NCBI GenBank assembly: GCA_964535805.1
Contig: CAZHUM010000004.1
Coordinates: 1-59,681 of the forward strand
Direction of reading: 5' to 3'
Origin: an uncultured Thermoplasmata archaeon
GTDB taxonomy: Archaea; Thermoplasmatota; Thermoplasmata; Halarchaeoplasmatales; Halarchaeoplasmataceae
Length of the DNA stretch: 59,681 bases
A program made the position numbers and the translations under genes. Every line of letters starts with the position of its first letter. Positions within the stretch are counted from its first letter, which is position 1. Shown one piece after another: positions 1 to 59,681 of the stretch. A model generated the notes under the pieces. It saw only the letters and a program-made list of their open reading frames with translations. It was not told the DNA's origin and ran no database searches.

Positions 1-96
1 TTGTTCTATATTAGTTGTTACAATTAAATTTAATAAAGCAAATATTACTATACAATAGGAAACCAATTTTATCGTATTCAATACTCCTTTAACCAT
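1..96 (-). CDS. Partial ORF with only the N-terminal 32 codons (continues past the left edge); hydrophobic N-terminus, possibly a membrane protein
   Basis: Minus-strand ATG at 96..94 has GAGGA a few nt upstream. It reads MVKGVLNTIKLVSYCIVIFALLNLIVTTNIEQ with no stop before position 1. Too short to classify. Confidence 0.25.
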   Translation of the reverse strand, partial: MVKGVLNTIKLVSYCIVIFALLNLIVTTNIEQ

Positions 97-134
97 ATAT
101 TCCTCTTAAGTAATTAGATAAAATTATATATTAT

Positions 135-998
135 TTACGAAAATACTATCTTAAATTTTTTTTCCAAGGAATTATTATACTTTTCAAAGTAATTTTCTAA
201 ATATTCTCTAGTTTTATCTTCCATATCGGGGTATCCATTTTTTAAGTTGAAAAAATCAATTGATTTACACACACTTTTATAAAAATAATACTCGATTTTA
301 GATTTGTCATACATCAAGGAATTTGGAATGCTTGAAAAATTTTTATGAAAAAGTCTTTGGATTTTTTTTATTCTAGGTGCTTTTCCTAAATATTTTTTTT
401 CGTGATTATTTATTTTGAAAGAAGAATCAACATCAATAAAATTAAATACTCTGCAAATTGTTTCATTTCTTTTATTTTTTAGATCATTTGAATTTAATAT
501 TAACACTTGTTTTTTATTGAAATATTTTAAAAATCTATCCAATTGAATAATGTATTTACCACGGTCTAGATATGAATAATGTCTCTTAAATTGTTTGTTT
601 TTTAGTATTCGTTTTTTTTCTATAGATATAGCTTCTTCAAAACTCAGTTTCTCCCAGCCAAACTTTACTTCATGCCAATAATGTGAGTAAGCTCTATCGA
701 CTGGGTTTCTTAAAAGGAATATTAATTTAATATTTGGAAGCAAATTATAAATTCGCTGAGGAACATAGGGCATATACATGTAATCTGGTGTCGCTTCTCC
801 AATCGCTTTCGATTTATTTTCTTTGTGAAAATGCTTTTCATACCATTTAACACCTTCTTTATATGCAATATTGTAATCAAAATAGTGTACTTCTTTGAAT
901 GATGATAAAGTTATCTCAGGATGATCGCCAAGATAATTTGATAATGCTGTAGTTCCAGATTTTTGAGCACCTGCAATGATAAAGGTTGGTATGGTCAT
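135..998 (-). CDS. PAPS-dependent sulfotransferase (Sulfotransfer_1-like)
   Basis: N-terminal 5'-PSB loop FIIAGAQKSGTTAL and 3'-PB motif LLRNPVDRAYSHYWH; 287 aa, cytosolic. Confidence 0.85.
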   Translation of the reverse strand: MTIPTFIIAGAQKSGTTALSNYLGDHPEITLSSFKEVHYFDYNIAYKEGVKWYEKHFHKENKSKAIGEATPDYMYMPYVPQRIYNLLPNIKLIFLLRNPVDRAYSHYWHEVKFGWEKLSFEEAISIEKKRILKNKQFKRHYSYLDRGKYIIQLDRFLKYFNKKQVLILNSNDLKNKRNETICRVFNFIDVDSSFKINNHEKKYLGKAPRIKKIQRLFHKNFSSIPNSLMYDKSKIEYYFYKSVCKSIDFFNLKNGYPDMEDKTREYLENYFEKYNNSLEKKFKIVFS

Positions 999-1088
999 TA
1001 AATAAAATAATAATGATGAGAGATATAAAATCTTTTATCATAGAAATAAAGGTAAATCCTTATATGTGTAATTAATAATTTCAATATT

Positions 1089-1979
1089 ATGACGACCCCG
1101 ATCTTTGTGATTGGTTGCCCTAGAACAGGTACAACATGGTTATCTAATATATTATGTAGACACAAAGATATTTCGTGTATTCAAGCAAAAAGACATTATG
1201 GAATACATGAGAGTGCATTTTTCTGGAAATTATATGGTAGGTTTGGTTCATTAGATAATAGAGAAAATTACATTGAGTTAGTTAAGAATTTTATCAGAAC
1301 GGATTACTTTTACATAAGTAGTATGGATAAGAAAATTTTTTTAAAAAAGGAAAGACCAACAAAATATGAAGATTTTTTTCGGTTTTTTATGGATGAATAT
1401 TCAAAAAAACATAATAATGATTTTTGGTTAGAAAAAACTCCTGCTCATACATTTTACTTGTCTGACCTTTTAGATTATTATCCTGATGCTTTATTTATTT
1501 CGATCCAAAGAGATATAATAGATAAAATAAAATCGAGAATGAAATTAGAAAAAGATACCAGGTCGATATCTAAGATGAAAAGAATATTAAGCGAAATAAT
1601 CGCTAATAGAACTTGTAATATGTATATAAATAATTTATCTGAGAAAAGTGACCGCATATTAACTATACAGTATAAAGATCTTAGAGAAAATAAAACAATA
1701 ACTATTAAAAAAATTTGTGATTTCATTGGTATATCTTTTGAAGATAAAATGTTAGTACAAATTTATCCCAGAAATACTAGTTATATTTCTAAAAATGAGA
1801 GGAGAGAGATATTATCAAAAAATGAAGAAGAATTATGCTATTTAATATATAAATTAATAGAAAAAGCGCCGGATTTTATTTTTAAAAGTTTTAGTAACTT
1901 CTATAAAAAACGGTCATTAAATGATGATTTCCCCGTATGGTTTTGGTATGACGATAATAAATATATGGATTTGAAATAA
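1089..1979 (+). CDS. Sulfotransferase family protein
   Basis: P-loop-like PAPS motif FVIGCPRTGTTWLSNIL at the N-terminus and an RD..D...S segment (ISIQRDIIDKIKS). Divergent from 135..998. Confidence 0.8.
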   Translation: MTTPIFVIGCPRTGTTWLSNILCRHKDISCIQAKRHYGIHESAFFWKLYGRFGSLDNRENYIELVKNFIRTDYFYISSMDKKIFLKKERPTKYEDFFRFFMDEYSKKHNNDFWLEKTPAHTFYLSDLLDYYPDALFISIQRDIIDKIKSRMKLEKDTRSISKMKRILSEIIANRTCNMYINNLSEKSDRILTIQYKDLRENKTITIKKICDFIGISFEDKMLVQIYPRNTSYISKNERREILSKNEEELCYLIYKLIEKAPDFIFKSFSNFYKKRSLNDDFPVWFWYDDNKYMDLK

Positions 1980-2881
1980 TGAGAAAAAATGGATTTTTTT
2001 TAATTAGTTTAGACACTGAGCTTCTATGGGGGCCTACAAGAATGAAGGAATTTGATTATATACAATCAGTTGGGAGCGAGATAAGAAATAATATAATATA
2101 CTTATTAGAATTATTTGAAAGATACAATATACCAGCGACATGGGCTATTGTAGGACATTTATTTTTAGATAGTTGTAGTAAAAAGGATTGTATTACTTTT
2201 AAAAATATAAATCATTATAACTATAAAAAAAATTGGTATAAAGACCCATATACAAACCAAAAAAACCATCCATTATATTATGGTAAGGATCTAGTAGAAA
2301 AAATAATTAACAATCAAGTAGACCATGAAATAGCTTATCATTCATTTTCTCACCCAATATTCAATGATATATCAAAGGAAATGGCGAAAAATGAGGTTTT
2401 TGCAGCTAAGAAAATTGAAAAGGAATACGATATTAAATTCTCATCCTTTGTTTTTCCAGCTGATAAGGTATACTATACAGATCTATTGATAGAATATGGA
2501 TTCAAGGTTTTTAGAGGAGAACTTCAAAGAAAATATAATATTAATAAATCATCGTTAAAGGATAAAATATTTAATTACCCTTATAAATTATTTCCGCCAC
2601 CAGTCTACCCCACCAAGGATAACGATATATGGGAAATAAAAACATCTATGTTTTACGGTCCTGAGGATAAAATATATACGTTGCTACCAAGAGCAAAGTT
2701 TGGACTAAGTTCAGCAATAAAGAAAGGAAAAATATTTCACTTGTATTTGCACCCATGGAATCTATCTAGAAATAAATATATTATAAAAAGTTTAGACAAA
2801 TTATTTAATCACTTAACAATTCTTAGAGATAAAAACAAAATAAAAATATTGAGAATGTGTGATATACCAAATTATTTTTAA
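1979..2881 (+). CDS. Polysaccharide deacetylase-like protein (NodB/CE4-type)
   Basis: Motifs LISLDTELLWG, WAIVGHLF and HEIAYHSFSHP (His-His metal motif). Its start overlaps the stop of 1089..1979 (TAATG). Confidence 0.7.
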   Translation: MRKNGFFLISLDTELLWGPTRMKEFDYIQSVGSEIRNNIIYLLELFERYNIPATWAIVGHLFLDSCSKKDCITFKNINHYNYKKNWYKDPYTNQKNHPLYYGKDLVEKIINNQVDHEIAYHSFSHPIFNDISKEMAKNEVFAAKKIEKEYDIKFSSFVFPADKVYYTDLLIEYGFKVFRGELQRKYNINKSSLKDKIFNYPYKLFPPPVYPTKDNDIWEIKTSMFYGPEDKIYTLLPRAKFGLSSAIKKGKIFHLYLHPWNLSRNKYIIKSLDKLFNHLTILRDKNKIKILRMCDIPNYF

Positions 2882-2886
2882 ATATT

Positions 2887-4077
2887 TTAATATGTATTTA
2901 AGTAGTCCTTAACCCCTTTTTCAATGTTAAATCTTTTCTCCCAAATAGCTCTTGACACCTCACCCATGCTTTTCAAATCGTGCTCATCCAAAAACTTTCT
3001 CAATAATTCATCCAGTTTACTAATCTTATCAACAGGAAAAGTTCCACCGTTCACACCATCTTTAACTAACTCTGGAACTCCACCAACATCCGAAGCGAAT
3101 ACAGGCAACCCGAAGCACATCGCTTCCAATACCGTCAAAGGACAGTTTTCCCATAAAGTAGGTAAAATAAACAGATCTGAAATCCAATACAAACTGTACA
3201 ATTTCTTTGAAAAACTCGGTAAGAAACCTAGATGTTTTACATTCTCTAAAGACCTTCCCTCCATCAAATTATCCCTGTCTTCACCGACCAGTAAGAAAAA
3301 GCAGTCTTTGAACCGTTCAGAAGCATCGATCAACCTATCCACACCTTTTTCCCTTTTCAAGTGCCCTACGTACAATACAACTTTTTTACCATTAGGTATC
3401 CCGAGTTTCTTTTTGATCCTATCCTTCTTAACAAAATCAAATCTCTGTTTCCAATCGAAAGTAAAGTTGTAGATCACTTCATTTGATGGCAGACCACCTC
3501 CGAAGAAATCCAAAAATAATTTTTGATAAAATTTACTGGGAAACACCAGTTTATCAATATAATCCACATACTCCCTTGGAAATGAAATCGGTAATTTATA
3601 GCGATTGTACTTACAGCCAAAACAATTTTTTCTACAATCTTCAGCGTATCTATATCTAAAAGGGCATATCAACCAATTATCGTGTACGGTCATCACTATA
3701 GGAACATCAATACGCATACGTAATTTTTTTAAAAATTTTATACCAAATGAAGAAAAATTGTGTAGATGGATGACATCCGGATCCATCTCCTCGATCTTAT
3801 TCAATTCATCGTGATTAGAAGTCACATAACCAATATTATTCATAAGTAATTTAACAAAATTATAGTCAGCAAATCTTACGTTCACACCGTTCAACCGGTA
3901 CTCCTCTTTTTCAATTATCTCCTTTCCAGTTACGAATGAATATGCATAAGGATTCGTAAGAACATCAACATCCCACCCATCATCAACCAGTCCCTCAGAC
4001 AATGTCCTACAGAATACAGCATCTCCGCCTAAAAAGTCCGGCGGATACTGGTTTGAAATCATCAAAACATTCTTCAA
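2887..4077 (-). CDS. Glycosyltransferase family 4 (GT-B fold)
   Basis: C-terminal EX7E-type motif ENCPLTVLEAMCFGLPVFASDVGGVPELV. 4-nt overlap with the upstream radical SAM gene. Confidence 0.85.
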   Translation of the reverse strand: MKNVLMISNQYPPDFLGGDAVFCRTLSEGLVDDGWDVDVLTNPYAYSFVTGKEIIEKEEYRLNGVNVRFADYNFVKLLMNNIGYVTSNHDELNKIEEMDPDVIHLHNFSSFGIKFLKKLRMRIDVPIVMTVHDNWLICPFRYRYAEDCRKNCFGCKYNRYKLPISFPREYVDYIDKLVFPSKFYQKLFLDFFGGGLPSNEVIYNFTFDWKQRFDFVKKDRIKKKLGIPNGKKVVLYVGHLKREKGVDRLIDASERFKDCFFLLVGEDRDNLMEGRSLENVKHLGFLPSFSKKLYSLYWISDLFILPTLWENCPLTVLEAMCFGLPVFASDVGGVPELVKDGVNGGTFPVDKISKLDELLRKFLDEHDLKSMGEVSRAIWEKRFNIEKGVKDYLNTY

Positions 4078-5075
4078 TCCTTCTCAACCCCTATAGGCAT
4101 CTTCTTTCCCTTCAGCTTACTCTTCATCACCCATTTTGTAACCTCCCAGAAGTTCTCCTTCATGGCAGGTGATGCACTCCCGATCATCCAGCACTGCTTA
4201 TCACACTTACGAACAGCCTCTCTCATCTTCTCCGCTTTCGGGCTGTTCCAGATGTCCATGAAATCCCTTTCTTTGATGTTCCCGATCTTGTAATCCATAC
4301 CGTTACACGGTTTTATATCACCATAGGGACTCAAAAAGAACAGGTCTGTACCCATCTTACAGGGTAATGGCCTTGCCCCGCCTTTCAAACGATTGATTAT
4401 CCCCGCATTGAAGTAAGCACGGTACCAGTTCTTCACCTTTCTAGTACTCAATAATTTATCGATCAATTTCTCGAATTCCTGTATCACCAGATCTTTATCC
4501 ACTACCTCGTTATCCCGCTTATGAAAATAAAAACTATTATGCACAACGGCTGTAGCGAATTCAACGTCCATCATGTCAGCTAGTTCATACAATTCCAGCA
4601 GATCTTTAGCGTTCCTATCCGACACAGTTATCCCGAACCCGATGTCTTCGACACCCATCTCATTCAGTTTCAAAAGAGACCTCAAACCGTGGTCGAACCC
4701 GTCTTTCAATCCCCTCAACTCGTCGTTAGCCGCCGGTAATCCTTCGATACTGATCCTGTAACCAACCTCTGGGAATTCCCGAGCAACGGAAAGCATCCTT
4801 TCTGTAAAGTATCCATTAGTACTGATGACCATCCTTTTGGTTTTAGGTCTAAGCACCCTTATGATATCCTTCAGATCCTTTCTAAGAAAGGGTTCTCCAC
4901 CGGTGATATTCAAGTTCTTCAACCCGTAAGGGATACTATCCAGATCCGCAGGTTTCCACTCCTTTTCAGGATCGGAAGGATTCTTCCAGATGTTACACAT
5001 CTTACATTTCGCATTGCACCTGTAAGTGGTTGTGATTATCCCTTCGATGGGCTTGACCTTTTTGTTACCGCTCAT
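4074..5075 (-). CDS. Radical SAM protein with a Cys-rich SPASM/twitch-like C-terminal extension
   Basis: CNAKCKMC (CxxxCxxC) at residues about 20-27 and a GGEPFL SAM-binding motif. C-terminal cysteines are PLPCKMG...IKPCNG...RKCDKQCW. Confidence 0.85.
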   Translation of the reverse strand: MSGNKKVKPIEGIITTTYRCNAKCKMCNIWKNPSDPEKEWKPADLDSIPYGLKNLNITGGEPFLRKDLKDIIRVLRPKTKRMVISTNGYFTERMLSVAREFPEVGYRISIEGLPAANDELRGLKDGFDHGLRSLLKLNEMGVEDIGFGITVSDRNAKDLLELYELADMMDVEFATAVVHNSFYFHKRDNEVVDKDLVIQEFEKLIDKLLSTRKVKNWYRAYFNAGIINRLKGGARPLPCKMGTDLFFLSPYGDIKPCNGMDYKIGNIKERDFMDIWNSPKAEKMREAVRKCDKQCWMIGSASPAMKENFWEVTKWVMKSKLKGKKMPIGVEKD

Positions 5076-6154
5076 TTTCTATTACCGCCGTCGATCAATC
5101 TCTCAAACAAACCAAGTATCTTCTTGGTCTGGGCTTCCCAAGTGTATTCATCTAGTATCTTGTCATAAGCTTTATCGACTAATTCATCTCTCAACCCTTC
5201 ATCATTCAAAACTTTTTCTATGTCTTCCATCATACCCCCAACGTCACCAGGTTGAAAGATCAACGTTTCCCGCCCATCTACAAAATTACCCTTAAATGCA
5301 GGTAGATCGCTCACAACGGTCGGTACCCGAGCAGCCATACCTTCCAGCACAGTAGTGGGAAAACCTTCGTAGTAACTTGGCAGCACATAACAATCAGCGT
5401 ACTTAAAATACTTCTCGACCACATCCACCCTTCCTTCGTAAATGACGTTATCTATCTCACTAGCCTTCTTTTCAACTAATTCTCTCAACTCGCCGTCACC
5501 TACTATATGCAGATAGGTTTCGTCACCAGCATATTTCTTAAAACCCTGGATAATGTCTAAAGTTCCTTTCGATTTGATCAACCTACCGACGAAGAGAACG
5601 TGTTTTCCCTCCGATGAATACGGATCCTCATATTCTCTTTCAAACCTGCTTATATCGACCCCGTTCTCCACAAGATATGAATTCTCATTGAACTTTTTAG
5701 CGATCCTCGTAGATTTCTTATCCACACCTATATTCAGATCGGCTTCATCAAGTATTTTGAATTCCAAGTGCCTCAATATCTTATTCAACAAAGGATTTTT
5801 ATCGGTCTCTCGTAGAGAAGTGAAACCGTGGATAGTATATGCATAAGGTTCTCCCCACTTCTTGAAAGCGCCTATACTCCCGTGTCCCCAATAAATATCA
5901 TAACCGCCACCCTTTTTCAATACGGTGTTCATAAGTAAAAACAACCGATCCAAGGGACGTTTCTCAGGCGCATAACCCCGGCTCACCTTCAAGTTACCAT
6001 CGACTTCTACCTTCTCCTCTCCCTTATGACGTTGGGTGATCACGGTTACATTATGACCCAATTCAGAGGCGACTTTAGAGAATTCATATATGTACCTCTC
6101 CAGACCACCGATATCTGGCGGAAAACTGCGTGCACCGATTATCAATATATTCAT
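5072..6154 (-). CDS. Glycosyltransferase family 4 (GT-B fold)
   Basis: YYEGFPTTVLEGMAARVPTVVSD motif. First gene of the GT4-rSAM-GT4 overlapping operon. Confidence 0.85.
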   Translation of the reverse strand: MNILIIGARSFPPDIGGLERYIYEFSKVASELGHNVTVITQRHKGEEKVEVDGNLKVSRGYAPEKRPLDRLFLLMNTVLKKGGGYDIYWGHGSIGAFKKWGEPYAYTIHGFTSLRETDKNPLLNKILRHLEFKILDEADLNIGVDKKSTRIAKKFNENSYLVENGVDISRFEREYEDPYSSEGKHVLFVGRLIKSKGTLDIIQGFKKYAGDETYLHIVGDGELRELVEKKASEIDNVIYEGRVDVVEKYFKYADCYVLPSYYEGFPTTVLEGMAARVPTVVSDLPAFKGNFVDGRETLIFQPGDVGGMMEDIEKVLNDEGLRDELVDKAYDKILDEYTWEAQTKKILGLFERLIDGGNRK

Positions 6155-6368
6155 CTAAACAACCAGATTATTAATCAAAATACTAAATAAAGGTTGTTAT
6201 CCGATATCCCCCTAATTTATTATTTCGATACGAGTTTTCTATGAAAAACCATGAGAAAGTCTCATCGAAATATTGGAGATAGACGATTTCTGTCCATCTA
6301 CAAGACCTCTCCCATCCCCACACAAGATTTTAATAGACCCTCATACTGCACCCATTTGGTGTTTTCAG

Positions 6369-7688
6369 ATGAGTCGCATACCCCCTAACAAAGTGCACGA
6401 GACCATGAGTCAGTATATGTTGATCGATGGATATGATCTAGTTTATGATATGGAGAAGAGCCACGGTTCTTATCTTTACGATTCCAAAAGTCAGAGGGAA
6501 TTCCTGGATTTTTTCACGTGTTTCGCTACCATGCCGATAGGCCACAACCATCCAAAACTTCTAGAAGAAGATTTCTTAAACAAGCTCAAGAACGCAGCTA
6601 TCAACAAGCCGTCTAACTCTGACATATACACACAGGAGATGGCGGAGTTCGTCCAGACCTTCGCAAAACTAGCCATGCCCTCCAAGGATTTCAAACACCT
6701 TTTCTTCATCAGCGGGGGCGCGCTAGCCATCGAGAACGGGCTCAAAGTCGCATTCGACTGGAAGGTTAGGAAGAACTTCAAGAAAGACAACCAAAAAGAA
6801 TTAGGGCACCAGGTCATACACTTCCAGGACTCTTTCCACGGACGAACGGGTTACACCCTCTCTTTAACCAACACATTCGACCCGAGAAAACACCAGTACT
6901 TCGCCAAGTTCGCTTGGCCCAGGGTCAGCGTACCGAAACTGACCTTCCCGATAACCGAAGAAGTAAAAAAGCGGGTCGAACTCGAAGAAGCGGAATCCAT
7001 CCGCCAGATACACGACATAATCGAAAAACAAGGCGACGACATCGCAGCCATGGTCATAGAACCGATCCAGGGAGAAGGTGGAGACAGACACTTCAGACCG
7101 GAGTTTTTCCAAAAACTCAGAACGATCTGCGACAACAACGAGATAATGCTCATGTTCGACGAGATCCAAGCTGGTATGGGACTCACCGGTAAGATGTGGG
7201 CTTACCAACATTACGGTATCAGCCCCGACATCATAGCCTTCGGTAAGAAGACCCAGGTCTGCGGTATCATGGTGAACGACAGAGTAGACGAGATCGAAAA
7301 CAACTGCTTCGAAGAGTCAAGCAGACTCAACTCCACGTGGGGAGGAAATCTCGTGGACATGATCAGATGCCAAAAGTACCTAGAGATAATAGACGAAGAG
7401 AACCTAGTCCAGAACGCCGCCGACGTCGGAGGATACCTACAAAAACGCCTCATACAACTACAACAGCAACACCCGGGCGTTTCAAACGTTAGAGGTAAAG
7501 GACTGATGATCGCTTTCGACCTTCCATCGACGGAAAAACGTGACCAGGTATTCAAAAGAACCTACGAACACGGTCTTCTCATCCTAAAATCCGGAGAACG
7601 ATCCATACGATTCAGACCACCTTTAAACCTATCAAAAGAAGAAGTCGACGAAGGAATAGAGATCCTGGACAAGTCGATAGCCGATTAA
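6369..7688 (+). CDS. lat: L-lysine 6-aminotransferase-like class III PLP aminotransferase
   Basis: PNKVHETMSQYMLIDGYDLVYDMEKSHGSYLYD...FATMPIGHNHP and DIIAFGKKTQVCG (PLP-Lys) match the LAT family pattern as I recall it. The track ORF starts at 6273, but the ATG at 6369 (MSRIPPNKVHE) fits family N-termini. Confidence 0.8.
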   Translation: MSRIPPNKVHETMSQYMLIDGYDLVYDMEKSHGSYLYDSKSQREFLDFFTCFATMPIGHNHPKLLEEDFLNKLKNAAINKPSNSDIYTQEMAEFVQTFAKLAMPSKDFKHLFFISGGALAIENGLKVAFDWKVRKNFKKDNQKELGHQVIHFQDSFHGRTGYTLSLTNTFDPRKHQYFAKFAWPRVSVPKLTFPITEEVKKRVELEEAESIRQIHDIIEKQGDDIAAMVIEPIQGEGGDRHFRPEFFQKLRTICDNNEIMLMFDEIQAGMGLTGKMWAYQHYGISPDIIAFGKKTQVCGIMVNDRVDEIENNCFEESSRLNSTWGGNLVDMIRCQKYLEIIDEENLVQNAADVGGYLQKRLIQLQQQHPGVSNVRGKGLMIAFDLPSTEKRDQVFKRTYEHGLLILKSGERSIRFRPPLNLSKEEVDEGIEILDKSIAD

Positions 7689-8611
7689 ACCCCTTTATTT
7701 TTTTCAACCGTGTAGGTCGCATTGTCCATGAATTTATCGGGCTCGCTCTCTATCTTGCCCGTTGCGGCATTAACGATCAGTACACCGTCGGTACCCTCGA
7801 CCGCCCACATGGGCACGTAAACGATACCTCTATCATTGATAGTGATATCACCCTCATCTGGAACGTATTTCTTTTTCTCGACTATCACCGCACCGTCCTC
7901 TTCCCACCTATCTGGATCGACCTTAGAGTACTTCTCTTTTATCGCCTCTACGGCTCTCACCTTCACCCTCTCTTTAGGTATGTTGGGCTCCAGTTTAAAA
8001 TGTGACCTTTTCACCTCGCCCACCCTTTCGAACTCCTGGTCCCAGAACTGCTCGTGACCCGATATGGCGTTGAAATACAGCCTTCCCTTCACTCCTTCGC
8101 CCCCATCTACTTCAAAGGAAAATAGATAATGAGGCACCAGCTCCAACCTGTACTTGAATCCTTTAACGATCTTGTCGCCTAACTCTGTAACATCATCGAA
8201 ATCCATAACGGGTTTCAATATGGATTCCTTCCTCTTGTGTTCTATCTCGAAGTCAACTTCTGATCCCTTTAAACTCTTACCTTCCGTAGCACCCTCGAAG
8301 ATAGACGTCTCCAGCATCATCTCGCCTATCTTATCGACCAGCACTGCACGATCCCACACCACCACGTCCTCATCCAATCCGTCACGTACCTCGTCGCTCA
8401 ACTCGCTCAACACGACGAGTATGCGCTCACCTTCGGAATCACGTATATCCTTCAGATCGGTCTCTCCGACCTTCTCTCCTGCTATCACCAGACTTCTTAT
8501 CTCCTCGCCCTTCTTACCGACCAACTTTCCCTCTCCACCGAACAGTAACTCGAACCCTTCGAATTCCATCAATTCTTCCATAACCTGGTAGAAATTCTTC
8601 ATCTTGACCAC
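7685..8611 (-). CDS. Hypothetical acidic protein (308 aa), unknown function
   Basis: Long ORF with coding-like composition. Its stop overlaps the lat stop in a TTAA palindrome. No motif recognised with confidence. Confidence 0.6.
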   Translation of the reverse strand: MVKMKNFYQVMEELMEFEGFELLFGGEGKLVGKKGEEIRSLVIAGEKVGETDLKDIRDSEGERILVVLSELSDEVRDGLDEDVVVWDRAVLVDKIGEMMLETSIFEGATEGKSLKGSEVDFEIEHKRKESILKPVMDFDDVTELGDKIVKGFKYRLELVPHYLFSFEVDGGEGVKGRLYFNAISGHEQFWDQEFERVGEVKRSHFKLEPNIPKERVKVRAVEAIKEKYSKVDPDRWEEDGAVIVEKKKYVPDEGDITINDRGIVYVPMWAVEGTDGVLIVNAATGKIESEPDKFMDNATYTVEKNKGV

Positions 8612-8652
8612 GCAGTATTGGATATCTATATATTAGTTCCTTACATTTAAAT

Positions 8653-9489
8653 CTAATCTGTTACGAACCTAGCCTGTGACATGTCCTTATTGCTGCACGC
8701 ATAGGCTCCTTCCCCATCAACGGCTATAAGACCTATGGAAACATCGTCTGGGAATTCATCCACGATCCTACGACAGGACTCTTCCACCCCGAGCTCAGAA
8801 AAACCTTCATAGCATCTGTACGATGCCAGCCGTTTGATGATCTCCTCGCCCTTACCGGTAGCCACTACGGCTCCCTTCTCACCAACGTAGAAACCGCTTC
8901 CAAGCAGCGGACTGTCGCCGACTCTACCTCTTAAACAATAACTCGTTCCACCGGTTGACACAGCAGCTGCAAAATCGTCGTCCACCAACGCAACACACCC
9001 AACCGTATCACCGCCGTCCACTTTGTCGTAGAATTCTCTCAACTTCTTAAGTTTGTCCCTGCTGTCCGTCTCTTTCAACTTGTCCTTCATCTTCTGCAGC
9101 TCTTCCTTCCTTTTCTCGGTAGAAACGTCGTATTCCTTAAAACCTACGCTGCGCGCAAATTCCGTGGCATCACCACCTACCAGCATGACGAAGGGGGACC
9201 TGTAAACTTCCCTAGCAGCGAGCACCGGGTTCTTCACCTTCTCCAAGGCACCGACGGCCCCCACCTCGCCGTCGTACATCACGGCTGCGTCCATCTGCAC
9301 GCTCCCATCCAACCTCATCCGAGAACCCGTTCCCGCGTTGAACCTCTCATCGTTCTCCAGCTCCACGACGACGTTAACAACGACGTCAAGCGCCGTTCCA
9401 CCTTTCTCGACCCCTCTGTCCATCGCCTTCTTAACATACTCGTCTAGATCTCTTTTACTTCCTACTCCACCGTGGGCACATACGAACAT
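8653..9489 (-). CDS. Isoaspartyl peptidase / plant-type L-asparaginase (Ntn hydrolase)
   Basis: HGGVG N-terminus, NAGTGS, and the autoprocessing site GGDTVGCVALV (Thr nucleophile). Confidence 0.85.
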   Translation of the reverse strand: MFVCAHGGVGSKRDLDEYVKKAMDRGVEKGGTALDVVVNVVVELENDERFNAGTGSRMRLDGSVQMDAAVMYDGEVGAVGALEKVKNPVLAAREVYRSPFVMLVGGDATEFARSVGFKEYDVSTEKRKEELQKMKDKLKETDSRDKLKKLREFYDKVDGGDTVGCVALVDDDFAAAVSTGGTSYCLRGRVGDSPLLGSGFYVGEKGAVVATGKGEEIIKRLASYRCYEGFSELGVEESCRRIVDEFPDDVSIGLIAVDGEGAYACSNKDMSQARFVTD

Positions 9490-9572
9490 GGACCTGGATT
9501 ATCTCTCCATTATATATTTGTTGGTTGGATTATCAAAAAGTGTTATATAAGTTCCAAATAATCCATGATCAG

Positions 9573-9959
9573 ATGCATGAATACTCTGTTATGAGTTCAT
9601 TGATCACAGCACTTCTGGAAGAACTCGAAGATAGAAAAATAAAAAAGGTCAAAACGGTCACTTTGGAGATAGGCGCTCTCACCTTCCTGGGAGAACAGCA
9701 GATGAAGTTCGCTTACGAAGCTCTCTCCATAGACACCGTGCTGGAAGGCTCCCAACTCGAAGTAAAAGAATTACCGGCTGAAATCAAGTGTCCAGGATGT
9801 GGATACGAAGGAGAAGTTAACTATGCGGACGACCCTGCATTCCATCTCCAGATACCGGTCATATCCTGCCCCGAATGCGGAGGAAAGCCCGAGATCATCC
9901 AGGGCAAGGAAACCGTGATAAAGAACATCACCGTTATGGAGGAAGAAGATGAAAGCTGA
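9573..9959 (+). CDS. hypA: Hydrogenase nickel-incorporation protein HypA
   Basis: MHEYSV N-terminus (Ni-binding MHE) and zinc motif CPGCGY...CPECGG. The track ORF begins at TTG 9525; ATG 9573 gives the canonical N-terminus. Confidence 0.9.
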   Translation: MHEYSVMSSLITALLEELEDRKIKKVKTVTLEIGALTFLGEQQMKFAYEALSIDTVLEGSQLEVKELPAEIKCPGCGYEGEVNYADDPAFHLQIPVISCPECGGKPEIIQGKETVIKNITVMEEEDES

Positions 9960-11046
9960 CGTAGAACAGTTCAAGCTCAGGGACGATAAAAAAGCCAAAC
10001 AAATAATCCATGAGTTGAAAAAGAAAGAACAAGATCTCACGCTCATGCACGTCTGCGGGACACATCAGGACACACTGGTCAGACACGGCTTGGAACCCGT
10101 ACTCGAAGATGCAGGCGTAGATATCAGACAGGGTCCGGGCTGTCCGGTCTGCGTTACAACTCCCCGAGAGATCGAAGAGATAATCCAGTTAGCTAAAGAG
10201 GGGGTCACCATAACCGCATTCGGAGACATGGTGAAAGTCCCCGGCACCGACGATTCACTAGCGAAAGCCAGGGCGAGAGGTGCGGACGTGAGGATCGTTT
10301 ACAGTGTAGACGATGCGGTCCAGATAGCACAGAAAACAGACGATGAAGTCGTCTTCATGGCGGTCGGATTCGAGACCACGTCGCCCTCCATCGCATCCGC
10401 GGTCATCAACGATCCACCGGACAACTTCAGTATACTCACGTGCCACAGAGTCGTCCCACCGGCTCTCGAAGCTATATTGAACATGGGCGAGATCAAACTC
10501 GACGGACTCATAGAACCGGGTCACGTGAGCGTTATCATCGGAACGGAGCCCTACGGACCGATCTCACAAAGACACAACATACCACAGGTTGTCGCGGGAT
10601 TCGAACCCCTTGACCTGCTGATGTCCGTCTACATGATAGCAAAACAGGTCGAAGAGGGAAGGAGCGAGGTCGAAAACGAATACGGAAGAGCGGTAAAGCC
10701 GGAAGGGAATCCTAAAGCACTGGAACTCTTGGACGAGGTTTTCGATCCGAAAGACATCGAATGGAGGGGTTTCCCGGAGATACCGGATTCCGGATATGAA
10801 TTAAAAACACCATACGAACACCTGGACGCGAGAAGAAGATTCGAAGACGAACTTCTACCGATAAAGAACAAAGTATTCGAGGAGCCAGAGGGATGCAGAT
10901 GCGGAGAAGTACTGAGAGGGATAATCGACTCCGAACGATGCCCGCTGTTCGGCACGAAGTGCACGCCGTCAACTCCGGTCGGCCCATGTATGGTGAGCAG
11001 GGAAGGGAGCTGTAACATCGATTACAGGTATCAAAACAAGAGATAG
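9949..11046 (+). CDS. hypD: Hydrogenase maturation protein HypD
   Basis: CGTHQD, GPGCPVCVT, GFETT and PGHVS motifs. 11-nt overlap with hypA. Confidence 0.95.
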   Translation: MKADVEQFKLRDDKKAKQIIHELKKKEQDLTLMHVCGTHQDTLVRHGLEPVLEDAGVDIRQGPGCPVCVTTPREIEEIIQLAKEGVTITAFGDMVKVPGTDDSLAKARARGADVRIVYSVDDAVQIAQKTDDEVVFMAVGFETTSPSIASAVINDPPDNFSILTCHRVVPPALEAILNMGEIKLDGLIEPGHVSVIIGTEPYGPISQRHNIPQVVAGFEPLDLLMSVYMIAKQVEEGRSEVENEYGRAVKPEGNPKALELLDEVFDPKDIEWRGFPEIPDSGYELKTPYEHLDARRRFEDELLPIKNKVFEEPEGCRCGEVLRGIIDSERCPLFGTKCTPSTPVGPCMVSREGSCNIDYRYQNKR

Positions 11047-11051
11047 CAGAC

Positions 11052-11068
11052 AAAATATTTAAATAAAT
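11052..11068 (+). promoter_or_regulatory. TATA-box-like element upstream of the ATPase gene
   Basis: AAAATATTTAAATAAAT is centred about 27 nt upstream of ATG 11088, consistent with a short or absent leader. Confidence 0.35.
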
Positions 11069-11087
11069 AGTTTAAACTATAATAGTC

Positions 11088-12401
11088 ATGACTATGTTTA
11101 TAGATCGCAGAGAAGAACTCAAAAGACTTGAAGAATTTAAAGGCGATACTGCCTTGATATATGGTAGACGGAGGGTCGGAAAGACAAGACTTATGAAGGA
11201 ATTCATAAAAAGTAAAAATTCACTTTATCTTCTTTGTGCTGATAAAGGTGAAGAATACAATCTAGATAAGTTCTCTCAGATCATATCAGATAAATATGAT
11301 ATACCAGGATTGAGATTTGAAAGTTTCAAAGAGTTATTCAGATTCGTTTCTAAGCAGGACACTGAGATAGTGTGTATAGATGAGTTTGGATACCTTGTGA
11401 AATCAGGTGCCGTTCCAGAGTTCCAGGAAATACTCGATGAGATCCTTAAACAAAAGCTCTTCTTGAGTGGGAGTAACGTTTCTACGATGAAATCCGACAT
11501 AATGGGTTACGATAGCCCGATGTACGGAAGGATAGATCTGATTAAAAAAATAAACCCCTTGAAATTTAAGGCTGTATTGGAATGGTACCCCGAAATAGGT
11601 ATGGAGGGGGGGATAAAAGCATATGCCGCTACCGGTGGTGTACCAAGATATATGGAATTTTTCACCGGAAATAACATAGATGATGAGATAAGAGAGAAGA
11701 TGTTCGATCCAGACCTGATGTTATCTAGAGATACTAAATTTCTTTTACAGGAAGAAATGCCTGAACCAACACGTTACTACTTGATCTTAGAAGCTATAGC
11801 ACGAGGAAAAAATTCTTTAACAGAGATCTCAAACTACTCAAAGATAGATAGAACCCAAATACCATATTATCTCAACACTTTAAGGGACCTTGGATTCATA
11901 AAACATGAAAAACCCCTATTGGCTAAAAAAAGAGGCATCTATAAGATAACGGATAACTACATGAAATTTTGGTTCCGATTTATATCTCCATTTTACGAGG
12001 AGATCGATAGTGAAAATCTTACGAACGCAAAGAAAAATTTCGATAAAGAGTTCAATACTTATTTAGGACATATATTCGAAGACATCTGTCGGGAGATAAT
12101 TATAGATACTAGTATGATAGACTATACCCAGATGCGCAGATGGTGGTGGAAAGACAAAGAGATAGATATAACCGCGATAAATTCTGATAATAATTTAATT
12201 TATTTTGGAGAATGTAAATGGAAAGAATATGTAAACGCTGATATGATAGTAGATAAATTACGTGAGAAATCAAAACACCTAAAATGGAACAATAGTGAGA
12301 GAAAAGAAAAATATATGGTTTTCGCAAGATCGTTTGAAAAGAGATCAAAATCCGCTGATTGTTATGATTTGAACGATTTAAAGAGTATCATTACACAATA
12401 A
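11088..12401 (+). CDS. Archaeal-ATPase family P-loop NTPase with a C-terminal DUF234-like domain
   Basis: Walker A GRRRVGKTRL, Walker B-like IVCIDEFGY, a winged-helix-like middle, and a C-terminal FEDICREII...EIDITAI...FGECKW (DUF234 pattern). Confidence 0.8.
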   Translation: MTMFIDRREELKRLEEFKGDTALIYGRRRVGKTRLMKEFIKSKNSLYLLCADKGEEYNLDKFSQIISDKYDIPGLRFESFKELFRFVSKQDTEIVCIDEFGYLVKSGAVPEFQEILDEILKQKLFLSGSNVSTMKSDIMGYDSPMYGRIDLIKKINPLKFKAVLEWYPEIGMEGGIKAYAATGGVPRYMEFFTGNNIDDEIREKMFDPDLMLSRDTKFLLQEEMPEPTRYYLILEAIARGKNSLTEISNYSKIDRTQIPYYLNTLRDLGFIKHEKPLLAKKRGIYKITDNYMKFWFRFISPFYEEIDSENLTNAKKNFDKEFNTYLGHIFEDICREIIIDTSMIDYTQMRRWWWKDKEIDITAINSDNNLIYFGECKWKEYVNADMIVDKLREKSKHLKWNNSERKEKYMVFARSFEKRSKSADCYDLNDLKSIITQ

Positions 12402-12413
12402 GTAGAGATCATC

Positions 12414-13511
12414 ATGTCGCCAGAAATCGAGGATGAGATAGAAAAGATCGAAGAGGAGATCAAAACCACTCCCTACAACAAGGCAACCCAGCACCACATA
12501 GGTAAACTGAAAGCTAAACTATCTAAACTAAAAGAGAAGCTGGAACGGAAAGGGAAGGGAACGGCGAGGGGTGGAGGATACGCGGTCCCCAAAGAAGGAG
12601 ACGCCACAGTCGGACTCGTCGGTTACCCCAGCGTGGGAAAGAGCACCCTGCTGAACGAACTCACCAACGCAAAGAGCAAGGTAGCCCCCTATCATTTCAC
12701 CACCCTGGACGTGATACCCGGTGTTCTCCTTTACAACGATGCCGAGATCCAGATCCTCGACCTCCCAGGTCTTGTACAGGGAGCCGCCTCCGGCAAGGGC
12801 AGGGGAAAGGAAGTTCTATCCGTTGCAAGGGAAGTCGATTTGATAGTGATGATAGGAGACGTTACCAGGAGCGATATCTCCGGTATAGCGAGAGAGCTCG
12901 AGGGCATGGGCGTTAGACTCAACAAGGAACCGCCGGATATCAATATCAAAAGGAAAGACCGCGGAGGTCTGGAAGTAGCCAGCACGGTCACGCTCACCGA
13001 GGTAGACAAAGAAACCGTCAAAGACATACTGAGAGAGTACGGGTACATCAACGGCACGATCGTTATACGCTCTGACATCACGGTCGACCAGCTGATAGAC
13101 CATCTAGCCGGCAACAGGGTTTACACCAAAGCCATGTGTGTCATCAACAAGATCGACATGCCCTTCGATGGTAGTAAGGAAGAGATAATCGGATCAAATA
13201 AACCGTGGAAACCGATATTCATATCCGTAGAAGAAGGCACCAATCTAGATGAACTGAAAGAAGCTATGTTCGAGAACCTGAATTTCATAAGGATCTTCCT
13301 TAAGCCCCAGGGAGAGAAGGGCGACGACGAACCCATGATCGTAAAAGAGGGGGCGAGGGTCAAAGACGTGTGTAAAAAACTGCACAGCGATTTCGTCGAT
13401 AAATTCAGATACGCACGTATATGGGGTCCGACGGCTAAGTTCCCCAAACAGAGGGTGGGTAAGGACCACGTACTAAAAGAGGGAGATACATTACGCATAA
13501 TAATCGGTTGA
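12414..13511 (+). CDS. DRG/Obg-family GTPase with a TGS domain
   Basis: YNKATQHHIGKLKAKL N-terminus; G1 GYPSVGKST, G3 DLPG, G4 NKID; C-terminal TGS-like segment. Confidence 0.9.
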   Translation: MSPEIEDEIEKIEEEIKTTPYNKATQHHIGKLKAKLSKLKEKLERKGKGTARGGGYAVPKEGDATVGLVGYPSVGKSTLLNELTNAKSKVAPYHFTTLDVIPGVLLYNDAEIQILDLPGLVQGAASGKGRGKEVLSVAREVDLIVMIGDVTRSDISGIARELEGMGVRLNKEPPDINIKRKDRGGLEVASTVTLTEVDKETVKDILREYGYINGTIVIRSDITVDQLIDHLAGNRVYTKAMCVINKIDMPFDGSKEEIIGSNKPWKPIFISVEEGTNLDELKEAMFENLNFIRIFLKPQGEKGDDEPMIVKEGARVKDVCKKLHSDFVDKFRYARIWGPTAKFPKQRVGKDHVLKEGDTLRIIIG

Positions 13512-13530
13512 GCATGGGATAGATTTAAAT

Positions 13531-14094
13531 GTGAGCAAAATTAACTTACAGCAGATGAAGAACATCATCTCTAAAGCGATGAGCTCCGGTATGGACTTTA
13601 CGCGCAGAGGAGCTCTGAAGGCGTTTCTAAAGAAGATCGATGTAGACCAAGATATATACGATAGAGTCTATGTGACCATAAAGAACATGTCCTTCGAGGA
13701 CGAATACAGAAGGGTTCCCTTCGAAGAACGAGTCCTTTTTCTACCACAGTGCCTGAGAAATTCCGAGAAGTGCAAAGCTACCCTCACCCAATACGGCTAC
13801 GAATGTCAGAGGTGCGGCAGCTGCGTGATCGATAAGATAATGGAGATAACGGATGAACTTAACTATAAGAAAGTATACATAGTTCCAGGTGGGAGTCTGG
13901 TCAGAAAGATAATCAAGAAAAAAAACCCGAGGGCCGTCGTCGGTGTAGCTTGTTTTCTGGAGTTGGCGGAGGCTATGGAACAGGTCATCCTCCACGACCT
14001 ACCGGCACAGGGTGTAAATCTGATCAAGGAGGGATGCATAGATACCCGGGTGGATTTGGACACGTTAGAAGAGATGCTGAGGGAAAGGAAGTAA
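13531..14094 (+). CDS. DUF116 family protein
   Basis: LFLPQCLRN...CQRCGSC...YIVPGGSLV...VGVACFLEL pattern. GTG 13531 lies directly after a TATA-like GATTTAAAT (13521-13529), so ATG 13555 (MKNIISK) as a leaderless start is an alternative. Confidence 0.7.
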   Translation: MSKINLQQMKNIISKAMSSGMDFTRRGALKAFLKKIDVDQDIYDRVYVTIKNMSFEDEYRRVPFEERVLFLPQCLRNSEKCKATLTQYGYECQRCGSCVIDKIMEITDELNYKKVYIVPGGSLVRKIIKKKNPRAVVGVACFLELAEAMEQVILHDLPAQGVNLIKEGCIDTRVDLDTLEEMLRERK

Positions 14095-14147
14095 TTCTAC
14101 GATAAATGATAAATACACTTTTACTGATGCGGAGAAAGTGATTCGAC

Positions 14148-15305
14148 ATGCTAGATCCGCAAATTGTAAGAGAAAAGTTGAATGAGTACGATTACGAAGA
14201 TATCAAAGTAGGAGTTGTCGCTTCCCACTCGGCACTGGATGTGTGTGACGGTTCCAAAGACGAAGGATTCCCGACACTAGCCATATGCCAGAAGGGGAGA
14301 GAGAAAACGTATGATAGATATTTCAAAACGGTGTGGGATGATAAAGGCAACAGGATGAGAGGTGTGGTGGATGAAACGTGGATACTGGATAAGTTCGCAG
14401 ACGTCCTTTTGCCGGACTATCAAAAAAAGTTGATCGACGAGAACGTGATATTCGTCCCGAACCGTTCCTTCACATCTTACGCTCCCTTGGATAAAATCGA
14501 GGACGATTTCGAGATACCGATGGTGGGCAGCAGGAACCTGCTCAGAAGCGAGGAACGAGAAGAGGAGAAAGATTACTACTGGCTGCTCGAAAAGGCGGGC
14601 CTACCCTTCCCGAAGAAATATGAAGATCCGGAAGATATCGATAAACTGGTAATCGTCAAGCTGAAGCACAAAGAAAAGAGGCTGGAAAGGGGGTTCTTCA
14701 CCGCAGCGTCCTACGACGAATACCAGAAAAAGGTCGATAATCTACTCAAGCACGACGTTATAACAAAAGAAGACCTCGCTAACGCGAGGATAGAAGAGTA
14801 CATAATCGGACCGGTGTTCAACTTCGACTTCTTCTACAGCCCGTTGAACAAAACAGGAACGGAGATAGAACTCCTAGGTATAGACTGGAGGTTCGAAACC
14901 AGCCTGGACGGTCACGTTAGACTTCCCGCCCCACAGCAGATGACGCTCAACGAAGAACAAAGGGTGCCGGAGTACACGGTCACGGGACACAACAGCGCGA
15001 CCCTGAGAGAATCTCAGCTCGAAAAAGTCTTCAAGATGGCGGAGATCTACGTTGAAGCGACCAAAGAACACTACGACCCAGGTGTCATCGGTCCCTTCTG
15101 TCTGCAGACCTGCGTAGATAAAGACCTCAACTTCTACATCTACGACGTTGCACCCCGTACAGGCGGTGGAACCAACGTGCACATGAACGTAGGCCATCCT
15201 TACGGAAATACCCTCTACGGCAGAAGGATGTCCACGGGTAGAAGGCTGGCCATGGAGATAAGAAGAGGTGTAGAATTAGACAGACTCGAAGAGATAGTCA
15301 CGTAA
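14148..15305 (+). CDS. purP: 5-formaminoimidazole-4-carboxamide ribonucleotide (FAICAR) synthetase PurP (ATP-grasp)
   Basis: VASHSALDV N-terminal motif; archaeal PurP length and ATP-grasp core (IEEYIIGP..., GGGTNV). Confidence 0.9.
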   Translation: MLDPQIVREKLNEYDYEDIKVGVVASHSALDVCDGSKDEGFPTLAICQKGREKTYDRYFKTVWDDKGNRMRGVVDETWILDKFADVLLPDYQKKLIDENVIFVPNRSFTSYAPLDKIEDDFEIPMVGSRNLLRSEEREEEKDYYWLLEKAGLPFPKKYEDPEDIDKLVIVKLKHKEKRLERGFFTAASYDEYQKKVDNLLKHDVITKEDLANARIEEYIIGPVFNFDFFYSPLNKTGTEIELLGIDWRFETSLDGHVRLPAPQQMTLNEEQRVPEYTVTGHNSATLRESQLEKVFKMAEIYVEATKEHYDPGVIGPFCLQTCVDKDLNFYIYDVAPRTGGGTNVHMNVGHPYGNTLYGRRMSTGRRLAMEIRRGVELDRLEEIVT

Positions 15306-15310
15306 CCCAA

Positions 15311-15350
15311 TTAATATATATCCAAATGTAATATACTGATATAATGGAGG
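15311..15350 (+). promoter_or_regulatory. TATA-like box (15311-15321) and Shine-Dalgarno GGAGG (15346-15350) for the TPR gene
   Basis: TTAATATATAT lies about 40 nt upstream and GGAGG 7 nt upstream of ATG 15358. Confidence 0.35.
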
Positions 15351-15357
15351 AAATACC

Positions 15358-18300
15358 ATGGGTTTCCTAGATTCCATAGACAAGTTGATAGATAAAGAAA
15401 AAAGAACGCTCGCCAAGGCAGGAAAGTACCTTGACAAGGCAAAGAATTTACATCAGCAGGGTGATATTCAAGGTTCCAAGGAGTACTGTGACCGAATATG
15501 GGACCACCTCAAGAAGCAAGAGTCCAGTTTCGAAAACATGATCGATCAATTATCGGTTAAGTACGACGAACTGGGTTGGATGTATTATCATATCGGTTTC
15601 GAGGACAACGCACTCGCCGCTGAAGAAGAAGCGATCCGTATCAACCCGAAGAACGTTGATGCGCTTAATCACAAAGCTCTCATCAACGCTGAGAGATCCA
15701 GGTACGACGATGCGTTGAATATCCTCGAGAACGCTATAGCTGTCGACCCTCATAACAAGTACACGTTGGGAAACAAGGGTGACGTTCTCAAAGCGATGGG
15801 AAGAAAGGAAGAATCTGTAAAGACCTATGAAAAGGCACTCCAAATCGATCCGACCGACATATCATTTTACAATAAGATACTGGAGATCCAACCCAATGAT
15901 TCCAAAACATGGGCAAACAGAGGTTGGGCCCAGAGGAAGAACGGCGATTACGAAAGTGCTATCGAATCTTTCAATAAGTCTTTGGAGATAAACCCCAATC
16001 AAGAAAAGATATGGCTGTACAAGGGAGTTACGCTTAGGGAAGTTAACAAACCAAACGACGCCGTCGTGTGTTTCGACAACGGTATCGAGATCAACCCTGA
16101 TAGGAAGAGTTTATGGGTGGAGAAGGGAAGGACACTGCATCAATTGGGGAGAAAGGAGGAGGCTCTCGAAGCTTTAACTAGAGCGTTGGAGATAGATTCA
16201 GAGGACAAAGAATTGTGGAATAAAAAAGGTACTCTGTTGTACGAATTAAAAAGATACAGGGACGCTGTAGCTGCCTTCGACAAAGGCTTAGCCATCGACT
16301 ATGAAGACATAAGGTTACTCACAAACAAGAAAGAAGCGTTGAAACCCCTGGGTAAGTACGAAGAACTTATCAGAGTCTCCGATAAAATATTGGAGAGAAA
16401 TCCAACAGATGCAACGACCCTCTACGATAAAGGTGTAGCTCTTCAAAGATTAAAAAGGTACGACGAAGCCATAGAGCAGTTCGAGGAAGCTCTTACATAC
16501 AATCCAAAAGACACCCACGCACTGCGCCACGAAAAGGAGATATACAAGAACCTAAAGAAATGGAAAGAGGTAGTACGTGTAGCAGACAGGATCAACGTTA
16601 TCGATGACGGGATCTACGATGCGTGGTATGACAGAGGGGTAGCTCTTTTAAAATTAAACAACTCCGAACTAGCTCTTGATAGTTTCAACAGATCCTTGGA
16701 GATAAAAGAAGATGATAAGAACAGTCTAGAAGGAAAAAAGGAAGCCCTTAAGGAACTAAGAAGGTACGGCGAAGTTATCACGGTCTGCGATAGACTGATA
16801 TCGATGGACCCAGATAATATCGAGGCTTATTTCGATCGTGCTAGGTCTTACGAGAGAACTAACAACTACGAGAAAGCCATACGAGATTTCGAGAAAGGTC
16901 TCCAGATGGACGACAGCAGGTACGAAAAATGGAATGAAAAGGGTCTCAGCGAGTACCGACTGGGCAAGTACAAAGATGCGCTCAACAGCTTCCAAAAAGC
17001 CATCGGGCTCAACCCGAAAGACAAGAGGTTCTACAACAACATGGGGCACTGCCTCAGCAAGATGGAGAGATACGAGGATGCCATCGATGCTTACTCAAAG
17101 GCTCTAAAATTGGACCCCAGAGATAAGCGGATATGGTACAGCAAGGGTCTCGCACAAGAGGGGTTGAACAGATACGAGGAAGCCGTCGTTTCATACGAAA
17201 AAACACTTGAGATCGACCCACAGGACGACAAAGTTTGGTACAGCAAAGGTATCGCCCTTGAATGGTTGGATAGGTACAAAGACGCCATCGACGCATTCAA
17301 TCATTCCATCAAACTCAACCCGTCACACAGACTCGCTTACATAAGAAAAGGTGTGGCACTCACCAAGATAGATAAACATGAACAAGCTGTCCGAGCATTC
17401 GATAGGGCACTCTCTATGGAGCCTCGCGATGTCAAACTGCTGGAGAAGAAAAAGGAATCGATCAAGGAACTAGCTAGATGGAGTGATTTGATACAAACGT
17501 GTGACAGTATCATAGAGCTCGACACCAACAATGCAGAGGCGTGGAGAGACAAGGGGGATGCACTGAGCCATCTAGGTGAAGCTGAATCCGCTCTTTACTG
17601 CTTCGAGAGCGCACTGGAGATAGAGGAAAACATAGAGGACATGAAGAAGGCGAAAGAGCTCCTTAAGGATCTCAAGAGGTCCGAAGAAGTATTGAAGTAC
17701 AGTGAGAGGATAATCGATATAGAACCAGATAATATAGAAGCTTGGCAGGACAAAGCTATAGCACTGAAGTTCCTCGATGAAAGAGAAAAGAGTCTCGAGG
17801 CATTCGATAAGGCTCTTGACCTGGATCCGAATTCAAAAAAGATGTGGTTCCAAAAAGGTCTAGTCCTGGAACATCTCAACCAGTACGAGAATGCTATGAG
17901 GGCGTATAACGAAGCACTCGACCTGGATCCGAACGATGTGGACGTTATCAACAGGAAGGCAGAATCCCTCCGTAAGATGGAGAGGTACGAGGAAGCCGCA
18001 CAGTGGTACCAGAAAGCCATCGACCATCAGCCTGAAAATACCCAGTTCTTGGATATGAAGGGCAGATGTTTGATAGAGACGGGCGATCTAGAGGAGGCTG
18101 AAGAAGTGTTCGAAAGGTCTCTGGAGATCAACGACCAGAACGGTCTTACCTGGAAGTACAAAGGTCTGCTCTCCGAAAGACTGGAGAAGTACGAGGAAGC
18201 CATCGGAGCCCTCGATACCGCTGTAAAACTAGGTTTTGATGACAAAGGTGTTTGGACGACCAAAGCGGAATGCTACGATTACCTTGGAAGGAAAGACGAT

Positions 18301-19560
18301 GCTATCAGATCTTACAACATGGCTATTGACAAGGATCCACAGGACGCAAAACTGTTCTTCAAAAGAGGAGAGATCGAATCGGAGATCGAACGGTACGAAG
18401 ATGCAGCCGAGAGTTTCTACGAGGCGACGATCATCGACCCAGAGTACGAAGAAGCCTGGTTCGAACGCGGCAGAGCGCTTGAAGCTTTAGAACGTTACAA
18501 CGCGGCAATAGAAGCTTATGATAAAGCCATAGGTCTTGATTCCGATGACAAGTATGCTTGGAACAACAAGGGAAGGGTACTTTTAGAAATGGGAAGAAGT
18601 GATAAGGCGGAAAGAGCTTTCCAGAAAGCCCTAGATATAGACACCGGTTTCGAATCCGCGAATGAAGGTCTAGAGATAGCCGAGGAGAAAGAAAAACAAA
18701 GGAAGCTTGAGAAGTATGCGAAGAGGGTGTTGGAATTCGAATGTGTGAGGAACCGACCGATATCAAAAGAGGAAGCATTCAAGAAGTGCGATATACCGTA
18801 CAATTTCATCGATGAAGTATTCACATACCTTTCCACGAGAGAACCGGTCGATTTCGGTGCTTTGGAAGAGGAAGAACAGAAAAAGTACGAAGCTGCTTCG
18901 CGTGCGGTCATCACTAAGCTTGCCACGCACTCTAGAGACAGCCTTTTGAACAATGGAGTAAGATTATGCGACATAGTAACCAAATATCCAGATAAATCCA
19001 TCGAAGAGTGCAAACACGTTCTAGAGTATATTAAAGAAGTATCGGAGATGGATGTTCCAACTGACCAGATCGATGAGAAGACGGAGAGACTCTTAAGAAA
19101 AAGAGTGTTGGACCTACCTCCGGAGAAGAGGGACTTCCTCAGCCTTGTCTCAAATCTAAATATAGGTATATATCAAGCCAAGAAAGTACAGGAAGCGCTG
19201 AAGAAATTCGAGGGGGCCGATTACAGACCGCCGAGTACTAAGATATCATCTTTGGTCAAAGAGAGTCCTATGAGGGGAGAAACAGTGGTCAAGCCAGAGG
19301 AGAAAGATGAGAAAAAAAAAGAAACCTCTAAAGAACCACCCAAAGAAGTAGAAAAGAAAGAAGAGGAAGAAGAGAAACCGGAAGAAAAGAAGGAAACCAA
19401 GTGTTACTTCTGCGGAGACCCAACCAACTACAAACACGACTGTGGTGACCTGCCCCTCTGTCCACAGTGTGAAGAAAAGCACGCTGGTGAGATATGTCCT
19501 GAATGCGGAGAAGTTATAGGCAGCTCGAAGAAGAAAACTGACGACGATATGCGGTTGTGA
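15358..19560 (+). CDS. Giant TPR-repeat protein (1400 aa) with a K/E-rich linker and C-terminal Cys-rich zinc-ribbon module
   Basis: About 30 consecutive 34-aa TPR units (W/Y..G.AL..L.RYEEA...Y.KALE.DP.). C-terminus is KCYFCGD...CPQCEEKHAGEICPECGE. Confidence 0.9.
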   Translation: MGFLDSIDKLIDKEKRTLAKAGKYLDKAKNLHQQGDIQGSKEYCDRIWDHLKKQESSFENMIDQLSVKYDELGWMYYHIGFEDNALAAEEEAIRINPKNVDALNHKALINAERSRYDDALNILENAIAVDPHNKYTLGNKGDVLKAMGRKEESVKTYEKALQIDPTDISFYNKILEIQPNDSKTWANRGWAQRKNGDYESAIESFNKSLEINPNQEKIWLYKGVTLREVNKPNDAVVCFDNGIEINPDRKSLWVEKGRTLHQLGRKEEALEALTRALEIDSEDKELWNKKGTLLYELKRYRDAVAAFDKGLAIDYEDIRLLTNKKEALKPLGKYEELIRVSDKILERNPTDATTLYDKGVALQRLKRYDEAIEQFEEALTYNPKDTHALRHEKEIYKNLKKWKEVVRVADRINVIDDGIYDAWYDRGVALLKLNNSELALDSFNRSLEIKEDDKNSLEGKKEALKELRRYGEVITVCDRLISMDPDNIEAYFDRARSYERTNNYEKAIRDFEKGLQMDDSRYEKWNEKGLSEYRLGKYKDALNSFQKAIGLNPKDKRFYNNMGHCLSKMERYEDAIDAYSKALKLDPRDKRIWYSKGLAQEGLNRYEEAVVSYEKTLEIDPQDDKVWYSKGIALEWLDRYKDAIDAFNHSIKLNPSHRLAYIRKGVALTKIDKHEQAVRAFDRALSMEPRDVKLLEKKKESIKELARWSDLIQTCDSIIELDTNNAEAWRDKGDALSHLGEAESALYCFESALEIEENIEDMKKAKELLKDLKRSEEVLKYSERIIDIEPDNIEAWQDKAIALKFLDEREKSLEAFDKALDLDPNSKKMWFQKGLVLEHLNQYENAMRAYNEALDLDPNDVDVINRKAESLRKMERYEEAAQWYQKAIDHQPENTQFLDMKGRCLIETGDLEEAEEVFERSLEINDQNGLTWKYKGLLSERLEKYEEAIGALDTAVKLGFDDKGVWTTKAECYDYLGRKDDAIRSYNMAIDKDPQDAKLFFKRGEIESEIERYEDAAESFYEATIIDPEYEEAWFERGRALEALERYNAAIEAYDKAIGLDSDDKYAWNNKGRVLLEMGRSDKAERAFQKALDIDTGFESANEGLEIAEEKEKQRKLEKYAKRVLEFECVRNRPISKEEAFKKCDIPYNFIDEVFTYLSTREPVDFGALEEEEQKKYEAASRAVITKLATHSRDSLLNNGVRLCDIVTKYPDKSIEECKHVLEYIKEVSEMDVPTDQIDEKTERLLRKRVLDLPPEKRDFLSLVSNLNIGIYQAKKVQEALKKFEGADYRPPSTKISSLVKESPMRGETVVKPEEKDEKKKETSKEPPKEVEKKEEEEEKPEEKKETKCYFCGDPTNYKHDCGDLPLCPQCEEKHAGEICPECGEVIGSSKKKTDDDMRL

Positions 19561-20103
19561 TCAGTACCAGTCGCCCTTCTGCCGTTTTAATTCCCTTCTG
19601 CTGCCCTCTAAGAACGAGTAGACCGTCTTGTGCTCTGCTCCCGACAATATCATCTCGACTGCCCTTCTAGCGGTGTTCATCTCATAGGTCCTTCCTATTA
19701 TGCCGACCGTTTTCCCATAAACGGAAACATAGGCCCCGCTCAATTCCTCAATCAGCTCTCTAGTTCTGCCGTTGGTACCGATCAATCGTGCTTTCATCCT
19801 GCGCACCGATTTGGAACTTTTACCTACATAACTCTTGATATCAAATAGCTCGAAATAATAATCGTCTTTCAAAATTTTTACAGCTTTCCTCGGACTAAAT
19901 CCCCTTCCTATGGCTTTAACGATATCTTCTACTTTCATACCTAAGATAGGGTCATCGACTCCTCTTGTATCTACATCCACATTACCCGTTTGTGAATCTA
20001 TCTCCAGTTCAGCACCACTTTTACTTTCTATCATCTCTTTAGTGGTACCCTCTTCACCTATCAATACACCGATCCTTTCCTTCGGAATTTTAACCATGCC
20101 CAT
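19561..20103 (-). CDS. KH-domain RNA-binding protein (archaeal Dim2/Pno1-like)
   Basis: Two KH-like modules (IGVLIGEEGTT..., LIGTNGRTRELIE). Directly downstream of rio1, a pairing common in archaea. Confidence 0.85.
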   Translation of the reverse strand: MGMVKIPKERIGVLIGEEGTTKEMIESKSGAELEIDSQTGNVDVDTRGVDDPILGMKVEDIVKAIGRGFSPRKAVKILKDDYYFELFDIKSYVGKSSKSVRRMKARLIGTNGRTRELIEELSGAYVSVYGKTVGIIGRTYEMNTARRAVEMILSGAEHKTVYSFLEGSRRELKRQKGDWY

Positions 20104-20107
20104 GTTA

Positions 20108-20854
20108 TCACGCTATCTCTAATCTATCTTTTATTTCAGTCTCTTCTATATCCAAACCCAATCCTTTAAAGTATTTTACTATATTCCTGATGTCTCTCTC
20201 TATCAGTTCTTCCGCGATGGTGTGGTCCAACGGCACGGCTTGTGAGACGTCGATGATGTAAGGCAAACCGTCGTTCGACATCAGTATATTGTACTCGCTG
20301 AGATCACCGTGAACTAATTCAGCATCATTAAGCAATTTATACATGTCATCCAGTACGTACTCATAGATCTCTTTTGCTTCTTCTTTGGCAAATATATAAT
20401 CCTTCAACATAGGTGCTGGGTATCCCTCGAATTCGACCAGTTCCATTATCAGTATGTTCTTTGTGCAGTGAACCGGTTCTGGCACCGTTACATCGGATTC
20501 GTGCATCTTCTTCAGATTTGAAAACTCTTTCTTGGCCCATGTAAAAACCAATTCCTTACCCGAACCGATATTTTTGAATCTGTGATCTCCTTCTATGTAC
20601 TTTCTGTACTCTTTGAATGGAGCGGTTGATGTCCTCATTATCTTCACCGCCAAACTACTGCCCTCTCTATCTAAAGCTTTGAATACCTTGGCTTCTTTAC
20701 CGGTAGATATCGGATAATCAAGTATATCTATAACATCTTTGGTCATCAGGCGATATAATATGTTCAAAGTTCTCTTATCGAAGACTTCGTCTATGGTCTT
20801 TCTACCTGGAATGTTGATCCTTTCTTTCAGGTATTGTTCCTGTTTTGCACACAT
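20108..20854 (-). CDS. rio1: RIO-type serine/threonine protein kinase Rio1
   Basis: ISTGKEAKVF, LVHGDLSEYNIL and IIDVSQAV motifs. Confidence 0.9.
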   Translation of the reverse strand: MCAKQEQYLKERINIPGRKTIDEVFDKRTLNILYRLMTKDVIDILDYPISTGKEAKVFKALDREGSSLAVKIMRTSTAPFKEYRKYIEGDHRFKNIGSGKELVFTWAKKEFSNLKKMHESDVTVPEPVHCTKNILIMELVEFEGYPAPMLKDYIFAKEEAKEIYEYVLDDMYKLLNDAELVHGDLSEYNILMSNDGLPYIIDVSQAVPLDHTIAEELIERDIRNIVKYFKGLGLDIEETEIKDRLEIA

Positions 20855-20879
20855 CTACTTCAATCCAGTTCTTATGAGG

Positions 20880-21191
20880 TTAAAAACCTTTTGAATTGTC
20901 GGGGGGATATTTCTTCTCATTCTTCTCTATTTTCTTTCTGACTGCATCACCAAGATCTACATCAGTTACATCCGCGAGAGAAAGTAGATATATCAATATG
21001 TCAGCCATCTCATCCTTCAATTCTTCTATATCCACATCACAGTCAGATGATTTCCATTGAAACAATTCTAAGAGCTCCGCTGATTCGATTGATATCGATA
21101 TACTGATGTCTTTTGGATTATGGTACTTCTTCCAATCCCTTCGATCCCTAAAATCAACAACTAAGTCCTGCAATATTTTTAGATCAGTCAT
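20880..21191 (-). CDS. MazG-like nucleotide pyrophosphohydrolase
   Basis: FRDRRDWKKYHNPKDISISISIESAELLELFQW...EMADILIYLLSLAD (EExxE/D all-alpha NTP-PPase pattern). Confidence 0.8.
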   Translation of the reverse strand: MTDLKILQDLVVDFRDRRDWKKYHNPKDISISISIESAELLELFQWKSSDCDVDIEELKDEMADILIYLLSLADVTDVDLGDAVRKKIEKNEKKYPPDNSKGF

Positions 21192-21241
21192 AGATCAAAA
21201 TATAGAAGTAAAATATATGTAATTTATTAATCAAAATGATG

Positions 21242-21283
21242 AAAAAGGGGTTGGATCGTCAGAGGGGGTTGGAGATTCCCTCT
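21242..21283 (-). terminator. Candidate terminator after albA: 6-bp hairpin followed by a T5 run
   Basis: Minus strand reads AGAGGG-aatctccaacc-CCCTCT overlapping the albA stop, then CCAACCCCTTTTTC. Confidence 0.3.
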
Positions 21284-21563
21284 ATTCTTCTAATTTCATC
21301 GTGATTTCCATCGAAGAAACGTTGGTTGTTCCTTCTCCTCCCTCTCTTTCTAACTGTTCAGTGTCCGTTTTTATGTCGATTATATCCGATGTAGGCACGA
21401 ACCGATTTTTTGTTATCTCAGCGACATCCACTGCCTTGCTTATAGCTCTTCCTCGTGCTTTGATAACAACTTCATCAGATCCGCTGTTGAATTGTGTAAC
21501 AACAGCCATCACGTAGTTCATGGTTTCTTTCTTTCCGATATACACTGTATTTTCATCATCCAT
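21282..21563 (-). CDS. albA: Chromatin/RNA-binding protein Alba
   Basis: [21 protein letters not shown]...[25 protein letters not shown] lies 8 nt upstream of the ATG. Confidence 0.95.
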
Positions 21564-21613
21564 AGTTTTTGCCTCCTGACTAGTTTTATTGGGTTTTGAT
21601 GTAGTAAATATCG

Positions 21614-21626
21614 GTATATAATATTT
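21614..21626 (-). promoter_or_regulatory. TATA-like box upstream of albA
   Basis: Minus strand AAAATATTATATACC, about 55 nt upstream of ATG 21563. Confidence 0.3.
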
Positions 21627-21641
21627 TGGATAACTATTATG

Positions 21642-21649
21642 AAAAAAAA
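21642..21649 (-). terminator. Oligo-T (T8) run, likely the end of the S24e-S27ae-tRNA-Arg transcription unit
   Basis: A8 on the plus strand equals T8 on the minus strand. It is the first long T run after the tRNA and its trailer. Confidence 0.4.
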
Positions 21650-21955
21650 TTTGTTTAATTAATCAGAAATTTGTAAACGGACCAACCAAAATTCCTGACG
21701 GATTTTCCTCGCCTTTTAATCATAGATTAAAAGACTCGCCGGGATTTCGGAAACCTGTTTGCGAGATAAGGCGATGAAGTGAGCAAAGCGAGCTGATTCG
21801 CCGGGATGTTGAAAACTTGCTTTTCAACATTAGGCGAGGGAGCGAGTGGAACGAGCGGACTCGTCAGAAATCACAGATTTCTAACTGCCCGTTTTTCGGA
21901 GAAAAACGGACTCCACAAAATGCTATCACATTTTCCTCGTTCGCCAAAATAAATT
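21650..21955 (-). repeat. Degenerate tandem modules carrying tRNA-Arg 3'-end copies plus A/T-rich hairpins (tRNA trailer)
   Basis: tRNA 3'-end copies at 21733-21750 (18/19 vs 21961-21979) and 21795-21807 (12/13). GGACTCG/C recurs at 21857 and 21908. Hairpins at 21714-21732, 21808-21828, 21866-21882, 21890-21908, 21917-21934 and 21942-21960. Confidence 0.7.
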
Positions 21956-22090
21956 TGGCGGACTCGCCGGGAATTTCGGTCGAATTGTGGCCAACCCGAT
22001 TTTCGAACCCGGGATCGGGGCTCCGGAAGCCCCAGTGATATCCATTGTAGCCCGCCTACAGCTGTAAACGGGTAGCTACACTACGAGCCC
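21956..22090 (-). tRNA. tRNA-Arg (anticodon CCG) with two 29-nt non-canonical introns (22045-22073 in the D-loop, 21973-22001 in the T-loop); CCA encoded
   Basis: Hand-folded cloverleaf after removing both introns: GGGCTCG/CGAGTCC acceptor, anticodon arm GGGGC-TTCCGGA-GCCCC, T arm CCGGG-TTCGAAT-CCCGG. Both introns are bounded by bulge-helix-bulge motifs. Confidence 0.75.
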
Positions 22091-22100
22091 AAAACAGTTA

Positions 22101-22253
22101 TTATTTATTCTTAAATTCCGTGTACCCACATTTACCGCAGGAAACCCTGTCTTTATGTACGGCTAAAAATACGCCCTCACCACATTTAGGACAGTTTCTT
22201 CTCTTCCTTTTTAATTCTCCGTTCTCCACTTCATAGATATCGATTTTACTCAC
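22101..22253 (-). CDS. rps27ae: Ribosomal protein S27ae (eS31), 50 aa; below the ORF-track length cutoff
   Basis: Manual translation gives [50 protein letters not shown] (CPxC...CGxC zinc ribbon). The GTG start overlaps the S24e stop; an alternative GTG lies at 22262. Confidence 0.8.
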
Positions 22254-22554
22254 TTTTTTCACCCCCGGTCAATCCATTTCTCTCCAGTATATGCTTCGAT
22301 TCGTATTCATAGGCATCTTCTTTATTTTCATATAGTTTGACTTCAACTACAGATTCGTCTTTACCATATGTTGATTTGATACTCTGGATGATCACTTTGC
22401 CCTTCGCGAAACCGGTCAGATCTGCCACTCTGTTCCTAACTGTTTTTCTGTCAGGTGTGGAAATACCTTCGTGATATAATCTTACAGTGAGTTCTCTCCG
22501 ATTGAACAATTTGTTTTCCTTTTCATTCTCGATTTCCAATTCCATTTCCGCCAT
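22246..22554 (-). CDS. rps24e: Ribosomal protein S24e (eS24)
   Basis: [33 protein letters not shown]... Confidence 0.95.
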
Positions 22555-22563
22555 CTTATCAAC

Positions 22564-23079
22564 CTACTTCACTTTTTTCATCTTATTTATTACTTGCCAA
22601 GATTTTTTCTTGATTTTATCATTTACTACATTAACAACCATGCCTTCAGAAGGTATCCCATATATTACTATTCCGTTTTTAGGACATAATATAATACATA
22701 CGAGCGAAAGCATATCTTCCTCGCCATCCACTTTTATAAGAACTTTCTCATCGTTATCGATCGCTTCTTTTATTTTTTTCCAAGTTAACTGGTTAATGTA
22801 TCCTGCGGGATTTTCTAACTCTATGATTTCAACATCCGGCAATTTACCGATCGAATAATCTCCCCTCCTAGTCTTTCCGTCTATGATTGCTACATCGGGA
22901 ACTATTCCCTGTTCTAGTAAAGTATGAGTCACGTAGTCACCGACCGTAATTAACGGGCGAAAATCCAGATATCTCTCCGGTAGGTCTCCTTTGACGATCT
23001 CACCTAAGATATCACGTAAGATAAATCGGTCCTCATCTGGTAATTTAAGGTCTGTGTCTGGGATCTTACTTTCGTTCAT
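22564..23079 (-). CDS. DUF359 protein / GTP-dependent dephospho-CoA kinase
   Basis: ITVGDYVTHTLLEQGIVPDVAIIDGKTRRG motif. Conserved archaeal position between spt4 and rps24e. Confidence 0.8.
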   Translation of the reverse strand: MNESKIPDTDLKLPDEDRFILRDILGEIVKGDLPERYLDFRPLITVGDYVTHTLLEQGIVPDVAIIDGKTRRGDYSIGKLPDVEIIELENPAGYINQLTWKKIKEAIDNDEKVLIKVDGEEDMLSLVCIILCPKNGIVIYGIPSEGMVVNVVNDKIKKKSWQVINKMKKVK

Positions 23080-23082
23080 AGA

Positions 23083-23274
23083 TCATTCTCTGACCTTCAA
23101 TGCAAACTTACCGTTCATCTCGATCCCCATCTTCCGGGCGATCTCAGAGTGTTCGTGATCGACTATTATCAGATATCCCTGCCATTCTCGAACGGTGTCA
23201 GAACCGCAGAGAGGGCACTCACTCTCGTCGGTTATAGCGTTACAGTTCTTGCACGCTTTCATCTTCTTTACCAT
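23083..23274 (-). CDS. spt4: Transcription elongation factor Spt4 (RpoE'')
   Basis: Zinc motif CKNCNAI...CPLCGS; 63 aa; follows rpoE'. Confidence 0.85.
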   Translation of the reverse strand: MVKKMKACKNCNAITDESECPLCGSDTVREWQGYLIIVDHEHSEIARKMGIEMNGKFALKVRE

Positions 23275-23829
23275 CTACGATGCCTCCTCCATATCTTCTT
23301 CTATCCACTCTAGTTTACCGAGGCCGTTCTGTCTCATGGTCATACCGATCTTGCTCTCCCTTGGACTCCTCTCGTTCACGCTTATGGTCACGATCCTCGC
23401 CCTGAGCTTGTCGTTTATACCCATTTCTCTTTTGGAATCTTTACCCTTTAATCTCTGATTACCGATGTTAACTTCTACCTTATCATTCATTATCTGGCTG
23501 ATGTGCAGAAGACCATCTAGAGGTCCGAATCTAACAAAAGCACCGAACTTCAATACTTCACATATATATCCGAATATCAATTCCTGCTCTTCGAGTTCGA
23601 ACAAGAGTGCGTCGTATTCGATCTTTTGGAATATAGCCCCGTCACCGTGTACTATCTTTCCATCTCCTATTCGGTCGATATCTTTTGTCAGTATGATCAA
23701 TTTGTTTGCGTCCTCGATAGTACCTTCTAATGTTTCTCTAGCTATATCTCTTGCAACATCGTCCAAGTCTTCGGTCAATCTGTGCGGGGGTATTCTTATC
23801 GTATCACTTTTTCTTTCTATTTTGTACAT
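23275..23829 (-). CDS. rpoE: DNA-directed RNA polymerase subunit E' (Rpo7) with an S1 domain
   Basis: IRIPPHRL N-terminus; S1-like GYICEVLKFGAFVRFGPLDGLLHISQI. Confidence 0.9.
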   Translation of the reverse strand: MYKIERKSDTIRIPPHRLTEDLDDVARDIARETLEGTIEDANKLIILTKDIDRIGDGKIVHGDGAIFQKIEYDALLFELEEQELIFGYICEVLKFGAFVRFGPLDGLLHISQIMNDKVEVNIGNQRLKGKDSKREMGINDKLRARIVTISVNERSPRESKIGMTMRQNGLGKLEWIEEDMEEAS

Positions 23830-23839
23830 TGTCTTTCAC

Positions 23840-25963
23840 CTATGGTATAAGTACTAGATGATGAGCGGCTATCACCGATGCGAACACCAGGGATACTATC
23901 GACATCAATTTCAACAATATGTTCAGTGATGGACCGGAGGTATCTTTGAAAGGGTCTCCGACTGTATCACCGACGATACTTGCTTTATGAGCTGGTGAGC
24001 CCTTTCCGCCTAGGTTTCCCTTCTCTATGTACTTTTTGGCATTGTCCCAAGCACCGCCTGCGTTTGCCATCATGATGGCTAATACGAAGCCCGTGCCGAC
24101 AGACGCTATCAAAAAGCCACCTAAGGCTGCTGGCCCCAATACGAATCCGACCAATAATGGAACGATAATTGCCATCAAGCCGGGTAAAACCATCTTCTTT
24201 AAGGACGAGGATGTACTGATGTTGATGCATCTCTTGTAATCCGGTACGTTTTTACCTTGAATCAGACCTGGGATCTGTTTGAACTGCCTTCTTATCTCCT
24301 TCACCATCTCGTATGCTGTTTCTCCAACAGCTTTCATTGTTATAGCACAGAATATGAACGGGACCATGGCACCTAAGAAAACACCTACCAGGACATTTGG
24401 ATTCAGTATGCTGAACTGTGAGAAATCATCGATGCCTATCCTCGTAGCGTAGGCTGCTGTAAGAGTTAGTGCAGTCAATGCTGCAGATCCGATGGCGAAG
24501 CCTTTTCCGGTCGCAGCGGTTGTATTCCCCAGAGAGTCCAAAGCATCAGTCCTGTCCCTAACTTTGGGATCCAGGTGTGCCATCTCGGCCAGACCTCCAG
24601 CGTTATCCGCTATCGGGCCGTATGCGTCCGTCGATAATGTTATACCCAACGTGGACAGCATCCCGACCGCTGACAACGCTATGCCGTAGAGACCCGCGAG
24701 TGTGAATGAAACTAGTATGGTTACGGACACAATTATAACCGGTGCAAAAGTACTCTCCATACCGGTTGCAATCCCTTGTATTATGAACGTCGCAGGACCG
24801 GTTTCAGTGCTAGCTGCCATTTCCTTTGTGGGTTTGTATCTATCAGATGTGAAATACTCTGTGAAATATCCGATCAAAGTACCCGCTATCAACCCGGTTA
24901 GAACGGCTCCAAATACACGGTATTGTATCATATCAAATTCACCGATTCTAGAGGGTACTAAATAATATATTATGGCAAATGAGAATATTGCCAGGATTAC
25001 ACCCGCGCCCCACGTACCTCTTCTAAGGGCGTTCAATAGAGCTTCCTGGGTTGCATCTTCTTCTGTTCTCACCAAGAAGATCGATACCATGGATGCTATT
25101 ATACCAGCAGCGGCTATCAACAACGGTATCGCGAATATCTCCGCCCCCATGCCCTGAACAGGGCTGTGAGATAGCAGAGGAGTCACTCCTGAACCTTTAT
25201 AAGCCATCCAACCGAGGGTCAATGCAGCGATTATGGAATTTGTGTATGATTCGTAAAGATCTGCACCCATACCTGCAACGTCGCCCACGTTGTCACCAAC
25301 GTTATCGGCGATAACTCCTGGGTTTCGTGGATCGTCTTCAGCTATATCTGCTTCGACTTTTCCAGCAAGGTCGGCTCCAACATCCGCGGCTTTCGTGTAA
25401 ATTCCGCCGCCGACACGGGCGAACAGTGCGATGGAACTGGCTCCGAAGCCGAACCCCGCTATGTAGGTTAGAGCGGATTCTAGATCGACCATCTTTTCCA
25501 TGCTCCACAAAACTATGCTGAGTCCAAGAAGACCCAAGCCTACAACTGTGAGGCCCATTACGGAGCCGCCTCTGAAAGCGATCCTCAGAGATTTATCTAA
25601 ACTTTCTCTTGCCCCTTGCGTTGTCGGTCCACTTGAATCTGTAGCGGTCATCATACCTATATACCCCGCTGCAGCCGAAAGTACCGCTCCAACAAGGAAA
25701 GAAACGCTTGTAAATGGTATAACGCTTCCTTCAAATACATCTTTTACGGCCAACAAAGAAGCCACTACTGCCACGAATATAGCTATGTACTTATATTCCG
25801 TGTGTAGGTATGTTTTAGCCCCGTCCTGGACTAATGATGATATCCTGATCATCTCATCGTTTCCGGGGTCCTGTTTCTTTATGAACATACTAAAAAACCC
25901 GGCTAGACCTAACGCTAATAACGCCGCTAACATCGCCAGTATTGCATACTCTAATCCAGTCAT
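23840..25963 (-). CDS. hppA: Membrane-bound proton-translocating pyrophosphatase (H+-PPase)
   Basis: 707 aa polytopic protein with [37 protein letters not shown] and [17 protein letters not shown] motifs. Confidence 0.95.
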
Positions 25964-26070
25964 AATTTACACCTGAACTGTATCGACATCGTCGTTCTAT
26001 TTATATACTTTTTGTTTTAGAAAATAATAAATGTAACACGTTCTTCCATCATTCAATCGAGTGAAATTCA

Positions 26071-26763
26071 ATGGAAAAAAAAGTTGTTGAATGGAATTGG
26101 GACAATGAAGCCAGGTTGAAACTCTTCCAAGAACTCAGAAATCTCCCAGAGAAAGTTGCCCATGAAGTCGGTGGAAAAAGTGTACTCGATGTTGGCGGTT
26201 GGGGAGGGTCGTTGGCAAATAGGATGGGATATGATTTCCCTGTCTGTGTGGATATCTCACCCCATGACAACATAAAAAAAGTTCACTATGTCCGCGGCGA
26301 TGTTCTCAGATTGCCGTTTTCAGATGAAAGTTTCGATTATGTTATAGCGAAGGCGGTACTTCACCATGTTCCAGATAACTTAGATGGAGCTTTATCAGAG
26401 CTATATAGAGTTACGAAGCGGGGAGGAACCTTACTGGTAGAAGAACCGACCAGTACCAACTTCATCGCTTCTACCGCACGTAAATTCATCACCACCACCA
26501 GTCACGATGAAGACGAGAGACCGTTGGAACCGAAAAAACTGAAAAAAATAATAGAGAAGTATTGGACTATATCCGAATTCCAACCCCATTTCTTTTTTAC
26601 CTATCTAATTCCAGAAACTATCGATTATCTCCCTCGCCCTCTAAAAAAACCCATGAGAAAGGTGATGATGGGGCTGAAGAGATTAGAGAACAATTTTCTC
26701 TTTAAAAGTGATTTCTTTTCCTACAAAGGTGCCTATGTGAGTTTCGTATGTAAAAAGAAGTGA
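26071..26763 (+). CDS. Class I SAM-dependent methyltransferase
   Basis: VLDVGGWGGS (motif I) and LPFSDESFDYVIAKAVLHHV. Confidence 0.8.
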   Translation: MEKKVVEWNWDNEARLKLFQELRNLPEKVAHEVGGKSVLDVGGWGGSLANRMGYDFPVCVDISPHDNIKKVHYVRGDVLRLPFSDESFDYVIAKAVLHHVPDNLDGALSELYRVTKRGGTLLVEEPTSTNFIASTARKFITTTSHDEDERPLEPKKLKKIIEKYWTISEFQPHFFFTYLIPETIDYLPRPLKKPMRKVMMGLKRLENNFLFKSDFFSYKGAYVSFVCKKK

Positions 26764-26764
26764 A

Positions 26765-28285
26765 TCACTTATCCTCTCCTTTTATCTCATCTTTTATATA
26801 TTCGTACATCCCGCCTGGATGCAAAGACTCCATGATATATCCCCATTCTTCTTTGGTGAATTCTCTCATGAGATATAGAATGAATGTGTACATACCTAGG
26901 AATAACACAGCGTAAATACCGAGATCATAAAATCTTAAGATCGGATATATTTTATCCTCAATAGTGAACAACGTAAATCCGGTTACAGCTCCTGCTAAAA
27001 CATGGAGAACAGTCCTTGGGTACATGGTAACTCCCGCTTCTCTATTTGAATAGTATAGCACGAAAATGAACAGGAATATGCTCGATACCATAGTAGCTAG
27101 TGCCGCCCCGATCTCTCTTAACCCTAACAATTCTATTCCAAAGAGTGATGGAGGTATCAATAGTACGTTTAGACTAAAGTTCAATATATTAGCTACTATG
27201 ACTATCTTTGCACCCAATTTTGGCTTGTCGATACCTCCGAAGACACTTTTAAAAGGTCCTGAGACGACCGCGAAGAAAGCGGTTATCCCCATTATCCTGA
27301 ATAGTGGTGCTGCGGGTAGGGCACGGTCTTTCAACAGTATGTGGATTGTCTCTTCGGGGAAGACGATCAAAAAAGCTATCACTGGTATGCTCACCATACT
27401 AAGATAACGTGAACTCTCTTTCACAACACCTTTAATTTCTTCCCATGAGGAGGTCGAATGATATTCTGATATCTTTGGAAATATCACCACAGATACAGCA
27501 CTCGATATACCGATCACCATGGCTGAGAATCTCAGACTAACAGCGTAATAACCGACGTTAACAGAACTCCAGAATATCTGTACCATGACGATGTCTAGAC
27601 GATTTCCAAGCTTGTTGGTTATCTTTGTGAGCATAGATGGTAATCCGAATTTCCAGTAATCTTTTGCAAGAGACCAATTCGGTTTTTTTATTTTAACATC
27701 TTTTAAAAAATAGAGTGCTGCTATTGACATCAATAGACCACCTGCGAGGTATGTAGAAGCGTATTCTATGGCTTGACCACCTGTAATAGCAACATACACG
27801 ATAAAGATTGTAGGTACGTTATAATCCATAAAACGGATGACTTCTCTTTTTGCAATTTCCGAACGTCCTTGGAATGTAGAAACACCTAATTTACCAATGT
27901 TTTTGATGGTAACGAAACCTAAAATAATGTACAACACGGTTTCGTGGGTTTTCGATTCGAAACCCCTTCCCAATATGTATTTCCACGATAAAATCGCTCC
28001 GAATGCTAAAAGAAGCATAACAGCTACACTTATGCTAAGAAGAGAAATGTAAGTGCCCATGCATTCTCCTTCGTCCCTTCCTTCCGATAGCCTTTTAACA
28101 TGGGCATTATCGAAAAGATTGCTTATGAAATTAAATAGTCCAGCGAAAGCCAGAGCGAAATTTACTATGCCGTAATTGTACTCTGGATTGGGCATAAATT
28201 TGAAAACAAAGAAGATACCTATCATCCCGGTCACTGCACCGAATATCTGGTTGAAGTAGACCATGAACGATTTTCTGCCTATCAT
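26765..28285 (-). CDS. Polysaccharide/oligosaccharide flippase (MOP/Wzx-like polytopic membrane protein)
   Basis: 506 aa, a dozen or more hydrophobic segments, positioned at the edge of the glycan locus. Confidence 0.7.
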   Translation of the reverse strand: MIGRKSFMVYFNQIFGAVTGMIGIFFVFKFMPNPEYNYGIVNFALAFAGLFNFISNLFDNAHVKRLSEGRDEGECMGTYISLLSISVAVMLLLAFGAILSWKYILGRGFESKTHETVLYIILGFVTIKNIGKLGVSTFQGRSEIAKREVIRFMDYNVPTIFIVYVAITGGQAIEYASTYLAGGLLMSIAALYFLKDVKIKKPNWSLAKDYWKFGLPSMLTKITNKLGNRLDIVMVQIFWSSVNVGYYAVSLRFSAMVIGISSAVSVVIFPKISEYHSTSSWEEIKGVVKESSRYLSMVSIPVIAFLIVFPEETIHILLKDRALPAAPLFRIMGITAFFAVVSGPFKSVFGGIDKPKLGAKIVIVANILNFSLNVLLIPPSLFGIELLGLREIGAALATMVSSIFLFIFVLYYSNREAGVTMYPRTVLHVLAGAVTGFTLFTIEDKIYPILRFYDLGIYAVLFLGMYTFILYLMREFTKEEWGYIMESLHPGGMYEYIKDEIKGEDK

Positions 28286-28347
28286 ATATTTTCACTTATG
28301 TTGATAAGTTAATAATATTTAAGATTACTAGTGAAACCGTTTATTAA

Positions 28348-29685
28348 TTATATTTTGCTTAAATTTACCGCTTTTATGATCTTATCTTTTTCTTTATTTT
28401 TCATAGATCTTATGTGATTCAGCAGATTTTTTTTCAATCTGATCGTATCATCGTTATAATCTGATGGAATCTTTGATTCTTCCTTTGTGTCTTTAAGTGA
28501 ATAACAAATGGCTTCATTTTCACATTCATCCATTATCACCTTGATCTTATTATCTTGTATGGAATACAATATCCTTCCTTCCCTCCTAGCCTCGCTTATG
28601 GTTGGTTTATCGAATTTCCCCGCACAAGTTTTTACCTTACCAGAATCGATTACGCACTTAGTAAATTCTATCAAATCTTTGTTGCTGAAAACCGTATCTA
28701 TCTTACCCCTTTCTTTACCATTCCATACGATCAAAGGAACATGAAGAACAGAATTGTAAATATCTCTATGACTCAACAGATCCCAATCTCCCAAGTTTTC
28801 ACCATGATCTGACGTGATAATAACTATGCTGTTATCCAATATATTATTCTTTTCTAAAAACTCGAAAAATCCTTTTAAAATGTCATCTACTTCTCTTATA
28901 CCACACTTATACATCCGCTTTATTTTCTTTATATCATTATCTGATAAACCGCTTTCGGACACATGTATATTATGATGTTTTACATGCCTAAGCCATTGGC
29001 GTTCCCAATTGGGAATCCTTTTTTCCCCGATCTTATCGAATAGATCCATGGAAAGATTGTACGGACTGTGCACTTCCATCATGTGTGCCCATAAGAACAA
29101 CGGTTTTTCTTTATCTTGTTTTGACATGAATTTTTTTATCCTACCAAACAACGATCTTGAGGACTCGTATCCAGAATAGAAAAATAACCCCATCAATCTT
29201 CCAAAGAACCTTTTACCGAATTTTAGGTTGACGTCCATGTGCTTATTTATGAACGTTAAAAATTTCTTTTTCATCGGGGTTTTATCGGTTTCCGATTTTA
29301 TTTCTCCTTCATCTGAATCACCACTCTTCTCTAATCCATCGTAAAAATAATCGAATCCTCTATCATATCCTTGAAGTCTTGTTAGATTTGCGTTGTTACT
29401 GAATCCCGCGGTGAAATATCCTAAGTCACGGAATCGGTTTGATATGAATTCTGCATGTCCTGGTATGTTGTATTTAGATCCACTGGTCTGTATATCCTCG
29501 TTTGGATACATATTTGTGAACAAGCATCTAAACGTTTGAGTTGTCGAAGGGGCTGGAGATATCGCCCTACTAAAGATGACGCTCTTCTCCATCATGGAAG
29601 TAAGAAATGGATGAGTATTTTTTTGGCCATAAGCATAGTCTGCCCGTAGGGCATCTACTGTTATTAGTATAATATTTGGTTTCAT
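28348..29685 (-). CDS. Sulfatase-domain (alkaline-phosphatase superfamily) protein, soluble, lacking the canonical C/S-x-P-x-R signature
   Basis: IILITVDALRADY metal site, SPAPSTTQTFRCLFT where SPxCxPSR is expected, and ITSDHGENLGD. Confidence 0.75.
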   Translation of the reverse strand: MKPNIILITVDALRADYAYGQKNTHPFLTSMMEKSVIFSRAISPAPSTTQTFRCLFTNMYPNEDIQTSGSKYNIPGHAEFISNRFRDLGYFTAGFSNNANLTRLQGYDRGFDYFYDGLEKSGDSDEGEIKSETDKTPMKKKFLTFINKHMDVNLKFGKRFFGRLMGLFFYSGYESSRSLFGRIKKFMSKQDKEKPLFLWAHMMEVHSPYNLSMDLFDKIGEKRIPNWERQWLRHVKHHNIHVSESGLSDNDIKKIKRMYKCGIREVDDILKGFFEFLEKNNILDNSIVIITSDHGENLGDWDLLSHRDIYNSVLHVPLIVWNGKERGKIDTVFSNKDLIEFTKCVIDSGKVKTCAGKFDKPTISEARREGRILYSIQDNKIKVIMDECENEAICYSLKDTKEESKIPSDYNDDTIRLKKNLLNHIRSMKNKEKDKIIKAVNLSKI

Positions 29686-29687
29686 GT

Positions 29688-30716
29688 TTACATTTTGTCA
29701 ATTTTTTTCCATCTATTTTTGATACTTTTTCTCAATCGGTTCCTTTTCTTTCTCTTTTCCCATTCTTTCTGAGTATCATAATTTAATAGGGATTTGAATT
29801 CGTCCAATGTTTTATAGAAACCTGTTTTCATTAAATTCGTGCTATAATCATTTTCCTTATATTCAAATTCATACCCAAGGAAGTCCATTTCTCTTGCAGT
29901 AATCTTTTCGATTATCTTTATCTGCTTTTCAGTTAAACCATCCAAATATTTCTTCATGTTGTTTTGCATTATATCTTTTGATAGATTTTTCCATGCATTG
30001 GTAGTTCCAGCTTCTTTCCGATCTTTTCCCTTTATCATCTCTGGCTCAAATTTTTCTCCTAAGAATTTACATATTTTTTTGAAAGTTTTTTCTGGTTCAC
30101 CTAATATTTCTTCATACTTAACGAGGAATATTTTTTCGTTAAATACTTCCTCTGTGAATACCCTGATACATCTCTTTTGTTCCTCCATCCAAACTAATGA
30201 AAAATTGTAGGCAGTATTTGGACCGCCTGCCCTCCTTAAATTCGATAAACATACATCCCTTGGATCCCTTACTAAATAGATGAATTTGCATTTTGGAAAG
30301 TAGTTATTCAAAGGCCATGCATATTCTACTAGATCATTGTCTTTACAGAACCATCTTTTTTTCCCCTTCTTTTCCGCGTATTTATCATGGATATAACCAA
30401 ATAAATGGATCACTGATCTTTTAGATTTTGGTATCTCATTTTTTATTGTTTCACAATCGAAATCGATGTCCCACTTATAGATGTTGACTTCCACGGATTT
30501 TATTATATCATCAACGAGTGTGTTGAAATTTTTATCTTTTTGTAGGTTTCCATAGTACGGTTCAAAATTATAAAACCAAGCCATGGTATGTACAGGAACC
30601 GGTCCAAGGATATTACTATGGTTATCCAGGCGTGTCCTTAAAAGATTTGTTCCTGATCTTTCTGATCCCATCAAAAATATAGGTCCGTTATTCATTTTTT
30701 CTCCTTGTCTCACCAA
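29688..30716 (-). CDS. Sulfotransferase family protein
   Basis: FLMGSERSGTNLLRTRL and YLVRDPRDVCLSNL. Confidence 0.85.
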   Translation of the reverse strand: MVRQGEKMNNGPIFLMGSERSGTNLLRTRLDNHSNILGPVPVHTMAWFYNFEPYYGNLQKDKNFNTLVDDIIKSVEVNIYKWDIDFDCETIKNEIPKSKRSVIHLFGYIHDKYAEKKGKKRWFCKDNDLVEYAWPLNNYFPKCKFIYLVRDPRDVCLSNLRRAGGPNTAYNFSLVWMEEQKRCIRVFTEEVFNEKIFLVKYEEILGEPEKTFKKICKFLGEKFEPEMIKGKDRKEAGTTNAWKNLSKDIMQNNMKKYLDGLTEKQIKIIEKITAREMDFLGYEFEYKENDYSTNLMKTGFYKTLDEFKSLLNYDTQKEWEKRKKRNRLRKSIKNRWKKIDKM

Positions 30717-31543
30717 TCATTATTTTTCTCGTACCCTAACTCTATAAGCCAATTTCCTATGCTTTTTTTAAATTCGTTTTTAAGTTCGGAATCGAGATGG
30801 TTTTTCCAATCACCGATTTTGCCTTTCCTGAAAGTAGAACTTCTCGGTGAATAGGTTTTATTTGATATTTTTACTATATCCTCTTCACTCAATTCTACAT
30901 TTATATGTTTTCCTATATCTGATATTACTTTTTTTTGTAATTCTTTGCTTCCTCCACCTTTAGGTCCTATTAGTTCTTCAAATTTAACCGTGTAATTAAT
31001 TGATTCATTAGTCCAAGGTATAAACATTTCCAACCATTTCTTTACTCCTTCAAATGGTTTCCCATCCTTAGTGTATTTTCCAGAAAAACCATTCAAAGAA
31101 GCTAAAATTTTTTCATTCTTATTATCTAATTTCTCATAATGGGGTCTCAACCGATGGTCCGGATGTTTTTCTGTAACCCAATGCATATGAGATATAGTAA
31201 CATCTCTAGGGTCTCTAATCATCAATATCGCTCTTATATTGTTACCCATTAGCATATTTTTATTCACATCATTATATGGTATATGACCTGAGGAATATTG
31301 ACCTTTCTTTGTTTTAGTGACCGTGTTAAAGACTTCCTTATATCCTATATGTCTATAATTCTTAATAGCGGAATGCCGATGTGATGGTCTTAACATGGGG
31401 AATTGGTGTAAACAAGTCAATAAAAGATTCGTACCTGATTTAGGAATTGAATTTGCTATTACTTTTGGTCCAGATTTTCTAGCAAATAATCTTTGTGGTG
31501 TCAATTTGCGGCACTTTTCCTTTAAATTTTTTCTAATTTCCAT
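30710..31543 (-). CDS. Sulfotransferase family protein
   Basis: ANSIPKSGTNLLLTCL and LMIRDPRDVTISHMHW. 7-nt overlap with the next gene. Confidence 0.85.
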   Translation of the reverse strand: MEIRKNLKEKCRKLTPQRLFARKSGPKVIANSIPKSGTNLLLTCLHQFPMLRPSHRHSAIKNYRHIGYKEVFNTVTKTKKGQYSSGHIPYNDVNKNMLMGNNIRAILMIRDPRDVTISHMHWVTEKHPDHRLRPHYEKLDNKNEKILASLNGFSGKYTKDGKPFEGVKKWLEMFIPWTNESINYTVKFEELIGPKGGGSKELQKKVISDIGKHINVELSEEDIVKISNKTYSPRSSTFRKGKIGDWKNHLDSELKNEFKKSIGNWLIELGYEKNNDW

Positions 31544-31583
31544 GTTTGAGTTACCTATAGCGATCTATACATTATTTTATCGT

Positions 31584-32402
31584 TCATACAAACCTTTCAA
31601 ATTTTGTGCCTCTTATTTCGTCCAATATTTCTTCTTTAATTTCCTCATCCAACTGCCATTTCCATTTTTCTTTAACCTTTTTATCTTTATATACGGAATA
31701 CGGATCAACGTGATGTTTTGATTGGGATTCAATCAAAAAATCTTCCGTTTGTTTTGTATAATCCAAACCTAGAAACCTAAATAATTCTTTTGTTTTTTGT
31801 ATTTTGTTAGAAACCAGATCTTCGTATTTTATAATCATAAATCGTTCTTCATATTTCTCTTCTAATTTCATAAACATATCCGTTACTTCTTTCCAAGCTT
31901 CAAATCCCCAGTATTCCTCTGGATGACCTTTATTTCTACATTCTCCATCTCTCCACTCTTCTTTCGGTTCTGCTCTCTCGGGAAATTCATTTGGATGCGA
32001 TAACCATGAATTAATCACCCCGCAGGGATGCCTAACGATGCCAACTGTTTTCAATTCTTCAAAATATTCCATTATCTTCAATATCAGATGATGGTATCGT
32101 ACCATCTTGATAGTTAAGAATGACGGCATATCTTTCTTTTTATCGAAAACCGGGTACAGCCCTTTTTCCTTTCTTTCACTTTGGCATAAAAAGTCGTCGT
32201 CACTGTTATATACCTTTGTAAAAAAGTGATTAAATTCTTCTTTACTTGAGTCCATATCTACAGCATCTTTAAACGCATAAGAAAATATAGGCTGGTATCT
32301 GTATCTAACATCAGGTGAACTATCGATTATTTGTCCTAACCAACTTGTTCCAGAACGCGGCACGCCAACGATGAATATTATATTTGAAAACATCATTTTC
32401 AC
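31584..32402 (-). CDS. Sulfotransferase family protein
   Basis: FIVGVPRSGTSWLGQII and GIVRHPCGVINSWL. GTG start shares 1 nt with the upstream stop (alternative ATG at 32396). Confidence 0.85.
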   Translation of the reverse strand: MKMMFSNIIFIVGVPRSGTSWLGQIIDSSPDVRYRYQPIFSYAFKDAVDMDSSKEEFNHFFTKVYNSDDDFLCQSERKEKGLYPVFDKKKDMPSFLTIKMVRYHHLILKIMEYFEELKTVGIVRHPCGVINSWLSHPNEFPERAEPKEEWRDGECRNKGHPEEYWGFEAWKEVTDMFMKLEEKYEERFMIIKYEDLVSNKIQKTKELFRFLGLDYTKQTEDFLIESQSKHHVDPYSVYKDKKVKEKWKWQLDEEIKEEILDEIRGTKFERFV

Positions 32403-33478
32403 TATCTAGATCTATATTGTGGGAAGAAATCTTTTTTAACAGTTTTTCCATTTTCTTTAGCGGTCGCTATCAATTTATTATACATTACATCATCATGTAT
32501 CAATTTTCCCATGTAGAATTCTCCACGAGTTGGTGAAAAACTCTTCTTAAATTTATATACACCTGGTCTACCCCCTTGGAAATCGAAGATATCCATACCT
32601 TGTTCTTTGCAGAACAATATCACATTGTAAAATAATAGATTGTTTATTCTCATGTCCCAATACTTTGGCATGGTGGCACTTAAAAAGTGATGTCCAACGT
32701 TGTTATCGTGAACTATAATAAAACCACCTACAACATCACCTTCGTATGTAGATATTAACAATTTTGATATGTCTTTGTTTTCTATTAATAATTCTTTAAA
32801 AAGGTCATAAGAAAATCGATAATGCTCTCCTGCATTTTTCGCTTCCATCGCGTCACTGTATATAAAAGACCAATCCTTTATTTCATCTTCGTCTTCAGTG
32901 TGCTCAATTTTTAGTTTTGTATCTTTTGCTTGTCTTACCGCTCTTCTACATCTACTTTGAAGATTTTCCCATATCTTATCTTCAGATTGGCTTAGATCAA
33001 CAAAAACGGTGTTCCGGTCATATTCTGGATTTAATCTATCAAATAACTTGTAATTCTTTAAAAGTGGATCAAATCTAACAAATTCAGATATTATATTTGA
33101 CTTATTTCTAAATGATTTGAATTCTTTATTGAATGATTTTATAAGACTGTCTTCTCCTTTGATATTAGTATTTGATGGTATAGGACCTCCATAGTACCAG
33201 GACGATACTATGTCAAAACATTTTTCGTATCCATCATTTTCATGGATAAAATCTAATTCCGTTATCGGTCTTTTATAATAAGAATAATAAACAAAATCCT
33301 TTCCATCCTCATATATCAGTAATTCTGGCCGACCGTTGAAATGATCCGCCATAAAGTGCATGTACTGAGGATTATGGTATACTCCTTTATCTTCAAGTCG
33401 ATCATAATAATCAAACCAATCATCTAATTCGTCTTCTGATAAAATTTTAAATTCGCCACACATCATTACACCTATCAA
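32402..33478 (-). CDS. FemAB-like / GNAT-fold (Acetyltransf_6-like) acyl- or aminoacyl-transferase
   Basis: C-terminal FDFQGGRPGVYKFKKSFSP pattern typical of FemAB/BioF2-like GNATs; 358 aa. Confidence 0.55.
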   Translation of the reverse strand: MIGVMMCGEFKILSEDELDDWFDYYDRLEDKGVYHNPQYMHFMADHFNGRPELLIYEDGKDFVYYSYYKRPITELDFIHENDGYEKCFDIVSSWYYGGPIPSNTNIKGEDSLIKSFNKEFKSFRNKSNIISEFVRFDPLLKNYKLFDRLNPEYDRNTVFVDLSQSEDKIWENLQSRCRRAVRQAKDTKLKIEHTEDEDEIKDWSFIYSDAMEAKNAGEHYRFSYDLFKELLIENKDISKLLISTYEGDVVGGFIIVHDNNVGHHFLSATMPKYWDMRINNLLFYNVILFCKEQGMDIFDFQGGRPGVYKFKKSFSPTRGEFYMGKLIHDDVMYNKLIATAKENGKTVKKDFFPQYRSR

Positions 33479-34470
33479 ACATAGTCAAAGCTGCTGTTCC
33501 TGTATCTCTTATCAGTCCAATCGTAGTCTTCGCTCTCAAATCTATCGATGATATCTCTTATACCTTCCTCTACCGTCCAGTCAACTTCCCACCCGATTAT
33601 ATTCTTGATTTTATGACAATTTATTGAATAATCTCTTCGATCCGTATCTTTATCTCTTAGATACTCGATCTCAGTATCTGGCAGTACCTTTTTTACAGTT
33701 TCTGCGATCTCACCCACAGTTCTGTTATTTTTCTTATCCCCGACGTGGAAGGTCTCATTATCCCTCATAAATCTTGGTGATTCTAACACATCTACGAAGG
33801 CTTTTGCCACGTCTTTTACGTGTACCAGTGACCTGTACTGGGATCCGTCACCGTATATCGTGATCTTTCCATCTTTCCAAGCTTTGTAGGAAAATAAGTT
33901 AGTCACTAAATCTAATCTCGGTCTTTTAGACCAACCGAACACAGTTGAAAGCCGAAGTATCGTCGGATGGAAGTGTGGGACTTCTTTACCTCTATCTAAT
34001 ATTATGTTCTCTGATCTCAATTTTGCATTGGCATACGCGGATAATGGATGTGTAGGTGTCCCCTCTTTAACCTCTGAATACATACCGTGGACATTGCCGT
34101 AAACGGAACATGATGATGAATAGATAAAGTCTCTCGTAAGATCCAGTGCTGGATCGGTACAGCAGTTGATCAATGTTCTAGTGCTCTCAACGTTTATAGA
34201 AAAGTGAGCTTTTGGGTTCTTTAAACAAGCTGCCTCACCAACAATACCTGCAAGGTGCAGTACTGCTTCGGCATCTTCGAGAGCATATATAACATCCTTA
34301 GAATTCCTGCAATCCCCCTCTACTACCGTAATATCATCTGAGAAGGGTTCTATTGCATCTTTTCCCCAGAAAAATGCATCGAATACGATCGGGTGATGCC
34401 CGTGTTTTATTAGTTCTTCAACTACGTTAGATCCTATATATCCTGCTCCTCCAGTAACTAATACATTCAT
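33475..34470 (-). CDS. NAD-dependent nucleotide-sugar epimerase/dehydratase (extended SDR)
   Basis: VLVTGGAGYIGS Rossmann motif and catalytic YANAK. Confidence 0.9.
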   Translation of the reverse strand: MNVLVTGGAGYIGSNVVEELIKHGHHPIVFDAFFWGKDAIEPFSDDITVVEGDCRNSKDVIYALEDAEAVLHLAGIVGEAACLKNPKAHFSINVESTRTLINCCTDPALDLTRDFIYSSSCSVYGNVHGMYSEVKEGTPTHPLSAYANAKLRSENIILDRGKEVPHFHPTILRLSTVFGWSKRPRLDLVTNLFSYKAWKDGKITIYGDGSQYRSLVHVKDVAKAFVDVLESPRFMRDNETFHVGDKKNNRTVGEIAETVKKVLPDTEIEYLRDKDTDRRDYSINCHKIKNIIGWEVDWTVEEGIRDIIDRFESEDYDWTDKRYRNSSFDYV

Positions 34471-34479
34471 TTTATCACT

Positions 34480-35679
34480 CTAGATTTCATGTAGTACTTC
34501 AACAACCTTATCCAATTCTCCTTTTTTAAGTTTTGGATGATTTGGTAAACCCAGCATTTTACCGGCGATCTCTTCCGTATTAGGATATTCGAACTGAGAA
34601 TAATCTATCTCTTTTCCATAGTAAGGACAGGAAAACGGACATCTATTTGGGTATGCATTCTGTTCCAACAACATCTTTTGCTGGTTCATAGGTGAAACAT
34701 ATCTATGCCTTGTTTCCACACCCAAATCGATCAGTTTTGACCTTAATTCCTTTGTCTCCATATCTAATTTTTCTTCATCTACTTGTATGGGACACCAGAA
34801 GAATGCTGGCTTGACATAAGGTTCGATCTCCGGTATTATTATCCAGTCGATATCGTCTATCCTATCATAGATATAATAAGAATTATCCTTTCTTTTTTTG
34901 TTGAATTCATCCAATTTTCTCAATTGAACGAGACCTATAGCTGCTTCAAATTCATTCATCCTGTAATTATACCCGAGTAGTTCGTGTGTATCTCTGTCCG
35001 ACATACCATGACTCCTTATCTTTCTGGATAGGTCCGCTATTTTTTTGTCATCTGTCAAAATTATCCCCCCCTCACCAGTAGTCATGTTTTTTGTCGCGAA
35101 AAACGAAAAGCAGGAACTATCACCTATGCTGCCAACTTTTTTACCTCTGTACTCAGCCCCGTGAGCTTGAGCACAATCTTCGATAACGATGAGATCATTC
35201 TCCTTCGCTATATCCATTATCTTATCCATTTCGGCAGGATTCCCATAAAGATGAACGGGTATGATGGCTTTTGTTTTATCGGTAATACGATCTTCAATGT
35301 CCGCCGGACTTATATTGTACGATTTTTTATCGATATCCGCGAATATCGGAATGGCATTTTGATGTATCACTGCAGTTGCAGTGGAGAAAAATGTAAGAGC
35401 AGGTACTATCACTTCGTCTCCTGGACCTATTCCATAAGCAGCCAATGCTATATGTATTGCAGCTGTACCTGAATTCGTAGCAACTGCATATTCAGTTCCA
35501 CAATAATCTGAAAATCTCTTTTCAAACTCTTTTACCTTAGGGCCACTGACGTAATACCCAGAGTATAGAACCTCTTCTAGTGCTTTCAATTCTTCTTCAT
35601 CCACCGAAGGCTCTGCAACATTGATCTTATCCATAATATCATCCATATATCTTATATTTAAAAATCTTTGGTTATCCAT
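34480..35679 (-). CDS. DegT/DnrJ/EryC1/StrS-family sugar aminotransferase
   Basis: NSGTAAIHIAL, IIEDCAQAHGA and FSFFATKNMTTGEGG (PLP-Lys). Confidence 0.9.
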   Translation of the reverse strand: MDNQRFLNIRYMDDIMDKINVAEPSVDEEELKALEEVLYSGYYVSGPKVKEFEKRFSDYCGTEYAVATNSGTAAIHIALAAYGIGPGDEVIVPALTFFSTATAVIHQNAIPIFADIDKKSYNISPADIEDRITDKTKAIIPVHLYGNPAEMDKIMDIAKENDLIVIEDCAQAHGAEYRGKKVGSIGDSSCFSFFATKNMTTGEGGIILTDDKKIADLSRKIRSHGMSDRDTHELLGYNYRMNEFEAAIGLVQLRKLDEFNKKRKDNSYYIYDRIDDIDWIIIPEIEPYVKPAFFWCPIQVDEEKLDMETKELRSKLIDLGVETRHRYVSPMNQQKMLLEQNAYPNRCPFSCPYYGKEIDYSQFEYPNTEEIAGKMLGLPNHPKLKKGELDKVVEVLHEI

Positions 35680-36811
35680 CTGTTATTTCTTTTAATCTCT
35701 TTACAAAAACTTCATTGTAAATATCTCTATTAAATATTTTATCCATCTTCTCATTACTTACATAAGTTTCTTTGGGATCATAATACGCTTCTTTCAACTT
35801 ATTAGAGATCTCAGCTGGATCATCTTCATCTGCCAAGTATCCTAATTTGAACTTACCTGCATAGAAGTTTACTTTATATCCCTTCTTTGTCAGAAATAAA
35901 ATGTCCGATCTCGAAACTATGTAATCCCAAAACTTTGAATGGATCATCTTTTTATTAGATTTTCCTGAACCTGTGATATACATCAATAGGTCAGAACCTT
36001 TCATTATCGATATTATCTCGTTGGTTTCCACGTATCCGTTTATATCAATATATTCAGATAATCCAAGTTCCTTAATTAATTTTAAATTCTTTTCGTCCAT
36101 CCCCTTTTGATAGAACAATATTTGAATATCTTCGGGGGTTAATTTTGTACGTACAACGAATCTCTTGAATCCTCTTAGAAAATTACTCGGTTCGATCCAT
36201 CCATTGTAGAAACGTCCAGCGTAGGTTATAGTATATTTTTCGAATTCTTTGGGGCTTATATCTTTAAACTTCTCTAGGTCATATCCTTGATATGACGTTA
36301 ACTTGACTTTATCTCCCATACCATAATTTATCTCGAAGTATTCATCGCTACACTGGCTGCCTTTACCTTTCAAGATAAGGTCAGAATTTATAACTGTCGG
36401 CCCCTCTATCAATCTATTTAATTTTCTAGTCGCAGGGTACTTCATCGAAAAATAAGGTTCCTCGCACATCGCATCACGGAACTCTGCTACCCAATATATA
36501 TCAGATCCAAACTTCTTTAAAATCAAGCCTGGGATGTGCAGATATGACGGTGAATTCATGGTACATACTATATTTTTATCATCACCATTAAAAAATTCTT
36601 TGATCCACATCGATACAATGAAGGATTTGATAAAAACGTACAACATCTTGAATAGGTCATTATCGCTATCCGGCTCATTCAAAACAAATGTTTTTACATT
36701 CCAACCCTCCTTCTTAATTGCTCTAAATCTAGACCTCATCTTTTCGTTTCGACCACTTTTGTTTTCGATGTCGCTTTTTAAGACCATGGCTACTTTTACC
36801 ATTTGTACCAC
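35672..36811 (-). CDS. Hypothetical protein, possibly a divergent GT-B-fold glycosyltransferase
   Basis: Two-lobed alpha/beta-like pattern (ITYAGRFYNGW...LKLIKELGLSEYIDINGYV...) within the glycan operon. No EX7E motif seen. Confidence 0.4.
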   Translation of the reverse strand: MVQMVKVAMVLKSDIENKSGRNEKMRSRFRAIKKEGWNVKTFVLNEPDSDNDLFKMLYVFIKSFIVSMWIKEFFNGDDKNIVCTMNSPSYLHIPGLILKKFGSDIYWVAEFRDAMCEEPYFSMKYPATRKLNRLIEGPTVINSDLILKGKGSQCSDEYFEINYGMGDKVKLTSYQGYDLEKFKDISPKEFEKYTITYAGRFYNGWIEPSNFLRGFKRFVVRTKLTPEDIQILFYQKGMDEKNLKLIKELGLSEYIDINGYVETNEIISIMKGSDLLMYITGSGKSNKKMIHSKFWDYIVSRSDILFLTKKGYKVNFYAGKFKLGYLADEDDPAEISNKLKEAYYDPKETYVSNEKMDKIFNRDIYNEVFVKRLKEITDG

Positions 36812-36820
36812 TAATGATGT

Positions 36821-37780
36821 TCATCTACAAATTGCAGATGTTATATAACCTATACTCCATGCTAAGTTGATAAGATTCAATACGACCCAGGCTTTTATTG
36901 TGATGATAAAACCAGCCTCATCAATATTGTTATGCATCAATTTACCGAGATATATCAGAGTTAAGATCAACCCCAGTATCAGTATAATAAAGAGATAAGA
37001 AAAGATGAAGGGTACAAATAAAAAAATCAATATCAGTATCCCAACAAGCGGATAGAACCGACTCCACTCCTTCCACCCCTTCCTGCCTTTATGTTCCTTC
37101 AACAACCAGTACTCCCTTTTGCCGATGTTGTATTCCCTCCTCATCACGGATCTCAACGTCTGAGGATCTTTATGATATGCCACTGCATCTTCGTTCAATA
37201 TCACTTTCCACCCCGCGTCTGACATCTTCCACGAGATATCCTTATCGGCACTCACCTTGGCATCCGCCAGACCGCCTACGTCCTCCAGAGCCTCACGGCG
37301 GTAGGCAGAACAACCTCCCTGTATCCAGTCGGCTTCTCTCTCTTCGTTTTTCCTCAGCTTGTAGAATATCTCGTTAAGCACACCGTAGGCATCGGTTACC
37401 CATCCTTCGCCCACGGATTTGAGTATCCCTCCTACAGCCCCTACTTCTTTATCGTCAAAAGTTCTGACGATCTCCATCATAAAATCGGGCTCTAGAATCT
37501 CATCAGCGTCAACCACAAGGACGATCTCTCCAGAGCTCTTCTTTACACCGCCTTTCCTGGCTTTTTTTATGCCAACATGGGGTGTTTTATACATCTTTAT
37601 ATCCATGTATTTAGAATAGCTTTTCACAACATGAGATGAATCATCCGTCGAACCGTCGTCCACCGCTATGATCTCGAAATTGGTGTATGTCTGGTCCTTT
37701 ATAGAATCTAAACATTCTTCAAGGTTGTCTTCCTCGTTGTAGAAGTTCAATATTATCGAGACCGGTGAGTTCTTTTCCAA
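36821..37780 (-). CDS. Glycosyltransferase family 2 with a C-terminal membrane anchor
   Basis: VSIILNFYNEE, AVDDGSTDDS and VVDADE (DxD), plus C-terminal hydrophobic helices. Confidence 0.85.
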   Translation of the reverse strand: MEKNSPVSIILNFYNEEDNLEECLDSIKDQTYTNFEIIAVDDGSTDDSSHVVKSYSKYMDIKMYKTPHVGIKKARKGGVKKSSGEIVLVVDADEILEPDFMMEIVRTFDDKEVGAVGGILKSVGEGWVTDAYGVLNEIFYKLRKNEEREADWIQGGCSAYRREALEDVGGLADAKVSADKDISWKMSDAGWKVILNEDAVAYHKDPQTLRSVMRREYNIGKREYWLLKEHKGRKGWKEWSRFYPLVGILILIFLFVPFIFSYLFIILILGLILTLIYLGKLMHNNIDEAGFIITIKAWVVLNLINLAWSIGYITSAICR

Positions 37781-37863
37781 CTTCTTACACCTGACACCAC
37801 AAATATCTCATGGTATTATAAAATTATTCATGCCCCCAAACTATATTATAAAGTTCAATTTAT

Positions 37864-38679
37864 ATGGCTGAACAGATGCTCATCAGCATAATAATCACGG
37901 TAAAGAACGAGGAGCGTGACATGCCCGATCTATTGGACAGTCTGGTAGTCCAAGAAGGTCCGATTGAGGTGATCGTTGTAGATGCACACAGCGATGACAG
38001 GACCCAGGAAATAGTAAGAAAATATTCTGATGAGTACGATTTTGTTCATTTATATATACAGGGTGGAACAAGAGGTAAGGGCCGCAACTACGGTGCGAAG
38101 AAAGCCAAAGGAGAACTACTTGGTTTCATAGACGGGGACGAGATCGTGAATCCTTTCTGGGCAAAGGAGATAAGAAAGACGGCTAAAAAGTACGATATCG
38201 TTGCCGGCAAAACGATCCAGATCGGTTATCACGCCTTCGAGAAGCTGGAGAGGGTAGAACTGATACACAAAGGGTACGACGTCACGTATCCAAGCTGCAA
38301 TCTCGTTTACCACAAAAAAGTATTCAGGAAGATAGGCGGGTTCGACCCTTGGTTTCAAACTGCCGAGGATATCGATCTAAATTATAGAGCGGTGGAATCG
38401 GGTGCCACAATCGGTCATAACGAGAACGCCATCGTTTATCACAGAACCAGGGGGAGTTTCTTCGGCTTCTTCAAACAGGCGTTCTGGAACGGATTCGGCA
38501 GGAAGCAGCTCACCATGAAGCACGGTAAGTTGTGGAGTGAATACTCTCCCGGGGATATGATAAGGCACAAACTCACTTTCTGGTACGGCTTGAGGATGAT
38601 CCCGGCTTTCGCAGGATACATCGCATGTAAATTCTGGGGGACCAGACCGGGTGAATCCGATAAACCTCTGAAAAAATGA
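37864..38679 (+). CDS. Glycosyltransferase family 2
   Basis: ISIIITVKNEE, VVDAHSDDRT and FIDGDE. Confidence 0.85.
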   Translation: MAEQMLISIIITVKNEERDMPDLLDSLVVQEGPIEVIVVDAHSDDRTQEIVRKYSDEYDFVHLYIQGGTRGKGRNYGAKKAKGELLGFIDGDEIVNPFWAKEIRKTAKKYDIVAGKTIQIGYHAFEKLERVELIHKGYDVTYPSCNLVYHKKVFRKIGGFDPWFQTAEDIDLNYRAVESGATIGHNENAIVYHRTRGSFFGFFKQAFWNGFGRKQLTMKHGKLWSEYSPGDMIRHKLTFWYGLRMIPAFAGYIACKFWGTRPGESDKPLKK

Positions 38680-38728
38680 GAATAGATAGGAAATTATTAT
38701 AAAGGACCTTACTTTGAAAGGTGTTGTC

Positions 38729-39403
38729 ATGAAAGTATCTGTTGTAATACCCACAATGAACGAAGAAGAGTCAATCGGAGAGGTCATGGACGAGACCAAT
38801 CAGGCCTTATCGGGTAGAGATTACGAAGTGCTGATAGTCGATACGGAATCCACCGATAAGACGAGAGAGATAGCTAGAGCGAAAGGTGCACGAGTTATAG
38901 ACGAACCCAGGAGGGGATACGGTCGTGCATATAAGACGGGATTCGAAAAAGCCAGGGGTGAGATAATCGCTACATTGGATGCTGACTGCACCTACCCGGC
39001 AAAGGACATTCCCAAGATGGTGATAATGATAGAGGTGGAGGGCTACGACTTTATCACTACCGATCGATTGTCCAACGTGTCTTCAGATGCTATGACCGCA
39101 AAACACAGATTCGGTAACTGGGTGTTGAAGACGACAGCGAACATACTTTTCGGGATACATCTAAAAGATTCTCAATCCGGGATGTGGGTTTTTAAAAAAT
39201 CGGCACTGAGACACATGCATCTGACCAGCGACGGCATGCCCTTTTCCGAGGAGATCAAGATCGAAGCTGTAAAGAAGGGGCTGCATTATGCGGAAGTCCC
39301 GATCAATTTGAGACAGCGTAAGGGAGAAGCTAAGATACAGTCCTGGGGGGACGGCTGGAAGAACTTCAAGTTCTTATTCAAGAAGAGATTCGGGGGAGTG
39401 TAG
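38729..39403 (+). CDS. GT2 dolichyl-phosphate hexose synthase-like glycosyltransferase (DPM1/AglD/AglJ-like)
   Basis: VSVVIPTMNEEESI, LIVDTESTDKT and LDADCTY; about 225 aa soluble type. The track ORF starts at TTG 38714; ATG 38729 preferred. Confidence 0.8.
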   Translation: MKVSVVIPTMNEEESIGEVMDETNQALSGRDYEVLIVDTESTDKTREIARAKGARVIDEPRRGYGRAYKTGFEKARGEIIATLDADCTYPAKDIPKMVIMIEVEGYDFITTDRLSNVSSDAMTAKHRFGNWVLKTTANILFGIHLKDSQSGMWVFKKSALRHMHLTSDGMPFSEEIKIEAVKKGLHYAEVPINLRQRKGEAKIQSWGDGWKNFKFLFKKRFGGV

Positions 39404-40066
39404 ATGAAGAAAGTGAAAATATCTCCATCACTGTTATCAGCTGATTTTTCATGTCTAGAGGAGTCTATCGAAGCGGTCAGGAACGCGGAGATGCTCCACT
39501 TGGACATCATGGACGGTCACTTCGTACCGAACATCTCCTTTGGACCGTGTGTGATAAAGAAGATCAGACCAATAACGGACCAGATATTCGATACACACCT
39601 GATGATCTCACATCCAAGGGATTATATCGATGATTTCGTGGATTGTGGGTCGGATATGATCACAGTACACGCCGAGTCTTTCAAAGATGTTGATGAGATA
39701 AGAGAAGCTGTAAGGGAGATAAATGACAGAGGTGTTAAGTCCGGACTAAGCATCAACCCACCAACTGAATTCGAGACGATCACGGATGTATTGGATGAGA
39801 TAGACCTACTCCTTATAATGACAGTCAATCCAGGGTTCGGTGGGCAGGGTTTCATGGTGGAGGTCGTCCCGAAGATCAAGAAAGCTTCTGACTACGTCCA
39901 GGAACATGAATTAGACCTAGAGATATCAGTCGATGGGGGGATCTCGCCTAAAACGGCTCCGTCAGTCGTCGAGGCGGGTGCAGATGTACTAGTAGCCGGC
40001 TCGGCTATCTTCGGTGGTAGATCGCCAGGCAGTGATCTTGCCGAGCTTAAGGAATCGATTGTATAA
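39404..40066 (+). CDS. rpe: Ribulose-phosphate 3-epimerase
   Basis: ISPSLLSADF, LHLDIMDGHFVPNISFG, MTVNPGFGGQ and VDGGI. Confidence 0.95.
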   Translation: MKKVKISPSLLSADFSCLEESIEAVRNAEMLHLDIMDGHFVPNISFGPCVIKKIRPITDQIFDTHLMISHPRDYIDDFVDCGSDMITVHAESFKDVDEIREAVREINDRGVKSGLSINPPTEFETITDVLDEIDLLLIMTVNPGFGGQGFMVEVVPKIKKASDYVQEHELDLEISVDGGISPKTAPSVVEAGADVLVAGSAIFGGRSPGSDLAELKESIV

Positions 40067-40084
40067 CGGGTCCGCATGAACCCG
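40067..40084. terminator. Hairpin between convergent rpe and the giant-protein operon
   Basis: CGGGT-ccgcatga-ACCCG immediately after the rpe stop. Confidence 0.25.
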
Positions 40085-40103
40085 CTATATCTCTGAAGAC
40101 ATT

Positions 40104-43100
40104 TTAGGTCTGTTCAGAATCGATTACATCATCGTTCTCATCTATTTCTAACATCTCTTCTCCTGATCCATCAAAGTCTTCGGGTTCCGATGTTTCTTCG
40201 TAATCTCCTTCGAAATCTTCTTCGTAAAGCTCTTCATCTTCTGCCATTTCTACATGAGGAGCACCGATTTTCCAGTAAGCGAGTCCGATAAGTACTAACA
40301 ATATCAACAGTGCAGCCAATGCGTAGAAGAGGTTCGTTTTGTACACTGGTATCGGATATCCACCGAACTCTACCTTTTCTTCCCCGGTCGAAGATAACGT
40401 GACTTCTTTACTCTCATCTAGGTCGACCTCCGTTAACATGTATGTTGTTTTAAATGCAGCTTTTATGGTGTAATCGTCCCCAGCCGGTAGTTTGAAAGTA
40501 TATTCTCCGTTCTCGGTGTATCCACTCCAAATCCTATCACCGCTTTCAACTACGACATATACGCCGGAAAGTTTCCCGTCTGTATCTTCGGTTACCACCG
40601 TCAAATAATAAACATCGCTCCGAGCATCAAGATGCCAGCTTTCCTCACTGTTAGTGACGTTGACCGTGTCTTCATATATCGGGCTGCCAAGCCATGTAAC
40701 ATAGATATCCCATTCTGAAGCGGGTATCCTAAACGTGACCCGACCGTTCTCATCGGAGTAATTAGACTCATAAAGTTTATCTCTATCCAGATAGGAAACT
40801 CTGATCAATGCATCTTCGAGAGTTTGTTGATCATCGTCCAAAACATCTACTGTAAGATAATACACGTTTCCCTGTACATCCATCGTCGCGTCTCCATCTA
40901 GGTTTATAATCTCGTTGTGTATCTTTATGTCGTTCCAGAACACAGTGATCGTTTGTTCCCCGCGAGGCGATCTCATTACAACACTGCCGTTTCCGTCGGT
41001 CAAATATCTTGCTAGTGTGTTACTTCCCAGAGGCAGTTCCGAATGTAGGTTCTTGATGAGAGCTTTTTCTATAGGTACTCCTTCGACGTCTGTTATCTTG
41101 TATTCAATGTAGTATATCTGTAGATTTATATCCATATGATCGGGTGACAGTATGGATTCCGATACTGTTATACTGGATTCGAACACATTAACGTTCTTCC
41201 AATGGACTAGCAGATCAACTGTCCCGTCCGAATCGAATGGAGTAGGTGTTCTGAAGGAGAAATAGCCGTTCTCGTCACTTACACCGGAAATCAGGTTCTT
41301 TCCGTATACGCTCACATCGACCGACGCACTGTTGACCGTTTCACCTCTTGAATCCACGAATCTGAGAGTTACATAATATACATCGACCGCATTTATGGTG
41401 TACGTTCCAGAGTGATCCACAGTTATGTCCGAATCGTATATATTTACACCTTTCCACGTAACGATGAATCGGTGTGTTTCACCGGGCAGCCTCGCTTGAG
41501 CCAACCCGTTCTCATCGGTTATATCCGAATCCATAAACGCTCCATGGTGATAGATCTCTATCTCACCACCAGATATAACGATATCCTGGCTGTCCAAAAG
41601 TTCGATATCTAGATGATATACACTGGTGGCTATGGTCTTATTATCATTGTCGGTTATGGATAATGAATCGTGGTAAACCTCGATATTTTTCCAATAGGCA
41701 TACACATCGATGGAAACCCCTGGCAATCTAGATTCCGGTGTGTTACCGTCTGCATCCGTCACAACGCTGTTCAACCTATCAGTCCCAAGAATATATTCGA
41801 TCCTGGCGTTCTCCAAAGGCTCGCCTACGTCGTCCACCGCTTTTATCGATAGATAATATACTTCACATGATATATCCATATCACCATTCGCATCCAGAGT
41901 GGTGCTCTGAGAATATACCTCCGCACCCTTCCAGCTAACTGTGATGTCAACATTCGAACCAGGCAGGCGTGCATAGGCTTCACCGTTTTCGTTGGATACG
42001 TTGCTGTACAAGATACCAGCCGATGGATGTTCGACGGATATTCTTCCGTTCTCTAGAGGAATTTCCCTGCTATCTACAAGCCTGAACGTTATGTGATAAA
42101 CACTACACTGTATCTGTACCTCCGGCATACCCGCCTGTACCGTTATTCCTGCTGTACCTACAAGGACACCTCGCCAGTACGCTTCTATGGTGTGGTCTCC
42201 CAAAGGCAATCTGATGGTAACGTCTCCGGAGTCGTCCGTCTCTCCACTGTTTGCGAAAGCGTCCGTTTCATCGGTATATGCCGCTAGCAGTACGTTCTCA
42301 AGGTCTTCACTGAGCGAATCGTCGGTGTGGAAATCAACGTAGTATATCTCCAAAACGACCACTTCGCTCCTGTTATCTGTTAAATCCCAATTCGAAACAT
42401 TTCCAACGTTCACTCCGTGCCATCTAAACGTGAGATTGTAACCGAAGCCGCTCTCCGTCCACGGCAGCCTAAAGGTGACGTTACCTTCGTTGTCCGTCAG
42501 GTCAGCGTCTGCTGTACTCTGGGTATCGTTGAACGTGACGATGGTGTGAACATCGGGCACCGCGACATCATTTTGGTCCTTAGTCGTTACCGTCAAGTAA
42601 TATATGTTCCCGTTTATGGTGAACTGGTCGTTGGAATCTACACGGTGTACCGTAGAATTGACCTCTCTGCCCAGCCATTCAGTTTTTATAGAATAATTTC
42701 CTATCGGTAATTGATCGATAGATGCATATCCAGATTTATCCGTTATCGCTTTTAGCAGGGTTCCGTTCGGATGACCGATGAACAGGTTAGCGCTGTTTAC
42801 TCCCTTGTGTGCAGAATCAAGAACCTTGTACTGAGGGTAGAATACGTCGCAGTTCAAAGTCACTGGATTGTTCCATGTTACATCCATATCGACTTCGATG
42901 ACGGTTTCGTTGACTAATACGTCCTGCCAATAGACCTCGATGCTGTAATTACCTCCTCTCAGTGTGATATTAAGATAACCGGTTTCGTTGGTGTAGTTAT
43001 GTGTAACGTATACGCCAACTTGAGAATCGATCTCGACCCTAGCACCATCCAAGGGGTTGTCCATGGAATCGATGGTCTTGAAATTAACGAAATACAGTTT

Positions 43101-44141
43101 TCCGCCGATGAAGAACGTTTTGCTTTCGCTCTCGAGATGACCACCATAGGTTTCGTCGTCCGGATGATCTGGGTATCTGTAGTGGTAGCCTGTGTTGTCC
43201 ACTGCTTCCAGGGTGACGGTGTACTCACCTTCCGACGCTCCCCCGTAATCCCATGGATAGGTGTAATTGTTGACGTAGGTGGTCGAATTCCCGGAAACCT
43301 TTATCATGGGCTCATCCTCGAAAACCGTACCGTTTGGACCTTCCAGAGTCAAGTTAACCCATTTGATATCGTATCCACCGAAGGGATTCGTTATGGTCGT
43401 GTTGAAATGTATGGTGTGGTCGGAAGCGGAGAGCGGGAACGTATAGTTCTCATCGTAGGTGTAATTGAGCACTTTGAACGAGTCTATATCGATGTGGGTA
43501 GGGGTCTCAACCTCGAGTCTGCTGGGAAAACTTTCGTTTCCGAAAGCGATATAAAGAGTTGGTTCAACCGCTTTATTTAAGGTGATGTTCACCCTGATAG
43601 AGTTATTTTTTGGGATGATCTTATCTATGCCATCACAGCTTTGAGATAGTTCTACATAGTGACCGGGTATGTTCGTAATCTGTCCTGATTCCTTGTAACA
43701 TATATCGCTCTCCCATGAACCGGATGTACCGTTTATCTCGTCCACATCTAAGATAAAGTTATCCAACTTATTTGTACCGCCGGGTGTGTCAGTGATCCTA
43801 ATCCAGATATATGTTGTTAACGTACCGTTTATGTGAAAATTATCAACGAAGTTAGGTTCGAGATCCCAAGTTAATGTTCTCGACCCTCCGGTTTCGATCA
43901 CTTCGCGTTCACTCGTTCCCATGGTCGTGTTCATCTGATAATCACTCCCCGAGAGTGAAGATGTTTCATTGTGATAGTATAAGGTTTTTGTTTTTACTTC
44001 ATCGTCAGAAGCTGTTATATCTTCAAGTATCGTATCATTAGATGACATCATCTCGGGCTCGTTTAGGTTCCCTGAATTATAGCTACCTGCAATTATCAAC
44101 AACATTGTAATCAACAGTCCAGCAATCAATAATTTTTTCAC
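40104..44141 (-). CDS. Giant envelope protein A (1345 aa): signal/anchor helix, sequon-rich N-terminal region of about 330 aa, 11 tandem CarboxypepD_reg/prealbumin-like modules, C-terminal TM helix, acidic tail
   Basis: MKKLLIAGLLITMLLIIAG N-terminus. Repeats follow the pattern YYLTV..D..G.PL..A.V......TD.NG...RLP.G.Y.I.V.W.G. GGYPIPVYKTNLFY precedes the TM. GTG start overlaps the stop of gene B (GTGA) with GGAGG 8 nt upstream. Confidence 0.85.
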   Translation of the reverse strand: MKKLLIAGLLITMLLIIAGSYNSGNLNEPEMMSSNDTILEDITASDDEVKTKTLYYHNETSSLSGSDYQMNTTMGTSEREVIETGGSRTLTWDLEPNFVDNFHINGTLTTYIWIRITDTPGGTNKLDNFILDVDEINGTSGSWESDICYKESGQITNIPGHYVELSQSCDGIDKIIPKNNSIRVNITLNKAVEPTLYIAFGNESFPSRLEVETPTHIDIDSFKVLNYTYDENYTFPLSASDHTIHFNTTITNPFGGYDIKWVNLTLEGPNGTVFEDEPMIKVSGNSTTYVNNYTYPWDYGGASEGEYTVTLEAVDNTGYHYRYPDHPDDETYGGHLESESKTFFIGGKLYFVNFKTIDSMDNPLDGARVEIDSQVGVYVTHNYTNETGYLNITLRGGNYSIEVYWQDVLVNETVIEVDMDVTWNNPVTLNCDVFYPQYKVLDSAHKGVNSANLFIGHPNGTLLKAITDKSGYASIDQLPIGNYSIKTEWLGREVNSTVHRVDSNDQFTINGNIYYLTVTTKDQNDVAVPDVHTIVTFNDTQSTADADLTDNEGNVTFRLPWTESGFGYNLTFRWHGVNVGNVSNWDLTDNRSEVVVLEIYYVDFHTDDSLSEDLENVLLAAYTDETDAFANSGETDDSGDVTIRLPLGDHTIEAYWRGVLVGTAGITVQAGMPEVQIQCSVYHITFRLVDSREIPLENGRISVEHPSAGILYSNVSNENGEAYARLPGSNVDITVSWKGAEVYSQSTTLDANGDMDISCEVYYLSIKAVDDVGEPLENARIEYILGTDRLNSVVTDADGNTPESRLPGVSIDVYAYWKNIEVYHDSLSITDNDNKTIATSVYHLDIELLDSQDIVISGGEIEIYHHGAFMDSDITDENGLAQARLPGETHRFIVTWKGVNIYDSDITVDHSGTYTINAVDVYYVTLRFVDSRGETVNSASVDVSVYGKNLISGVSDENGYFSFRTPTPFDSDGTVDLLVHWKNVNVFESSITVSESILSPDHMDINLQIYYIEYKITDVEGVPIEKALIKNLHSELPLGSNTLARYLTDGNGSVVMRSPRGEQTITVFWNDIKIHNEIINLDGDATMDVQGNVYYLTVDVLDDDQQTLEDALIRVSYLDRDKLYESNYSDENGRVTFRIPASEWDIYVTWLGSPIYEDTVNVTNSEESWHLDARSDVYYLTVVTEDTDGKLSGVYVVVESGDRIWSGYTENGEYTFKLPAGDDYTIKAAFKTTYMLTEVDLDESKEVTLSSTGEEKVEFGGYPIPVYKTNLFYALAALLILLVLIGLAYWKIGAPHVEMAEDEELYEEDFEGDYEETSEPEDFDGSGEEMLEIDENDDVIDSEQT

Positions 44142-47100
44142 AAGATCACCTCCTTCTTTTTGGCTATCAATACTACCCCCGCGGCTATTACCACTACGAA
44201 GAGTAATGCCACATAGAATAGATTTGTCGTGTAAATCGGTCTCGGATAATCTTCAAAGTTGACAGTCATTTCCTTGCTGCCGTCAAGTGATACGTCTTCC
44301 GACTTATCCTGTTCTATGTCGGTCATCATCTGGGTCTTTTTCAACCTGGCTTCTACGGAGTAATCACCTTCGACTATCTGTGCGAACGATACTTTACCCT
44401 TTGAATTAGAAGTGTTCGTTGCGACCACGTTACCCGAACTATCGTACAAGGTAACTTCGACCCCGCTAACAGGACCGTCTTTTCCCTTGACGGTCAACCT
44501 GATATAGTGCACTGATGTGCCCACCGAGGTTTGTTTATCTGTGTTCAAATTGGATATATCCTCGGTTCCTACCCGTTTACCTTTCCAATAAATGTTCGCT
44601 GTCCAGTCTCCTTTGGGTAATCTCGGTACAGCTATACCGTGTTCCGTCGAAAGAGTAGCGAAAGTTGTCCCACCCTTATCTTTCATTATCACGTTGGCAC
44701 CGTCGAGAACGGTTCCTTCAGAATCCGTCACCGTTAACTGTAGATAGAAGATCTCGCAGGCGATGGTGTGATTCGAGTCCTGTGATAGGTCATAGTTTGT
44801 ATCCGCTACTTTAATACCCCTCCAGTAAGCCTCTAATCTCAACCCGCCTCCGGGCAACCTGAATGTGTTTTGTTCACTGAATTCCTTTTCATTTATCATG
44901 TCCATACCTGCGGGTAAGTCAGAATGGTAAATTGAAACGGAAAGACCGGTTACTGGATTCTCTCTCGAATCCTCGCCGGATACGGTCAGATAATAAACAT
45001 CACATGCCAAGGGTATATCTCCGCTTGACTCCATCGTTTTAACGCTCTGGTGAACCGTTACCCCCTGCCACTTGATGGTTATAGTAAAGTCGAAATGAGG
45101 TATCTTCACAGGGTACTCACCGAGGCTAGAAGTGAAACCGCTGGAAAAGGTCCCTCCATTGTATTCTACCACTATCTCCGCTTGCGAGATCGGACTGTCT
45201 TGAGAATCCTCTGCAACTAATCTAACGTGGTATATATCCAAATCGATGGTGACGTTCTTGTCCGTATCAACTGTGAGATCGGTATTTTTTACGTTGAACC
45301 CTTTCCAATATAAGTTAACTTGGTATGTTTCCTTAGGGATCCTTAGATATACCACACCTTGTGTGTCGGATTTACCGGTGAACACATTTTCACCGTTCAG
45401 TAATAGATTGACTGTGGCTTCAGATACGCTTTCTCCCATGTCATCGACTACGGTCATCTCGAGATCGTAGATATCAGCATACAAAGTAACTGAATTATCC
45501 CCTTGTGAACCAACCATCTGGTGATCCACGGTACCGATAGATACATCTTTCCAGCTTCCTTCGATAGTGAAGTTTTCTACTGGGAGTCTGACCCTTAAAA
45601 GACCGGATGGATCCGATATACCGCTTTCGATGAGTTCACCGTCATGTATTATGGATAAACTTACATCTTCGACACCGTTGTCCTGGGAATCAACTACCGA
45701 TATATCCAAGTAATAAACGTCGCAGACAGCCGTGAAATCCTCACTAGCTTGGACCGTTATACTCCCATTATCATAGACGTTTATACCTTTCCAGTCGATG
45801 AGGATATTAACATCGGTCGCAGGGAGTTTAGATACATATTCTCCTTGTTCGTCTGTCATGCCCACGTCGACAACTTCTCCATCGATCATCACGGACACGC
45901 TTGCATTGACGAGTGGGTTGGCATCCACCGTATTGTCCACCGCGATGATGTTCAGATGATAAACATCGGTAGTGATGGTAACATCCGTATTCGTCTGGCT
46001 TATCACCTCCTCTTCAGTAGCTACCAATGTGTTTATCCAACTCACTTCGAATCGATGATTCCCTCCAGCGAGTTTGATGAAAGCTTTCCCTTCCATATTG
46101 GTTGTAACAGAACCCATATTCCTACCTGTCTCAGTATAACGGACTCCAACGGAAGCATCCGATAGGGGGTCGCCTTCGGAATCCAAAACGTTGATCGTGA
46201 CTTTGTATATCTTAGCCGTTACCGTCATCGTTCCACTGGAGTCGACCGTTATCACATCGCCGTATACCTCCACGTCGTTCCAGGTTATCTCTAATAGATA
46301 ATCTGCACCGGGGAGTCGTGATCGTGCGATGCCGTTCGTGTTGGTCAGCCTACTGTCCGCGGCGACCATCGTATCGTTATAATAAAATACCACCAAAGCG
46401 TTTGAAACGGGGTCGCCTTCCGTATCCTTGACGTTCAGTTCTATGTTGTAGATGTCCACCGTGATATCGAAGATATCGGATGAATCTATGAAAACATCTC
46501 TCTCACCAACCGCTCTACCGTTCCATTCTACATTAAGTGTATATCCTCCCTCGGCGGTTTGTATAAGGTCTATCTCGCCGTTCTGATCGGTTCGCAGCGG
46601 AGTTATGCTCGTAGTACCGTTCGGGTGGGTAACATACACGTTAGCATCCTCCACCACGTAACCGTCGGCGTCCGATACCTTTATGGTGGGATAGAAAACA
46701 CCGGCGGTCAAGTTGTAAGGATCATCCCCCGTTCTGTTCCCGGTCACACTAACGTCTATCGACCTGTTGACACTTACTTCGACGTCCTGCCAAATGATAG
46801 AAATAGTGTAATTCACGGCGGCTAAACTTATATTAGTAATACCGCTGCCGTCGGTTTCATTCTGTGAGAATATTCTAACGTCCCCTTCGACTCTCAGCAA
46901 AACCGTCGTTTTCGGCAGTATGTTATCCTGATCGTCCACAATCCTGAAATTTACGAAATGATCCAATCCCGCTATAATGAACTCGTGATGTCCATAGACA
47001 TCGTGCCCCCCGAAATCGCCGGTATTATACCACGAACGCAGACCCGTGTTATCCACGGCACTGACGTTAACATTGTAAGTTCCATCGGGATGGTTACTGT

Positions 47101-48001
47101 AATTCCACAGCACTTCATATCTGCTTTCGAACGTATTGAAGAAACCATATGTTTTATTCTGTGGGTGTAGTGGAACAGAATCTATGATCGTTCCTGACGG
47201 ACCAGTCAATGTTAGATTGACCCATTCTATGTCGTAACCTCCGAAAGGATCGGTAACGGTGGCTTTGATGGTGATATTTTTATTGTTTTCCTCCGGAGAG
47301 AAAGTTGATGTTACGTTTCCTTCGTGGTCAACGGTGTAAACATCTTCAACCTTGATATAGTTTCTTGAAGGTAAAGTGAGACGTGAATCTCTAGTTTTAT
47401 TACCCCAGCTTATTGAATAATTGCAGTTTGCATTACCCCACAGGACATATTCTATCTTAATGGTAGATTCTTTAGAAACACTGTAATTGTCTATATTCAT
47501 ATCGCCATAGATCTTTTTCCAGTCGTTGTCCGGAAACGTCGTCGAATCAAGTCCACCATTGTATGCGATCTGTGTTTCATCACCTTCGGGTGTGACCTCG
47601 TATAAATAATAATGTATATCTGCATCTGTGGGAGTGCCTGTTGTTTTCCTAGCCCACATGGTTATGTTAGTTTCACCGTCTAACGTAAGATTTCCAGCTA
47701 ATTGTGGAAAAAGGTACCACTGTGCAACGACTTTAAAAGTACTGTCCTTGACTGCGTTCCCGTCTCCGGTGAAAGGAGAAGTCGTATTGTATATCTGTTT
47801 CGTCGTTTTGTTGCCTATATCTACCGCTCTATCTGTGGAATAAAGATAGAATTCTTTCTGCTTCATGGGCCGGGATCCATATACTGTTTCCGATTCTTTT
47901 TCGTTGGTAATAATATCCGTTTTTTCGGCGTTCGAAATCACCAACGAGACTCCCATCAATAAAATGACGCAAACCAAAACTATCATTAATTTCATTTTCA
48001 T
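44138..48001 (-). CDS. Giant envelope protein B (about 1287 aa): paralog of A with the same architecture and a short basic tail
   Basis: MKMKLMIVLVCVILLMGVSLVISNA signal-like N-terminus from ATG 48001 (GAGGG upstream); the track ORF extends to 48070. 11 repeat modules. DYPRPIYTTNLFY precedes the TM, followed by KKKEVIL. Confidence 0.85.
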   Translation of the reverse strand: MKMKLMIVLVCVILLMGVSLVISNAEKTDIITNEKESETVYGSRPMKQKEFYLYSTDRAVDIGNKTTKQIYNTTSPFTGDGNAVKDSTFKVVAQWYLFPQLAGNLTLDGETNITMWARKTTGTPTDADIHYYLYEVTPEGDETQIAYNGGLDSTTFPDNDWKKIYGDMNIDNYSVSKESTIKIEYVLWGNANCNYSISWGNKTRDSRLTLPSRNYIKVEDVYTVDHEGNVTSTFSPEENNKNITIKATVTDPFGGYDIEWVNLTLTGPSGTIIDSVPLHPQNKTYGFFNTFESRYEVLWNYSNHPDGTYNVNVSAVDNTGLRSWYNTGDFGGHDVYGHHEFIIAGLDHFVNFRIVDDQDNILPKTTVLLRVEGDVRIFSQNETDGSGITNISLAAVNYTISIIWQDVEVSVNRSIDVSVTGNRTGDDPYNLTAGVFYPTIKVSDADGYVVEDANVYVTHPNGTTSITPLRTDQNGEIDLIQTAEGGYTLNVEWNGRAVGERDVFIDSSDIFDITVDIYNIELNVKDTEGDPVSNALVVFYYNDTMVAADSRLTNTNGIARSRLPGADYLLEITWNDVEVYGDVITVDSSGTMTVTAKIYKVTINVLDSEGDPLSDASVGVRYTETGRNMGSVTTNMEGKAFIKLAGGNHRFEVSWINTLVATEEEVISQTNTDVTITTDVYHLNIIAVDNTVDANPLVNASVSVMIDGEVVDVGMTDEQGEYVSKLPATDVNILIDWKGINVYDNGSITVQASEDFTAVCDVYYLDISVVDSQDNGVEDVSLSIIHDGELIESGISDPSGLLRVRLPVENFTIEGSWKDVSIGTVDHQMVGSQGDNSVTLYADIYDLEMTVVDDMGESVSEATVNLLLNGENVFTGKSDTQGVVYLRIPKETYQVNLYWKGFNVKNTDLTVDTDKNVTIDLDIYHVRLVAEDSQDSPISQAEIVVEYNGGTFSSGFTSSLGEYPVKIPHFDFTITIKWQGVTVHQSVKTMESSGDIPLACDVYYLTVSGEDSRENPVTGLSVSIYHSDLPAGMDMINEKEFSEQNTFRLPGGGLRLEAYWRGIKVADTNYDLSQDSNHTIACEIFYLQLTVTDSEGTVLDGANVIMKDKGGTTFATLSTEHGIAVPRLPKGDWTANIYWKGKRVGTEDISNLNTDKQTSVGTSVHYIRLTVKGKDGPVSGVEVTLYDSSGNVVATNTSNSKGKVSFAQIVEGDYSVEARLKKTQMMTDIEQDKSEDVSLDGSKEMTVNFEDYPRPIYTTNLFYVALLFVVVIAAGVVLIAKKKEVIL

Positions 48002-48102
48002 ATTATTCCCTCTTTTTTCATAAGAATGAAGATAGCTATTTAGGTTATTTATGGTACGACTATCGAACAATATCCGATATCTTTCTTAAAATAATCACTA
48101 AT

Positions 48103-49431
48103 CTAGCTCGAGTCGTCCCTTTCCCACGGAAAATTCCGGTCGAAGAAACGATTCATGGGCACTGGATGCCCTTCGATCAACCTCTCGTTCTCAAGTATCT
48201 TCATGTCCACCTTTAAGATCGGGTTGATGTCGCTACCCATATCGATGTTCTTAACGGTTTCATCGATCACGTCGACGGCGGTTGGATTCTTCCTTGCTCG
48301 ATCGACCATGAGCCTACCGTTCTCTATGTAGATATCGTCACCGTATTTTTTCGAGAAGTTGACGGAATGGCTGTGCCATACAGGTGGGCCAATGTGTTTC
48401 TCCATCTGACACAACTGACCCTCGTTCAATTCCATGATGATGAGAACGGAATCATCCAGGACGAAGTAATCCGAGTGGAAAAGATCAAAATCGTTTTCCT
48501 CCATCTGCTTGACAAGGTTTCTTTCGGCCTTTTGAACCTGTGGGTATAGGTTATCTTCTACAACGTCCGGCTTCTTGAACTGCAATGCTATAAGATAAGT
48601 CCCCCTGCTTTTCCAAAGTCCTTTCAATTTTTCATCGGTTCTAGACTTTACCTCATCAGGGAAGAAAAATTCTATCTTTGTATCTTCTAAATATTGTTTT
48701 GCAGCGTACACGAACAGAAAAAGATTGTATCCCGAAAGAGCTGAAGCTACGTTCCGAGCCGGATCAACTGGATCTATAACCACGAGCGGTTCGTCGAATT
48801 TTCCATCACTTTCGACTAATTCGATCCTATGTCCTTTCTTCCATCCTCTTCCCGATTCGAGGACCTCTCTAAAGCCCCCATAATAAATGACCAGCAGTTC
48901 ACATAAGTAGCCAGAAAATCCTCTTACTCGAGATTCGGCGCTGTAGGCACCGATACCTTTCAAGAAGGATTTTAACAGTATCACGTCGTCTTTTTTCTCT
49001 TCGAGCAGATTGGCTCTTATATATTCCGTGTGCAGTGGAGTCCTATCGACCGAAGATTTCATGGCTTCTATGCTGTCTAAAGTGTAGCATGGAACGATGT
49101 CGGCATCGTAGCCCTTGTACGTGCCGTACGTATATGGATGCTCAGCGTACTTTTTTACAGTGTTCTCCAGCAGTTCTTCGCCTATCTCCAGCCCGATCTC
49201 GGCCATCTTCTCTTTCGAGTATTCCAGAGGAAAAAGCACGAACATATCGATATCCGGTTTCTTTGTAAAAGTACCCTTAGCAACCGAGCCTACCAGTATC
49301 GGCGTTAGGTCTTCACCGGCTATCTCAGTTATCTCGTCCTTGAGATCTGAAGCTGCCTGGATGATCTCTTTTCTTTCATCTTCGTCGGGTTTTACCCGTT
49401 CCAGCACTTCCTCCTCTATTTCCGTTCTCAT
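48103..49431 (-). CDS. cca: CCA-adding enzyme (archaeal class I tRNA nucleotidyltransferase)
   Basis: ILVGSVAKGTFTKKPDIDMFVLF (GS...DxD) and archaeal CCA length and fold pattern. Confidence 0.9.
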   Translation of the reverse strand: MRTEIEEEVLERVKPDEDERKEIIQAASDLKDEITEIAGEDLTPILVGSVAKGTFTKKPDIDMFVLFPLEYSKEKMAEIGLEIGEELLENTVKKYAEHPYTYGTYKGYDADIVPCYTLDSIEAMKSSVDRTPLHTEYIRANLLEEKKDDVILLKSFLKGIGAYSAESRVRGFSGYLCELLVIYYGGFREVLESGRGWKKGHRIELVESDGKFDEPLVVIDPVDPARNVASALSGYNLFLFVYAAKQYLEDTKIEFFFPDEVKSRTDEKLKGLWKSRGTYLIALQFKKPDVVEDNLYPQVQKAERNLVKQMEENDFDLFHSDYFVLDDSVLIIMELNEGQLCQMEKHIGPPVWHSHSVNFSKKYGDDIYIENGRLMVDRARKNPTAVDVIDETVKNIDMGSDINPILKVDMKILENERLIEGHPVPMNRFFDRNFPWERDDSS

Positions 49432-49493
49432 CGTATGACCAAGGTTTACTCCTTTTAAAAGATTTTTTGTATAGATTACGAAAACCTTTTTAC

Positions 49494-50855
49494 ATGCTTA
49501 CATATGCCATCTGCGGTGTGTTCATGGAAGAAACCGAAGAGATGCTCGAGCAATTAGAGATGGAAGACATAGACGATCTATTTGAAGACATACCTTCAGA
49601 AGTTAGAAAAAACCTAGATCTGCCTGAAGGTCTGAGTGAGATGGAAGTCATCGGCAGGGTGACCGATATCTTAGGGAAAAACAAGCCATTATCCGATCAC
49701 TCCAGTTTCATCGGGGGGGGGATCTACAAACATTTCATACCCTCCTCGGTTTTCGAGATGATCGGAAGGTCGGAGTTCTATACATCCTATACCCCCTATC
49801 AAGCGGAGATAAGCCAGGGGATACTGCAGGCTCTCTTTGAATACCAGAGCCTCATCTGTGAGCTCACGGGCATGGATGCAGCCAACTGCAGCATGTACGA
49901 TTACCATACCGCTTCGGCAGAAGCGCTCATGATGGCGGCTAGGATCGGTAAAAGGAAGAGAAAGAAGATCTTAGTGCCCAAGAACATCCACTGGGAGAAA
50001 CCCGAGGTGTTCAACAACTATCTCCGCGGTATGGACTTCCATGTTGACTACGTAAATTTCGATAAAGACACGGGAGAGATCGACAAGGAAGACCTGAAAT
50101 CCAAGATGTCCGATGAGATACTTGCGTTATATGTAGAAACACCCAATGTTTTCGGCATACTGGAGTCCGACCTGGACTATTTCAAGGATATGAAAGAAGA
50201 TCATAAGACCGTATTGATCGCAGGGACGAACCCCTTGGTCTTATCATTGATGAGACCTCCTTCAGGATGGGGTGCGGACATAGTCGTTGGAGACAGCCAG
50301 CCCTTCGGTATACCACCGTCTTTCGGCGGTCCCACCGTTGGGATATTTGCTACTAGAAGAAAGCACATCAGGAAGATGCCTGGAAGGGTCATCGGAGAAA
50401 CGGTAGATGCCGACGAGAACACCGCTTACTGCATGACCCTTCAGACAAGAGAACAGCACATCAGGAGAGAAAGAGCGACATCCAACATATGTACTAACCA
50501 AGCTCTGATGGCTCTAGCTTCGGCGGTTCACTTATTTTTGAAAGGAGGGAAAGGACTTGAATCCGTCGCCAAGAGGTGTTACGAAAATGCCCATGCATTA
50601 AAAGAAAAGATCGATTCTCTGGACGGATACAATGCGCCTCGTTTTTCCGGTGAATTCTTCAACGAGTTCGCTTTCGATGTCGATAATATGGATGCATTCA
50701 TGGAGAGAGCATCAAAAGTGGAGCTCATACCGGGTGTAGATATCAGTGGAAAGTATGATGGTATGGATTCTGCATTACTGACAGCGGCAACAGAGATCAA
50801 CGGAGAAGAAGACATCGACAAATTCATCCAAGTACTTCAGGAGGTGAAAGGATGA
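49494..50855 (+). CDS. gcvPA: Glycine dehydrogenase (decarboxylating) subunit 1
   Basis: SFIGGGIYKHFIPS, YTPYQAEISQG and TREQHIRRERATSNICTNQAL. Start is uncertain (TTG 49467 / ATG 49494 / ATG 49524). Confidence 0.9.
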   Translation: MLTYAICGVFMEETEEMLEQLEMEDIDDLFEDIPSEVRKNLDLPEGLSEMEVIGRVTDILGKNKPLSDHSSFIGGGIYKHFIPSSVFEMIGRSEFYTSYTPYQAEISQGILQALFEYQSLICELTGMDAANCSMYDYHTASAEALMMAARIGKRKRKKILVPKNIHWEKPEVFNNYLRGMDFHVDYVNFDKDTGEIDKEDLKSKMSDEILALYVETPNVFGILESDLDYFKDMKEDHKTVLIAGTNPLVLSLMRPPSGWGADIVVGDSQPFGIPPSFGGPTVGIFATRRKHIRKMPGRVIGETVDADENTAYCMTLQTREQHIRRERATSNICTNQALMALASAVHLFLKGGKGLESVAKRCYENAHALKEKIDSLDGYNAPRFSGEFFNEFAFDVDNMDAFMERASKVELIPGVDISGKYDGMDSALLTAATEINGEEDIDKFIQVLQEVKG

Positions 50856-52291
50856 GCGATTACAGACAGGCGAGATATGAGAAGCATCTGCTTCTTGAAG
50901 AACACGCTGTTGAGAGGGAAATAGAAGATAACCCGCTTCCAGATAAGATAAGCAGAAAGAAGGCTCCCATGATACCGGACATACCGGAGTACGAGGTCGT
51001 AAGGCACTATACACGACTATCTCAGATGAACTACGGAGTAGATTCCGGGTTCTATCCATTGGGTTCATGCACCATGAAATTCAATCCCAAATACTCGGAA
51101 CTTCTAGCCGGGGAAAAAGAGTCCATAGATATACATCCATATCAACCGGAAAATACCATCCAGGGCACGATGCAGATAATGTACGAACTGCAGAATTTCT
51201 TGGCTGAGATCGGAGGCATGGACGCTGTCACGTTACAGCCTGGAGCCGGGGCTCACGGGGAGATAACGGGTCTGATGATAGTTAACGAGTATCACAAGAG
51301 GAACGGCGACGAAGGAAGGAACGAGATCGTGCTGCCGGATACATCTCACGGAACGAACCCTGCCAGTGCAGCCATGCTCGGATACCGCACCGTGGAGATA
51401 CCATCCAACGAAGGTTGTGTGGATCTAAAAGCACTCCAGGAATCCGTTTCTGATAAGACCGCTGCTTTCATGCTGACAAATCCGAATACGCTAGGTCTTT
51501 TCGAAGAAGACGTTTGTGAGATAGCTGACATCGTGCACGAAGCCGGTGGGTTGCTCTACTATGACGGAGCAAACTTGAACGCTATCATGGGTAAGACCAA
51601 CCCTGGAATGATGAACTTCGATATCATGCACTTCAACCTTCATAAAACCTTCAGCACTCCACACGGTGGAGGCGGACCCGGGGCTGGACCGGTGGGCGTG
51701 GTAGAGAAACTGCGTTCTTACCTACCGACTCCGATAGTTTCTAAAGATGATGGACGATACTATCTAGACTACGATCTGGAAAATTCGATCGGTCGTGTGA
51801 AAGGATTCCACGGCAGCTGGATCGTGCTGCTCAAGGCTTACTGCTATATATTGAGGAACGGGGGGCCAGGTTTGACTTCCGCTTCTGAAAGGGCCGTGTT
51901 GAACAGCAACTATCTCAGAAGTAAGCTGGAGAAGATACTCGATATGCCCTATAAGTCACTAAAAAAGCACGAATTCGTCCTCTCTGGCAAGTGCATGAGG
52001 GATAAAGGAGTGAAAACCGTGGATATCGCTAAGCGGCTGCTGGATTACGGACAGCATGCACCTACGGTTTATTTTCCTCTCATAGTTGAAGAAGCGCTGA
52101 TGATAGAGCCTACGGAAACAGAAAGAAAGGAAACGCTGGACGCCTTTGCAGAGATCATGGAAACGATCGTGAACGAAGATCCAGAACTCCTTAAGAACGC
52201 TCCGCAGAATACGGCAGTGAAAAGAGTGGATGAAACCAGAGCGGTCAAAAATCCGGTTTTGAGCTATAAGATGAGGGATGAAGATGGATAA
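50852..52291 (+). CDS. gcvPB: Glycine dehydrogenase (decarboxylating) subunit 2
   Basis: LGSCTMKFNPK and HFNLHKTFSTPHGGGGPGAGPVGV (PLP-Lys). 4-nt overlap with gcvPA. Confidence 0.95.
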   Translation: MSDYRQARYEKHLLLEEHAVEREIEDNPLPDKISRKKAPMIPDIPEYEVVRHYTRLSQMNYGVDSGFYPLGSCTMKFNPKYSELLAGEKESIDIHPYQPENTIQGTMQIMYELQNFLAEIGGMDAVTLQPGAGAHGEITGLMIVNEYHKRNGDEGRNEIVLPDTSHGTNPASAAMLGYRTVEIPSNEGCVDLKALQESVSDKTAAFMLTNPNTLGLFEEDVCEIADIVHEAGGLLYYDGANLNAIMGKTNPGMMNFDIMHFNLHKTFSTPHGGGGPGAGPVGVVEKLRSYLPTPIVSKDDGRYYLDYDLENSIGRVKGFHGSWIVLLKAYCYILRNGGPGLTSASERAVLNSNYLRSKLEKILDMPYKSLKKHEFVLSGKCMRDKGVKTVDIAKRLLDYGQHAPTVYFPLIVEEALMIEPTETERKETLDAFAEIMETIVNEDPELLKNAPQNTAVKRVDETRAVKNPVLSYKMRDEDG

Positions 52292-53000
52292 GATACCGGT
52301 CATATCGATCTCAGGGGAAAAGAAAACGGGTAAAACCGGTATAGTTACTCAATTGATACGAATATTATCGGAGAAAGGATATAAGACCGCGAGCGTAAAA
52401 CACACCAAAGGTGATCACGGCATGGACAACGAGGGGACGGACACCTGGAAGATGAGAGAAGCCGGGTCCGAATTGGTTGTGTTCTCCACACCCAGTGAGA
52501 CATCGTTCATCTATGGATCCGATATGGACCCCCAGGACATAATCTCGGTGATATGTGATCTTGAAGAATTCGATATCGTTGTAATAGAAGGTATGAAGGA
52601 TGAAACGTTCGACGAAATAGATCTAGCTACTCGTTTAGATACTGCGGACGATCTAGACATAGATGATTTGGTAGAAAAAACGGTAGAAGAGATCGAGATT
52701 GCAGGTGTTTACAACCAACTTCCTGGTCTTGATTGTGGGAAATGCGGATATCCTAGCTGCTGGGATTTCGCTAGAGCTGTCTATAAAGGTGAGAAACCGC
52801 TCGACGGATGTGAGAATATCGATACGTCCGGTGTGAAAATGAAAATCGATGGCAAGGATGTCTATCTGAGTCCCTTCCCTGCGTCATTCGTGAAGAACTC
52901 TATCAAAGGCATGATAAAATCACTGAAGGGTGTGGAAGAACCAAATAATATCAAGATCGAGATAACAGAGGAAAACGATGATCGATGTATTCGGTGCTGA
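52278..53000 (+). CDS. MobB-like P-loop protein fused to a putative Fe-S cluster domain
   Basis: VISISGEKKTGKTG, SVKHTKGDH and GTDTWKMREAG (MobB pattern), then LPGLDCGKCGYPSCWDFARAV (RnfB/CdhD-type Fe-S motif) and a further Cys (DGCENID). Confidence 0.65.
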   Translation: MKMDKIPVISISGEKKTGKTGIVTQLIRILSEKGYKTASVKHTKGDHGMDNEGTDTWKMREAGSELVVFSTPSETSFIYGSDMDPQDIISVICDLEEFDIVVIEGMKDETFDEIDLATRLDTADDLDIDDLVEKTVEEIEIAGVYNQLPGLDCGKCGYPSCWDFARAVYKGEKPLDGCENIDTSGVKMKIDGKDVYLSPFPASFVKNSIKGMIKSLKGVEEPNNIKIEITEENDDRCIRC

Positions 53001-53454
53001 GTGTGAAGAGGATATAAATCTGGATGAGCTTATCGTACGAGTGGAAGAATTCAGGGGCGAGCACGATCGCTTTTTCCAGTTGTTCGATCCTGACATGGTA
53101 GTATGTAAAGAACATCTGGAATGGGCGTACGATAAAGCGGTGTACTGCTTGGAGAACGGATACAACAGGGCTGATAACCTCGAGATTGAGATGCTCCTTT
53201 GGTCATCCGGGGAAATGCAGATAAAGAACGCAATAAAGAAGATGGGAGTAAAGGATGGTTGTAAAAAGATGATAGCAGCAACTGATGCCGATATCGATTT
53301 GGTTTTAGCTGAGATGAACTGGAAAAGGGATGATTCCATCCTCTCACCCTCTATAGAGAAGCTGAAAAACTACGGTGTAACAGAGAGTGAATTAGAAACA
53401 ACCGAGGACCCACTGGATCTGGTATTCGAGAAGATGGCTACTTCCCTTTTATAA
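52978..53454 (+). CDS. cgi121: KEOPS complex subunit Cgi121
   Basis: About 158 aa with FFQLFDPDMVVCKEHLEWAYDKAV...NLEIEMLLWSSGEMQIKNAIKKMG, the pattern typical of archaeal Cgi121. Confidence 0.7.
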   Translation: MIDVFGAECEEDINLDELIVRVEEFRGEHDRFFQLFDPDMVVCKEHLEWAYDKAVYCLENGYNRADNLEIEMLLWSSGEMQIKNAIKKMGVKDGCKKMIAATDADIDLVLAEMNWKRDDSILSPSIEKLKNYGVTESELETTEDPLDLVFEKMATSLL

Positions 53455-53483
53455 AATAAAAGAAAAGAGATTAGAAAGAGTTT

Positions 53484-54587
53484 CTACTCAGTGTCTTCGA
53501 ACCTATCGCTCAGGCCTTTCATGACTCCGGGCAGAGTTGTGTACTCCATCTCTTCCAAGGGCAATCTGTGTGGTTCGAATGGTCCGTGGCTTCTCATGTA
53601 ATCCGCGATCTCTGCTGATTTCTTCCTTGCAGGATCATATGCTGGATCATCGAATAGATCTGCTGGTTCACCGAATTTGCCGTTCTTCAGCTGCCAGCCT
53701 AGACCGACTACTCTCGGAGGTCCGTCGAATCTCGTGCACATGGCGTTTTTCACACCAACGGGCATGATCGGTCCGTTGTGCGAGCCTCTCATCCATCCGG
53801 AAACCAGGTATGGATTAGCGAAGGGCTCGAGTACTTCACCCAATGCAGGTAATCCAGATTGTGCTCTTACAACAGCTACAGGATCGTCCTTACCGACGTA
53901 CTCGCCCGCGATCTGATACAGTTTTTCAGTACTCACAGCAGCTACTGGTTCATCACCCGGTAGTTTACCTTCTTTTGGATATACTCTCTTGATGACGAAT
54001 CTTCCCTTGGCACCTATCAATGCCAGGATGTCGTACATCTCCTCCGGGCTCTCCATCATTATCTTCTTGGATTCCTTTATATCCCAAATCTCGAAAACGA
54101 ATCCATTATGGATAGATGGGTCTATGACAAGTCCGGCTGTGTTGAACGGGTCAGCGAAGATCTTGAAAATAGGGTAGTTGAAAGCACCGGGTTCTGTCTT
54201 GTCCATCAAGAAACCGACCATGGGTTCCGCCTTTCTTTCGGTGAACTCCATCTCGGCTATGCCGGGTCCCATGCCTCTGACGTTCCCAGAGAACGCATCG
54301 GATAGAAGGTCCTGTCCTGCGCCGTAGAGTCCCAATTCCTTTGCTTTTTCAGTAGCAGATTGGAATGTATCCCACGCAAGTGAATGTATCTTCTCTGAGT
54401 CCTCACCTTCTTTGTGGGACATCAAGAGTTCTAGATCATCGCCGCACTTTGTAACGTGATAAGATATCAATCTGTTGCTCTTGCTCAATTTTTCTTCAGC
54501 TACTTTTATAAGTTCAGGGTGCACTGTAGAGTGCCCTGGGTAGCCGCCCACATCCGCTTTTATTATGCTGAATGTTATCTTGCTCAT
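53484..54587 (-). CDS. fbp: Fructose-1,6-bisphosphate aldolase/phosphatase (class V FBPase)
   Basis: MSKITFSIIKADVGGYPGHS N-terminus from ATG 54587 (track ORF starts at TTG 54611); conserved core throughout. Confidence 0.95.
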   Translation of the reverse strand: MSKITFSIIKADVGGYPGHSTVHPELIKVAEEKLSKSNRLISYHVTKCGDDLELLMSHKEGEDSEKIHSLAWDTFQSATEKAKELGLYGAGQDLLSDAFSGNVRGMGPGIAEMEFTERKAEPMVGFLMDKTEPGAFNYPIFKIFADPFNTAGLVIDPSIHNGFVFEIWDIKESKKIMMESPEEMYDILALIGAKGRFVIKRVYPKEGKLPGDEPVAAVSTEKLYQIAGEYVGKDDPVAVVRAQSGLPALGEVLEPFANPYLVSGWMRGSHNGPIMPVGVKNAMCTRFDGPPRVVGLGWQLKNGKFGEPADLFDDPAYDPARKKSAEIADYMRSHGPFEPHRLPLEEMEYTTLPGVMKGLSDRFEDTE

Positions 54588-54691
54588 TATATCCCTATTT
54601 CGGGGTATCAAAAGGTTACATAAAAGTCTATCGATAACAATCGTGTAGAATCATAAGGTTTTTAAGTCTCTATCTTGGTTTAAATATTTAC

Positions 54692-55036
54692 ATGTCAAAG
54701 AAGTGGATAGAGGGTTATCGATTCGGGAAGATCAAGATCGATGGTGAAGTGTATACGGATGATGTCATCCTGCTCGACAAAGACGTAGAATCGGGATGGT
54801 GGAGAGAGAGAGGACACTCGGTAAATCTATCAGACCTGGAAAAGATCATAGAATTCAACCCGGAGCGTTTGATCATCGGCACAGGGAGTGGGGGCAATAT
54901 GAGAGTACCCGACCATGTTATCGATGAGTTGGGTTTCGATGTAGAAGTACACCCTACCGAGAAAGCGTGTGAAAGATATAATCAGGAGTTAGACCGTGAT
55001 AAAAAGATAGCTGGAGGGTTCCATCTTACCTGCTGA
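54692..55036 (+). CDS. Mth938-like (DUF498) domain protein
   Basis: FGKIKIDGEVYTDDVILL...W...HSVNLSDL...PERLIIGTGSGG pattern. Confidence 0.7.
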   Translation: MSKKWIEGYRFGKIKIDGEVYTDDVILLDKDVESGWWRERGHSVNLSDLEKIIEFNPERLIIGTGSGGNMRVPDHVIDELGFDVEVHPTEKACERYNQELDRDKKIAGGFHLTC

Positions 55037-55045
55037 TGCATTAAA

Positions 55046-55771
55046 TTACTCGAAATAATTCTTCAGCACACCGATCCCTTCGATCTCGATCTCTACAACA
55101 TCTCCACTGCTTATAGGTCCTACTCCGGCGGGAGTGCCTGTCGAGATGATATCTCCTTGCTCTAGTGTCATATAGGTGGTGATCTCTTCTATCAACTCGG
55201 GGACCGAGAAGATCAGGTTATCGATCGTCGAGCTCTGCTTCACTTCACCGTTCAATCTAGACTCGATACTCGCATCATCTGGCACTTCATCGACTGTGGC
55301 AAGAACCGGCCCGCACGGTGCTGAATTATCGAATGCTTTTCCCCTGATCCAGTTCTGTTCTATCCTCTGGTCGTCCCTGTTTGAAAGGTCGTTGAGACAG
55401 GTGTACCCAGAAACGTAGTTCATGGATTCTTCGATATCCACGTTCCTGCACTGTTCCCCGATGATGACTGCAAGCTCTGCTTCGTGATCGATCCTTTCCT
55501 TCCCCTTTAGAAGCTTGACCGTATCGAGATGAGCAGATAACGAATTTGGAGGTTTTAAGAACAATTTTGGTCTATCCGGAACCTCTTTCCCTGTCTCCTC
55601 GGCGTGGTCGGCGTAATTTAGACCTATGCACACTATCTTAGACGGATCAGACGGCGGTAGAAATCTGATTTCATCTAAATCATACTCTATCCCACAGTAA
55701 ACGATCTTATGGCCTATCAGTTTTCCACACCTCCTGGAGCCTGCTGGATCTAAAAATCGTACGTATTTCAT
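55046..55771 (-). CDS. Fumarylacetoacetate hydrolase (FAH) family protein
   Basis: KIVCIGLNYADHAEE, HEAELAVIIG and GDIISTGTPAGVG. Confidence 0.9.
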   Translation of the reverse strand: MKYVRFLDPAGSRRCGKLIGHKIVYCGIEYDLDEIRFLPPSDPSKIVCIGLNYADHAEETGKEVPDRPKLFLKPPNSLSAHLDTVKLLKGKERIDHEAELAVIIGEQCRNVDIEESMNYVSGYTCLNDLSNRDDQRIEQNWIRGKAFDNSAPCGPVLATVDEVPDDASIESRLNGEVKQSSTIDNLIFSVPELIEEITTYMTLEQGDIISTGTPAGVGPISSGDVVEIEIEGIGVLKNYFE

Positions 55772-55847
55772 GGGATAATTATAAACTAAAGATATAAAAA
55801 CGTTCTCAAGGATAAATTATAAAAGCCTAAGTACCTTCGAACATCCG

Positions 55848-56498
55848 ATGGATAGATTTCAGAAGGTGCTAGTGGCCATCATCTGTTTACTCATCGGTAT
55901 AGCGATAGTTTTATTATTCGAAGATGTCATCAGATACATAGCACCATTCTTCATAGGTTATCTCCTCTACCAACTGTTAGCCAGTGAAGATAAATACAGG
56001 ATGATGGACAGCGTAAAAGTCCTATTCAATCTAGGAACCACCATAGAGGAAGTTTACTTGATCAGAAACGATGGAATCCTGCTGACCCACCACACTAGAA
56101 GGTTGAAACCGTATACCGACCAAGACATACTAGCGGGTATGTTAAAAGCTATCACAAATTTCGTGAAAGAAGCGTTTCCAACACACGGTTCTACGGATCT
56201 GAACGAGATAAAATTCAAGGATAAAGAGATCCAGATCGCTACGGGAAAATTGGTCACCTTGGCGGTAGTTATCTCAGGCGAAGACAAGGAAGGGACGAGA
56301 AAACAGATGAAACAATGCGTCTTGGACTTGGAGAAAAACTGTGCCAAGACGATCAATGGATACTCCTGTAAGATGGAAGAAACGAAAAGGCTGGAAAAAT
56401 ACATCAATAAATTCATCGAAGGTGATTATTCCGCGACAGGTTCTACCTATAGGTACGTTAAGAGAAAGGTACAGAAAGACAGTAGAAACTCAAGATAA
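55848..56498 (+). CDS. Membrane-anchored protein with a possible roadblock/LC7 (MglB-like) domain
   Basis: Two N-terminal hydrophobic helices, then VYLIRNDGILLTHH...DILAGMLKAITNFVKEAF...LVTLAVVISGED. Domain call is from pattern memory only. Confidence 0.4.
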   Translation: MDRFQKVLVAIICLLIGIAIVLLFEDVIRYIAPFFIGYLLYQLLASEDKYRMMDSVKVLFNLGTTIEEVYLIRNDGILLTHHTRRLKPYTDQDILAGMLKAITNFVKEAFPTHGSTDLNEIKFKDKEIQIATGKLVTLAVVISGEDKEGTRKQMKQCVLDLEKNCAKTINGYSCKMEETKRLEKYINKFIEGDYSATGSTYRYVKRKVQKDSRNSR

Positions 56499-56525
56499 CT
56501 CAAAATATTTATTAACTAGTTTTAA

Positions 56526-56555
56526 TTTTTATTTTCGCAGGCTCAAAGAAAAAAT
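56526..56555. repeat. Direct repeat copy 1 (30 nt; 27/30 identical to 56891-56920)
   Basis: TTTTTATTTTCGCAGGCTCAAAGAAAAAAT compared with TTTTTCTTTTCGCAAGCTCAAAGAAGAAAT. Confidence 0.8.
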
Positions 56556-56890
56556 TACCCCTTTCAATAATTTCATCCGCTCCGCTACTGAAATAATTGA
56601 ATGCTACCGGACTATCGTCCACCCACTTTTATTTCATCAAAGATAAAATAATGATCGAAGAACAATTCCCACTTTCACTCGTTCAAAGAACTCATGATCT
56701 TCAGGAACACGGTGTGTTCCTTCGATTTTCAATATCTTCCACCCTGTTTCAGATATGTGAAAATCCGCAGGAACTCGCTACACTCGCTCCTCCTACTTTT
56801 TTACTTCCCTCACTGCGCTCGTGAAGAAGTAATCCTTCTTATACTTCGAGCAAAGCTCTCGTACACGGAGGAACAAGTTCCTCCTATCCA

Positions 56891-56920
56891 TTTTTCTTTT
56901 CGCAAGCTCAAAGAAGAAAT
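56891..56920. repeat. Direct repeat copy 2, immediately 3' of tRNA-Leu (minus-strand pyrimidine-rich hairpin, possible terminator)
   Basis: Minus strand reads TTTCTTCTTT-GAGCTTGCG-AAAAGAAAAA, starting 4 nt after the tRNA discriminator. Confidence 0.8.
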
Positions 56921-56923
56921 GAA

Positions 56924-57008
56924 TGCGAGGGAAGGGATTTGAACCCTCGGACACCTACGTGACAGGATCTTAAGTCCTGCGCCTTTGGCCATGCTTGGCT
57001 ACCCTCGC
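56924..57008 (-). tRNA. tRNA-Leu (anticodon UAA), 85 nt, long variable arm, no intron, CCA not encoded
   Basis: Minus strand: GCGAGGG-TA-GCC..GGC-G-CAGGA-CTTAAGA-TCCTG-TCACGTAGGTGTCC-GAGGG-TTCAAAT-CCCTT-CCCTCGC-A. Confidence 0.95.
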
Positions 57009-57046
57009 TTTAGGAGCGAAAGAATTGAGCGGATAAAGGGAGAGTG

Positions 57047-57080
57047 AGGAGGAATTTATAATTCCTGCGCTACCCTCGCA
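57047..57080 (-). pseudogene. tRNA-Leu-like mini-copy (acceptor 5' strand plus anticodon-arm-like hairpin, D-arm deleted) about 40 nt upstream of tRNA-Leu
   Basis: Minus strand reads GCGAGGGTA|GCGCAGGA-ATTATAA-ATTCCT, versus GCGAGGGTA[GCCAAGCATGGCCAAAG]GCGCAGGA-CTTAAGA-TCCTG in the tRNA. Confidence 0.5.
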
Positions 57081-57252
57081 ATTTGGAGTGAGCTTATGCG
57101 AATTTCGAGAGTGTTTTGGGTGCTTTGCTCCCGATTGCCACTCGCTGTGAGAAAATGCCTGGCATTTTATTGCTGCGAATCCGCTCTTTCAATCGAAATC
57201 TGTAAATCCACTATCATATAAAAGTTTGATTGTCCTGGTCAATAAGTATCAT

Positions 57253-58098
57253 TCACTCTATCTCTTCGACCATCTCTATGAAGTGGTTGAATTTCTTATC
57301 AAGTATCTTGAAACCTTCCTTGAGTGTGGCTTCAGCCATCAGTGAGCCATCTGTTTCGTAATTCAAAATGAATTTATCTTCGGAACCAGTAACCTCGATA
57401 GCATCTTTAGAACAGATCTCCTGGCAAGAGTGACATATCTTACATCCCTCGATATCCGTTATCTTGATGGTATCTCCATCCTCTTCGAGGATATCAACGG
57501 GACATATATCGATGCATTCTCCACACATGTCGCATTTATCTTCATCGATATCCCAGATCGGATAGTATTTGTAACCGATTCCACTTGTGGGCTGCCATTT
57601 TGCGTGATCTTTCGCGGTACCCAATTCAGCAGTCGCATAGATCAAAATCGCCTGGTCATCAGCTAGCTTTATTAGCGGGATCAGATCGTCTACAACCCTG
57701 AGATCAGTCTCTCCAACCGGTGCAAGATCACCAGAGTAAACGGTGCATGGTCCTTTCTTGTTGAGGCTGTAAATAACGGTACAATTGGGACAGCCTTCTC
57801 CCCCGCATTCTTCACATTCATCCTTGTAATTGAACAACTCTAAATCTGTTGGTATCGGTATCAAACCCAGTCTGTGGGCGATTATCTCGTCGAAAAGAGG
57901 TGTGGTGCTTTCGAACTCTTTGTCTTCCTCTCCTCCTATCGTTCCAAGATGAAATTCTACATCTTCGATAGCGAGTTTCGGTACCTCAGCTATGAGAACC
58001 CTTCTTAAAGCGTTTACGAGGGTTGGATTAGCATCAGAAAACAGCAGTTTTGCATACCTATCTTTCATCTCTTGGATTTCGATCTTCATCTTTTCCAC
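57253..58098 (-). CDS. rpoD: DNA-directed RNA polymerase subunit D (Rpo3) with a ferredoxin-like 2x[4Fe-4S] motif domain
   Basis: NALRRVLIAEVP, then CDMCGECIDICP and CKICHSCQEICS. Follows rps11. Confidence 0.9.
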   Translation of the reverse strand: MEKMKIEIQEMKDRYAKLLFSDANPTLVNALRRVLIAEVPKLAIEDVEFHLGTIGGEEDKEFESTTPLFDEIIAHRLGLIPIPTDLELFNYKDECEECGGEGCPNCTVIYSLNKKGPCTVYSGDLAPVGETDLRVVDDLIPLIKLADDQAILIYATAELGTAKDHAKWQPTSGIGYKYYPIWDIDEDKCDMCGECIDICPVDILEEDGDTIKITDIEGCKICHSCQEICSKDAIEVTGSEDKFILNYETDGSLMAEATLKEGFKILDKKFNHFIEMVEEIE

Positions 58099-58101
58099 TC
58101 T

Positions 58102-58485
58102 TTATACTCTTCTACCCCTTCGTCCACCTTTAGGTTTTGTGGTATCGTGAGGGATAGGTGTCACGTCTTCGATTGTCCCAATTCTAACACCAGCTCGAGC
58201 GAACGCTCTTATCGCCGCTTGTGAGCCAGGGCCTGGCGAATGAGATTTACTGCCACCGGGTGCTCTGACTTTCACATGTATGTTAGTGATGCCTTTCTCT
58301 TTTGCTTCATCGATCGCCTTCCTAGCGGCTGACATGGCTGCATAAGGTGAAGCTTGGTCTTTATCCTGCCTAACCACCATGCCCCCCGTTGCTTTCGATA
58401 TCGTTTCCGAGCCAGTTATATCTGTGATAGTTATCAAAACGTTATTGTATGAAGCATATACGTGCGCTACTCCCCATTTTGCCAT
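58102..58485 (-). CDS. rps11: Ribosomal protein S11 (uS11)
   Basis: [19 protein letters not shown]...[16 protein letters not shown]. Confidence 0.95.
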
Positions 58486-58487
58486 AT

Positions 58488-59096
58488 TTATCTCCTCCTC
58501 CTCCTTCTACTGTATCTTTGTTTTTCTTTATCCTTCTTCATCCTCTCTTGGATAGGGAGAGATTCCATCTCTTCTTCCATCCTTTCGGGATGTAGTTCGT
58601 CAGTAAGTGGAGAATGCTTATAATATCCAATATCCTGCTCTTCTTCTCTAGCTACTATATACCCTGGTATGTTGATTCTCCTATCACTCACTTTAATATG
58701 ACCGTGTGTGATGAACTGCCTCGCTTGTTTCGGTGACCTCGCCAATCCTTTGTTGTACACTAGGGTTTGAAGTCTCCTGTTGAGAATGTTTTCTATCGTC
58801 AGGTTAAGTACGTCATCCAGTGTGAGTTCTTCTCCCACAAGATAACCCTGATTTTTGAGCTTGTTGATCAGGTTGTCCATCTCTATCTTCGCTTGTTTGT
58901 CGCCGTACCTCAATCGTGCTTGTAGATTCCTAGCCTGCCCCCGTATCGTCCTTAGAGATGACCTCACTTTCCAGAATTCTTTCTTATTTTTCAACCCATA
59001 ATACATGAGGTACTCATTTTCATTCTGGATCCTGTCCAGCTGCCATGGATGAGGGGGATTTTGATAATTCTTTCTTTGAAATTTTGGATCGCCCAT
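58488..59096 (-). CDS. rps4: Ribosomal protein S4 (uS4)
   Basis: [18 protein letters not shown]...[28 protein letters not shown]. Confidence 0.95.
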
Positions 59097-59102
59097 AATA
59101 CA

Positions 59103-59609
59103 TCACTCTTCTTTCTTCTTTTTCTGTTGTGCTTGTAATTTCTTTCTTTGAACACCCATCGTCATGCCGGTCCTTCCGTTCGCTCTTGTCCTCTGGCCTC
59201 TGACCTTCTGACCCTGTTCATGCCTTACTCCACGATAACAGCTTATTTTTTTGAGCCTGTTCAAGTCCTCCCTTTTGTAAAGGTCAAGGTCGGTTCCGAA
59301 GATGTGTTTATCCTCTCCAGAATATGGATCTCTCTTTCTATTCATCATCCATGTTGGGACGTCGTTAATGAATTCTTTGAACGTTTCTTGAATTTTTGCT
59401 ATCTCTGAATCGTCCAATAATCCAATTTTTTTATTCGGTGATACACCAGAATTCCTTACGATGCTCTCTGCTACTCTCGTTCCAACACCCTTTATACTTC
59501 GAAGTGCGTACAGGGTGGGTTGCTCTCCATCTAAATCCGTATTCATTAGACGTACTATGTATTTGAAATCATCTTTGTGTTCTTCATCGGCCAAGTTATT
59601 TGCCTCCAT
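59103..59609 (-). CDS. rps13: Ribosomal protein S13 (uS13)
   Basis: FKYIVRLMNTDLDGEQP...ALRSIKGVGTRVAESI...YRGVRHEQGQKVRGQRT. Confidence 0.95.
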   Translation of the reverse strand: MEANNLADEEHKDDFKYIVRLMNTDLDGEQPTLYALRSIKGVGTRVAESIVRNSGVSPNKKIGLLDDSEIAKIQETFKEFINDVPTWMMNRKRDPYSGEDKHIFGTDLDLYKREDLNRLKKISCYRGVRHEQGQKVRGQRTRANGRTGMTMGVQRKKLQAQQKKKKEE

Positions 59610-59653
59610 TTTCCTTACATAGGAGTGTGTGGGATTTTGGCTAATCAGCAGGT

Positions 59654-59664
59654 CATATAAATAC
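59654..59664 (-). promoter_or_regulatory. TATA-like box upstream of the S13-S4-S11-rpoD operon
   Basis: Minus strand GTATTTATATG, about 50 nt upstream of ATG 59609. Confidence 0.3.
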
Positions 59665-59681
59665 GTTATCCCGCTGTTAGT

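Follow-up and report, generated by a model that had tools for sequence, protein, structure and literature searches.

The tRNA-Arg(CCG) gene and the modules behind it

The window (the whole stretch of DNA analysed, 59,681 nt) carries on its minus strand a tRNA-Arg(CCG) gene at 21959-22090 (tRNA nucleotides 1-73), interrupted by two 29-nt introns, one in the D-loop (22045-22073) and one in the T-loop (21973-22001), and ending in a 3' exon at 21959-21972, all on that strand. The unspliced gene was missed by ARAGORN and Rfam alike. It is nevertheless genuine: ARAGORN accepts the sequence once both introns are removed, the intron-free version is functional in silico, and the T-loop intron adopts a bulge-helix-bulge-like fold here and in seven relatives.

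Between this gene and the alba promoter lie about 310 nt without coding capacity, made up of five hairpin-bearing modules. They are followed by a distal trailer (21642-21677, minus strand), presumably the displaced original trailer and terminator, at whose end the T8 run described in an earlier note on this DNA is indeed found (21642-21649); beyond it stands a TATA-like box of alba (21613-21627). The promoter-proximal sequence is kept in all relatives, whereas the module array is not. Genes within ~4 kb encode RpoE', Spt4, DUF359, S24e, S27ae, Alba, MazG-like, RIO1 and KH proteins, and the Pfam lists contain no recombinase, integrase or transposase within ~4 kb on either side. Hereafter, W denotes the array of the window, and L-numbers denote contigs of relatives or of other array-bearing DNA. 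W lies on a single clean 17.5-kb unitig (depth 12-20) in three runs of one mat study, and its arrangement is therefore not an assembly artefact.

Counted from the tRNA, the modules follow in the order D'-A-B-C-D, each closing with a copy of the tRNA 3' end, and they fall into two layouts. D', A and D are two-hairpin units of ~50 nt (U units), bounded by 5-8-nt copies (GAGTCCG). Across the family, U units measure 44-57 nt and consist of a variable palindrome (hp1), a 1-6-nt linker, a conserved second hairpin (hp2) and the 5-8-nt tRNA-end copy; in hp1, a CGGGC-like word inside the unit pairs with the final 3-5 nt (GTCCG) of the tail copy in front of it. B and C instead consist of a pyrimidine box (CTCGCT..CTCGCC) and a hairpin, followed by a tRNA copy running from the T-loop to the 3' end; these copies are 15-19 nt long (possibly ~25 nt) and start exactly at the border of T-loop intron and exon. 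None of the module inserts (44-63 nt) contains an ORF, and sequence inspection found no terminal inverted repeats at U-unit ends.

All modules read on the minus strand. D' (21907-21958, 52 nt) has CCA at its start and ends in GGAGTCCG (21907-21914); its hp1 (21942-21960) takes in the last CG of the tRNA, its hp2 lies at 21917-21934, and it scores 38.1 bits (E 4e-8) against R1, a covariance model. Module A (21856-21906, 51 nt) ends in CGAGTCCG; its hp1 (21887-21911) pairs the preceding GTCCG with the internal CGGGC, its hp2 (21863-21885) reads GTTAGAAATCTGTGATTTCTGAC, and its fold (dG -24.3, z -4.8) accompanies an R1 score of 53.1 bits. Module B (21793-21855, 63 nt) comprises the box, called B5' (21833-21855), a hairpin (21806-21830) and, at 21793-21807, 15 nt of decayed sequence copied from the 3' exon of the tRNA (ATCCCGGCGAATCAG). 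Its paralogue C (21733-21792, 60 nt) has a B5'-like box (21770-21792) and a tail copy at 21733-21750 (CCGAAATCCCGGCGAGTC). Module D (21678-21732, 55 nt) closes with GGTCCG (21678-21683), carries hp1 at 21711-21735 and hp2 at 21687-21707, and scores 39.4 bits against R1.

The earlier note had described much of this repetition, and the features it lists are confirmed at their stated coordinates. The tRNA end at 21961-21979 (ccgaaattcccggcgagtc) and the copy at 21733-21750 (ccgaaatcccggcgagtc) agree at 18/19 positions, with one 1-nt deletion; acceptor-complement heptamers (CGAGTCC/GGAGTCC) recur at 21857-21863 and 21908-21914; homologous units are found after copies 0 and 2; and further hairpins are confirmed at 21806-21830, 21863-21885 and 21887-21911. 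A third copy at 21795-21807 (atcccggcgaatc) is present, with its identity recounted as 11/13 instead of 12/13. That the copy at 21733-21750 takes in the final 7 nt of the intron is not the sole possible reading, because the copies of B and C may alternatively represent an intron-less T-loop followed by the 3' end. The first hairpin, which had been called covariation-like, is better described as a series of unrelated palindromes, each using the last 3-5 nt of the preceding tail copy.

At up to three mismatches, TCCCGGCGAGTCCG has four matches within 240 nt of the trailer; its six other matches in the 59.7 kb are scattered, all with three mismatches, and the total of 10 was reached by 0/100 shuffles. 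BLAST and R1 found no further copies in the 59.7 kb save one weak match behind tRNA-Leu(TAA) (57008-56924). This candidate unit-like double hairpin (56860-56897, minus strand), 27 nt downstream of the tRNA, scores 19.8 bits (E 0.005) and is the window's sole additional R1 match with an E-value under 0.1; no clear tRNA-Leu tail copy follows it.

Variation among strains and occurrence at other tRNAs

Relatives were obtained by a search for Alba homologues; a search with S24e returned only itself. The number of modules at the orthologous site (S24e-S27ae-tRNA-[array]-alba) ranges from none to at least three in these uncultured Thermoplasmata of hypersaline habitats. The site is empty in L010-L014, where the trailer reads GAGTCCG and then CTTTTTG and alba follows after ~100 nt. 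A partial B is all that L015 and L009 contain; L001 and L017 have one unit each, and L003, L020 and L116 two or three units, compared with five modules in W. Module B is present in L002, L005, L019 and L020, and homologues of module A occur in L003, L018, L106, L116, L128 and L109. No full-length element was found at the orthologous site in about 15 relatives.

Two comparisons resolve these differences at strain level. L005 and W have identical S24e and Alba proteins and a different module order: L005 reads tRNA-B-D'-A-(3' part of D), with module C missing, D' 100% identical to that of W at another array position, and only the 3' part of D kept, joined to A at a 4-nt microhomology. The three joints that distinguish W from L005 share 9, 9 and 4 nt, and the breakpoints fall within the repeated tRNA tail. 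Three mat runs show the W order, and two runs from a single salt-pan sample show that of L005. L002 and L017, in turn, share an identical S24e protein and the 5' part of the tRNA including the D-loop intron, but differ wholly from the T-loop intron onward, an attL-like breakpoint. The modules are thus optional, differ between close strains and recombine at the repeated tail.

Units are confined neither to one tRNA nor to one archaeal class. Their terminal repeat changes with the host tRNA, as seen at three tRNAs: it is GAGTCCG behind tRNA-Arg(CCG) (W, L017, L116, L020 and L003), GCGTCCG behind tRNA-Arg(TCT) (L018, L106 and L128, with L018 counted only together with the other two) and CGGCG behind tRNA-Asn on the GC-rich haloarchaeal contig L109. 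In three of 15 units the terminal heptamer departs from the host tRNA end (TTGTCCG in L003 and L018, ACGTCCG in L128). Unit A of W and the L109 unit, which belongs to another archaeal class, are identical at 41/44 positions; of the 26 positions that the search pattern left free, 23 agree. In L109, an 18-nt copy of tRNA-Asn that starts in the T-loop adjoins the unit, and the internal CGGGC is unable to pair with the tRNA-Asn flank.

Two matches lie on haloarchaeal plasmids. The hairpin of module A matches Haloterrigena turkmenica pHTUR01 at 28/29 positions, within a ~49-nt insertion located in an ISHmu6-like IS200/IS605 remnant, at the apex of its left-end palindrome. The B5' box of module B is identical (23/23) to a site on a Haloarcula halophila plasmid preceded by TTCCGGCGAGTCC, so that a word like the tRNA-Arg tail stands directly before the box in attP-like order; no integrase is annotated within 15 kb of this site.

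Viral collections gave no comparable matches. The IMG/VR scan found no A-type or D-type hairpin, and for B5' boxes either nothing or GC-rich chance matches; BLAST against INPHARED phages returned no match. In both collections, viral matches to the hairpins and to the att word do not exceed what chance would give. A 36-mer of the tRNA core was absent from viral contigs and JGI metagenome contigs, and no full-length element with U-unit ends was found. Three sets of candidates were set aside: the 24 viral matches of ATCCCGGCGAGTCCGY, all in GC-rich phage coding DNA and attributed to chance; the freshwater and groundwater matches of GAAATCTNTGATTTCTGAC, where most of 120 metagenome matches represent another two-hairpin palindromic repeat; and an extra covariance-model match at L116 10735-10781, which lies away from any tRNA and was treated as noise. 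As a separate observation, alba is joined to tRNA-Arg(TCT) in L018, either a real rearrangement or a chimera in this 946-nt contig.

Folding and transcription of the units

The right halves of 17 units can be aligned and form one family. Their hp2 helix is 88.9% paired, compared with 68.7% in shuffles, and shows 29 double-sided changes against 10.6, a level reached by 0/500 shuffles. Types of hp1 and hp2 assort independently, and the linker stays constant at 1-6 nt in the 17 units. The units fold best on the tRNA-sense strand: the sense fold is more stable than the antisense fold in 17/18 units, with 32 against 7 G-U pairs. In salt-lake metatranscriptome contigs, the pre-tRNA and B5' of relatives appear at depth 16-21 and unit arrays at 3-8; these RNA contigs are unstranded, derive from relatives only and may include DNA carry-over. 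An Rfam cmscan of 21000-22600 (E up to 5) gave three chance-level matches, with no RtT and no C/D-box families among them.

Origin of the modules

Since related modules occur at other tRNAs and in other archaea, the array looks less like one RNA gene or a chance run of repeats than like a set of miniature mobile inserts that have not been described before. On balance, we regard it as probable that the modules are serially inserted, non-autonomous miniature elements targeting tRNA 3' ends, five of which stand here in tandem array. They would have been added one by one at the 3' end of tRNA-Arg(CCG) by a recombination process, each insertion re-creating the tRNA end and leaving a second copy at the far side of the insert. 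The U units may have been moved in trans by a recombinase acting on a folded single strand, with a crossover or target region of ~7 nt in the style of integron attC, IMEX or IS200/IS605; they are unlikely to pass through a classical integrase cycle, as 44-57 bp are too small for duplex circularisation. B and C, with their classical att-type duplication geometry, could be remains of tRNA-integrating elements. Recombination between tail copies would have altered the order of the array, and the modules may be carried passively in the 3' trailer of the pre-tRNA, where T-rich unit starts could act as terminators.

More tentatively, the two-hairpin units could constitute a previously undescribed class of ~50-nt mobile DNA with a wide archaeal distribution (Thermoplasmata, Halobacteria and perhaps DPANN), homing as a folded single strand to tRNA ends and other hairpin DNA through guide-like pairing of CGGGC with GTCCG, regenerating the tRNA end and forming cargo-free integron-like arrays; such units might even seed non-canonical tRNA introns, including the T-loop intron present here.

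The ends of tRNA genes are classic landing sites of viruses and plasmids, and the elements usually described there are kilobases long and carry integrases. This locus reveals a far smaller layer of traffic, in which gene-less modules of ~50 nt stack, shuffle and cross class boundaries while the tRNA is always restored, and it bears on why tRNA flanks are recombination hot spots. If the modules are self-moving, they would rank among the smallest site-specific mobile elements known, and their enzyme, if found, would define a new hairpin-guided targeting system.

Integrons offer a parallel for the U units, although they are bacterial and we know of no archaeal integron with such sites. Both show a serial array at one landing site with a strain-variable cassette order. 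The CGGGC-hp2-GTCCG geometry, with a ~7-nt core at every boundary after an imperfect hairpin and with CGGGC complementary to the core GTCCG like an inverse core, recalls attC, as do the G-U asymmetry of 32 against 7 and the hp2 covariation, all as a resemblance only. Unlike integrons, W has no intI beside it, its landing site is a tRNA end, and its modules lack ORFs.

The foremost competing explanation, which we consider rather unlikely, is that the modules are passive scars: the fused ends of a full-size virus or plasmid with a tyrosine integrase whose body was deleted, with nothing moving at the 50-nt scale. Archaeal elements that integrate into tRNA genes through tyrosine integrases (SSV-, pNOB8-, pTN3- and SNJ2-type) leave att-site duplications, with tandem accretion and cis-mobilisable remnants (CIMEs). 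Likewise, at our locus and its counterparts, each insert is flanked by direct repeats derived from the 3' part of the tRNA, which itself remains whole, some copies (B, C and L109) begin within the T-loop, arrays accumulate at one tRNA, and relatives have an empty site. The 15-19-nt copies of B and C running from T-loop to 3' end are textbook att geometry; the 18-nt tRNA-Asn copy adjoining the L109 unit, the attL-like replacement from the T-loop onward between L002 and L017 and the attP-like order on the Haloarcula plasmid point the same way. Haloquadratum IS605-type elements, moreover, have repeatedly been cut down to 52-bp terminal-only forms through loss of the core between repeats (PMC3119063).

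The U units fit this explanation poorly. They are gene-less, as are all modules (44-63 nt), they repeat merely 5-8 nt, and the 7-nt repeats fall below the usual length of att identity. Their internal architecture is conserved, and independent random deletions would not yield such uniform units, given the 1-6-nt linker between hp1 and hp2 and the constant length in 17 units. In addition, no full-length element was seen at the site in about 15 relatives, the scans of viral collections found no attP, and no integrase or attP-bearing replicon was found for the modules. The earlier note had offered att scars as one explanation, to be confirmed by a copy flanking an integrase-bearing element; none was found. 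A DNA-level, integration-type origin is supported by the variable presence of the modules, their reordering between strains and the host-dependent terminal repeat, but "scar" is too passive a term for the two-hairpin units.

The miniature elements that we favour have their nearest halophilic parallels in the PATEs and SMRs of Haloquadratum walsbyi and other haloarchaea, strain-specific non-coding palindrome elements of ~50 bp that encode no transposase; the SMR-A elements are found inserted in IS605-type end palindromes, and the mobilisation of these small elements has been called enigmatic (PMC3119063). The U units share with these the hypersaline archaeal hosts, the strain-specific insertions, the near-terminal palindromes, the ~50-bp size and the absence of a transposase, and the A-type hairpin sits, like SMR-A, in an IS605-type end palindrome on pHTUR01. 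PATEs and SMRs, however, are dispersed and cause no target duplication, whereas U units are found downstream of tRNA genes and duplicate the end of their host tRNA; the palindromes of PATEs are GC-rich, and the 52-bp form has just one. IS200/IS605 elements and PATEs would be expected to use a fixed 4-6-nt target, to bring their own terminal oligonucleotide and to show no flank repeat, whereas U-unit ends change with the host tRNA. Comparison of the Arg and Leu trailers with a complete ISHmu6-like element (blastn-short, one family) gave nothing significant, and the IS605 link of the units rests only on the pHTUR01 insertion.

Casposons of Aciduliprofundum and Methanosarcina also target tRNA 3' ends and make a 14-15-bp target duplication (PMC4779613), which resembles the copies of B and C in length and the present site in its setting in Thermoplasmatota/Euryarchaeota, but the modules are ~100x smaller and have no TIRs, casposase or polymerase. 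A MITE assignment is rejected, as the units lack terminal inverted repeats; a flank repeat is present.

It is improbable that the units are functional RNAs, either small structured RNAs released from the tRNA co-transcript or punctuation for processing or termination before alba. RtT of the E. coli tyrT operon (RF00391) provides a precedent: tandem 178-nt units behind a tRNA, containing copies of its 3' end, co-transcribed and obscure in function. W likewise has tandem units behind a tRNA gene, each with a tRNA 3'-end copy; its units, however, have no RF00391 match and, unlike the bacterial ones, are heterogeneous, hairpin-based and shared horizontally between tRNAs and taxa. The structured-RNA idea of the earlier note gains from the hp2 covariation, the more stable, G-U-rich sense folds, the acceptor-strand mimic at the end of each unit and the relatives' pre-tRNA with B5' and unit arrays in metatranscriptome contigs. 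Yet covariation, strand asymmetry and presence in RNA libraries are equally expected of a mobile element that acts as a folded single strand and is carried along in the trailer of the tRNA, and the limits of the RNA contigs (unstranded, relatives only, possible DNA carry-over) apply. Against a functional RNA, arrays are missing or different in close relatives, even between strains, the units are bound to no single tRNA or neighbouring gene, Rfam gave no match, and sequestration of the tRNA's own 3' end by hp1 would hinder tRNA folding. A C/D-box sRNA fused to the tRNA is excluded, no unit having a C box (RUGAUGA) or an Rfam match.

We give very little credence to a role of the tail copies as spare 3' exons, in which the splicing endonuclease would use a downstream copy as the partner of the tRNA body and the module in between would become part of a longer T-loop intron (intron birth or exon back-up). 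The idea draws on the copies of B and C, which open exactly at the intron/exon border, and on L005, in which the proximal exon has a T-stem mismatch (CCAGG), the copy after B is perfect, and the MFE fold has the distal copy paired to the body of the tRNA; L002-B and W-C also keep UGAA/CGAA, a 2-3-nt bulge and CCCGG, compatible with the 3' half of a bulge-helix-bulge. Most copies, however, are decayed (W-B reads CGAATCAG) or lack a 4-bp helix partner (CAACAT in W-B, L019 and L020), the 5-8 nt of acceptor strand in U units are too little for a T-stem, and the RNA contigs contain no spliced joint. The opening of copies at that border, and a strain that seems to hold a better spare exon than its own, nonetheless bear on the origin of non-canonical archaeal tRNA introns.

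Least credible of all is local slippage or unequal crossing-over from one ancestral trailer, with neither an insertion mechanism nor mobility: it would explain C as a paralogue of B and the W/L005 order change through three unequal exchanges between 4-9-nt repeats, but units with matching flank repeats stand behind tRNA-Arg(TCT) and tRNA-Asn, a unit hairpin lies in the IS end of a haloarchaeal plasmid, and identity to another archaeal class is 41/44; the units at other tRNAs and this identity contradict it unless the contigs concerned are chimeric.

In practical terms, such arrays confuse tRNA annotation, as the gene overlooked by ARAGORN and Rfam illustrates, and they provide strain-level markers for uncultured halophilic Thermoplasmata.

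Modular architecture of the tRNA-Arg trailer

All the elements that the earlier note had listed behind the tRNA-Arg gene, namely further copies of the tRNA 3' end and hairpins of unlike stem at like places, were found in the trailer, where, read on the minus strand, they form five modules: D' (21958–21907), A (21906–21856), B (21855–21793), C (21792–21733) and D (21732–21678). D', A and D are two-hairpin units (U units) of four parts, a first hairpin (hp1), a linker of 1–6 nt, a second hairpin (hp2), and 2–4 nt followed by a tRNA-end copy of 5–8 nt. The hp1 is a near-perfect palindrome, unrelated in sequence between units, and its stem always includes the final 3–5 nt of the preceding tRNA-end copy, with GTCCG of the tail copy pairing with an internal CGGGC-like word; hp2 has the consensus (G/A)GAAAW..WTTTC(T/G). 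B and C are mutual paralogues, each comprising a pyrimidine box (CTCGTTCCACTCGCTCCCTCGCC and CTCGCTTTGCTCACTTCATCGCC, respectively), a hairpin or hairpin remnant, and a tRNA copy of 15–19 nt that starts at the intron/exon border and runs through to the 3' end.

At ≤3 mismatches, TCCCGGCGAGTCCG has four matches inside the 240-nt trailer and only scattered 3-mismatch matches elsewhere, a total reached by 0 of 100 shuffles. The exact module arrangement is present on one 17.5-kb unitig in three independent runs of a single mat study.

The tRNA gene itself, overlooked in its unspliced form by both ARAGORN and Rfam, contains two 29-nt introns, in the D-loop (22045–22073) and the T-loop (21973–22001), whose removal gives a standard tRNA-Arg(CCG). 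In the window and seven relatives the T-loop intron has a bulge-helix-bulge-like fold, in the order T-stem, 3-nt bulge, UUCG:CGAA helix, 4-nt bulge and intron helix; the last of these shows compensatory changes. CCA (21956–21958) directly follows the discriminator base, yet belongs to module D', and in a salt-pan strain (L005) it stands after the distal tail copy instead. Because it moves with D', the apparent genome-encoded CCA is supplied by the insert.

Variation among relatives and strains

The window derives from an uncultured hypersaline Thermoplasmata archaeon. Its closest public loci belong to Thermoplasmata/Thermoplasmatota MAGs, Ca. Natronoplasma and Ca. Saliniplasma are among the names of the Alba relatives, and the runs containing the sequence are metagenomes of microbial mat, salt pan and salt lake. 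The minus-strand order is RpoE'-Spt4-DUF359-S24e-S27ae, the tRNA gene (starting 10 nt past the S27ae stop), ~310 non-coding nt, and the alba promoter and gene. Across ~15 orthologous loci gathered via S24e and Alba, mostly short metagenome contigs of relatives, gene order and the two-intron tRNA are constant and the trailer varies. Five loci (L010–L014) carry no module, with CTTTTTG right after the tRNA; L015 and L009 have a B box (the pyrimidine box of B) and hairpin, or decayed pieces, without a tail copy. Others hold B plus a decayed copy (L019), B plus one unit (L020), one unit (L001 and L017 [= L174, L177]), a unit, a long B-like stretch and a unit (L003), or three units (L116).

L005, with S24e and Alba proteins identical to those of the window, has the order tRNA-B-D'-A-(3' part of D), without C, versus tRNA-D'-A-B-C-D in the window. 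Relative to the window, its contig joints share 9, 9 and 4 nt, so that two breakpoints out of three fall within the (C)GAGTCCG(C) repeat. In this strain, the tRNA's own 3' exon is TTCCAGGCGAGTCCG (3580–3592, equivalent to window 21969), leaving the T-stem with a G-A mismatch. A perfect tail copy follows module B, and in the RNAfold structure the tRNA body pairs with this distal copy.

In two further genomes, L002 and L017, the S24e protein and the tRNA 5' part with its D-loop intron are identical, whereas the T-loop introns and trailers (L002 3974–4174, L017 1686–2000) are unrelated. The tRNA gene has had its 3' part swapped together with the T-loop intron, the pattern that would be expected of an incoming element replacing it.

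Conserved folding and possible transcription

Right halves of 17 units form one alignable family, in which the hp2 helix pairs at 88.9% (68.7% when shuffled) and double-sided changes number 29 versus 10.6, with 0 of 500 shuffles as high and slid controls far lower. The sense-strand fold is more stable than the antisense fold in 17 of 18 units, with 32 versus 7 G-U pairs, indicating that it is the tRNA-sense strand whose folding matters, whether in RNA or in single-stranded DNA. The halves of a unit are exchangeable, since hp1 and hp2 types occur in free combination.

R1, a covariance model of the 17 right halves, recovered A, D, D' and only one weak match (E 0.005) in the window, 27 nt downstream of tRNA-Leu, the sole other tRNA detected there; over 89 kb of relatives' loci it gave no new match. 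Around this tRNA-Leu(TAA) (57008–56924, minus; surroundings 56499–57100), an exact 11-nt copy of its 5' end, GCGAGGGTAGC, lies upstream at ~57069–57079, followed by a hairpin, AGGAATTATAAATTCCT. Its 360-nt, hairpin-rich trailer includes GCGAGTGTAGCGAG, a degenerate copy of the 5' end; GAGGGAAG, a fragment of the 3' end in inverted orientation; a direct repeat of 30 nt; and, as the R1 match, a unit-like double hairpin at 56860–56897.

The window's organism occurs in no RNA run, and transcript data come from relatives' salt-lake metatranscriptome contigs, which are unstranded and may include DNA carry-over. They cover the unspliced T-arm region with 16 nt of B box (depth 16–21), and arrays of tRNA-106 nt-tail copy-D', of D'-D', and of A then a D-type unit (depth 3–8), which weakly suggests that the arrays belong to the pre-tRNA trailer.

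Distribution and origin of the modules

A metagenome search with the A-type hp2 matched at least 120 stretches; four relevant contigs among the matches listed are L116, L128, L106 and L109. tRNA-Arg(TCT) is followed by three units in L128 and one in L106, with ends in GCGTCCG, that tRNA's own tail, and L018 likewise has units behind tRNA-Arg(TCT). L109 has 55% GC and encodes haloarchaeal-type proteins. Behind its tRNA-Asn lie a 115-nt module with an inversely oriented B box, an 18-nt copy of tRNA-Asn from T-loop to 3' end, and a unit with 41/44 identity to unit A whose end, CGGCG, is the tRNA-Asn tail. Overall, the terminal repeat equals the host tRNA end in 12 of 15 units. L018 (1–385; JGI Ga0102935_1112356) combines the Alba protein and promoter of L017 with an upstream tRNA-Arg(TCT) and two units. 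Either the chromosome was rearranged here between two tRNA trailers, or this short contig is chimeric.

In a plasmid collection, the A-unit core matched Haloterrigena turkmenica pHTUR01 (28/29) inside a ~49-nt insertion, TCAGAACACGCTGCCTTCTGCTTGGCAGTCAGAAATCTGTGATTTCTGA (L165 2476–2535; pHTUR01 225621–225680), which sits in an ISHmu6-like IS200/IS605 remnant, at the apex of its left-end palindrome. Alignment with the homologous stretches immediately upstream of IS200/IS605 tnpA genes on three other plasmids of haloarchaea reveals this insertion, and most of the homologous left ends on 38 haloarchaeal plasmids lack it. The window's B box has a 23/23 match on a Haloarcula halophila plasmid (NZ_CP119561.1, ~50941–50987; L166 2484–2530), where the tRNA-Arg 3'-exon-like TTCCGGCGAGTCC and 8 nt precede the exact 23-nt match, just downstream of parA, a hypothetical gene and copG. 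One more site on this plasmid was reported by the B-box search.

Because the modules are optional, strain-variable, bounded by host tRNA ends and shared across classes, we regard them as DNA-level insertions, neither a conserved RNA gene nor a product of chance. A substantial alternative is that they are deletion scars of larger elements, especially B and C, whose geometry is that of integrase att duplications; for the U units, the short linker shows that the unit is a defined entity rather than the outcome of random deletion. These units partly resemble the 52-bp terminal-only PATEs and palindrome-seeking small mobile repeats (SMRs) of Haloquadratum (PMC3119063), integron attC-bounded cassettes, and the RtT repeats behind E. 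coli tRNA-Tyr, but fail the defining tests of each, and of MITEs and integrated elements: they have a flank repeat, unlike PATEs and SMRs (PMC3119063), no inverted ends, unlike MITEs, no adjacent integrase or cargo, unlike integrons and integrated elements, and no Rfam match, unlike RtT. Our preferred reading, in which mechanism, copy number and RNA fate are inferred, is that the modules are miniature non-autonomous elements. They would be mobilised in trans by way of a folded single strand, and exchanges between tail copies would later have reshuffled them.

The 18-nt hp2 core is shared with a palindromic repeat of two hairpins that is widespread, ..GTCA[stem-loop]TGA(G/T)CATG(C/A)TCA[GAAATC..GATTTC]TGACAT. 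Most of the at least 120 stretches listed (L021–L140), from JGI/ENA freshwater sediment and groundwater, belong to it (e.g. L099 3567–7650, L031 and L088). L099 contains four copies, all at the same position within a dockerin-like repeat gene, and some copies adjoin tRNA-like sequence (L024, L045, L046 and L119).

Follow-up and report, generated by a model that had tools for sequence, protein, structure and literature searches.

The analysed stretch of DNA, hereafter the window, comprises 59,681 nt with a G+C content of 42% and derives from an uncultured Thermoplasmata archaeon. On its minus strand, a tRNA-Arg(CCG) gene (21959..22090) lies within a series of protein-coding genes of the same orientation. 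Those upstream encode, in order, an H+-pyrophosphatase, RpoE', Spt4, a DUF359 protein, rpS24e and rpS27ae, and those downstream encode Alba, a MazG-like protein, Rio1 and a KH protein. Immediately before the tRNA lies the rpS27ae gene (22101..22262, minus strand), whose conserved position anchors the synteny; a promoter for the tRNA may be contained in the A/T-rich 3' end of this gene. A non-coding array (21564..21955, minus strand) fills the approximately 390 nt that separate the tRNA from the Alba gene, and in it hairpin modules are separated by partial copies of the last tRNA exon. A few kilobases from the tRNA, the plus strand encodes a 1400-aa ORF (15358-19560), which consists almost entirely of TPR-like repeats and has an acidic, lysine/glutamate-rich tail as well as a C-terminal cysteine-rich (zinc-ribbon-like) motif.

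Read on the minus strand from 22090, the tRNA locus has the sequence GGGCTCG TA GTGT AGCT [29 nt] TGGATA TCAC T GGGGC TTCCGGA GCCCC GATC CCGGG TTCGAA [29 nt] T CCCGG CGAGTCC G CCA, exactly as an earlier note on this DNA had quoted it. In-silico splicing and comparison with orthologues define a gene of 132 nt, made up of tRNA positions 1-73 and two introns, with the anticodon CCG at 22026-22024. Exon 1 (22074..22090, 17 nt, minus strand as are all following parts) covers positions 1-17 (GGGCTCGTAGTGTAGCT), that is, the 5' strands of the acceptor and D stems and the start of the D-loop. It is followed by a 29-nt intron between positions 17 and 17a (22045..22073). Exon 2 (22002..22044, 43 nt) spans positions 17a-59 and supplies the remainder of the D-arm, the anticodon arm, a 4-nt variable loop, the 5' strand of the T stem and the T-loop sequence UUCGAA. 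A second 29-nt intron interrupts the T-loop at 59/60 (21973..22001), and exon 3 (21959..21972, 14 nt) completes positions 60-73 (TCCCGGCGAGTCCG) with the 3' strands of the T and acceptor stems and the discriminator G. A split or permuted tRNA gene was ruled out, as the three exons are colinear within the 132 nt.

The interrupted gene escapes standard detection, as had been anticipated: ARAGORN reports no tRNA in the unspliced locus, and Rfam/Infernal searches return no match, either at gathering thresholds or at E<=1 with permissive filters. Deletion of 22045-22073 and 21973-22001 leaves 74 nt followed by CCA, and ARAGORN recognizes this spliced 77-nt sequence as tRNA-Arg(ccg) with a standard cloverleaf and a 7-bp acceptor stem that includes G3-U70. 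As befits a tRNA-Arg isoacceptor, the 7-nt anticodon loop contains the triplet CCG together with U33 and a purine at position 37. Genes of the window make use of the corresponding CGG codon, which accounts for 41 of about 18,000 codons. A CCA triplet (21956..21958) directly follows the discriminator, and to this extent the earlier reading of a CCA-bearing 3' end stands. As a templated 3' end it probably does not hold up: CCA follows G73 only in the window and its near-identical strains, whereas relatives have GTT, GCT and similar bases there. Since the triplet is not conserved and falls inside a downstream hairpin (GCCAAATTTATTTTGGC), it is probably coincidental.

The T-loop intron, located between A59 and U60, has an hBHBh' motif whose outer helix is the 5-bp T stem itself (22012-22008 with 21971-21967). 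In the central helix, UUCG (U54-G57; 22007-22004) pairs with CGAA of the intron (21978-21975), and the flanking bulges are A58 A59|A (22003-22001) and AU|U60 (21974-21972). The inner helix UCGGG/UUCGA (21999-21995 with 21984-21980) is preceded by one mismatched position; of 27 sequences, 22 have no pair here, at the start of the inner helix, which leaves 4 unpaired nt opposite 1. The outer helix, the central helix and the 3' bulge fit a strict hBHBh' definition, and the pair beside the 5' bulge is mostly absent; judged by this predicted fold, the 5' bulge is not strictly canonical and the site as a whole is near-canonical. Such a site could in principle be cut by a strict endonuclease. It resembles the canonical euryarchaeal BHB intron at 37/38 in combining a 5-bp stem with four loop nucleotides paired to the 3' end of the intron, and in predicted cut sites that place the intron between loop nucleotides 6 and 7. 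It differs in its location in the T-arm and in the usual mismatch of the first inner-helix pair. Position 59/60 is a published non-canonical intron position in other archaea.

The D-loop intron, located between U17 and U17a, has a relaxed HBh' motif. Its central helix joins G12-G15 (22079-22076) to CUAC (22050-22047), for which some orthologues have CUGC or CUAU. The 5' bulge C16 U17|A (22075-22073) is framed by this helix and by a covarying inner helix, CCCGU/GCGGG (22072-22068 with 22055-22051). At the 3' site AA|U (22046-22044) there is no closing outer helix, and the best available pairs are U11 with the first A or U11 with G18. An assignment as a strict canonical hBHBh' site failed on this point, and the site is classed as HBh' because an outer helix 3' of AA|U is missing. 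Relaxed endonuclease specificity, for which the earlier note invoked a heterotetrameric or epsilon-type enzyme, is argued for only by the D-loop HBh' site, not by the T-loop site. Introns of this type in the D-loop have been documented, and are spliced, in M. kandleri (PMC5829648). With coordinates re-derived, the bulge-helix-bulge elements described in the earlier note were recovered at both sites: GTAG/CTAC, CTA plus AAT and CCCG/CGGG in the D-loop, with the weak outer helix that the note had also pointed out, and TTCG/CGAA with AAA plus ATT in the T-loop.

The closest homologues of the window RpoE' (68-95% identity) come from salt-lake and soda-lake metagenome-assembled genomes (MAGs) labelled Thermoplasmata, Ca. 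Haladaptatiplasma, Ca. Saliniplasma and Ca. Natronoplasma, followed by a tier at 55-62% from Methanomassiliicoccales and other Thermoplasmatota. NCBI taxonomy places Ca. Haladaptatiplasma in the order Ca. Halarchaeoplasmatales of the class Thermoplasmata; the name 'Haloplasmatales' is also found in the literature. By these RpoE' affinities, the host is a halophilic archaeon of the Thermoplasmatota (Ca. Halarchaeoplasmatales) and not a relative of Thermoproteales. Reading the introns as a clue to lineage, as first suggested, would mislead, since the host belongs to a phylum outside the lineages that reviews give for multi-intron tRNAs. All compared sequences are metagenome-assembled. Three contigs with a Thermoplasmata-type RpoE' are filed in MAGs labelled Bacteroidales (L019), Aenigmatarchaeota (L036) and Eisenbacteria (L068), which are probably binning or labelling errors in public records; L036 also carries a two-intron tRNA-Arg.

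An RpoE' alignment scan with one genome per species yielded 80 loci, in most of which a tRNA-Arg(CCG) gene follows rpS27ae. This syntenic position is occupied by the interrupted gene in about 30 of the related genomes, and the placement of the two inserts is identical among them; the two-intron locus was also found on a soda-lake metagenome contig. Wherever the region is present in the halophilic clade, the D-loop insert is at the same position and measures 28-33 nt. The T-loop insert (29-33 nt) is present in all members of the clade except L012 and L014. Across 27 orthologues, the exons are invariant or nearly so, exon 3 being fully invariant, while the inserts are highly variable in sequence. 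This constancy of the exons holds across genomes whose RpoE' proteins are only 68-82% identical. Syntenic orthologues without introns, which belong to more distant Thermoplasmatota (L046, L048, L052, L056 and others), have the junctions AGCT|TGGATA and TTCGAA|TCCC. Their D-loop AGCT-TGGATA and T-loop TTCGAA-T are thus the very loops that the proposed cut sites had been predicted to restore.

What is conserved in the inserts is their structure rather than their sequence. To assess covariation, 27 distinct two-intron sequences were aligned over 118 columns, anchored at the splice junctions, with only the tips of the intron hairpins trimmed. Of the cells that take part in the proposed precursor structure, 96% are paired; sliding the partners by 1-3 columns lowers this to 30-48%. 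Both sides have changed in 14 pairs, and none of 500 shuffles reached any of the observed measures. All five pairs of the D-intron inner helix covary (98.5% paired), as do all six of the T-intron inner helix, making 11 of 11 for both introns together. The two 4-bp exon-intron helices, GUAG/CUAC and UUCG/CGAA, are 100% paired in the 27 orthologues, and their only changes are from U:A to U:G or from G:C to G:U. A compensatory change across the exon-intron boundary is seen further afield: UUCG/CGAA, the combination in most genomes, is replaced by UUCA/UGAA in L043, L065 and L070. RNAalifold, run on a plain MAFFT alignment of full-length precursors, returned the same helices, with compensatory changes in 19 of 46 pairs, and the minimum free energy fold of the window precursor contains both intron hairpins (-61.1 kcal/mol, z = -3.4). 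A blind scan for T-loop (59/60) introns based on structure only gave 33 matches, all of them in the tRNA-Arg(CCG) gene, compared with 0-2 in shuffled sequence; across all examined sequence, this structure-based scan found no other tRNA with a 59/60 intron. Taken together, in-silico splicing, intron-less orthologues and covariation bear out the initial reading of two non-canonical introns, one of them in the D-loop and the other in the T-loop, with none in the anticodon loop.

Across Thermoplasmatota, the orthologous tRNA-Arg(CCG) gene has 0, 1, 2 or 3 introns. The combination of D- and T-loop introns is found in the halophilic clade (about 30 loci, plus the metagenome contig L084) and in L041. 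L012, L014 and L051 have the D-loop intron only. Genes with an intron in the anticodon loop (37/38) fall into three types: those that combine it with both others (L043:7961-8102 and L065:7919-8067, from uncultured Thermoplasmata MAGs), those that combine it with the T-loop intron (L059, L063 and L070), and those that have it alone (L047, L062 and L078). At least 15 loci have no intron. Seven further orthologues with one to three introns, including both three-intron genes, were spliced in silico, and all were identified by ARAGORN as tRNA-Arg(ccg).

The array downstream of the tRNA consists of hairpin modules and partial copies of exon 3, which in the window lie at 21869-21856 (TTCTGACGAGTCCG), 21806-21793 (TCCCGGCGAATCAG) and 21744-21731 (TCCCGGCGAGTCTT) on the minus strand. 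Homologous arrays follow the orthologous tRNA in most relatives, with a period of about 51-67 nt, and are built from two types of unit. Type I units comprise an exon-3 copy, YTCGYTT..CTCACTCCCTCGCCT and a hairpin. Type II units comprise GAGTCCG, a stem closed by GTCCG/CGGRC, AGTT, a second hairpin and GACGA. Matches to the window modules, of up to 97% identity, were confined to the stretch immediately downstream of the same tRNA in other genomes, including genomes with a different protein gene next in line. Genome-wide MITEs were rejected as an identity for the modules, as BLAST searches against the window and all loci matched only the region downstream of the orthologous tRNA-Arg. A match with 3 mismatches at 12611-12624 falls inside a coding gene. 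A derivation of the introns from array modules was likewise rejected, with 283 matches in short-word BLAST compared with 204-324 for shuffled introns. A viral attP was sought in IMG/VR with two queries, the commonest (type II) unit and the T-loop and 3' end without the intervening intron, and neither gave a match. Inspection by eye revealed no recombinase among the downstream ORFs of eight loci with a different gene order, which had the look of ordinary genes, and no evident terminal inverted repeats in a few array units. A metagenome scan returned two contigs only, both of the same locus type.

Several individual arrays illustrate how these repeats vary. On two JGI soda-lake sediment contigs (L084:4090-4579 and L083:1-300), at least eight tandem units come after the S27ae-tRNA-Arg locus, which has both introns. 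One of these contigs ends, and the other begins, inside the array, so such arrays probably break short-read assemblies. In the near-identical strain L002 (5250-5700, compared with window 21560-22000), the modules are in a different order. In this strain, C63->A in the first exon-3 copy introduces a mismatch into the T stem, and 63 nt beyond it there is a perfect copy. The permutation suggests either recent recombination between repeats or an assembly artefact. Downstream of the intron-less orthologue in a Methanomassiliicoccales MAG (L042:6597-7200), five 88-nt units each contain the acceptor 3' strand, a variable stretch of 20-26 nt, a complementary sequence resembling the 5' acceptor strand and a conserved 45-nt module. 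As these units are built on the acceptor sequence of their own tRNA, the arrays track the resident gene. MAGs labelled Methanomassiliicoccales or Thermoplasmata (L078, L062 and L046) also contain copies of their own tRNA-Arg(CCG) 3' end downstream, and in every case the core of the repeat agrees with the local tRNA.

Hairpin-rich non-coding DNA (56499-57253, minus strand) also surrounds the other tRNA gene of the window, tRNA-Leu(TAA) at 57008-56924. The 3' trailer of this gene (56920-56890) occurs again 365 nt downstream (56555-56525), and a partial copy of its 5' end (GCGAGGGTAGC) is found about 60 nt upstream. A 24-nt stretch of this region and a module from the tRNA-Arg array of L035 share 96% identity.

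On the strength of these comparisons, the locus is very probably a functional, protein-spliced tRNA-Arg(CCG) gene with two introns. One could instead regard it as a decaying pseudogene that has acquired two insertions and whose role in CGG decoding has been taken over by another tRNA. In keeping with this, standard finders do not recognize the gene, CGG is rare (4.9% of Arg codons), and the T-stem substitution of L002 affects a near-identical strain. Decay would not be expected, however, to leave the exons near-invariant at the observed RpoE' divergence, to keep the inserts at identical positions in about 30 genomes, or to preserve the BHB helices of fast-evolving inserts through compensatory changes. 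Near-invariant exons and compensated intron helices point to purifying selection on the spliced product, and the locus thus shows no sign of the decay in relatives that would have spoken against the original proposal. We consider a pseudogene very unlikely. About equally improbable is that the inserts are real but have a fate other than removal by EndA, that is, that they are retained as expanded loops, splice themselves, or are sites of RNase fragmentation that yields a split tRNA held together by pairing. The endonuclease that the literature leads one to expect for this phylum has a narrow specificity, and the D-loop site has no outer helix, both of which would suit such a fate. Group I and II ribozymes, in contrast, are far larger than 29 nt, and the inserts are far too small to be either. 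Their conserved feature is the BHB ruler, in which a 4-bp helix sets each cut 2 nt past one of its ends, and the exon-intron covariation from UUCG/CGAA to UUCA/UGAA also speaks for recognition of this element. Retained inserts at 17/17a and 59/60 would, moreover, destroy the elbow contacts between G18/G19 and Psi55/C56, and intron-less orthologues have ordinary loops.

The repeated exon-3 copies raise a further alternative, in which the T-loop 'intron' is a by-product of recombination at att sites or target-site duplications and the functional 3' exon might be a downstream copy. All copies begin at position 60, which is the intron boundary, and the permuted modules of L002, with a perfect copy further down, could be seen in the same light. 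Against this, the CGAA-NN element that pairs with U54-G57 precedes only the first exon-3 copy, and a downstream copy was rejected as the true 3' exon because such copies do not have it. The downstream copies in the window are also degenerate, the number of short matches between introns and array modules lies within the range obtained for shuffled introns, and L009 and L026 keep the same intron without having arrays. This alternative appears the least probable of all, and we regard it as exceedingly unlikely. An odd feature counts against the preferred reading of a functional tRNA-Arg gene. The pair G3:U70 (positions 3 and 70, window 22088 with 21962) is the major identity element for alanyl-tRNA synthetase and could mean mischarging or the presence of an anti-determinant. 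All 27 orthologues from the halophilic clade share it without exception, and in orthologues further removed the pair is G3:C70 or A3:U70.

In archaeal tRNA splicing, EndA cleaves at the intron boundaries and RtcB ligates the exons. From the architecture of the gene, we infer transcription, EndA cleavage, ligation, the order of intron removal and the specificity of the enzyme as follows. A precursor of about 132 nt would be transcribed, in which each intron folds as its own hairpin. The 3' part of each intron would pair with the four exon nucleotides just 5' of its splice site (G12-G15 in the D-arm and U54-G57 in the T-loop), so that a 4-bp helix would set each of the two cuts 2 nt past its ends. 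In this way, the T-loop intron would mimic the canonical 37/38 geometry (hBHBh'), with the T stem acting as the anticodon stem, and in the D-loop intron only the 5' bulge would be properly framed (HBh'). After EndA cleavage at all four sites, an RtcB-type ligase would seal the exons, three in number, into a 74-nt tRNA with the D-loop AGCUUGGAUA and the T-loop UUCGAAU. With four EndA sequences as queries (M. jannaschii, A. fulgidus, ARMAN-2 and S. tokodaii), phmmer searches of six-frame translations found no EndA in the window or in 82 loci (~0.9 Mb), and a motif regex was also empty.

The phenomenon itself is well known; it is the lineage that is unexpected. According to reviews, a euryarchaeal tRNA gene contains no more than one BHB intron, which occupies the canonical position 37/38 and is cut by strict alpha4 or alpha'2 enzymes, with M. 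kandleri and M. thermautotrophicus as exceptions. Multi-intron tRNAs are given for Crenarchaeota, N. equitans, M. kandleri, M. thermautotrophicus, Korarchaeum and ARMAN, and within the literature searched there was no report of such introns in Thermoplasmatota. The 'Cluster II' Euryarchaeota are described as encoding exclusively alpha'2 EndA, and the solved alpha'2 enzyme of T. acidophilum is a narrow-specificity enzyme; for relaxed motifs, an (alpha-beta)2 or epsilon2 enzyme is required, or one equipped with specific loops. The assignment of a narrow alpha'2 enzyme to the phylum sits uneasily with the D-loop HBh' site.

Among known systems, the multi-intron tRNAs of Thermoproteales and other Crenarchaeota (Sugahara 2008; reviewed in PMC4090602 and PMC4033280) are similar in that they carry two or three short BHB-type introns, colinear and at non-canonical positions including 59/60, and are missed by standard finders. 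The present case differs in that it belongs to Thermoplasmatota rather than TACK and concerns one orthologous gene with a 0-3 intron series; no genome-wide spread or transposition of introns was seen in the two window tRNA genes examined. The pre-tRNA-Glu(UUC) of M. kandleri (PMC5829648) is likewise euryarchaeal, combines a relaxed HBh' intron in the D-loop with a second intron, and raises the same question as to how cleavage is achieved when the enzyme has no known specificity loop. Its D-loop intron is at 20b/21 and is accompanied by a canonical 37/38 intron, whereas the introns described here are at 17/17a and in the T-loop. In addition, the M. kandleri EndA is an (alpha-beta)2 enzyme, whereas the phylum of the window host is described as alpha'2. 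ARMAN-1 and -2 (Micrarchaeota), which have an epsilon2 EndA (PMC3239211, PMC3488258), provide another example of non-canonical and multiple tRNA introns outside TACK, although in a different phylum; no epsilon-type enzyme was detected in the window or the 82 loci.

For the arrays, the possibilities include integration scars, tandem repeats, and terminator or decoy hairpins. Family-2 casposons insert at tRNA 3' ends, produce target duplications of 14-15 bp and can stack in tandem (PMC4779613, PMC6614799), and the A. boonei casposase reads TCAAATC as an upstream signal, which we take to be the tRNA T-loop sequence. The arrays share with casposon duplications and with the att scars of tyrosine integrases the direct 14-nt repeats of a tRNA 3' end and the tandem stacking at a single tRNA gene, and the casposon host range includes, with A. 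boonei, the phylum of the window host. They differ in that no casposase, polymerase or integrase gene was recognized nearby, in that their units are only 50-90 nt long, and in their absence from IMG/VR. The habits of casposons at tRNA 3' ends, together with the coincidence that the exon-3 repeats start exactly at the T-loop intron boundary, make a casposase- or integrase-scar origin a lead, though no more than that. These elements can be joined into a single, speculative account, which we consider rather doubtful in its entirety. It holds that Thermoplasmata, as 'Cluster II' euryarchaea to which surveys assign narrow alpha'2 enzymes only, would have independently evolved an EndA that processes HBh' sites, and that tRNA-Arg(CCG) would be a recombination hot spot at which the stacked 14-nt exon-3 copies are footprints of casposase- or integrase-type insertion. 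The T-loop intron, which lies at the 5' edge of the duplicated segment and splits the T-loop motif read as a 'leader' by the A. boonei casposase, would on this account have arisen from such insertions or been kept as a barrier against them.

In summary, a halophilic order of Thermoplasmata and scattered relatives labelled Methanomassiliicoccales have D- and T-loop introns in one orthologous tRNA gene, with up to three introns per gene. In annotation based on ARAGORN or Infernal/Rfam, tRNA-Arg(CCG) would appear to be missing from these MAGs. The series of zero, one, two and three introns in a single syntenic gene offers natural material for studies of intron gain and loss, and the finding predicts a broadening of EndA specificity in Thermoplasmatota that has not been described.

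Follow-up and report, generated by a model that had tools for sequence, protein, structure and literature searches.

Five sulfotransferase genes and a threonine-type sulfatase-fold gene in the surface-glycan islands of a salt-lake archaeon

Described sulfation systems and the present locus

Agl30 (VNG1056C) and Agl31 (VNG1057C) of Halobacterium salinarum are N-glycan sulfotransferases (Zaretsky et al., mBio 2025, PMC11980604). Both are needed for N-glycan sulfation, and their expression in Hfx. volcanii suffices for sulfation (PMC11980604). They are sulfatase-fold proteins, not members of Sulfotransfer_1/3, and their substrate is the complete lipid-linked glycan, before it is flipped; the paper does not state the sulfate donor (PMC11980604). 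No other archaeal N-glycan “sulfotransferases” have been demonstrated to date. Hence, on one point, the preliminary description of the present DNA is outdated in calling the sulfation enzymes largely uncharacterised.

We analyzed a stretch of 59,681 nucleotides (the window) from a salt-lake archaeon of the Thermoplasmatota that hosts a surface-sugar gene island with five sulfotransferase genes (Table 1). No Sulfotransfer_1/3 genes are reported for the Halobacterium cluster, whose host is a haloarchaeon, whereas the window has three in the operon of ThrAP, a gene for a sulfatase-fold protein. Like Agl30 and Agl31, ThrAP belongs to the alkaline-phosphatase superfamily, has S1 sulfatases as its best structural matches, and is encoded within a glycan-assembly cluster; it is soluble, as is Agl31, and may likewise act on a lipid-linked glycan before flipping. 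The relatedness of ThrAP to Agl31 is judged by fold, superfamily, and context rather than by residue-level comparison.

Table 1. Positions and family assignments of glycan-related features in the window
Feature	Position	Strand	Description	Match
ST_A	135-998	-	PAPS-type sulfotransferase, heparan-sulfate 3-O-/N-sulfotransferase type	Pfam Sulfotransfer_1, 8.8e-18
ST_B	1089-1979	+	PAPS-type sulfotransferase, divergent from ST_A	Pfam Sulfotransfer_3, 1.6e-30
CE4 gene	1979-2881	+	Polysaccharide-deacetylase-like, co-translated with ST_B	Pfam Polysacc_deac_1, 5e-06
GT4, radical-SAM/SPASM, GT4	2887-6154	-	Triad	Pfam
Methyltransferase	26071-26763	+	SAM-dependent, conserved core, flippase neighbor	Pfam Methyltransf_11, 3.1e-15
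Flippase	26765-28285	-	Wzx/MurJ-like glycan flippase, last gene of operon	Pfam Polysacc_synt_3 (3.7e-18), MurJ, MatE
ThrAP	28348-29685	-	Soluble sulfatase-fold enzyme, Thr48 nucleophile	Pfam Sulfatase PF00884, 1.1e-35
ST_C	29688-30716	-	PAPS-type sulfotransferase, CurM-ST/TPST-like	Pfam Sulfotransfer_3, 1.5e-25
ST_D	30710-31543	-	PAPS-type sulfotransferase, cytosolic-SULT-like	Pfam Sulfotransfer_1, 1e-14
ST_E	31584-32402	-	PAPS-type sulfotransferase, remote subtype	Pfam Sulfotransfer_3 (1.3e-20) and Sulfotransfer_1 (2.9e-18)
Amino-sugar module	32402-35679	-	FemAB/GNAT-like acyl or aminoacyl transferase, SDR epimerase/dehydratase, DegT aminotransferase	Pfam
379-aa protein	35672-36811	-	Upstream end of cassette	No family match
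Three GT2 glycosyltransferases	36821-39403	GT2a -; GT2b, GT2c +		Pfam Glycos_transf_2
Two giant proteins	40104-48070	-	Membrane-anchored, sequon-rich surface proteins	CarboxypepD_reg and Big_1 repeats

Five divergent PAPS-type sulfotransferases

The preliminary description had proposed five sulfotransferases, and the positions of its open reading frames were confirmed. In a Pfam profile search, every one of the five scored above gathering, and by these sequence criteria they are true members of PAPS-type sulfotransferase families. All are predicted to be soluble. The 5′-PSB loops across the five read GAQKSGTTAL, GCPRTGTTWL, GSERSGTNLL, IPKSGTNLL, and GVPRSGTSWL. The 3′-PB motifs are RNPVDRAYS, RDPRDVCLS, RDPRDVTIS, and RHPCGVINS, with a variant lacking Pro (QRDIIDKIKS) in ST_B. 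Both loops are thus kept in the tandem three, as had been claimed, although the motif given for the first loop is inexact for ST_C (E-R-SGT, not S/P-x-SGT). The three genes abut, but the claimed overlap of ST_C with ST_D does not hold if ST_C starts at the ATG at 30695, which the gene call makes probable.

The most similar pair of sulfotransferases is 23% identical over 319 amino acids, and most pairs are alike at the motifs only. The five represent old, divergent lineages and not recent duplicates, as the preliminary description had held. Two are of remote subtype: ST_B has weak PDB matches only, and those of ST_E reach the level of the PSB loop only. ST_C is closest to the CurM sulfotransferase (4gbm; 3.4e-13) and then to TPST (about 2e-5), and ST_D (segments PKSGTNLL and RDPRDVTIS) matches SULT2A1 (2e-4). 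These different relatives fit different acceptors or positions, in agreement with the earlier suggestion of distinct sulfation positions or substrates.

The matches of ST_A to bacterial 3rnl (9.4e-27), heparan-sulfate (HS) 3-OST-1 (4.4e-21), and the NST domain of NDST (1.2e-19) span E values of 1e-19 to 1e-27. In ST_A (segments KSGTT, RNPVDRAYS, and KEVHYFD), as in the heparan-sulfate-type enzymes, a PSB loop and a PB motif are accompanied by an E-x-H-(Y/F)-F-D segment. Unlike those enzymes, the sulfotransferases here are soluble and single-domain and have no Golgi-type membrane anchor. A CE4 deacetylase lies two genes from ST_A, recalling the deacetylase-plus-sulfotransferase logic of NDST; unlike in NDST, however, the deacetylase is a separate gene and is coupled to ST_B, with which it has 1 nt in common, and not to ST_A. 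This first island (135-6154) is more AT-rich than the main operon region, with GC contents of 26.6% for ST_A, 25.9% for ST_B, and 27% for the CE4 gene.

As had been noted, the window lacks sulfate-activation genes: no ATP-sulfurylase, APS-kinase, or CysD motif was found in six frames, and no sulfate-activation family was found among the scanned window open reading frames of at least 150 amino acids. Neither the window nor the related loci contain a linked sat or cysC.

A low-GC cassette within a conserved glycan operon

The genes of the main operon are tightly packed, with intergenic gaps of -8 to +62 nt and the flippase at the end. GC content is 32 to 39% over 28-37 kb, compared to 44 to 48% in the flanks. 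A related Thermoplasmata locus (L003) has the methyltransferase (52% identical), the flippase, ThrAP, GT2b, GT2c, and, adjoining the island, homologues of the giant proteins, whereas all of the cassette genes are absent. GT2b and GT2c belong to the conserved core and are 78 to 81% identical to their counterparts in L003 and L085. ThrAP is retained in L085, L083, L087, and L089, and the flippase is retained in three of these four; the remaining genes are variable. Flippase orthologues in L003, L083, L087, and L089 are 47 to 58% identical. ThrAP itself may have been exchanged together with the cassette, since its GC content is low (35%) and it is only 38 to 46% identical to its orthologues.

Tandem Sulfotransfer_3/1 genes homologous to ST_B, ST_C, and ST_E occur in bacterial Wzx/Wzy loci, two from Chloroflexota metagenome-assembled genomes (L054 and L057) and one of low GC content (L090), together with flippase, GT4, FemAB-like, and DegT genes. 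A sulfotransferase-sulfotransferase-FemAB-DegT-flippase module recurs in L090, which holds a 58% identical homologue of ST_C, a protein of a small family (42 clusters). These loci differ from the window in being bacterial and in carrying Wzy, Wzz, or Bac_transf genes. In L054 and L057, a sulfatase-like gene is present that lacks the fGly motif and has Ser rather than Thr, within W-S-L-P-C-H; in L090, unlike in the window, such a gene is absent. Judged from composition and synteny, the three tandem sulfotransferases are part of a seven-gene low-GC cassette inserted into the conserved core. By the same comparisons, bacterial polysaccharide loci have part of this cassette, and the three-sulfotransferase block is strain specific and not ancestral to the operon.

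The amino-sugar module has PseC/ArnB/LegC-like and GalE/RmlB-like NCBIfam assignments. The 379-amino-acid protein has no Pfam or NCBIfam match and is 44% identical over 111 amino acids to an L087 gene that weakly matches Glycos_transf_1.

The preliminary description placed the sulfotransferases within glycan operons beside giant sequon-rich envelope proteins. The glycan-operon setting was borne out, as were two of the giant proteins, which have N-terminal signals, C-terminal transmembrane segments, and 33 and 27 sequons (about 15 expected); a third giant open reading frame (15358-19560) encodes a cytoplasmic TPR protein and so no envelope protein. Sequon density is 2.1 to 2.5 per 100 amino acids in the two giants versus 0.41 in other open reading frames, a difference of about five times. 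The two are probable acceptors of the glycan. Because aglB is not in the window, N-linkage is assumed.

ThrAP and the proposed assembly line

The gene described earlier as “sulfatase-like” encodes a PF00884 fold, with a Pfam score above gathering, yet the catalytic signature of sulfatases is missing. With S1 formylglycine sulfatases (choline sulfatase, BT1918 [7oz8], and phosphonate monoester hydrolases), ThrAP shares the family, the two-domain fold, and the Asp and Asp-His metal ligands. D11, H206, D293, and H294 are retained, of which D11, D293, and H294 are metal ligands. The AlphaFold2 model (pLDDT, 80) has S1 sulfatases as its best fold matches (TM score, 0.6 to 0.67). Unlike S1 sulfatases, ThrAP has T-T-Q-T-F in place of C/S-x-P-x-R, and a topology scan found no transmembrane segment or signal peptide. 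No sulfatase maturase was found in the window, where the radical-SAM/SPASM protein of the first island is AhbC/NirJ-like, with no anSME among the matches listed for it. Thr48, aligned to the 7oz8 nucleophile, is found in all 17 aligned homologues, and Thr occupies this position in 115 of 117 open reading frames in the fetched loci. Phe52 and His306 are invariant within the subfamily. A formylglycine sulfatase is ruled out by Thr48, Phe52, and His306 at the positions of Cys/Ser (fGly), Arg, and the sulfate-binding Lys.

A transferase role before flipping is more likely for ThrAP than a hydrolase role, because ThrAP does not have the active site of a sulfatase, is soluble and cytoplasmic, and stays next to the flippase in a related island that has no sulfotransferase, and because Agl30 and Agl31 have the same fold. 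By analogy with Agl31, our best guess for the added group is sulfate, with a phospho-group as the alternative. Counting against the proposed sulfation scheme, PAPS-type sulfotransferases occur in just 6 of the 80 loci examined from the broad Thr-type clade. Since Agl30 and Agl31 are sulfatase-fold proteins, this gene, at first taken for an accessory, may be nearest to the archaeal enzymes known to sulfate glycans.

Alkaline-phosphatase-superfamily enzymes with a Ser/Thr nucleophile are often phosphatases or phosphodiesterases, and PAP (3′-phosphoadenosine 5′-phosphate) is an inhibitory by-product of sulfotransferases. ThrAP could be a hydrolase, either an editing sulfatase/phosphatase of a transient group on the lipid-linked glycan or a PAP-hydrolysing partner of the sulfotransferases. 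Its family and S1-sulfatase-like fold, its intact metal site, its place directly downstream of three PAP-producing enzymes (2-nt gap), and the precedent of transient methylation of a lipid-linked glycan in Hbt. salinarum are consistent with this. We nevertheless consider it unlikely. L003 retains ThrAP and the flippase in an island without a sulfotransferase, which argues that ThrAP is independent of local PAP or sulfate esters. Attack by a cytoplasmic sulfatase on newly made esters would be futile, the Arg and Lys that bind sulfate in true sulfatases are replaced, and the sulfatase-fold proteins tested genetically in the agl cluster add sulfate.

It is quite improbable that ThrAP transfers phosphoethanolamine, phosphoglycerol, or phosphonate, as a soluble analogue of the EptA/LtaS domain, and that sulfation is wholly the work of the PAPS-type enzymes. 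A T-x-x-[ST]-F-x-x-L-F-T segment around the nucleophile and a His 12 residues past the D-H pair resemble features of pEtN transferases (MCR-1/EptA), and there are NCBIfam matches to EptA (residues 16 to 63) and MCR families (216 to 322); these matches are weak, however, at 15 to 30 bits against cut-offs of at least 500. One relative (L087) pairs ThrAP with aminoethylphosphonate and LicD genes in an island without a sulfotransferase, which would fit a role related to phospho- or phosphono-groups, but LicD already explains phosphonate transfer there. ThrAP also lacks a membrane domain for reaching a phospholipid donor, and its fold is closest to S1 sulfatases rather than to EptA or LtaS.

We regard it as very improbable that some or all of the sulfotransferases act on small molecules, lipids, or protein tyrosines instead of a glycan. 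The best solved relatives of ST_C are a polyketide sulfotransferase and tyrosylprotein sulfotransferases, ST_D resembles cytosolic small-molecule SULTs, and giant protein A has a cytoplasmic, acidic C-terminal tail (EELYEEDFEGDYEE) that is a candidate target. However, these PDB similarities are weak and reflect the common PAPS-binding core, the closest homologue of ST_C lies in a polysaccharide module of this kind in L090, ST_A clearly belongs to the carbohydrate type, and the genes lie between sugar-modifying genes and the flippase, probably co-transcribed.

We favor, with moderate confidence, assembly of a lipid-linked surface glycan in which the cassette sulfotransferases and ThrAP, as a transferase, act before flipping. 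Alongside the observed families, motifs, synteny, composition, and soluble topology, we infer acceptors, step order, donor, and the direction of ThrAP. The region 26.7-39.4 kb would assemble a lipid-linked surface oligosaccharide in the cytoplasm, with the GT2 glycosyltransferases, ThrAP, the Wzx-like flippase, and the methyltransferase forming the conserved core of this assembly line. The SDR and DegT enzymes of the cassette would make an amino sugar, which the FemAB/GNAT-like enzyme would N-acylate. The mutually unrelated, PAPS-dependent ST_C, ST_D, and ST_E could then place sulfate esters on as many as three different positions. ThrAP would follow, adding an anionic group to the lipid-linked glycan before flipping, most likely by a ping-pong reaction via a covalent Thr48 intermediate. 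The finished glycan would probably be placed on the two neighboring giant proteins. The first island, with two more sulfotransferases and the CE4 deacetylase, may serve another glycan or another part of the same one.

Five sulfotransferases in two glycan islands

The preliminary description reported five sulfotransferase genes, three of them consecutive and each carrying both motifs for binding PAPS. All five ORFs (ST_A to ST_E) scored above the Pfam gathering scores for sulfotransferase families (55-107 bits against cut-offs of 22-27), which confirmed their assignment. An N-terminal 5'-phosphosulfate-binding loop (x-K/R-x-G-T/S-x-x-L) was present in 5/5 (QKSGTTAL, PRTGTTWL, ERSGTNLL, PKSGTNLL and PRSGTSWL). 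The 3'-phosphate-binding motif, R-x-P-x(5)-S, was canonical in ST_A, ST_C, ST_D and ST_E, and had the proline-less form R-D-I-I-D-K-I-K-S in ST_B. Thus, ST_C, ST_D and ST_E do each carry both motifs. The mutual divergence of the five proteins was also borne out: the best pairwise BLASTP match (ST_B with ST_C) was 23% over 319 residues, and most pairs matched only at the motifs.

A search of solved structures placed ST_A clearly with the heparan-sulfate 3-O/N-sulfotransferase type (3rnl, 9.4e-27; 3-OST-1, 4.4e-21; NDST, 1.2e-19). ST_C resembled the CurM sulfotransferase (3.4e-13) and, weakly, tyrosylprotein sulfotransferases; ST_D had a weak likeness to cytosolic SULTs; and ST_B and ST_E were remote from solved structures. 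No hydrophobic segment was found in ST_A to ST_E or in ThrAP, the neighboring "sulfatase-like" protein with Thr48 at the usual formylglycine position, and all six proteins are therefore predicted to be cytoplasmic. Exact-sequence look-up returned no record for ST_E or ThrAP and, for ST_D, only the same metagenome contig. Archaeal sulfotransferases of the Pfam type have yet to be characterized, according to a 2024 review (PMC11625862).

Features of the window and of related loci (positions without a locus prefix are in the window)
Feature	Position	Strand	Content or best match
ST_A	135-998	-	Sulfotransfer_1 (PF00685), 8.8e-18
ST_B	1089-1979	+	Sulfotransfer_3 (PF13469), 1.6e-30
ST_C	29688-30716	-	Sulfotransfer_3, 1.5e-25
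ST_D	30710-31543	-	Sulfotransfer_1, 1e-14
ST_E	31584-32402	-	Sulfotransfer_3, 1.3e-20; Sulfotransfer_1, 2.9e-18
ThrAP	28348-29685	-	PF00884, 1.1e-35
Glycan island 1	135-6154		ST_A; ST_B and CE4 deacetylase (1 base common to both); GT4, radical-SAM/SPASM, GT4
Most foreign-looking DNA	135-2881		ST_A, ST_B, CE4
Radical-SAM/SPASM gene	4074-5075		AhbC/NirJ-like
Transaminase ORF	6273-7688		L-lysine 6-transaminase (TIGR03251), 649 bits
308-aa ORF	7685-8611		No Pfam or NCBIfam match
Third giant ORF	15358-19560		TPR protein
379-aa ORF	35672-36811		No Pfam or NCBIfam match
Two-allele break	36900-37360		Inside GT2a
Giant proteins A and B	40104-48070	-	Sequon-rich, membrane-anchored
Acidic tail of giant A	40104-40270	-	~55 residues
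216-aa ORF	55848-56498		No Pfam match
419-aa sulfatase-like gene	L083:8643-9902; L087:7389-8648; L089:5095-6354		PF00884 and SGSH_C
Phosphonate pathway	L087:620-13111		LicD, nucleotidyltransferases, PEP-mutase fusion, TPP decarboxylase, aminotransferase
Chloroflexota clusters	L057:598-19987; L054:9968-18969		Three of four sulfotransferases in tandem
ST_A-type genes beside Thr-type genes	L083:10001-13354; L056:10001-13337; L033:7524-10987		34-35% identical to ST_A

As the preliminary description had noted, there is no sulfate-activation gene in the window. Signatures of ATP sulfurylase, APS kinase, CysD and CysQ were absent in every frame, and family scans, which took in ORFs of at least 150 aa, detected no sulfate-activation families. 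Motif matches in the related loci were rejected, the sole match to GRDHAG (in L041) falling within a short antisense ORF, and in the loci fetched for comparison no Thr-type sulfatase-fold gene was linked to sulfate-activating genes. The literature yielded nothing usable on sulfate activation in Thermoplasmatota.

Island 2 is a minus-strand operon that runs from GT2a through the 379-aa ORF, a DegT aminotransferase, an SDR epimerase/dehydratase, a FemAB/GNAT-like transferase, ST_E, ST_D, ST_C and ThrAP to a Wzx/MurJ-like flippase, with intergenic gaps of -8 to +62 nt. It is adjoined by a methyltransferase gene, two more GT2 genes and genes for two giant proteins. No polymerase or chain-length regulator lies alongside the flippase, and aglB is absent from the window. 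Both giant proteins have signal or anchor segments and C-terminal transmembrane helices. They contain 33 and 27 N-x-S/T sequons, compared to ~15 expected by composition, and their sequon density is ~5 times that of other ORFs in the window. Beyond its C-terminal transmembrane helix, giant A has an extremely acidic cytoplasmic tail, with tyrosines in a classic sulfation-like context (EDEELYEEDFEGDYEE); the tail of giant B is short and basic.

Conserved and accessory genes of island 2

The subfamily that contains ThrAP is tight, comprising 13 clusters (38-59% identity), and beyond it identity drops sharply to that of ordinary "sulfatases." A profile search of genome contigs placed only one named genome in this subfamily, that of a soda-lake Thermoplasmata MAG (L003). 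The ThrAP relatives lie at the same chromosomal site, with an H+-PPase/Rpb7/Spt4 block on one side and Ru5P-epimerase and CCA-enzyme genes on the other. L003 carries a minimal form of the island, with GT2c (81%), GT2b (78%), ThrAP (41%), the flippase (58%) and the methyltransferase (52%), together with homologues of the giant proteins, Ru5P epimerase and one further GT2. L003 lacks any equivalent of the 379-aa protein, DegT, SDR, the FemAB-like protein, ST_E, ST_D or ST_C, which are encoded by the seven low-GC genes that we refer to as the cassette. A second relative, L085, has GT2a, GT2b, GT2c, ThrAP and flanks in common with the window, and two others, L083 and L089, combine ThrAP and the flippase with a second sulfatase-like gene (419 aa) and one or two sulfotransferases. 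In L087, ThrAP, its 419-aa partner and the flippase occur with an aminoethylphosphonate pathway and LicD, and no sulfotransferase is in view. Since ThrAP was found in every compared island, usually next to the flippase, we assign it to the conserved core and regard the sulfotransferases as accessory.

Base composition agrees with this division. GC content was 32-34% for ST_C, ST_D, ST_E and the FemAB-like gene (GC3, 25-33%) and 35% for ThrAP, compared to 44-47% for the core GT2 genes and the giants and 47-53% for housekeeping genes. ST_A, ST_B and CE4 in island 1 were at 26-27% (GC3, ~22%), ~20 points below the housekeeping genes. With 42 clusters, the ST_C family is small, and the names in it include archaeal and Bacteroidota ones. 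An ST_C homologue with 58% identity lies in a bacterial-type locus of 29% GC (L090), whose gene set comprises a flippase, two sulfotransferases and a FemAB-like gene, plus DegT and a third sulfotransferase.

The block of sulfotransferase genes was present and contiguous in four DNA runs from one microbial-mat study, and in no RNA run. No cassette-less variant was found: none of the four DNA runs contained a joint that skips the cassette. Inside GT2a, the source-metagenome assembly breaks into two alleles of near-equal depth (e.g., 9.8 and 10.4, where the cassette contig has 20.4). Microdiversity among strains thus begins right at the boundary of cassette and core, and both strains retain the cassette.

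Among loci of the broader Thr-type clade, GT2, GT4 or flippase genes were present in 33 of 80, and PAPS-type sulfotransferases in only 6 of 80, with two to four in each. In the Wzx/Wzy clusters of two Chloroflexota loci (L054 and L057), four sulfotransferases occur together with a sulfatase-like gene in which W-S-L-P-C-H replaces C/S-x-P-x-R. L057 also encodes an NPP-type phosphodiesterase, a heparinase II/III-like protein and a PMT_2 protein. Genes of the ST_A type adjoin Thr-type genes at three loci: the order ThrAP, GT4, ST_A-like occurs in a Thermoplasmatota MAG and an Anaerolineae MAG, and in an Actinomycetota MAG the sulfotransferase gene is flanked on both sides by Thr-type genes. L083 and L089 have the 419-aa gene, which is not in the window or L003, directly beside the ThrAP-subfamily gene and divergent from it; in L087 the two genes share a strand, with the 419-aa gene ~1.3 kb upstream. 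L087 is from a related Thermoplasmatota MAG, and the genes of its equivalent island form a 2-aminoethylphosphonate pathway that adjoins two Thr-type sulfatase-like genes and a flippase, and this arrangement suggests that the L087 glycan is decorated with phosphonate.

Active site and probable reaction of ThrAP

ThrAP, which the preliminary description had called sulfatase-like, matches sulfatases in fold and family and lacks their catalytic signature. The AlphaFold model (pLDDT, 80.3; pTM, 0.83) superposed best in Foldseek on S1 sulfatases, choline sulfatase and phosphonate monoester hydrolases (TM, 0.6-0.67). In a HMMER alignment with sulfatase 7oz8, T48-T-Q-T-F52 of ThrAP aligned with S-T-P-A-R, and His306 aligned with the sulfate-binding Lys. 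ThrAP has the fold and the Asp and Asp-His metal ligands in common with S1 formylglycine sulfatases but lacks both C/S-x-P-x-R and the conserved Lys that follows the D-H/N pair; given the absence of C/S-x-P-x-R, a formylglycine cannot be made. T48, H206, D293, H294 and H306 were invariant in 17 aligned homologues, haloarchaeal and bacterial proteins included, as was the metal ligand D11; F52 was invariant within the tight subfamily. Across the 80 loci, which were fetched with the ThrAP subfamily profile and are a sample biased by the search patterns, Thr occupied the nucleophile position in 115 of 117 sulfatase-like ORFs, and all kept the metal ligands. The routine annotation as "sulfatase" is misleading for the Thr-type clade. 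No FGE or anSME maturase was found in the window. Its only radical-SAM/SPASM gene was considered as a sulfatase maturase and rejected: the top NCBIfam matches were AhbC, NirJ and AhbD, all far below the cut-offs, and anSME was not among the matches listed.

The closest precedent comes from haloarchaea. VNG1056C (Agl30) and VNG1057C (Agl31) of Halobacterium salinarum are annotated as sulfatase/alkaline-phosphatase-like, have S1 sulfatases as their best structural matches, and each cause the normally unsulfated glycan of Haloferax volcanii to become sulfated when expressed in that species (PMC11980604). In Hbt. salinarum, sulfation follows completion of the lipid-linked glycan, and PAPS is nowhere mentioned in the paper (PMC11980604). 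Like these enzymes, ThrAP has an alkaline-phosphatase/sulfatase fold, and its gene lies in a cluster for glycan assembly that includes a flippase. By analogy in fold, superfamily, solubility and context, we describe it as Agl30/31-like. A search from a Halarchaeum relative (P0034) returned haloarchaeal "sulfatases" with at least 51% identity, and no Hbt. salinarum protein was among the matches listed. The Hfx. volcanii papers do not state the family of Agl7. In Thermoplasma, the glycans carry a C-S sulfonate rather than a sulfate ester (PMC11625862).

We consider ThrAP most likely to be a transferase of an anionic group. On the analogy of Agl31, we put sulfate first as the group transferred, and a phospho-group second. 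Transfer of a phospho-group would fit the nucleophile segment of ThrAP and the His 12 residues after its D-H pair, which we take to resemble those of phosphoethanolamine transferases (MCR-1/EptA); the Thr nucleophile and the Asp/Glu, Asp-His and distal His ligands of these enzymes and of LtaS have counterparts in ThrAP (Thr48, D11, D293-H294, H206 and H306), and weak NCBIfam matches to EptA/MCR fit the correspondence. However, the scores of those matches were 15-30 bits against cut-offs of 500-1,250, and ThrAP lacks the N-terminal multi-helix membrane domain of EptA, MCR and LtaS (maximum 19-residue Kyte-Doolittle mean, 0.71). It is less likely that ThrAP is a cytoplasmic hydrolase, either a PAP phosphatase or an editing esterase. 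The literature yielded nothing usable on Thr-type sulfatase-like transferases.

Proposed glycan assembly and other genes of the window

In archaea, sulfated surface glycans are thought to aid tolerance of high salt. The best-supported reading of island 2 is that it assembles a lipid-linked oligosaccharide in the cytoplasm. A horizontally exchanged cassette would supply an N-acylated amino sugar, its PAPS-type enzymes would add up to three distinct O-sulfations, and the core enzyme ThrAP would modify the glycan just ahead of flipping. The main rivals to this reading are a hydrolase or phospho-transferase role for ThrAP and non-glycan substrates for some of the sulfotransferases. Taken as a whole, the preliminary description held as an observation, and its interpretation was partly supported.

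We interpret the locus as an archaeal glycan-sulfation cluster, of which the main point is that one operon encodes sulfotransferases of the classical type along with an Agl30/31-like sulfatase-fold enzyme. No enzymes other than Agl30 and Agl31 have been linked to N-glycan sulfation in archaea, and the sulfatase fold of these two was unexpected; the operon pairs both enzyme types. Natural relatives separate the two, having the sulfatase-fold enzyme without classical sulfotransferases. With its probable glycoprotein substrates alongside, the operon and its six soluble proteins offer a compact system for finding which type sulfates what. It also bears on whether Thr-type "sulfatases," thousands of which are so annotated in public databases, are transferases.

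A more far-reaching combination, which we regard as improbable, is that PAPS-type enzymes and ThrAP sulfate one lipid-linked glycan, that ThrAP has an ancestral capping role, and that the Thr-type clade is a third class of sulfotransferase. The capping role is suggested by the partnership of ThrAP with the flippase even where classical sulfotransferases are absent. On such a scheme, three classical enzymes would depend on PAPS and ThrAP would pass on sulfate through a covalent sulfo-threonine intermediate. This anionic capping would license translocation, as proposed for sulfation of the Hfx. volcanii low-salt glycan, where sulfation of the lipid-linked sugar was put forward as a requirement for translocation (PMC3892788). 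The large Thr-type clade of Bacteria and Archaea (T-x-P-S-H or T-x-x-S-F) would then consist of unrecognized carbohydrate sulfotransferases.

Several other ORFs of the window are listed in the table. The 379-aa ORF, at the head of the cassette, matches a weak GT-B-type gene of L087 at 44% identity across 111 aa. The transaminase ORF, whose score is above the cut-off of its family, lies between island 1 and an asparaginase-like gene.

Follow-up and report, generated by a model that had tools for sequence, protein, structure and literature searches.

Cultured Thermoplasmatales are known as archaea without an S-layer, and for the uncultured, salt-adapted Ca. Halarchaeoplasmatales we know of no envelope protein. 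The eukaryotic NOMO protein is a rod of the ER lumen, built of 12 Ig-like/transthyretin-like domains, with a proposed role in setting distances. Among archaeal cell covers, the PySLP-like 'colossal' Ig-rich S-layer proteins of hyperthermophilic Thermoproteota (Pyrobaculum arsenaticum) are single polypeptides that form hexamers. They combine a signal peptide, a distal lattice core and crown, a long tandem Ig-like array with a stalk that lifts the outer part tens of nanometres, a conserved element (a predicted beta-hairpin) that precedes the sole, C-terminal TM helix, and a cytoplasmic tail that is short and basic; their domain number varies among lineages and their exposed face is the most variable part (bioRxiv 10.64898/2026.08.21.746120). 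In the Sulfolobales one layer is made from two heavily N-glycosylated proteins, SlaA and SlaB, which are encoded by adjacent genes but are not paralogs; only SlaB is anchored, and a membrane-anchored coiled-coil stalk lifts the canopy about 30 nm (PMC10903991). The csg protein of the halophile Haloferax volcanii is the product of a single gene, acidic and N-glycosylated, with six domains, Ig-like domains among them, and a C-terminal lipid anchor of the PGF-CTERM/archaeosortase type (PMC8640222). The S-layer-less Thermoplasmatales Cuniculiplasma and Oxyplasma carry a ~20-nm 'exterior protein layer' of dense, non-crystalline, membrane-anchored proteins that are not named, and it illustrates that proteins can coat a cell without forming a lattice (PMC12448462).

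We have analyzed a pair of giant genes, B and A, in a 59,681-nucleotide stretch of DNA (the window) from a salt-lake archaeon of the Thermoplasmata, sampled from a microbial mat. An earlier, sequence-only reading had called both open reading frames and proposed that translation of A is coupled to that of B. Both frames were found again, and the coupling was verified in a 4-nt overlap and a strong Shine-Dalgarno site. The features that concern expression are as follows.

48036..48069, minus strand: promoter-like region of the operon, with an upstream element TGTTCGATAGTCGTACCA (48052-48069) and a TATA-like sequence CTAAATAG (48036-48043)
48008..48012, minus strand: GAGGG, Shine-Dalgarno-like sequence of gene B, 6 nt before the ATG, as read from the sequence
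44138..48001, minus strand: gene B, 1287 aa, predicted type-I membrane protein with a short basic tail, KKKEVIL
44144..44154, minus strand: AGGAGGTGATC, Shine-Dalgarno site for gene A, inside the last codons of B (K-E-V-I)
44138..44141, minus strand: GTGA overlap of the A start (GTG, 44139-44141) and the B stop (TGA, 44138-44140)
40104..44141, minus strand: gene A, 1345 aa, GTG start, predicted type-I membrane protein with an acidic cytoplasmic tail

The ATG at 48001 fits the N-termini of the orthologs better as the start of B than a TTG further upstream, at 48070. Orthologs of B have GAGGT at the position equivalent to the GAGGG of the window. The sequence TTCGAAT(A/T)TTGT(A/T)A(A/C)ATAA-N-CTTATAA is conserved 35-50 nt upstream of gene B in most paired loci; the window copy of the upstream element has one mismatch to the 18-mer and is found once within the window. 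We infer that this element and the TATA-like sequence form the promoter of the B/A operon. Within AGGAGGTGATC, GGAGG lies 7 nt upstream of the A start. At 17 other B-to-A junctions, a count that excludes the window's own and includes some duplicate contigs, the ribosome-binding site for A likewise falls within B codons ..KKEV(I/F). The conservation of the B tail KKEVI would thus follow from the Shine-Dalgarno site embedded in it; here an overlapping ribosome-binding site has fixed a protein motif, which is a warning against reading such tails as sorting signals. The C-terminus of B does have a tripartite shape, but the embedded site accounts for its basic tail. Models of archaeosortase/exosortase CTERM signals (PGF-CTERM, PEF-CTERM, VPXXXP-CTERM and others) matched neither full-length A nor B, and the isolated C-termini gave no CTERM match at E <= 10. 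Matches of the B C-terminus to LPXTG-type anchors, with E values of 0.05-0.2, are at chance level and far below the cut-off.

The two proteins were predicted from the outset to be paralogs of one architecture, with an N-terminal signal/anchor helix, 11 tandem CarboxypepD_reg-like modules and a single C-terminal TM helix, and in A alone an extremely acidic tail of about 50 aa. All of this is borne out. A and B align colinearly with 28% identity over 1221 aa (E 2e-131), and each has one hydrophobic segment at the N-terminus and one at the C-terminus. The parts of the proteins are listed here.

47924..48001, minus strand: signal peptide of B, MKMKLMIVLVCVILLMGVSLVISNAE, residues 1-26, a hydrophobic N-terminal segment with inferred cleavage
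46964..47923, minus strand: head of B, residues 27-346, a jelly-roll plus an Ig-like subdomain carrying DPFGGYDIEWVNLTL and AVDNTG; 13 sequons
44261..46963, minus strand: stalk of B, residues 347-1247, 11 tandem CarboxypepD_reg (transthyretin-like) repeats by a repeat HMM; Pfam PF13620, E 5e-35
44153..44260, minus strand: juxtamembrane motif YPRPIYTTNLF and TM helix of B; the motif is kept throughout the family
43098..44072, minus strand: head of A, residues ~24-348, with the two subdomains known from the B head; head HMM score 419; 15 sequons
40386..43097, minus strand: stalk of A, residues 349-1252, 11 tandem CarboxypepD_reg repeats by the repeat HMM; Pfam E 1.5e-34
40263..40385, minus strand: juxtamembrane motif YPIPVYKTNLF and TM helix of A
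40107..40262, minus strand: cytoplasmic tail of A, 52 aa with 25 D/E and no K/R

With an HMM built from the repeats, exactly 11 modules are recognised in A and in B alike, and they measure 76-88 aa. The PF13620 scores (118.6 bits for A, 120.1 bits for B; gathering cut-off 32.3) place both in this transthyretin-like family, which shares a clan with Big_1, MG and SpaA. The motif YP.P.Y.TNLF precedes the C-terminal TM helix in both. Between 26 and 128 residues follow this helix in A and in many relatives; the acidic tail is present in the A orthologs of loci L001, L002, L004, L006, L007, L008, L009 and (via P0008) L015 and absent from that of L003.

The closest architecture to A/B is that of PySLP, which shares the signal peptide, the tandem array with its stalk, a conserved element before the single TM helix and the lineage-variable domain number; its basic tail resembles that of B and not the acidic tail of A. 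We detected no sequence relationship between the two. A/B are coupled, length-matched paralogs and have a jelly-roll and Ig head in place of a lattice core and crown, a proline-rich juxtamembrane motif in place of a hairpin, and mesophilic or halophilic thermoplasmatotal hosts. With SlaA/SlaB they share adjacent genes for two proteins, a proposed membrane-anchored stalk and probably heavy N-glycosylation, but both A and B appear to be anchored, both have heads and their repeat stalks are all-beta; Pfam and PDB searches indicate no homology. The likeness to csg (Ig-like domains, predicted N-glycosylation, acidic character, a C-terminal anchor, a halophilic host) stops at the anchor, since no CTERM model matches A/B and A continues for 52 residues beyond the TM helix. 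In NOMO, too, a signal peptide is followed by a row of about 12 CarboxypepD_reg-type domains, a single C-terminal TM helix and a short tail, but NOMO lacks a jelly-roll/Ig head and a paralogous partner and belongs to another compartment and domain of life. The Cuniculiplasma and Oxyplasma layer is found in the phylum of the A/B host, but a pattern-based genome scan detected no homolog of the A/B head in Thermoplasmatales.

Alignments contain the head blocks singled out at first reading, DPFGGYDI.WVNLTL.GP and AVDNTG. The AF2 model of the B head, built with 72 homologs, is all-beta and confident (pLDDT 90.5, pTM 0.86). Foldseek relates its N-subdomain to the C-terminal jelly-roll of the CocE/NonD/PepX hydrolases (PF08530 PepX_C; 3i2j, 3puh) with E 6e-8, about 230 aligned columns and an rmsd of 3.7-4.8 A; CBM22 is also among the matches of this galactose-binding-like fold. 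Taken as a whole, the head is similar to the biofilm matrix protein RbmA and to the MAM-Ig adhesion module of RPTPmu (2c9a), which has the same order of jelly-roll and then Ig. Sequence identity is only 10-13%, and A/B contain no hydrolase domain. As modelled, the CocE/PepX and MAM-Ig likeness is one of fold only and would say little about function. The head matches no Pfam family, PF08530 being touched weakly by 5 of 72 heads, and such a confidently folding module merits a family definition of its own. Conservation is highest (52-56%) in the Ig part of the head and at the membrane-proximal end, and lowest (32-39%) in repeats 6-9 of A and 7-8 of B.

The 'dozens' of N-x-S/T sequons ascribed to each protein proved about right: A has 33 and B 27, against 14.7 +/- 3.4 expected from composition-preserving shuffles (z 5.4 and 3.6), and the cytoplasmic proteins of the window show no such excess. 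The head and first repeats (R1-3 in A, mostly R1 in B) carry ~4 sequons per 100 aa and repeats 5-11 carry ~1, and the same gradient is seen in four orthologs of A and four of B. A and B are likely to be glycosylated. Beside the operon lie rpe and two GT2 genes, followed by flippase, sulfatase-fold, sulfotransferase and GT2 genes. These sulfated-glycan genes count for the glycoprotein reading in the window genome, where the proposed glycan/sulfation locus does adjoin the operon. Against the argument from proximity stands the lack of conserved linkage: among the paired loci, just those of the closest relatives (L001, L007 and L019) show this adjacency, and the others do not.

A check of phyletic co-occurrence found the B-to-A pair kept together in at least 12 related genomes of Thermoplasmatota (Ca. 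Halarchaeoplasmatales and kin). B lies upstream of A in all paired loci. The pair recurs among unrelated flanking genes, and none of its neighbours is conserved. A tree of the heads sets A apart from B (a B core of 13 rows and an A clade of 18 rows, each with support 100/99), and the B/A duplication is older than the split of L025 from L026. Repeat numbers are equal in 12 of 12 complete coupled pairs (11/11 five times, 7/7 and 5/5 twice each, and 10/10, 14/14 and 15/15 once each), a pattern reproduced by none of 200,000 label shuffles. As a control, the independently duplicated, uncoupled tandem pair of L034 has 4 and 6 repeats. Position tends to agree as well: in L007 both proteins retain repeats 1-5, 10 and 11, and in L006 and L008 both have extra repeats between 10 and 11. 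The repeat lost in L004 differs (~5 in A, ~7 in B), so that total length, and not strict domain-by-domain pairing, may be the selected trait. L026, with 5/5 repeats and no embedded Shine-Dalgarno site, counts against a heterodimer. Two marks of a two-subunit system were found, namely co-occurrence in fixed order with translational coupling, and co-evolution of the partners. Conservation of the pair, of the embedded site and of equal repeat numbers across at least 12 genomes strongly supports the view that A and B would act as a two-component system. They are a natural case of selection keeping the domain counts of two proteins equal.

We prefer, at about an even chance, the reading that B and A would be two subunits of one cell-envelope glycoprotein, an obligate 1:1, in-register heterodimer of stalk and head. 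A single bicistronic mRNA would encode both, and ribosomes ending B would re-initiate on A through the near-perfect Shine-Dalgarno site visible in the last codons of B, with an output of perhaps about 1:1. Signal peptides would export both proteins and the single C-terminal helix would anchor them, leaving the acidic tail of A on the cytoplasmic side. Side by side and in register, the 11 transthyretin-like domains of each would form a double stalk whose middle domains act as a length-setting spacer, as co-variation of repeat number and position suggests. This stalk would raise two jelly-roll/Ig heads some tens of nanometres off the membrane. The placement of the sequons suggests that most N-glycans would lie on the heads and first three stalk domains, the exposed outer face. 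Least certain is the final step, in which lateral contacts between heads would produce an S-layer-like canopy, crystalline or not, over a pseudo-periplasm.

The same proteins could instead be a heterodimeric adhesin or ligand-binding 'spike' of moderate abundance, not a continuous coat, whose heads bind polysaccharide, a mineral surface or another cell (mat neighbours, DPANN partners). The CocE/PepX jelly-roll fold with its CBM22 match, the likeness to 2c9a and RbmA, the reuse of the head module in other giant multi-domain proteins and the microbial-mat source all fit binding, as do the strong conservation of the head and its invariant DPFGGYD and VDN.G motifs, which would suit a binding site. 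We nevertheless find an adhesin unlikely: inheritance is vertical, nearly all genomes have a single locus, and the genes are neither strain-variable nor island-like; a heavy predicted glycan cap would cover the supposed binding head, in which ligand-binding residues are not identifiable, and a coat explains the strict length matching equally well.

The expandability of the middle repeats from 5 to 15 units would also suit a molecular ruler like NOMO. In this reading the A/B rods fix how wide the pseudo-periplasm is or keep a further outer layer (a glycan, a sheath or a different S-layer protein) at a constant distance, without forming a layer themselves. Besides the shared architecture, precomputed Pfam matches to PF22904 (NOMO1-like_2nd) occur on orthologs of B, but they are weak or faint and the window proteins have none (for B, none at E <= 0.1). 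The large, conserved, glycosylated head would be needless in a pure spacer, and the partner layer is not known; we regard a mere ruler as improbable. Finally, A and B might be paralogs that work independently or as alternatives, such as variant surface proteins; each would be homo-oligomeric, and their co-transcription only a legacy of tandem duplication. The tandem duplicates of L034 and L036 did arise separately and without coupling, and many relatives function as single genes. Such independence seems very improbable for A and B, however, given that the duplication is ancient but neither copy is ever lost, that B always precedes A and nearly always contains the ribosome site for A, that repeat number changed at least five times and in both genes each time, and that the tails are distinct and conserved (KKEVI in B, acidic in A).

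Whether the preferred heterodimer forms an S-layer is a narrower matter, and this role is plausible for a candidate only. S-layer proteins are secreted, surface-anchored and usually N-glycosylated, and by prediction so are A and B, with their signal peptide, C-terminal TM helix and sequon excess. The claim that the pair resembles no characterised S-layer family stands: A/B matched no S-layer family in Pfam or NCBIfam and no PDB chain (phmmer and profile search), and the fold search, which covered the head, returned no S-layer structure among its top 50 Foldseek matches. These sequence searches and the fold search of the head place the pair in none of SlaA/SlaB, Methanosarcina DUF1608, halobacterial csg, NmSLP and PySLP. 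From its sequence, the pair is a putative surface coat of a type not described before. The locus occurs in DNA metagenomes only, and no RNA run contains it. Conservation in A/B peaks in the membrane-distal head, whereas in PySLP it is the exposed face that varies most; this counts against a coat. Short single-copy relatives with 2-4 repeats occur in Bathyarchaeia and Nitrososphaerota, and the family member from Nitrosopumilales matched no chain in the PDB, which presumably includes the solved N. maritimus S-layer protein; the ancestral role of the family was therefore probably not that of an S-layer. We also take the sole experimentally identified S-layer protein of Nitrososphaerota to differ from the A/B-family relatives. 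A conserved, coupled and glycan-capped pair is still the obvious first candidate for the cell cover of Ca. Halarchaeoplasmatales.

More tentatively, and with some doubt, A/B could represent a new type of archaeal wall, a canopy of obligate heterodimers of two ancient paralogs whose height is set by a co-evolving 'double ruler' of 5-15 transthyretin-like domains; the head, with the single-gene relatives in Bathyarchaeia and Nitrososphaerota, would then be a new pan-archaeal lattice or contact module. If so, one could read the width of each lineage's pseudo-periplasm from the number of stalk domains in the two genes, and the co-variation predicts that envelope spacing grows with the number of repeats (7, 11, 15). 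The head module is represented by about 180 clusters at E < 1e-30 in three archaeal phyla.

The two surface-protein genes and the conserved element ahead of them occupy the following positions in the window.

40104-44141, minus strand: gene A, 1345 aa, GTG start
44138-48001, minus strand: gene B, 1287 aa, ATG start at 48001
48036-48069, minus strand: promoter-like element, recognized by conserved sequence

The ATG at 48001 is preferred as the start of B because MKMKLMIVL... fits the N-termini of the orthologs and because this codon follows GAGGG at a distance of 6 nt. A and B are colinear over nearly their full length (28% identity across 1221 aa, E 2e-131), as expected of the paralogs of shared architecture proposed in the sequence-only reading, and each has one hydrophobic segment at either end. 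Pfam assigns the body of both to CarboxypepD_reg (E 1.5e-34 for A, 5e-35 for B), with weaker matches to Big_1, MG and SpaA of the same clan, and gives no match to the first ~340 residues of either. An HMM of the repeat, derived from the proteins by iteration, divides the body into abutting units of 76-88 aa and finds 11 in A and 11 in B, exactly the number counted before. The extremely acidic cytoplasmic tail of about 50 aa that had been described for A is also present: 52 aa follow the TM helix, 25 of them D/E and none K/R.

Genes B and A are in different reading frames. The TGA of B and the GTG of A overlap as GTGA, preceded at 44144-44154 by AGGAGGTGATC, which we take to be an 11-nt complement of the archaeal 16S rRNA 3' end; both the overlap and the Shine-Dalgarno site of the earlier claim are real. 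At 17 further B-A junctions, some of them from duplicate contigs, B likewise ends in ...(K/R)KKEV(I/F/L), encoded by AAA AAG GAG GTG AT, and A starts 0-2 nt past the B stop or overlaps it. Since these codons are themselves the Shine-Dalgarno site for A, the basic tail of B is doubly constrained, as protein and as ribosome-binding site. In most paired loci an element TTCGAAT(A/T)TTGT(A/T)A(A/C)ATAA followed by CTTATAA lies 35-50 nt upstream of B. Among the related loci the element was located in L001 (6071), L003 (6090), L004 (921 and 444), L006 (5338), L008 (3087, 13085, 14356 and 16589), L018 (3662), L021 (5859), L022 (4516) and L023 (1708), and its upstream half is duplicated in L002. It also precedes several other genes, whose products begin with signal- or TM-like segments, and it could be either a lineage consensus promoter with an upstream element or the mark of a shared envelope regulon.

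Wherever a related contig is long enough to judge, its A-type gene is directly preceded by one of B type, so the pair does co-occur in relatives (L001, L002, L003, L004, L006, L007, L008, L015, L018, L019, L021, L022, L023 and L025). A maximum likelihood tree of 72 head domains, the ~320-aa N-terminal regions, separates a clade of Bathyarchaeia and Nitrososphaerota from Thermoplasmatota. Members of the former are single genes of ~500-740 aa with 2-4 repeats (6 in one Bathyarchaeota member). Within Thermoplasmatota there is an A clade of 18 rows (support 100/99) and a B core of 13 rows (100/99), which grows to 15 rows (98/76) with the B heads of L025 and L026. The L025/L026 lineage is present in each of the A and B clades, which makes the duplication an old one whose two copies have both persisted. 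The single-gene relatives L005, L027 and L028 each carry 11-15 repeats and an acidic tail.

The key new result is that the stalks of the two partners are matched in length. Repeat number differs widely between loci but is equal in B and A in 12 of 12 complete coupled pairs, a result reproduced by none of 200,000 label shuffles.

Repeat numbers (B/A) in complete coupled pairs, by repeat HMM
5/5: L025, L026
7/7: L007, L019
10/10: L004
11/11: window, L001, L002, L003, L015 (A is protein P0008)
14/14: L006 (A counted through an in-frame TAG)
15/15: L008

A single in-frame TAG past repeat 12 interrupts the L006 A gene (GCA_003553425, PWEF01000112.1, ~15888-15893); beyond it the same frame encodes two repeats, the juxtamembrane motif, the TM helix and the acidic tail, and with read-through this protein has 14 repeats, as does its B partner. 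Sequencing error, recent pseudogenization or read-through could each account for the TAG. Another Thermoplasmata lineage (L034) has a tandem duplicate that arose independently and is uncoupled; its heads are sister to each other, and it serves as a control for the matched counts: the two copies have 4 and 6 repeats. That A and B are simply independent paralogs, as this uncoupled duplicate suggests can arise, is highly improbable for the coupled pairs given their equal counts.

The positions of gain and loss are also largely congruent, as judged by assigning each repeat to its best match among repeats 1-11 of the window. In L007 repeats 1-5, 10 and 11 are kept in A and B alike, and the added units of L006 and L008 lie between 10 and 11 in both proteins; the A of L009 keeps repeats 1-4, 10 and 11. 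L004 is a partial exception, its A lacking approximately repeat 5 and its B approximately repeat 7. Among the four 11-repeat orthologs, conservation peaks in the Ig part of the head (55-56%), in repeat 11 of A (54%) and in the juxtamembrane and TM segment of B (52%), and is lowest (32-39%) in repeats 6-9 of A and 7-8 of B. We read the conserved ends as specialised, and the stretch between them as an expandable spacer that has to be of one length in both partners. Such matching would be most simply explained by a parallel, in-register A-B heterodimer, or at least by two heads required to meet at one level. In some A orthologs the head is preceded by a further extension of 220-630 aa (L006, 10001-12930; L009, 485-2160; proteins P0011 and P0018), made of repeated CARDB-like modules with faint Pfam matches to CARDB, Y_Y_Y and PLipase_C_C; their B partners are without it.

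Directly ahead of the TM helix the whole family, including Bathyarchaeia (FPPAIWTTTGF), has a motif (Y/F)P.P.(Y/W).T..F. It was rejected as a known sorting signal, as no CTERM sorting model matches A or B. The A-type proteins and single relatives continue for 26-128 residues past the TM helix, so that cleavage of the archaeosortase type is unlikely. A structural element at the membrane interface is the better reading of the motif.

An AlphaFold2 model of the head based on 72 homologs (pLDDT 90.5, pTM 0.86), which supersedes a mediocre one from 11 sequences (pLDDT 69.9), consists of a beta jelly-roll (B residues ~45-225) followed by an Ig-like sandwich in which DPFGGYD and VDN.G are invariant and two sequons, NTT and VNLT, are widely conserved. 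By Foldseek the head is closest in the PDB to the C-terminal, non-catalytic jelly-roll of CocE/NonD/PepX hydrolases (E 6e-8; ~230 aligned columns at rmsd ~4 A). The MAM-Ig of RPTPmu, RbmA, CBM22 and GH2 sugar-binding domains rank after it; no S-layer protein is among the top matches. The head belongs to no Pfam family: PepX_C touches 5 and Y_Y_Y 7 of the 72 heads, all weakly. PDB sequence searches with B, both head profiles and a Nitrosopumilales homolog returned nothing meaningful. A profile search of 1.84 billion representatives yielded 180 clusters at E < 1e-30 and 650 at E < 1e-10, with some matches inside proteins of 2000-4500 aa. In unrelated giants of 2000-4600 aa (P0073, P0077, P0112, P0121, P0123 and P0130) the module is internal, in 2-5 copies, and is thus a mobile structural module and not just an N-terminal head.

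The density of N-x-S/T sequons, said earlier to run to dozens in each protein, stands up to statistics: A has 33 and B 27, versus 14.7 +/- 3.4 in composition-preserving shuffles (z 5.4 and 3.6), and seven other window proteins, cytoplasmic or membrane, have no excess. Density is ~4 per 100 aa in the head and first repeats (R1-3 of A, mostly R1 of B) and ~1 per 100 aa in repeats 5-11, a gradient repeated in four orthologs of A and four of B. As an oligosaccharyltransferase at the membrane can reach any sequon, the gradient reflects selection. The membrane-distal third would then be the exposed, glycan-covered face, and the lower stalk may be either packed or shielded.

A and B are type-I surface proteins that make up a conserved, coupled and co-evolving pair, and their distal end is predicted to be glycan-rich. 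We infer that they form a 1:1 heterodimer, an upright double stalk under a canopy of heads, which would reach tens of nm; the 19-domain Ig-rich S-layer protein of Pyrobaculum arsenaticum, PySLP, reaches 37 nm (10.64898/2026.08.21.746120). Whether such heterodimers make up an envelope coat is in our judgement an even call. Two points advise caution for an S-layer: the head is conserved, not variable, and short single-copy relatives are found in Nitrososphaerota, whose solved S-layer protein is a different molecule. The coat of cultured Thermoplasmatales is a non-crystalline 'exterior protein layer' and not an S-layer (PMC12448462), so that a dense non-lattice coat is a realistic outcome for A and B. 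A heterodimeric adhesin, for which the head's resemblance to sugar-binding domains and its conservation might be cited, is unlikely; a ruler or spacer for another layer is distinctly unlikely.

In architecture the pair comes nearest to PySLP-like Ig-rich, TM-anchored S-layer proteins, in two-gene logic to SlaA/SlaB, and in its domain string to eukaryotic NOMO; it belongs to none of these. In Pfam, NCBIfam and PDB sequence searches and in the Foldseek search with the head, no known S-layer family shows defining homology, in keeping with the earlier statement that A and B fit no characterised archaeal S-layer family. We class them as Ig-rich archaeal envelope glycoproteins; the novelty lies in two translationally coupled paralogs whose modular stalks are strictly matched in length, and in an uncatalogued head module.

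The flanks of the pair vary: cca/gcvP (window, L001, L007), topoisomerase VI (L003), HerA and HD proteins (L002) or an AAA ATPase (L006, L008). All-against-all clustering of neighbouring ORFs at 69 loci found no gene conserved beside it, apparent clusters being rejected as antisense ORFs within the giant genes or local synteny. The reported adjacency to a glycan/sulfation locus holds in the window, where a MurJ/Wzx-type flippase, a sulfatase-fold protein, a sulfotransferase and several GT2s adjoin the operon; with no conserved neighbour, however, this linkage is confined to the present genome and those closest to it and was dropped as a trait of the family.

Among the homologs the closest come from 'Candidatus Saliniplasma' and from Thermoplasmata MAGs of soda-lake and hypersaline sediments, all of them members of Ca. 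Halarchaeoplasmatales, Thermoplasmatota (PMC11332174). The window's DNA occurs in metagenomes from microbial mat and sediment; none of the RNA runs searched contains the A/B locus, and a literature search found no paper on Halarchaeoplasmatales envelopes. A 1400-aa ORF at 15358-19560 (plus strand) was rejected as a third surface protein, being a cytoplasmic TPR protein: it is almost all TPR repeats, with a lysine/glutamate-rich linker and a Cys-rich, zinc-ribbon-like C-terminus (CYFCG...CPQC...CPEC). A secreted subtilase (Peptidase_S8, some with fn3 repeats) adjoins the surface-protein gene in seven loci of Thermoplasmata and Bathyarchaeia (L005 8385-9713, L018 1303-3612, L021 3770-5815, L026 1105-2217, L044 2-2269, L058 4480-5691, L059 4426-5576) and is absent from the window; it could be a maturation protease or reflect mere clustering of secreted proteins. 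Double winged-helix regulators (HTH_24 / HTH_HVO_0163_N) are encoded a few kb or less from the surface-protein gene in five loci of different lineages (L008 16046-16570, L025 2627-3166, L027 4056-4622, L032 1055-1621, L036 2542-5481). Finally, a 2.8-kb contig labelled Candidatus Nealsonbacteria (L030, PWHM01000123.1) encodes an A-type protein near-identical to that of Ca. Saliniplasma halalkaliphilum (L002) and is almost certainly archaeal, mis-binned into a bacterial MAG of the same soda-lake sediment.
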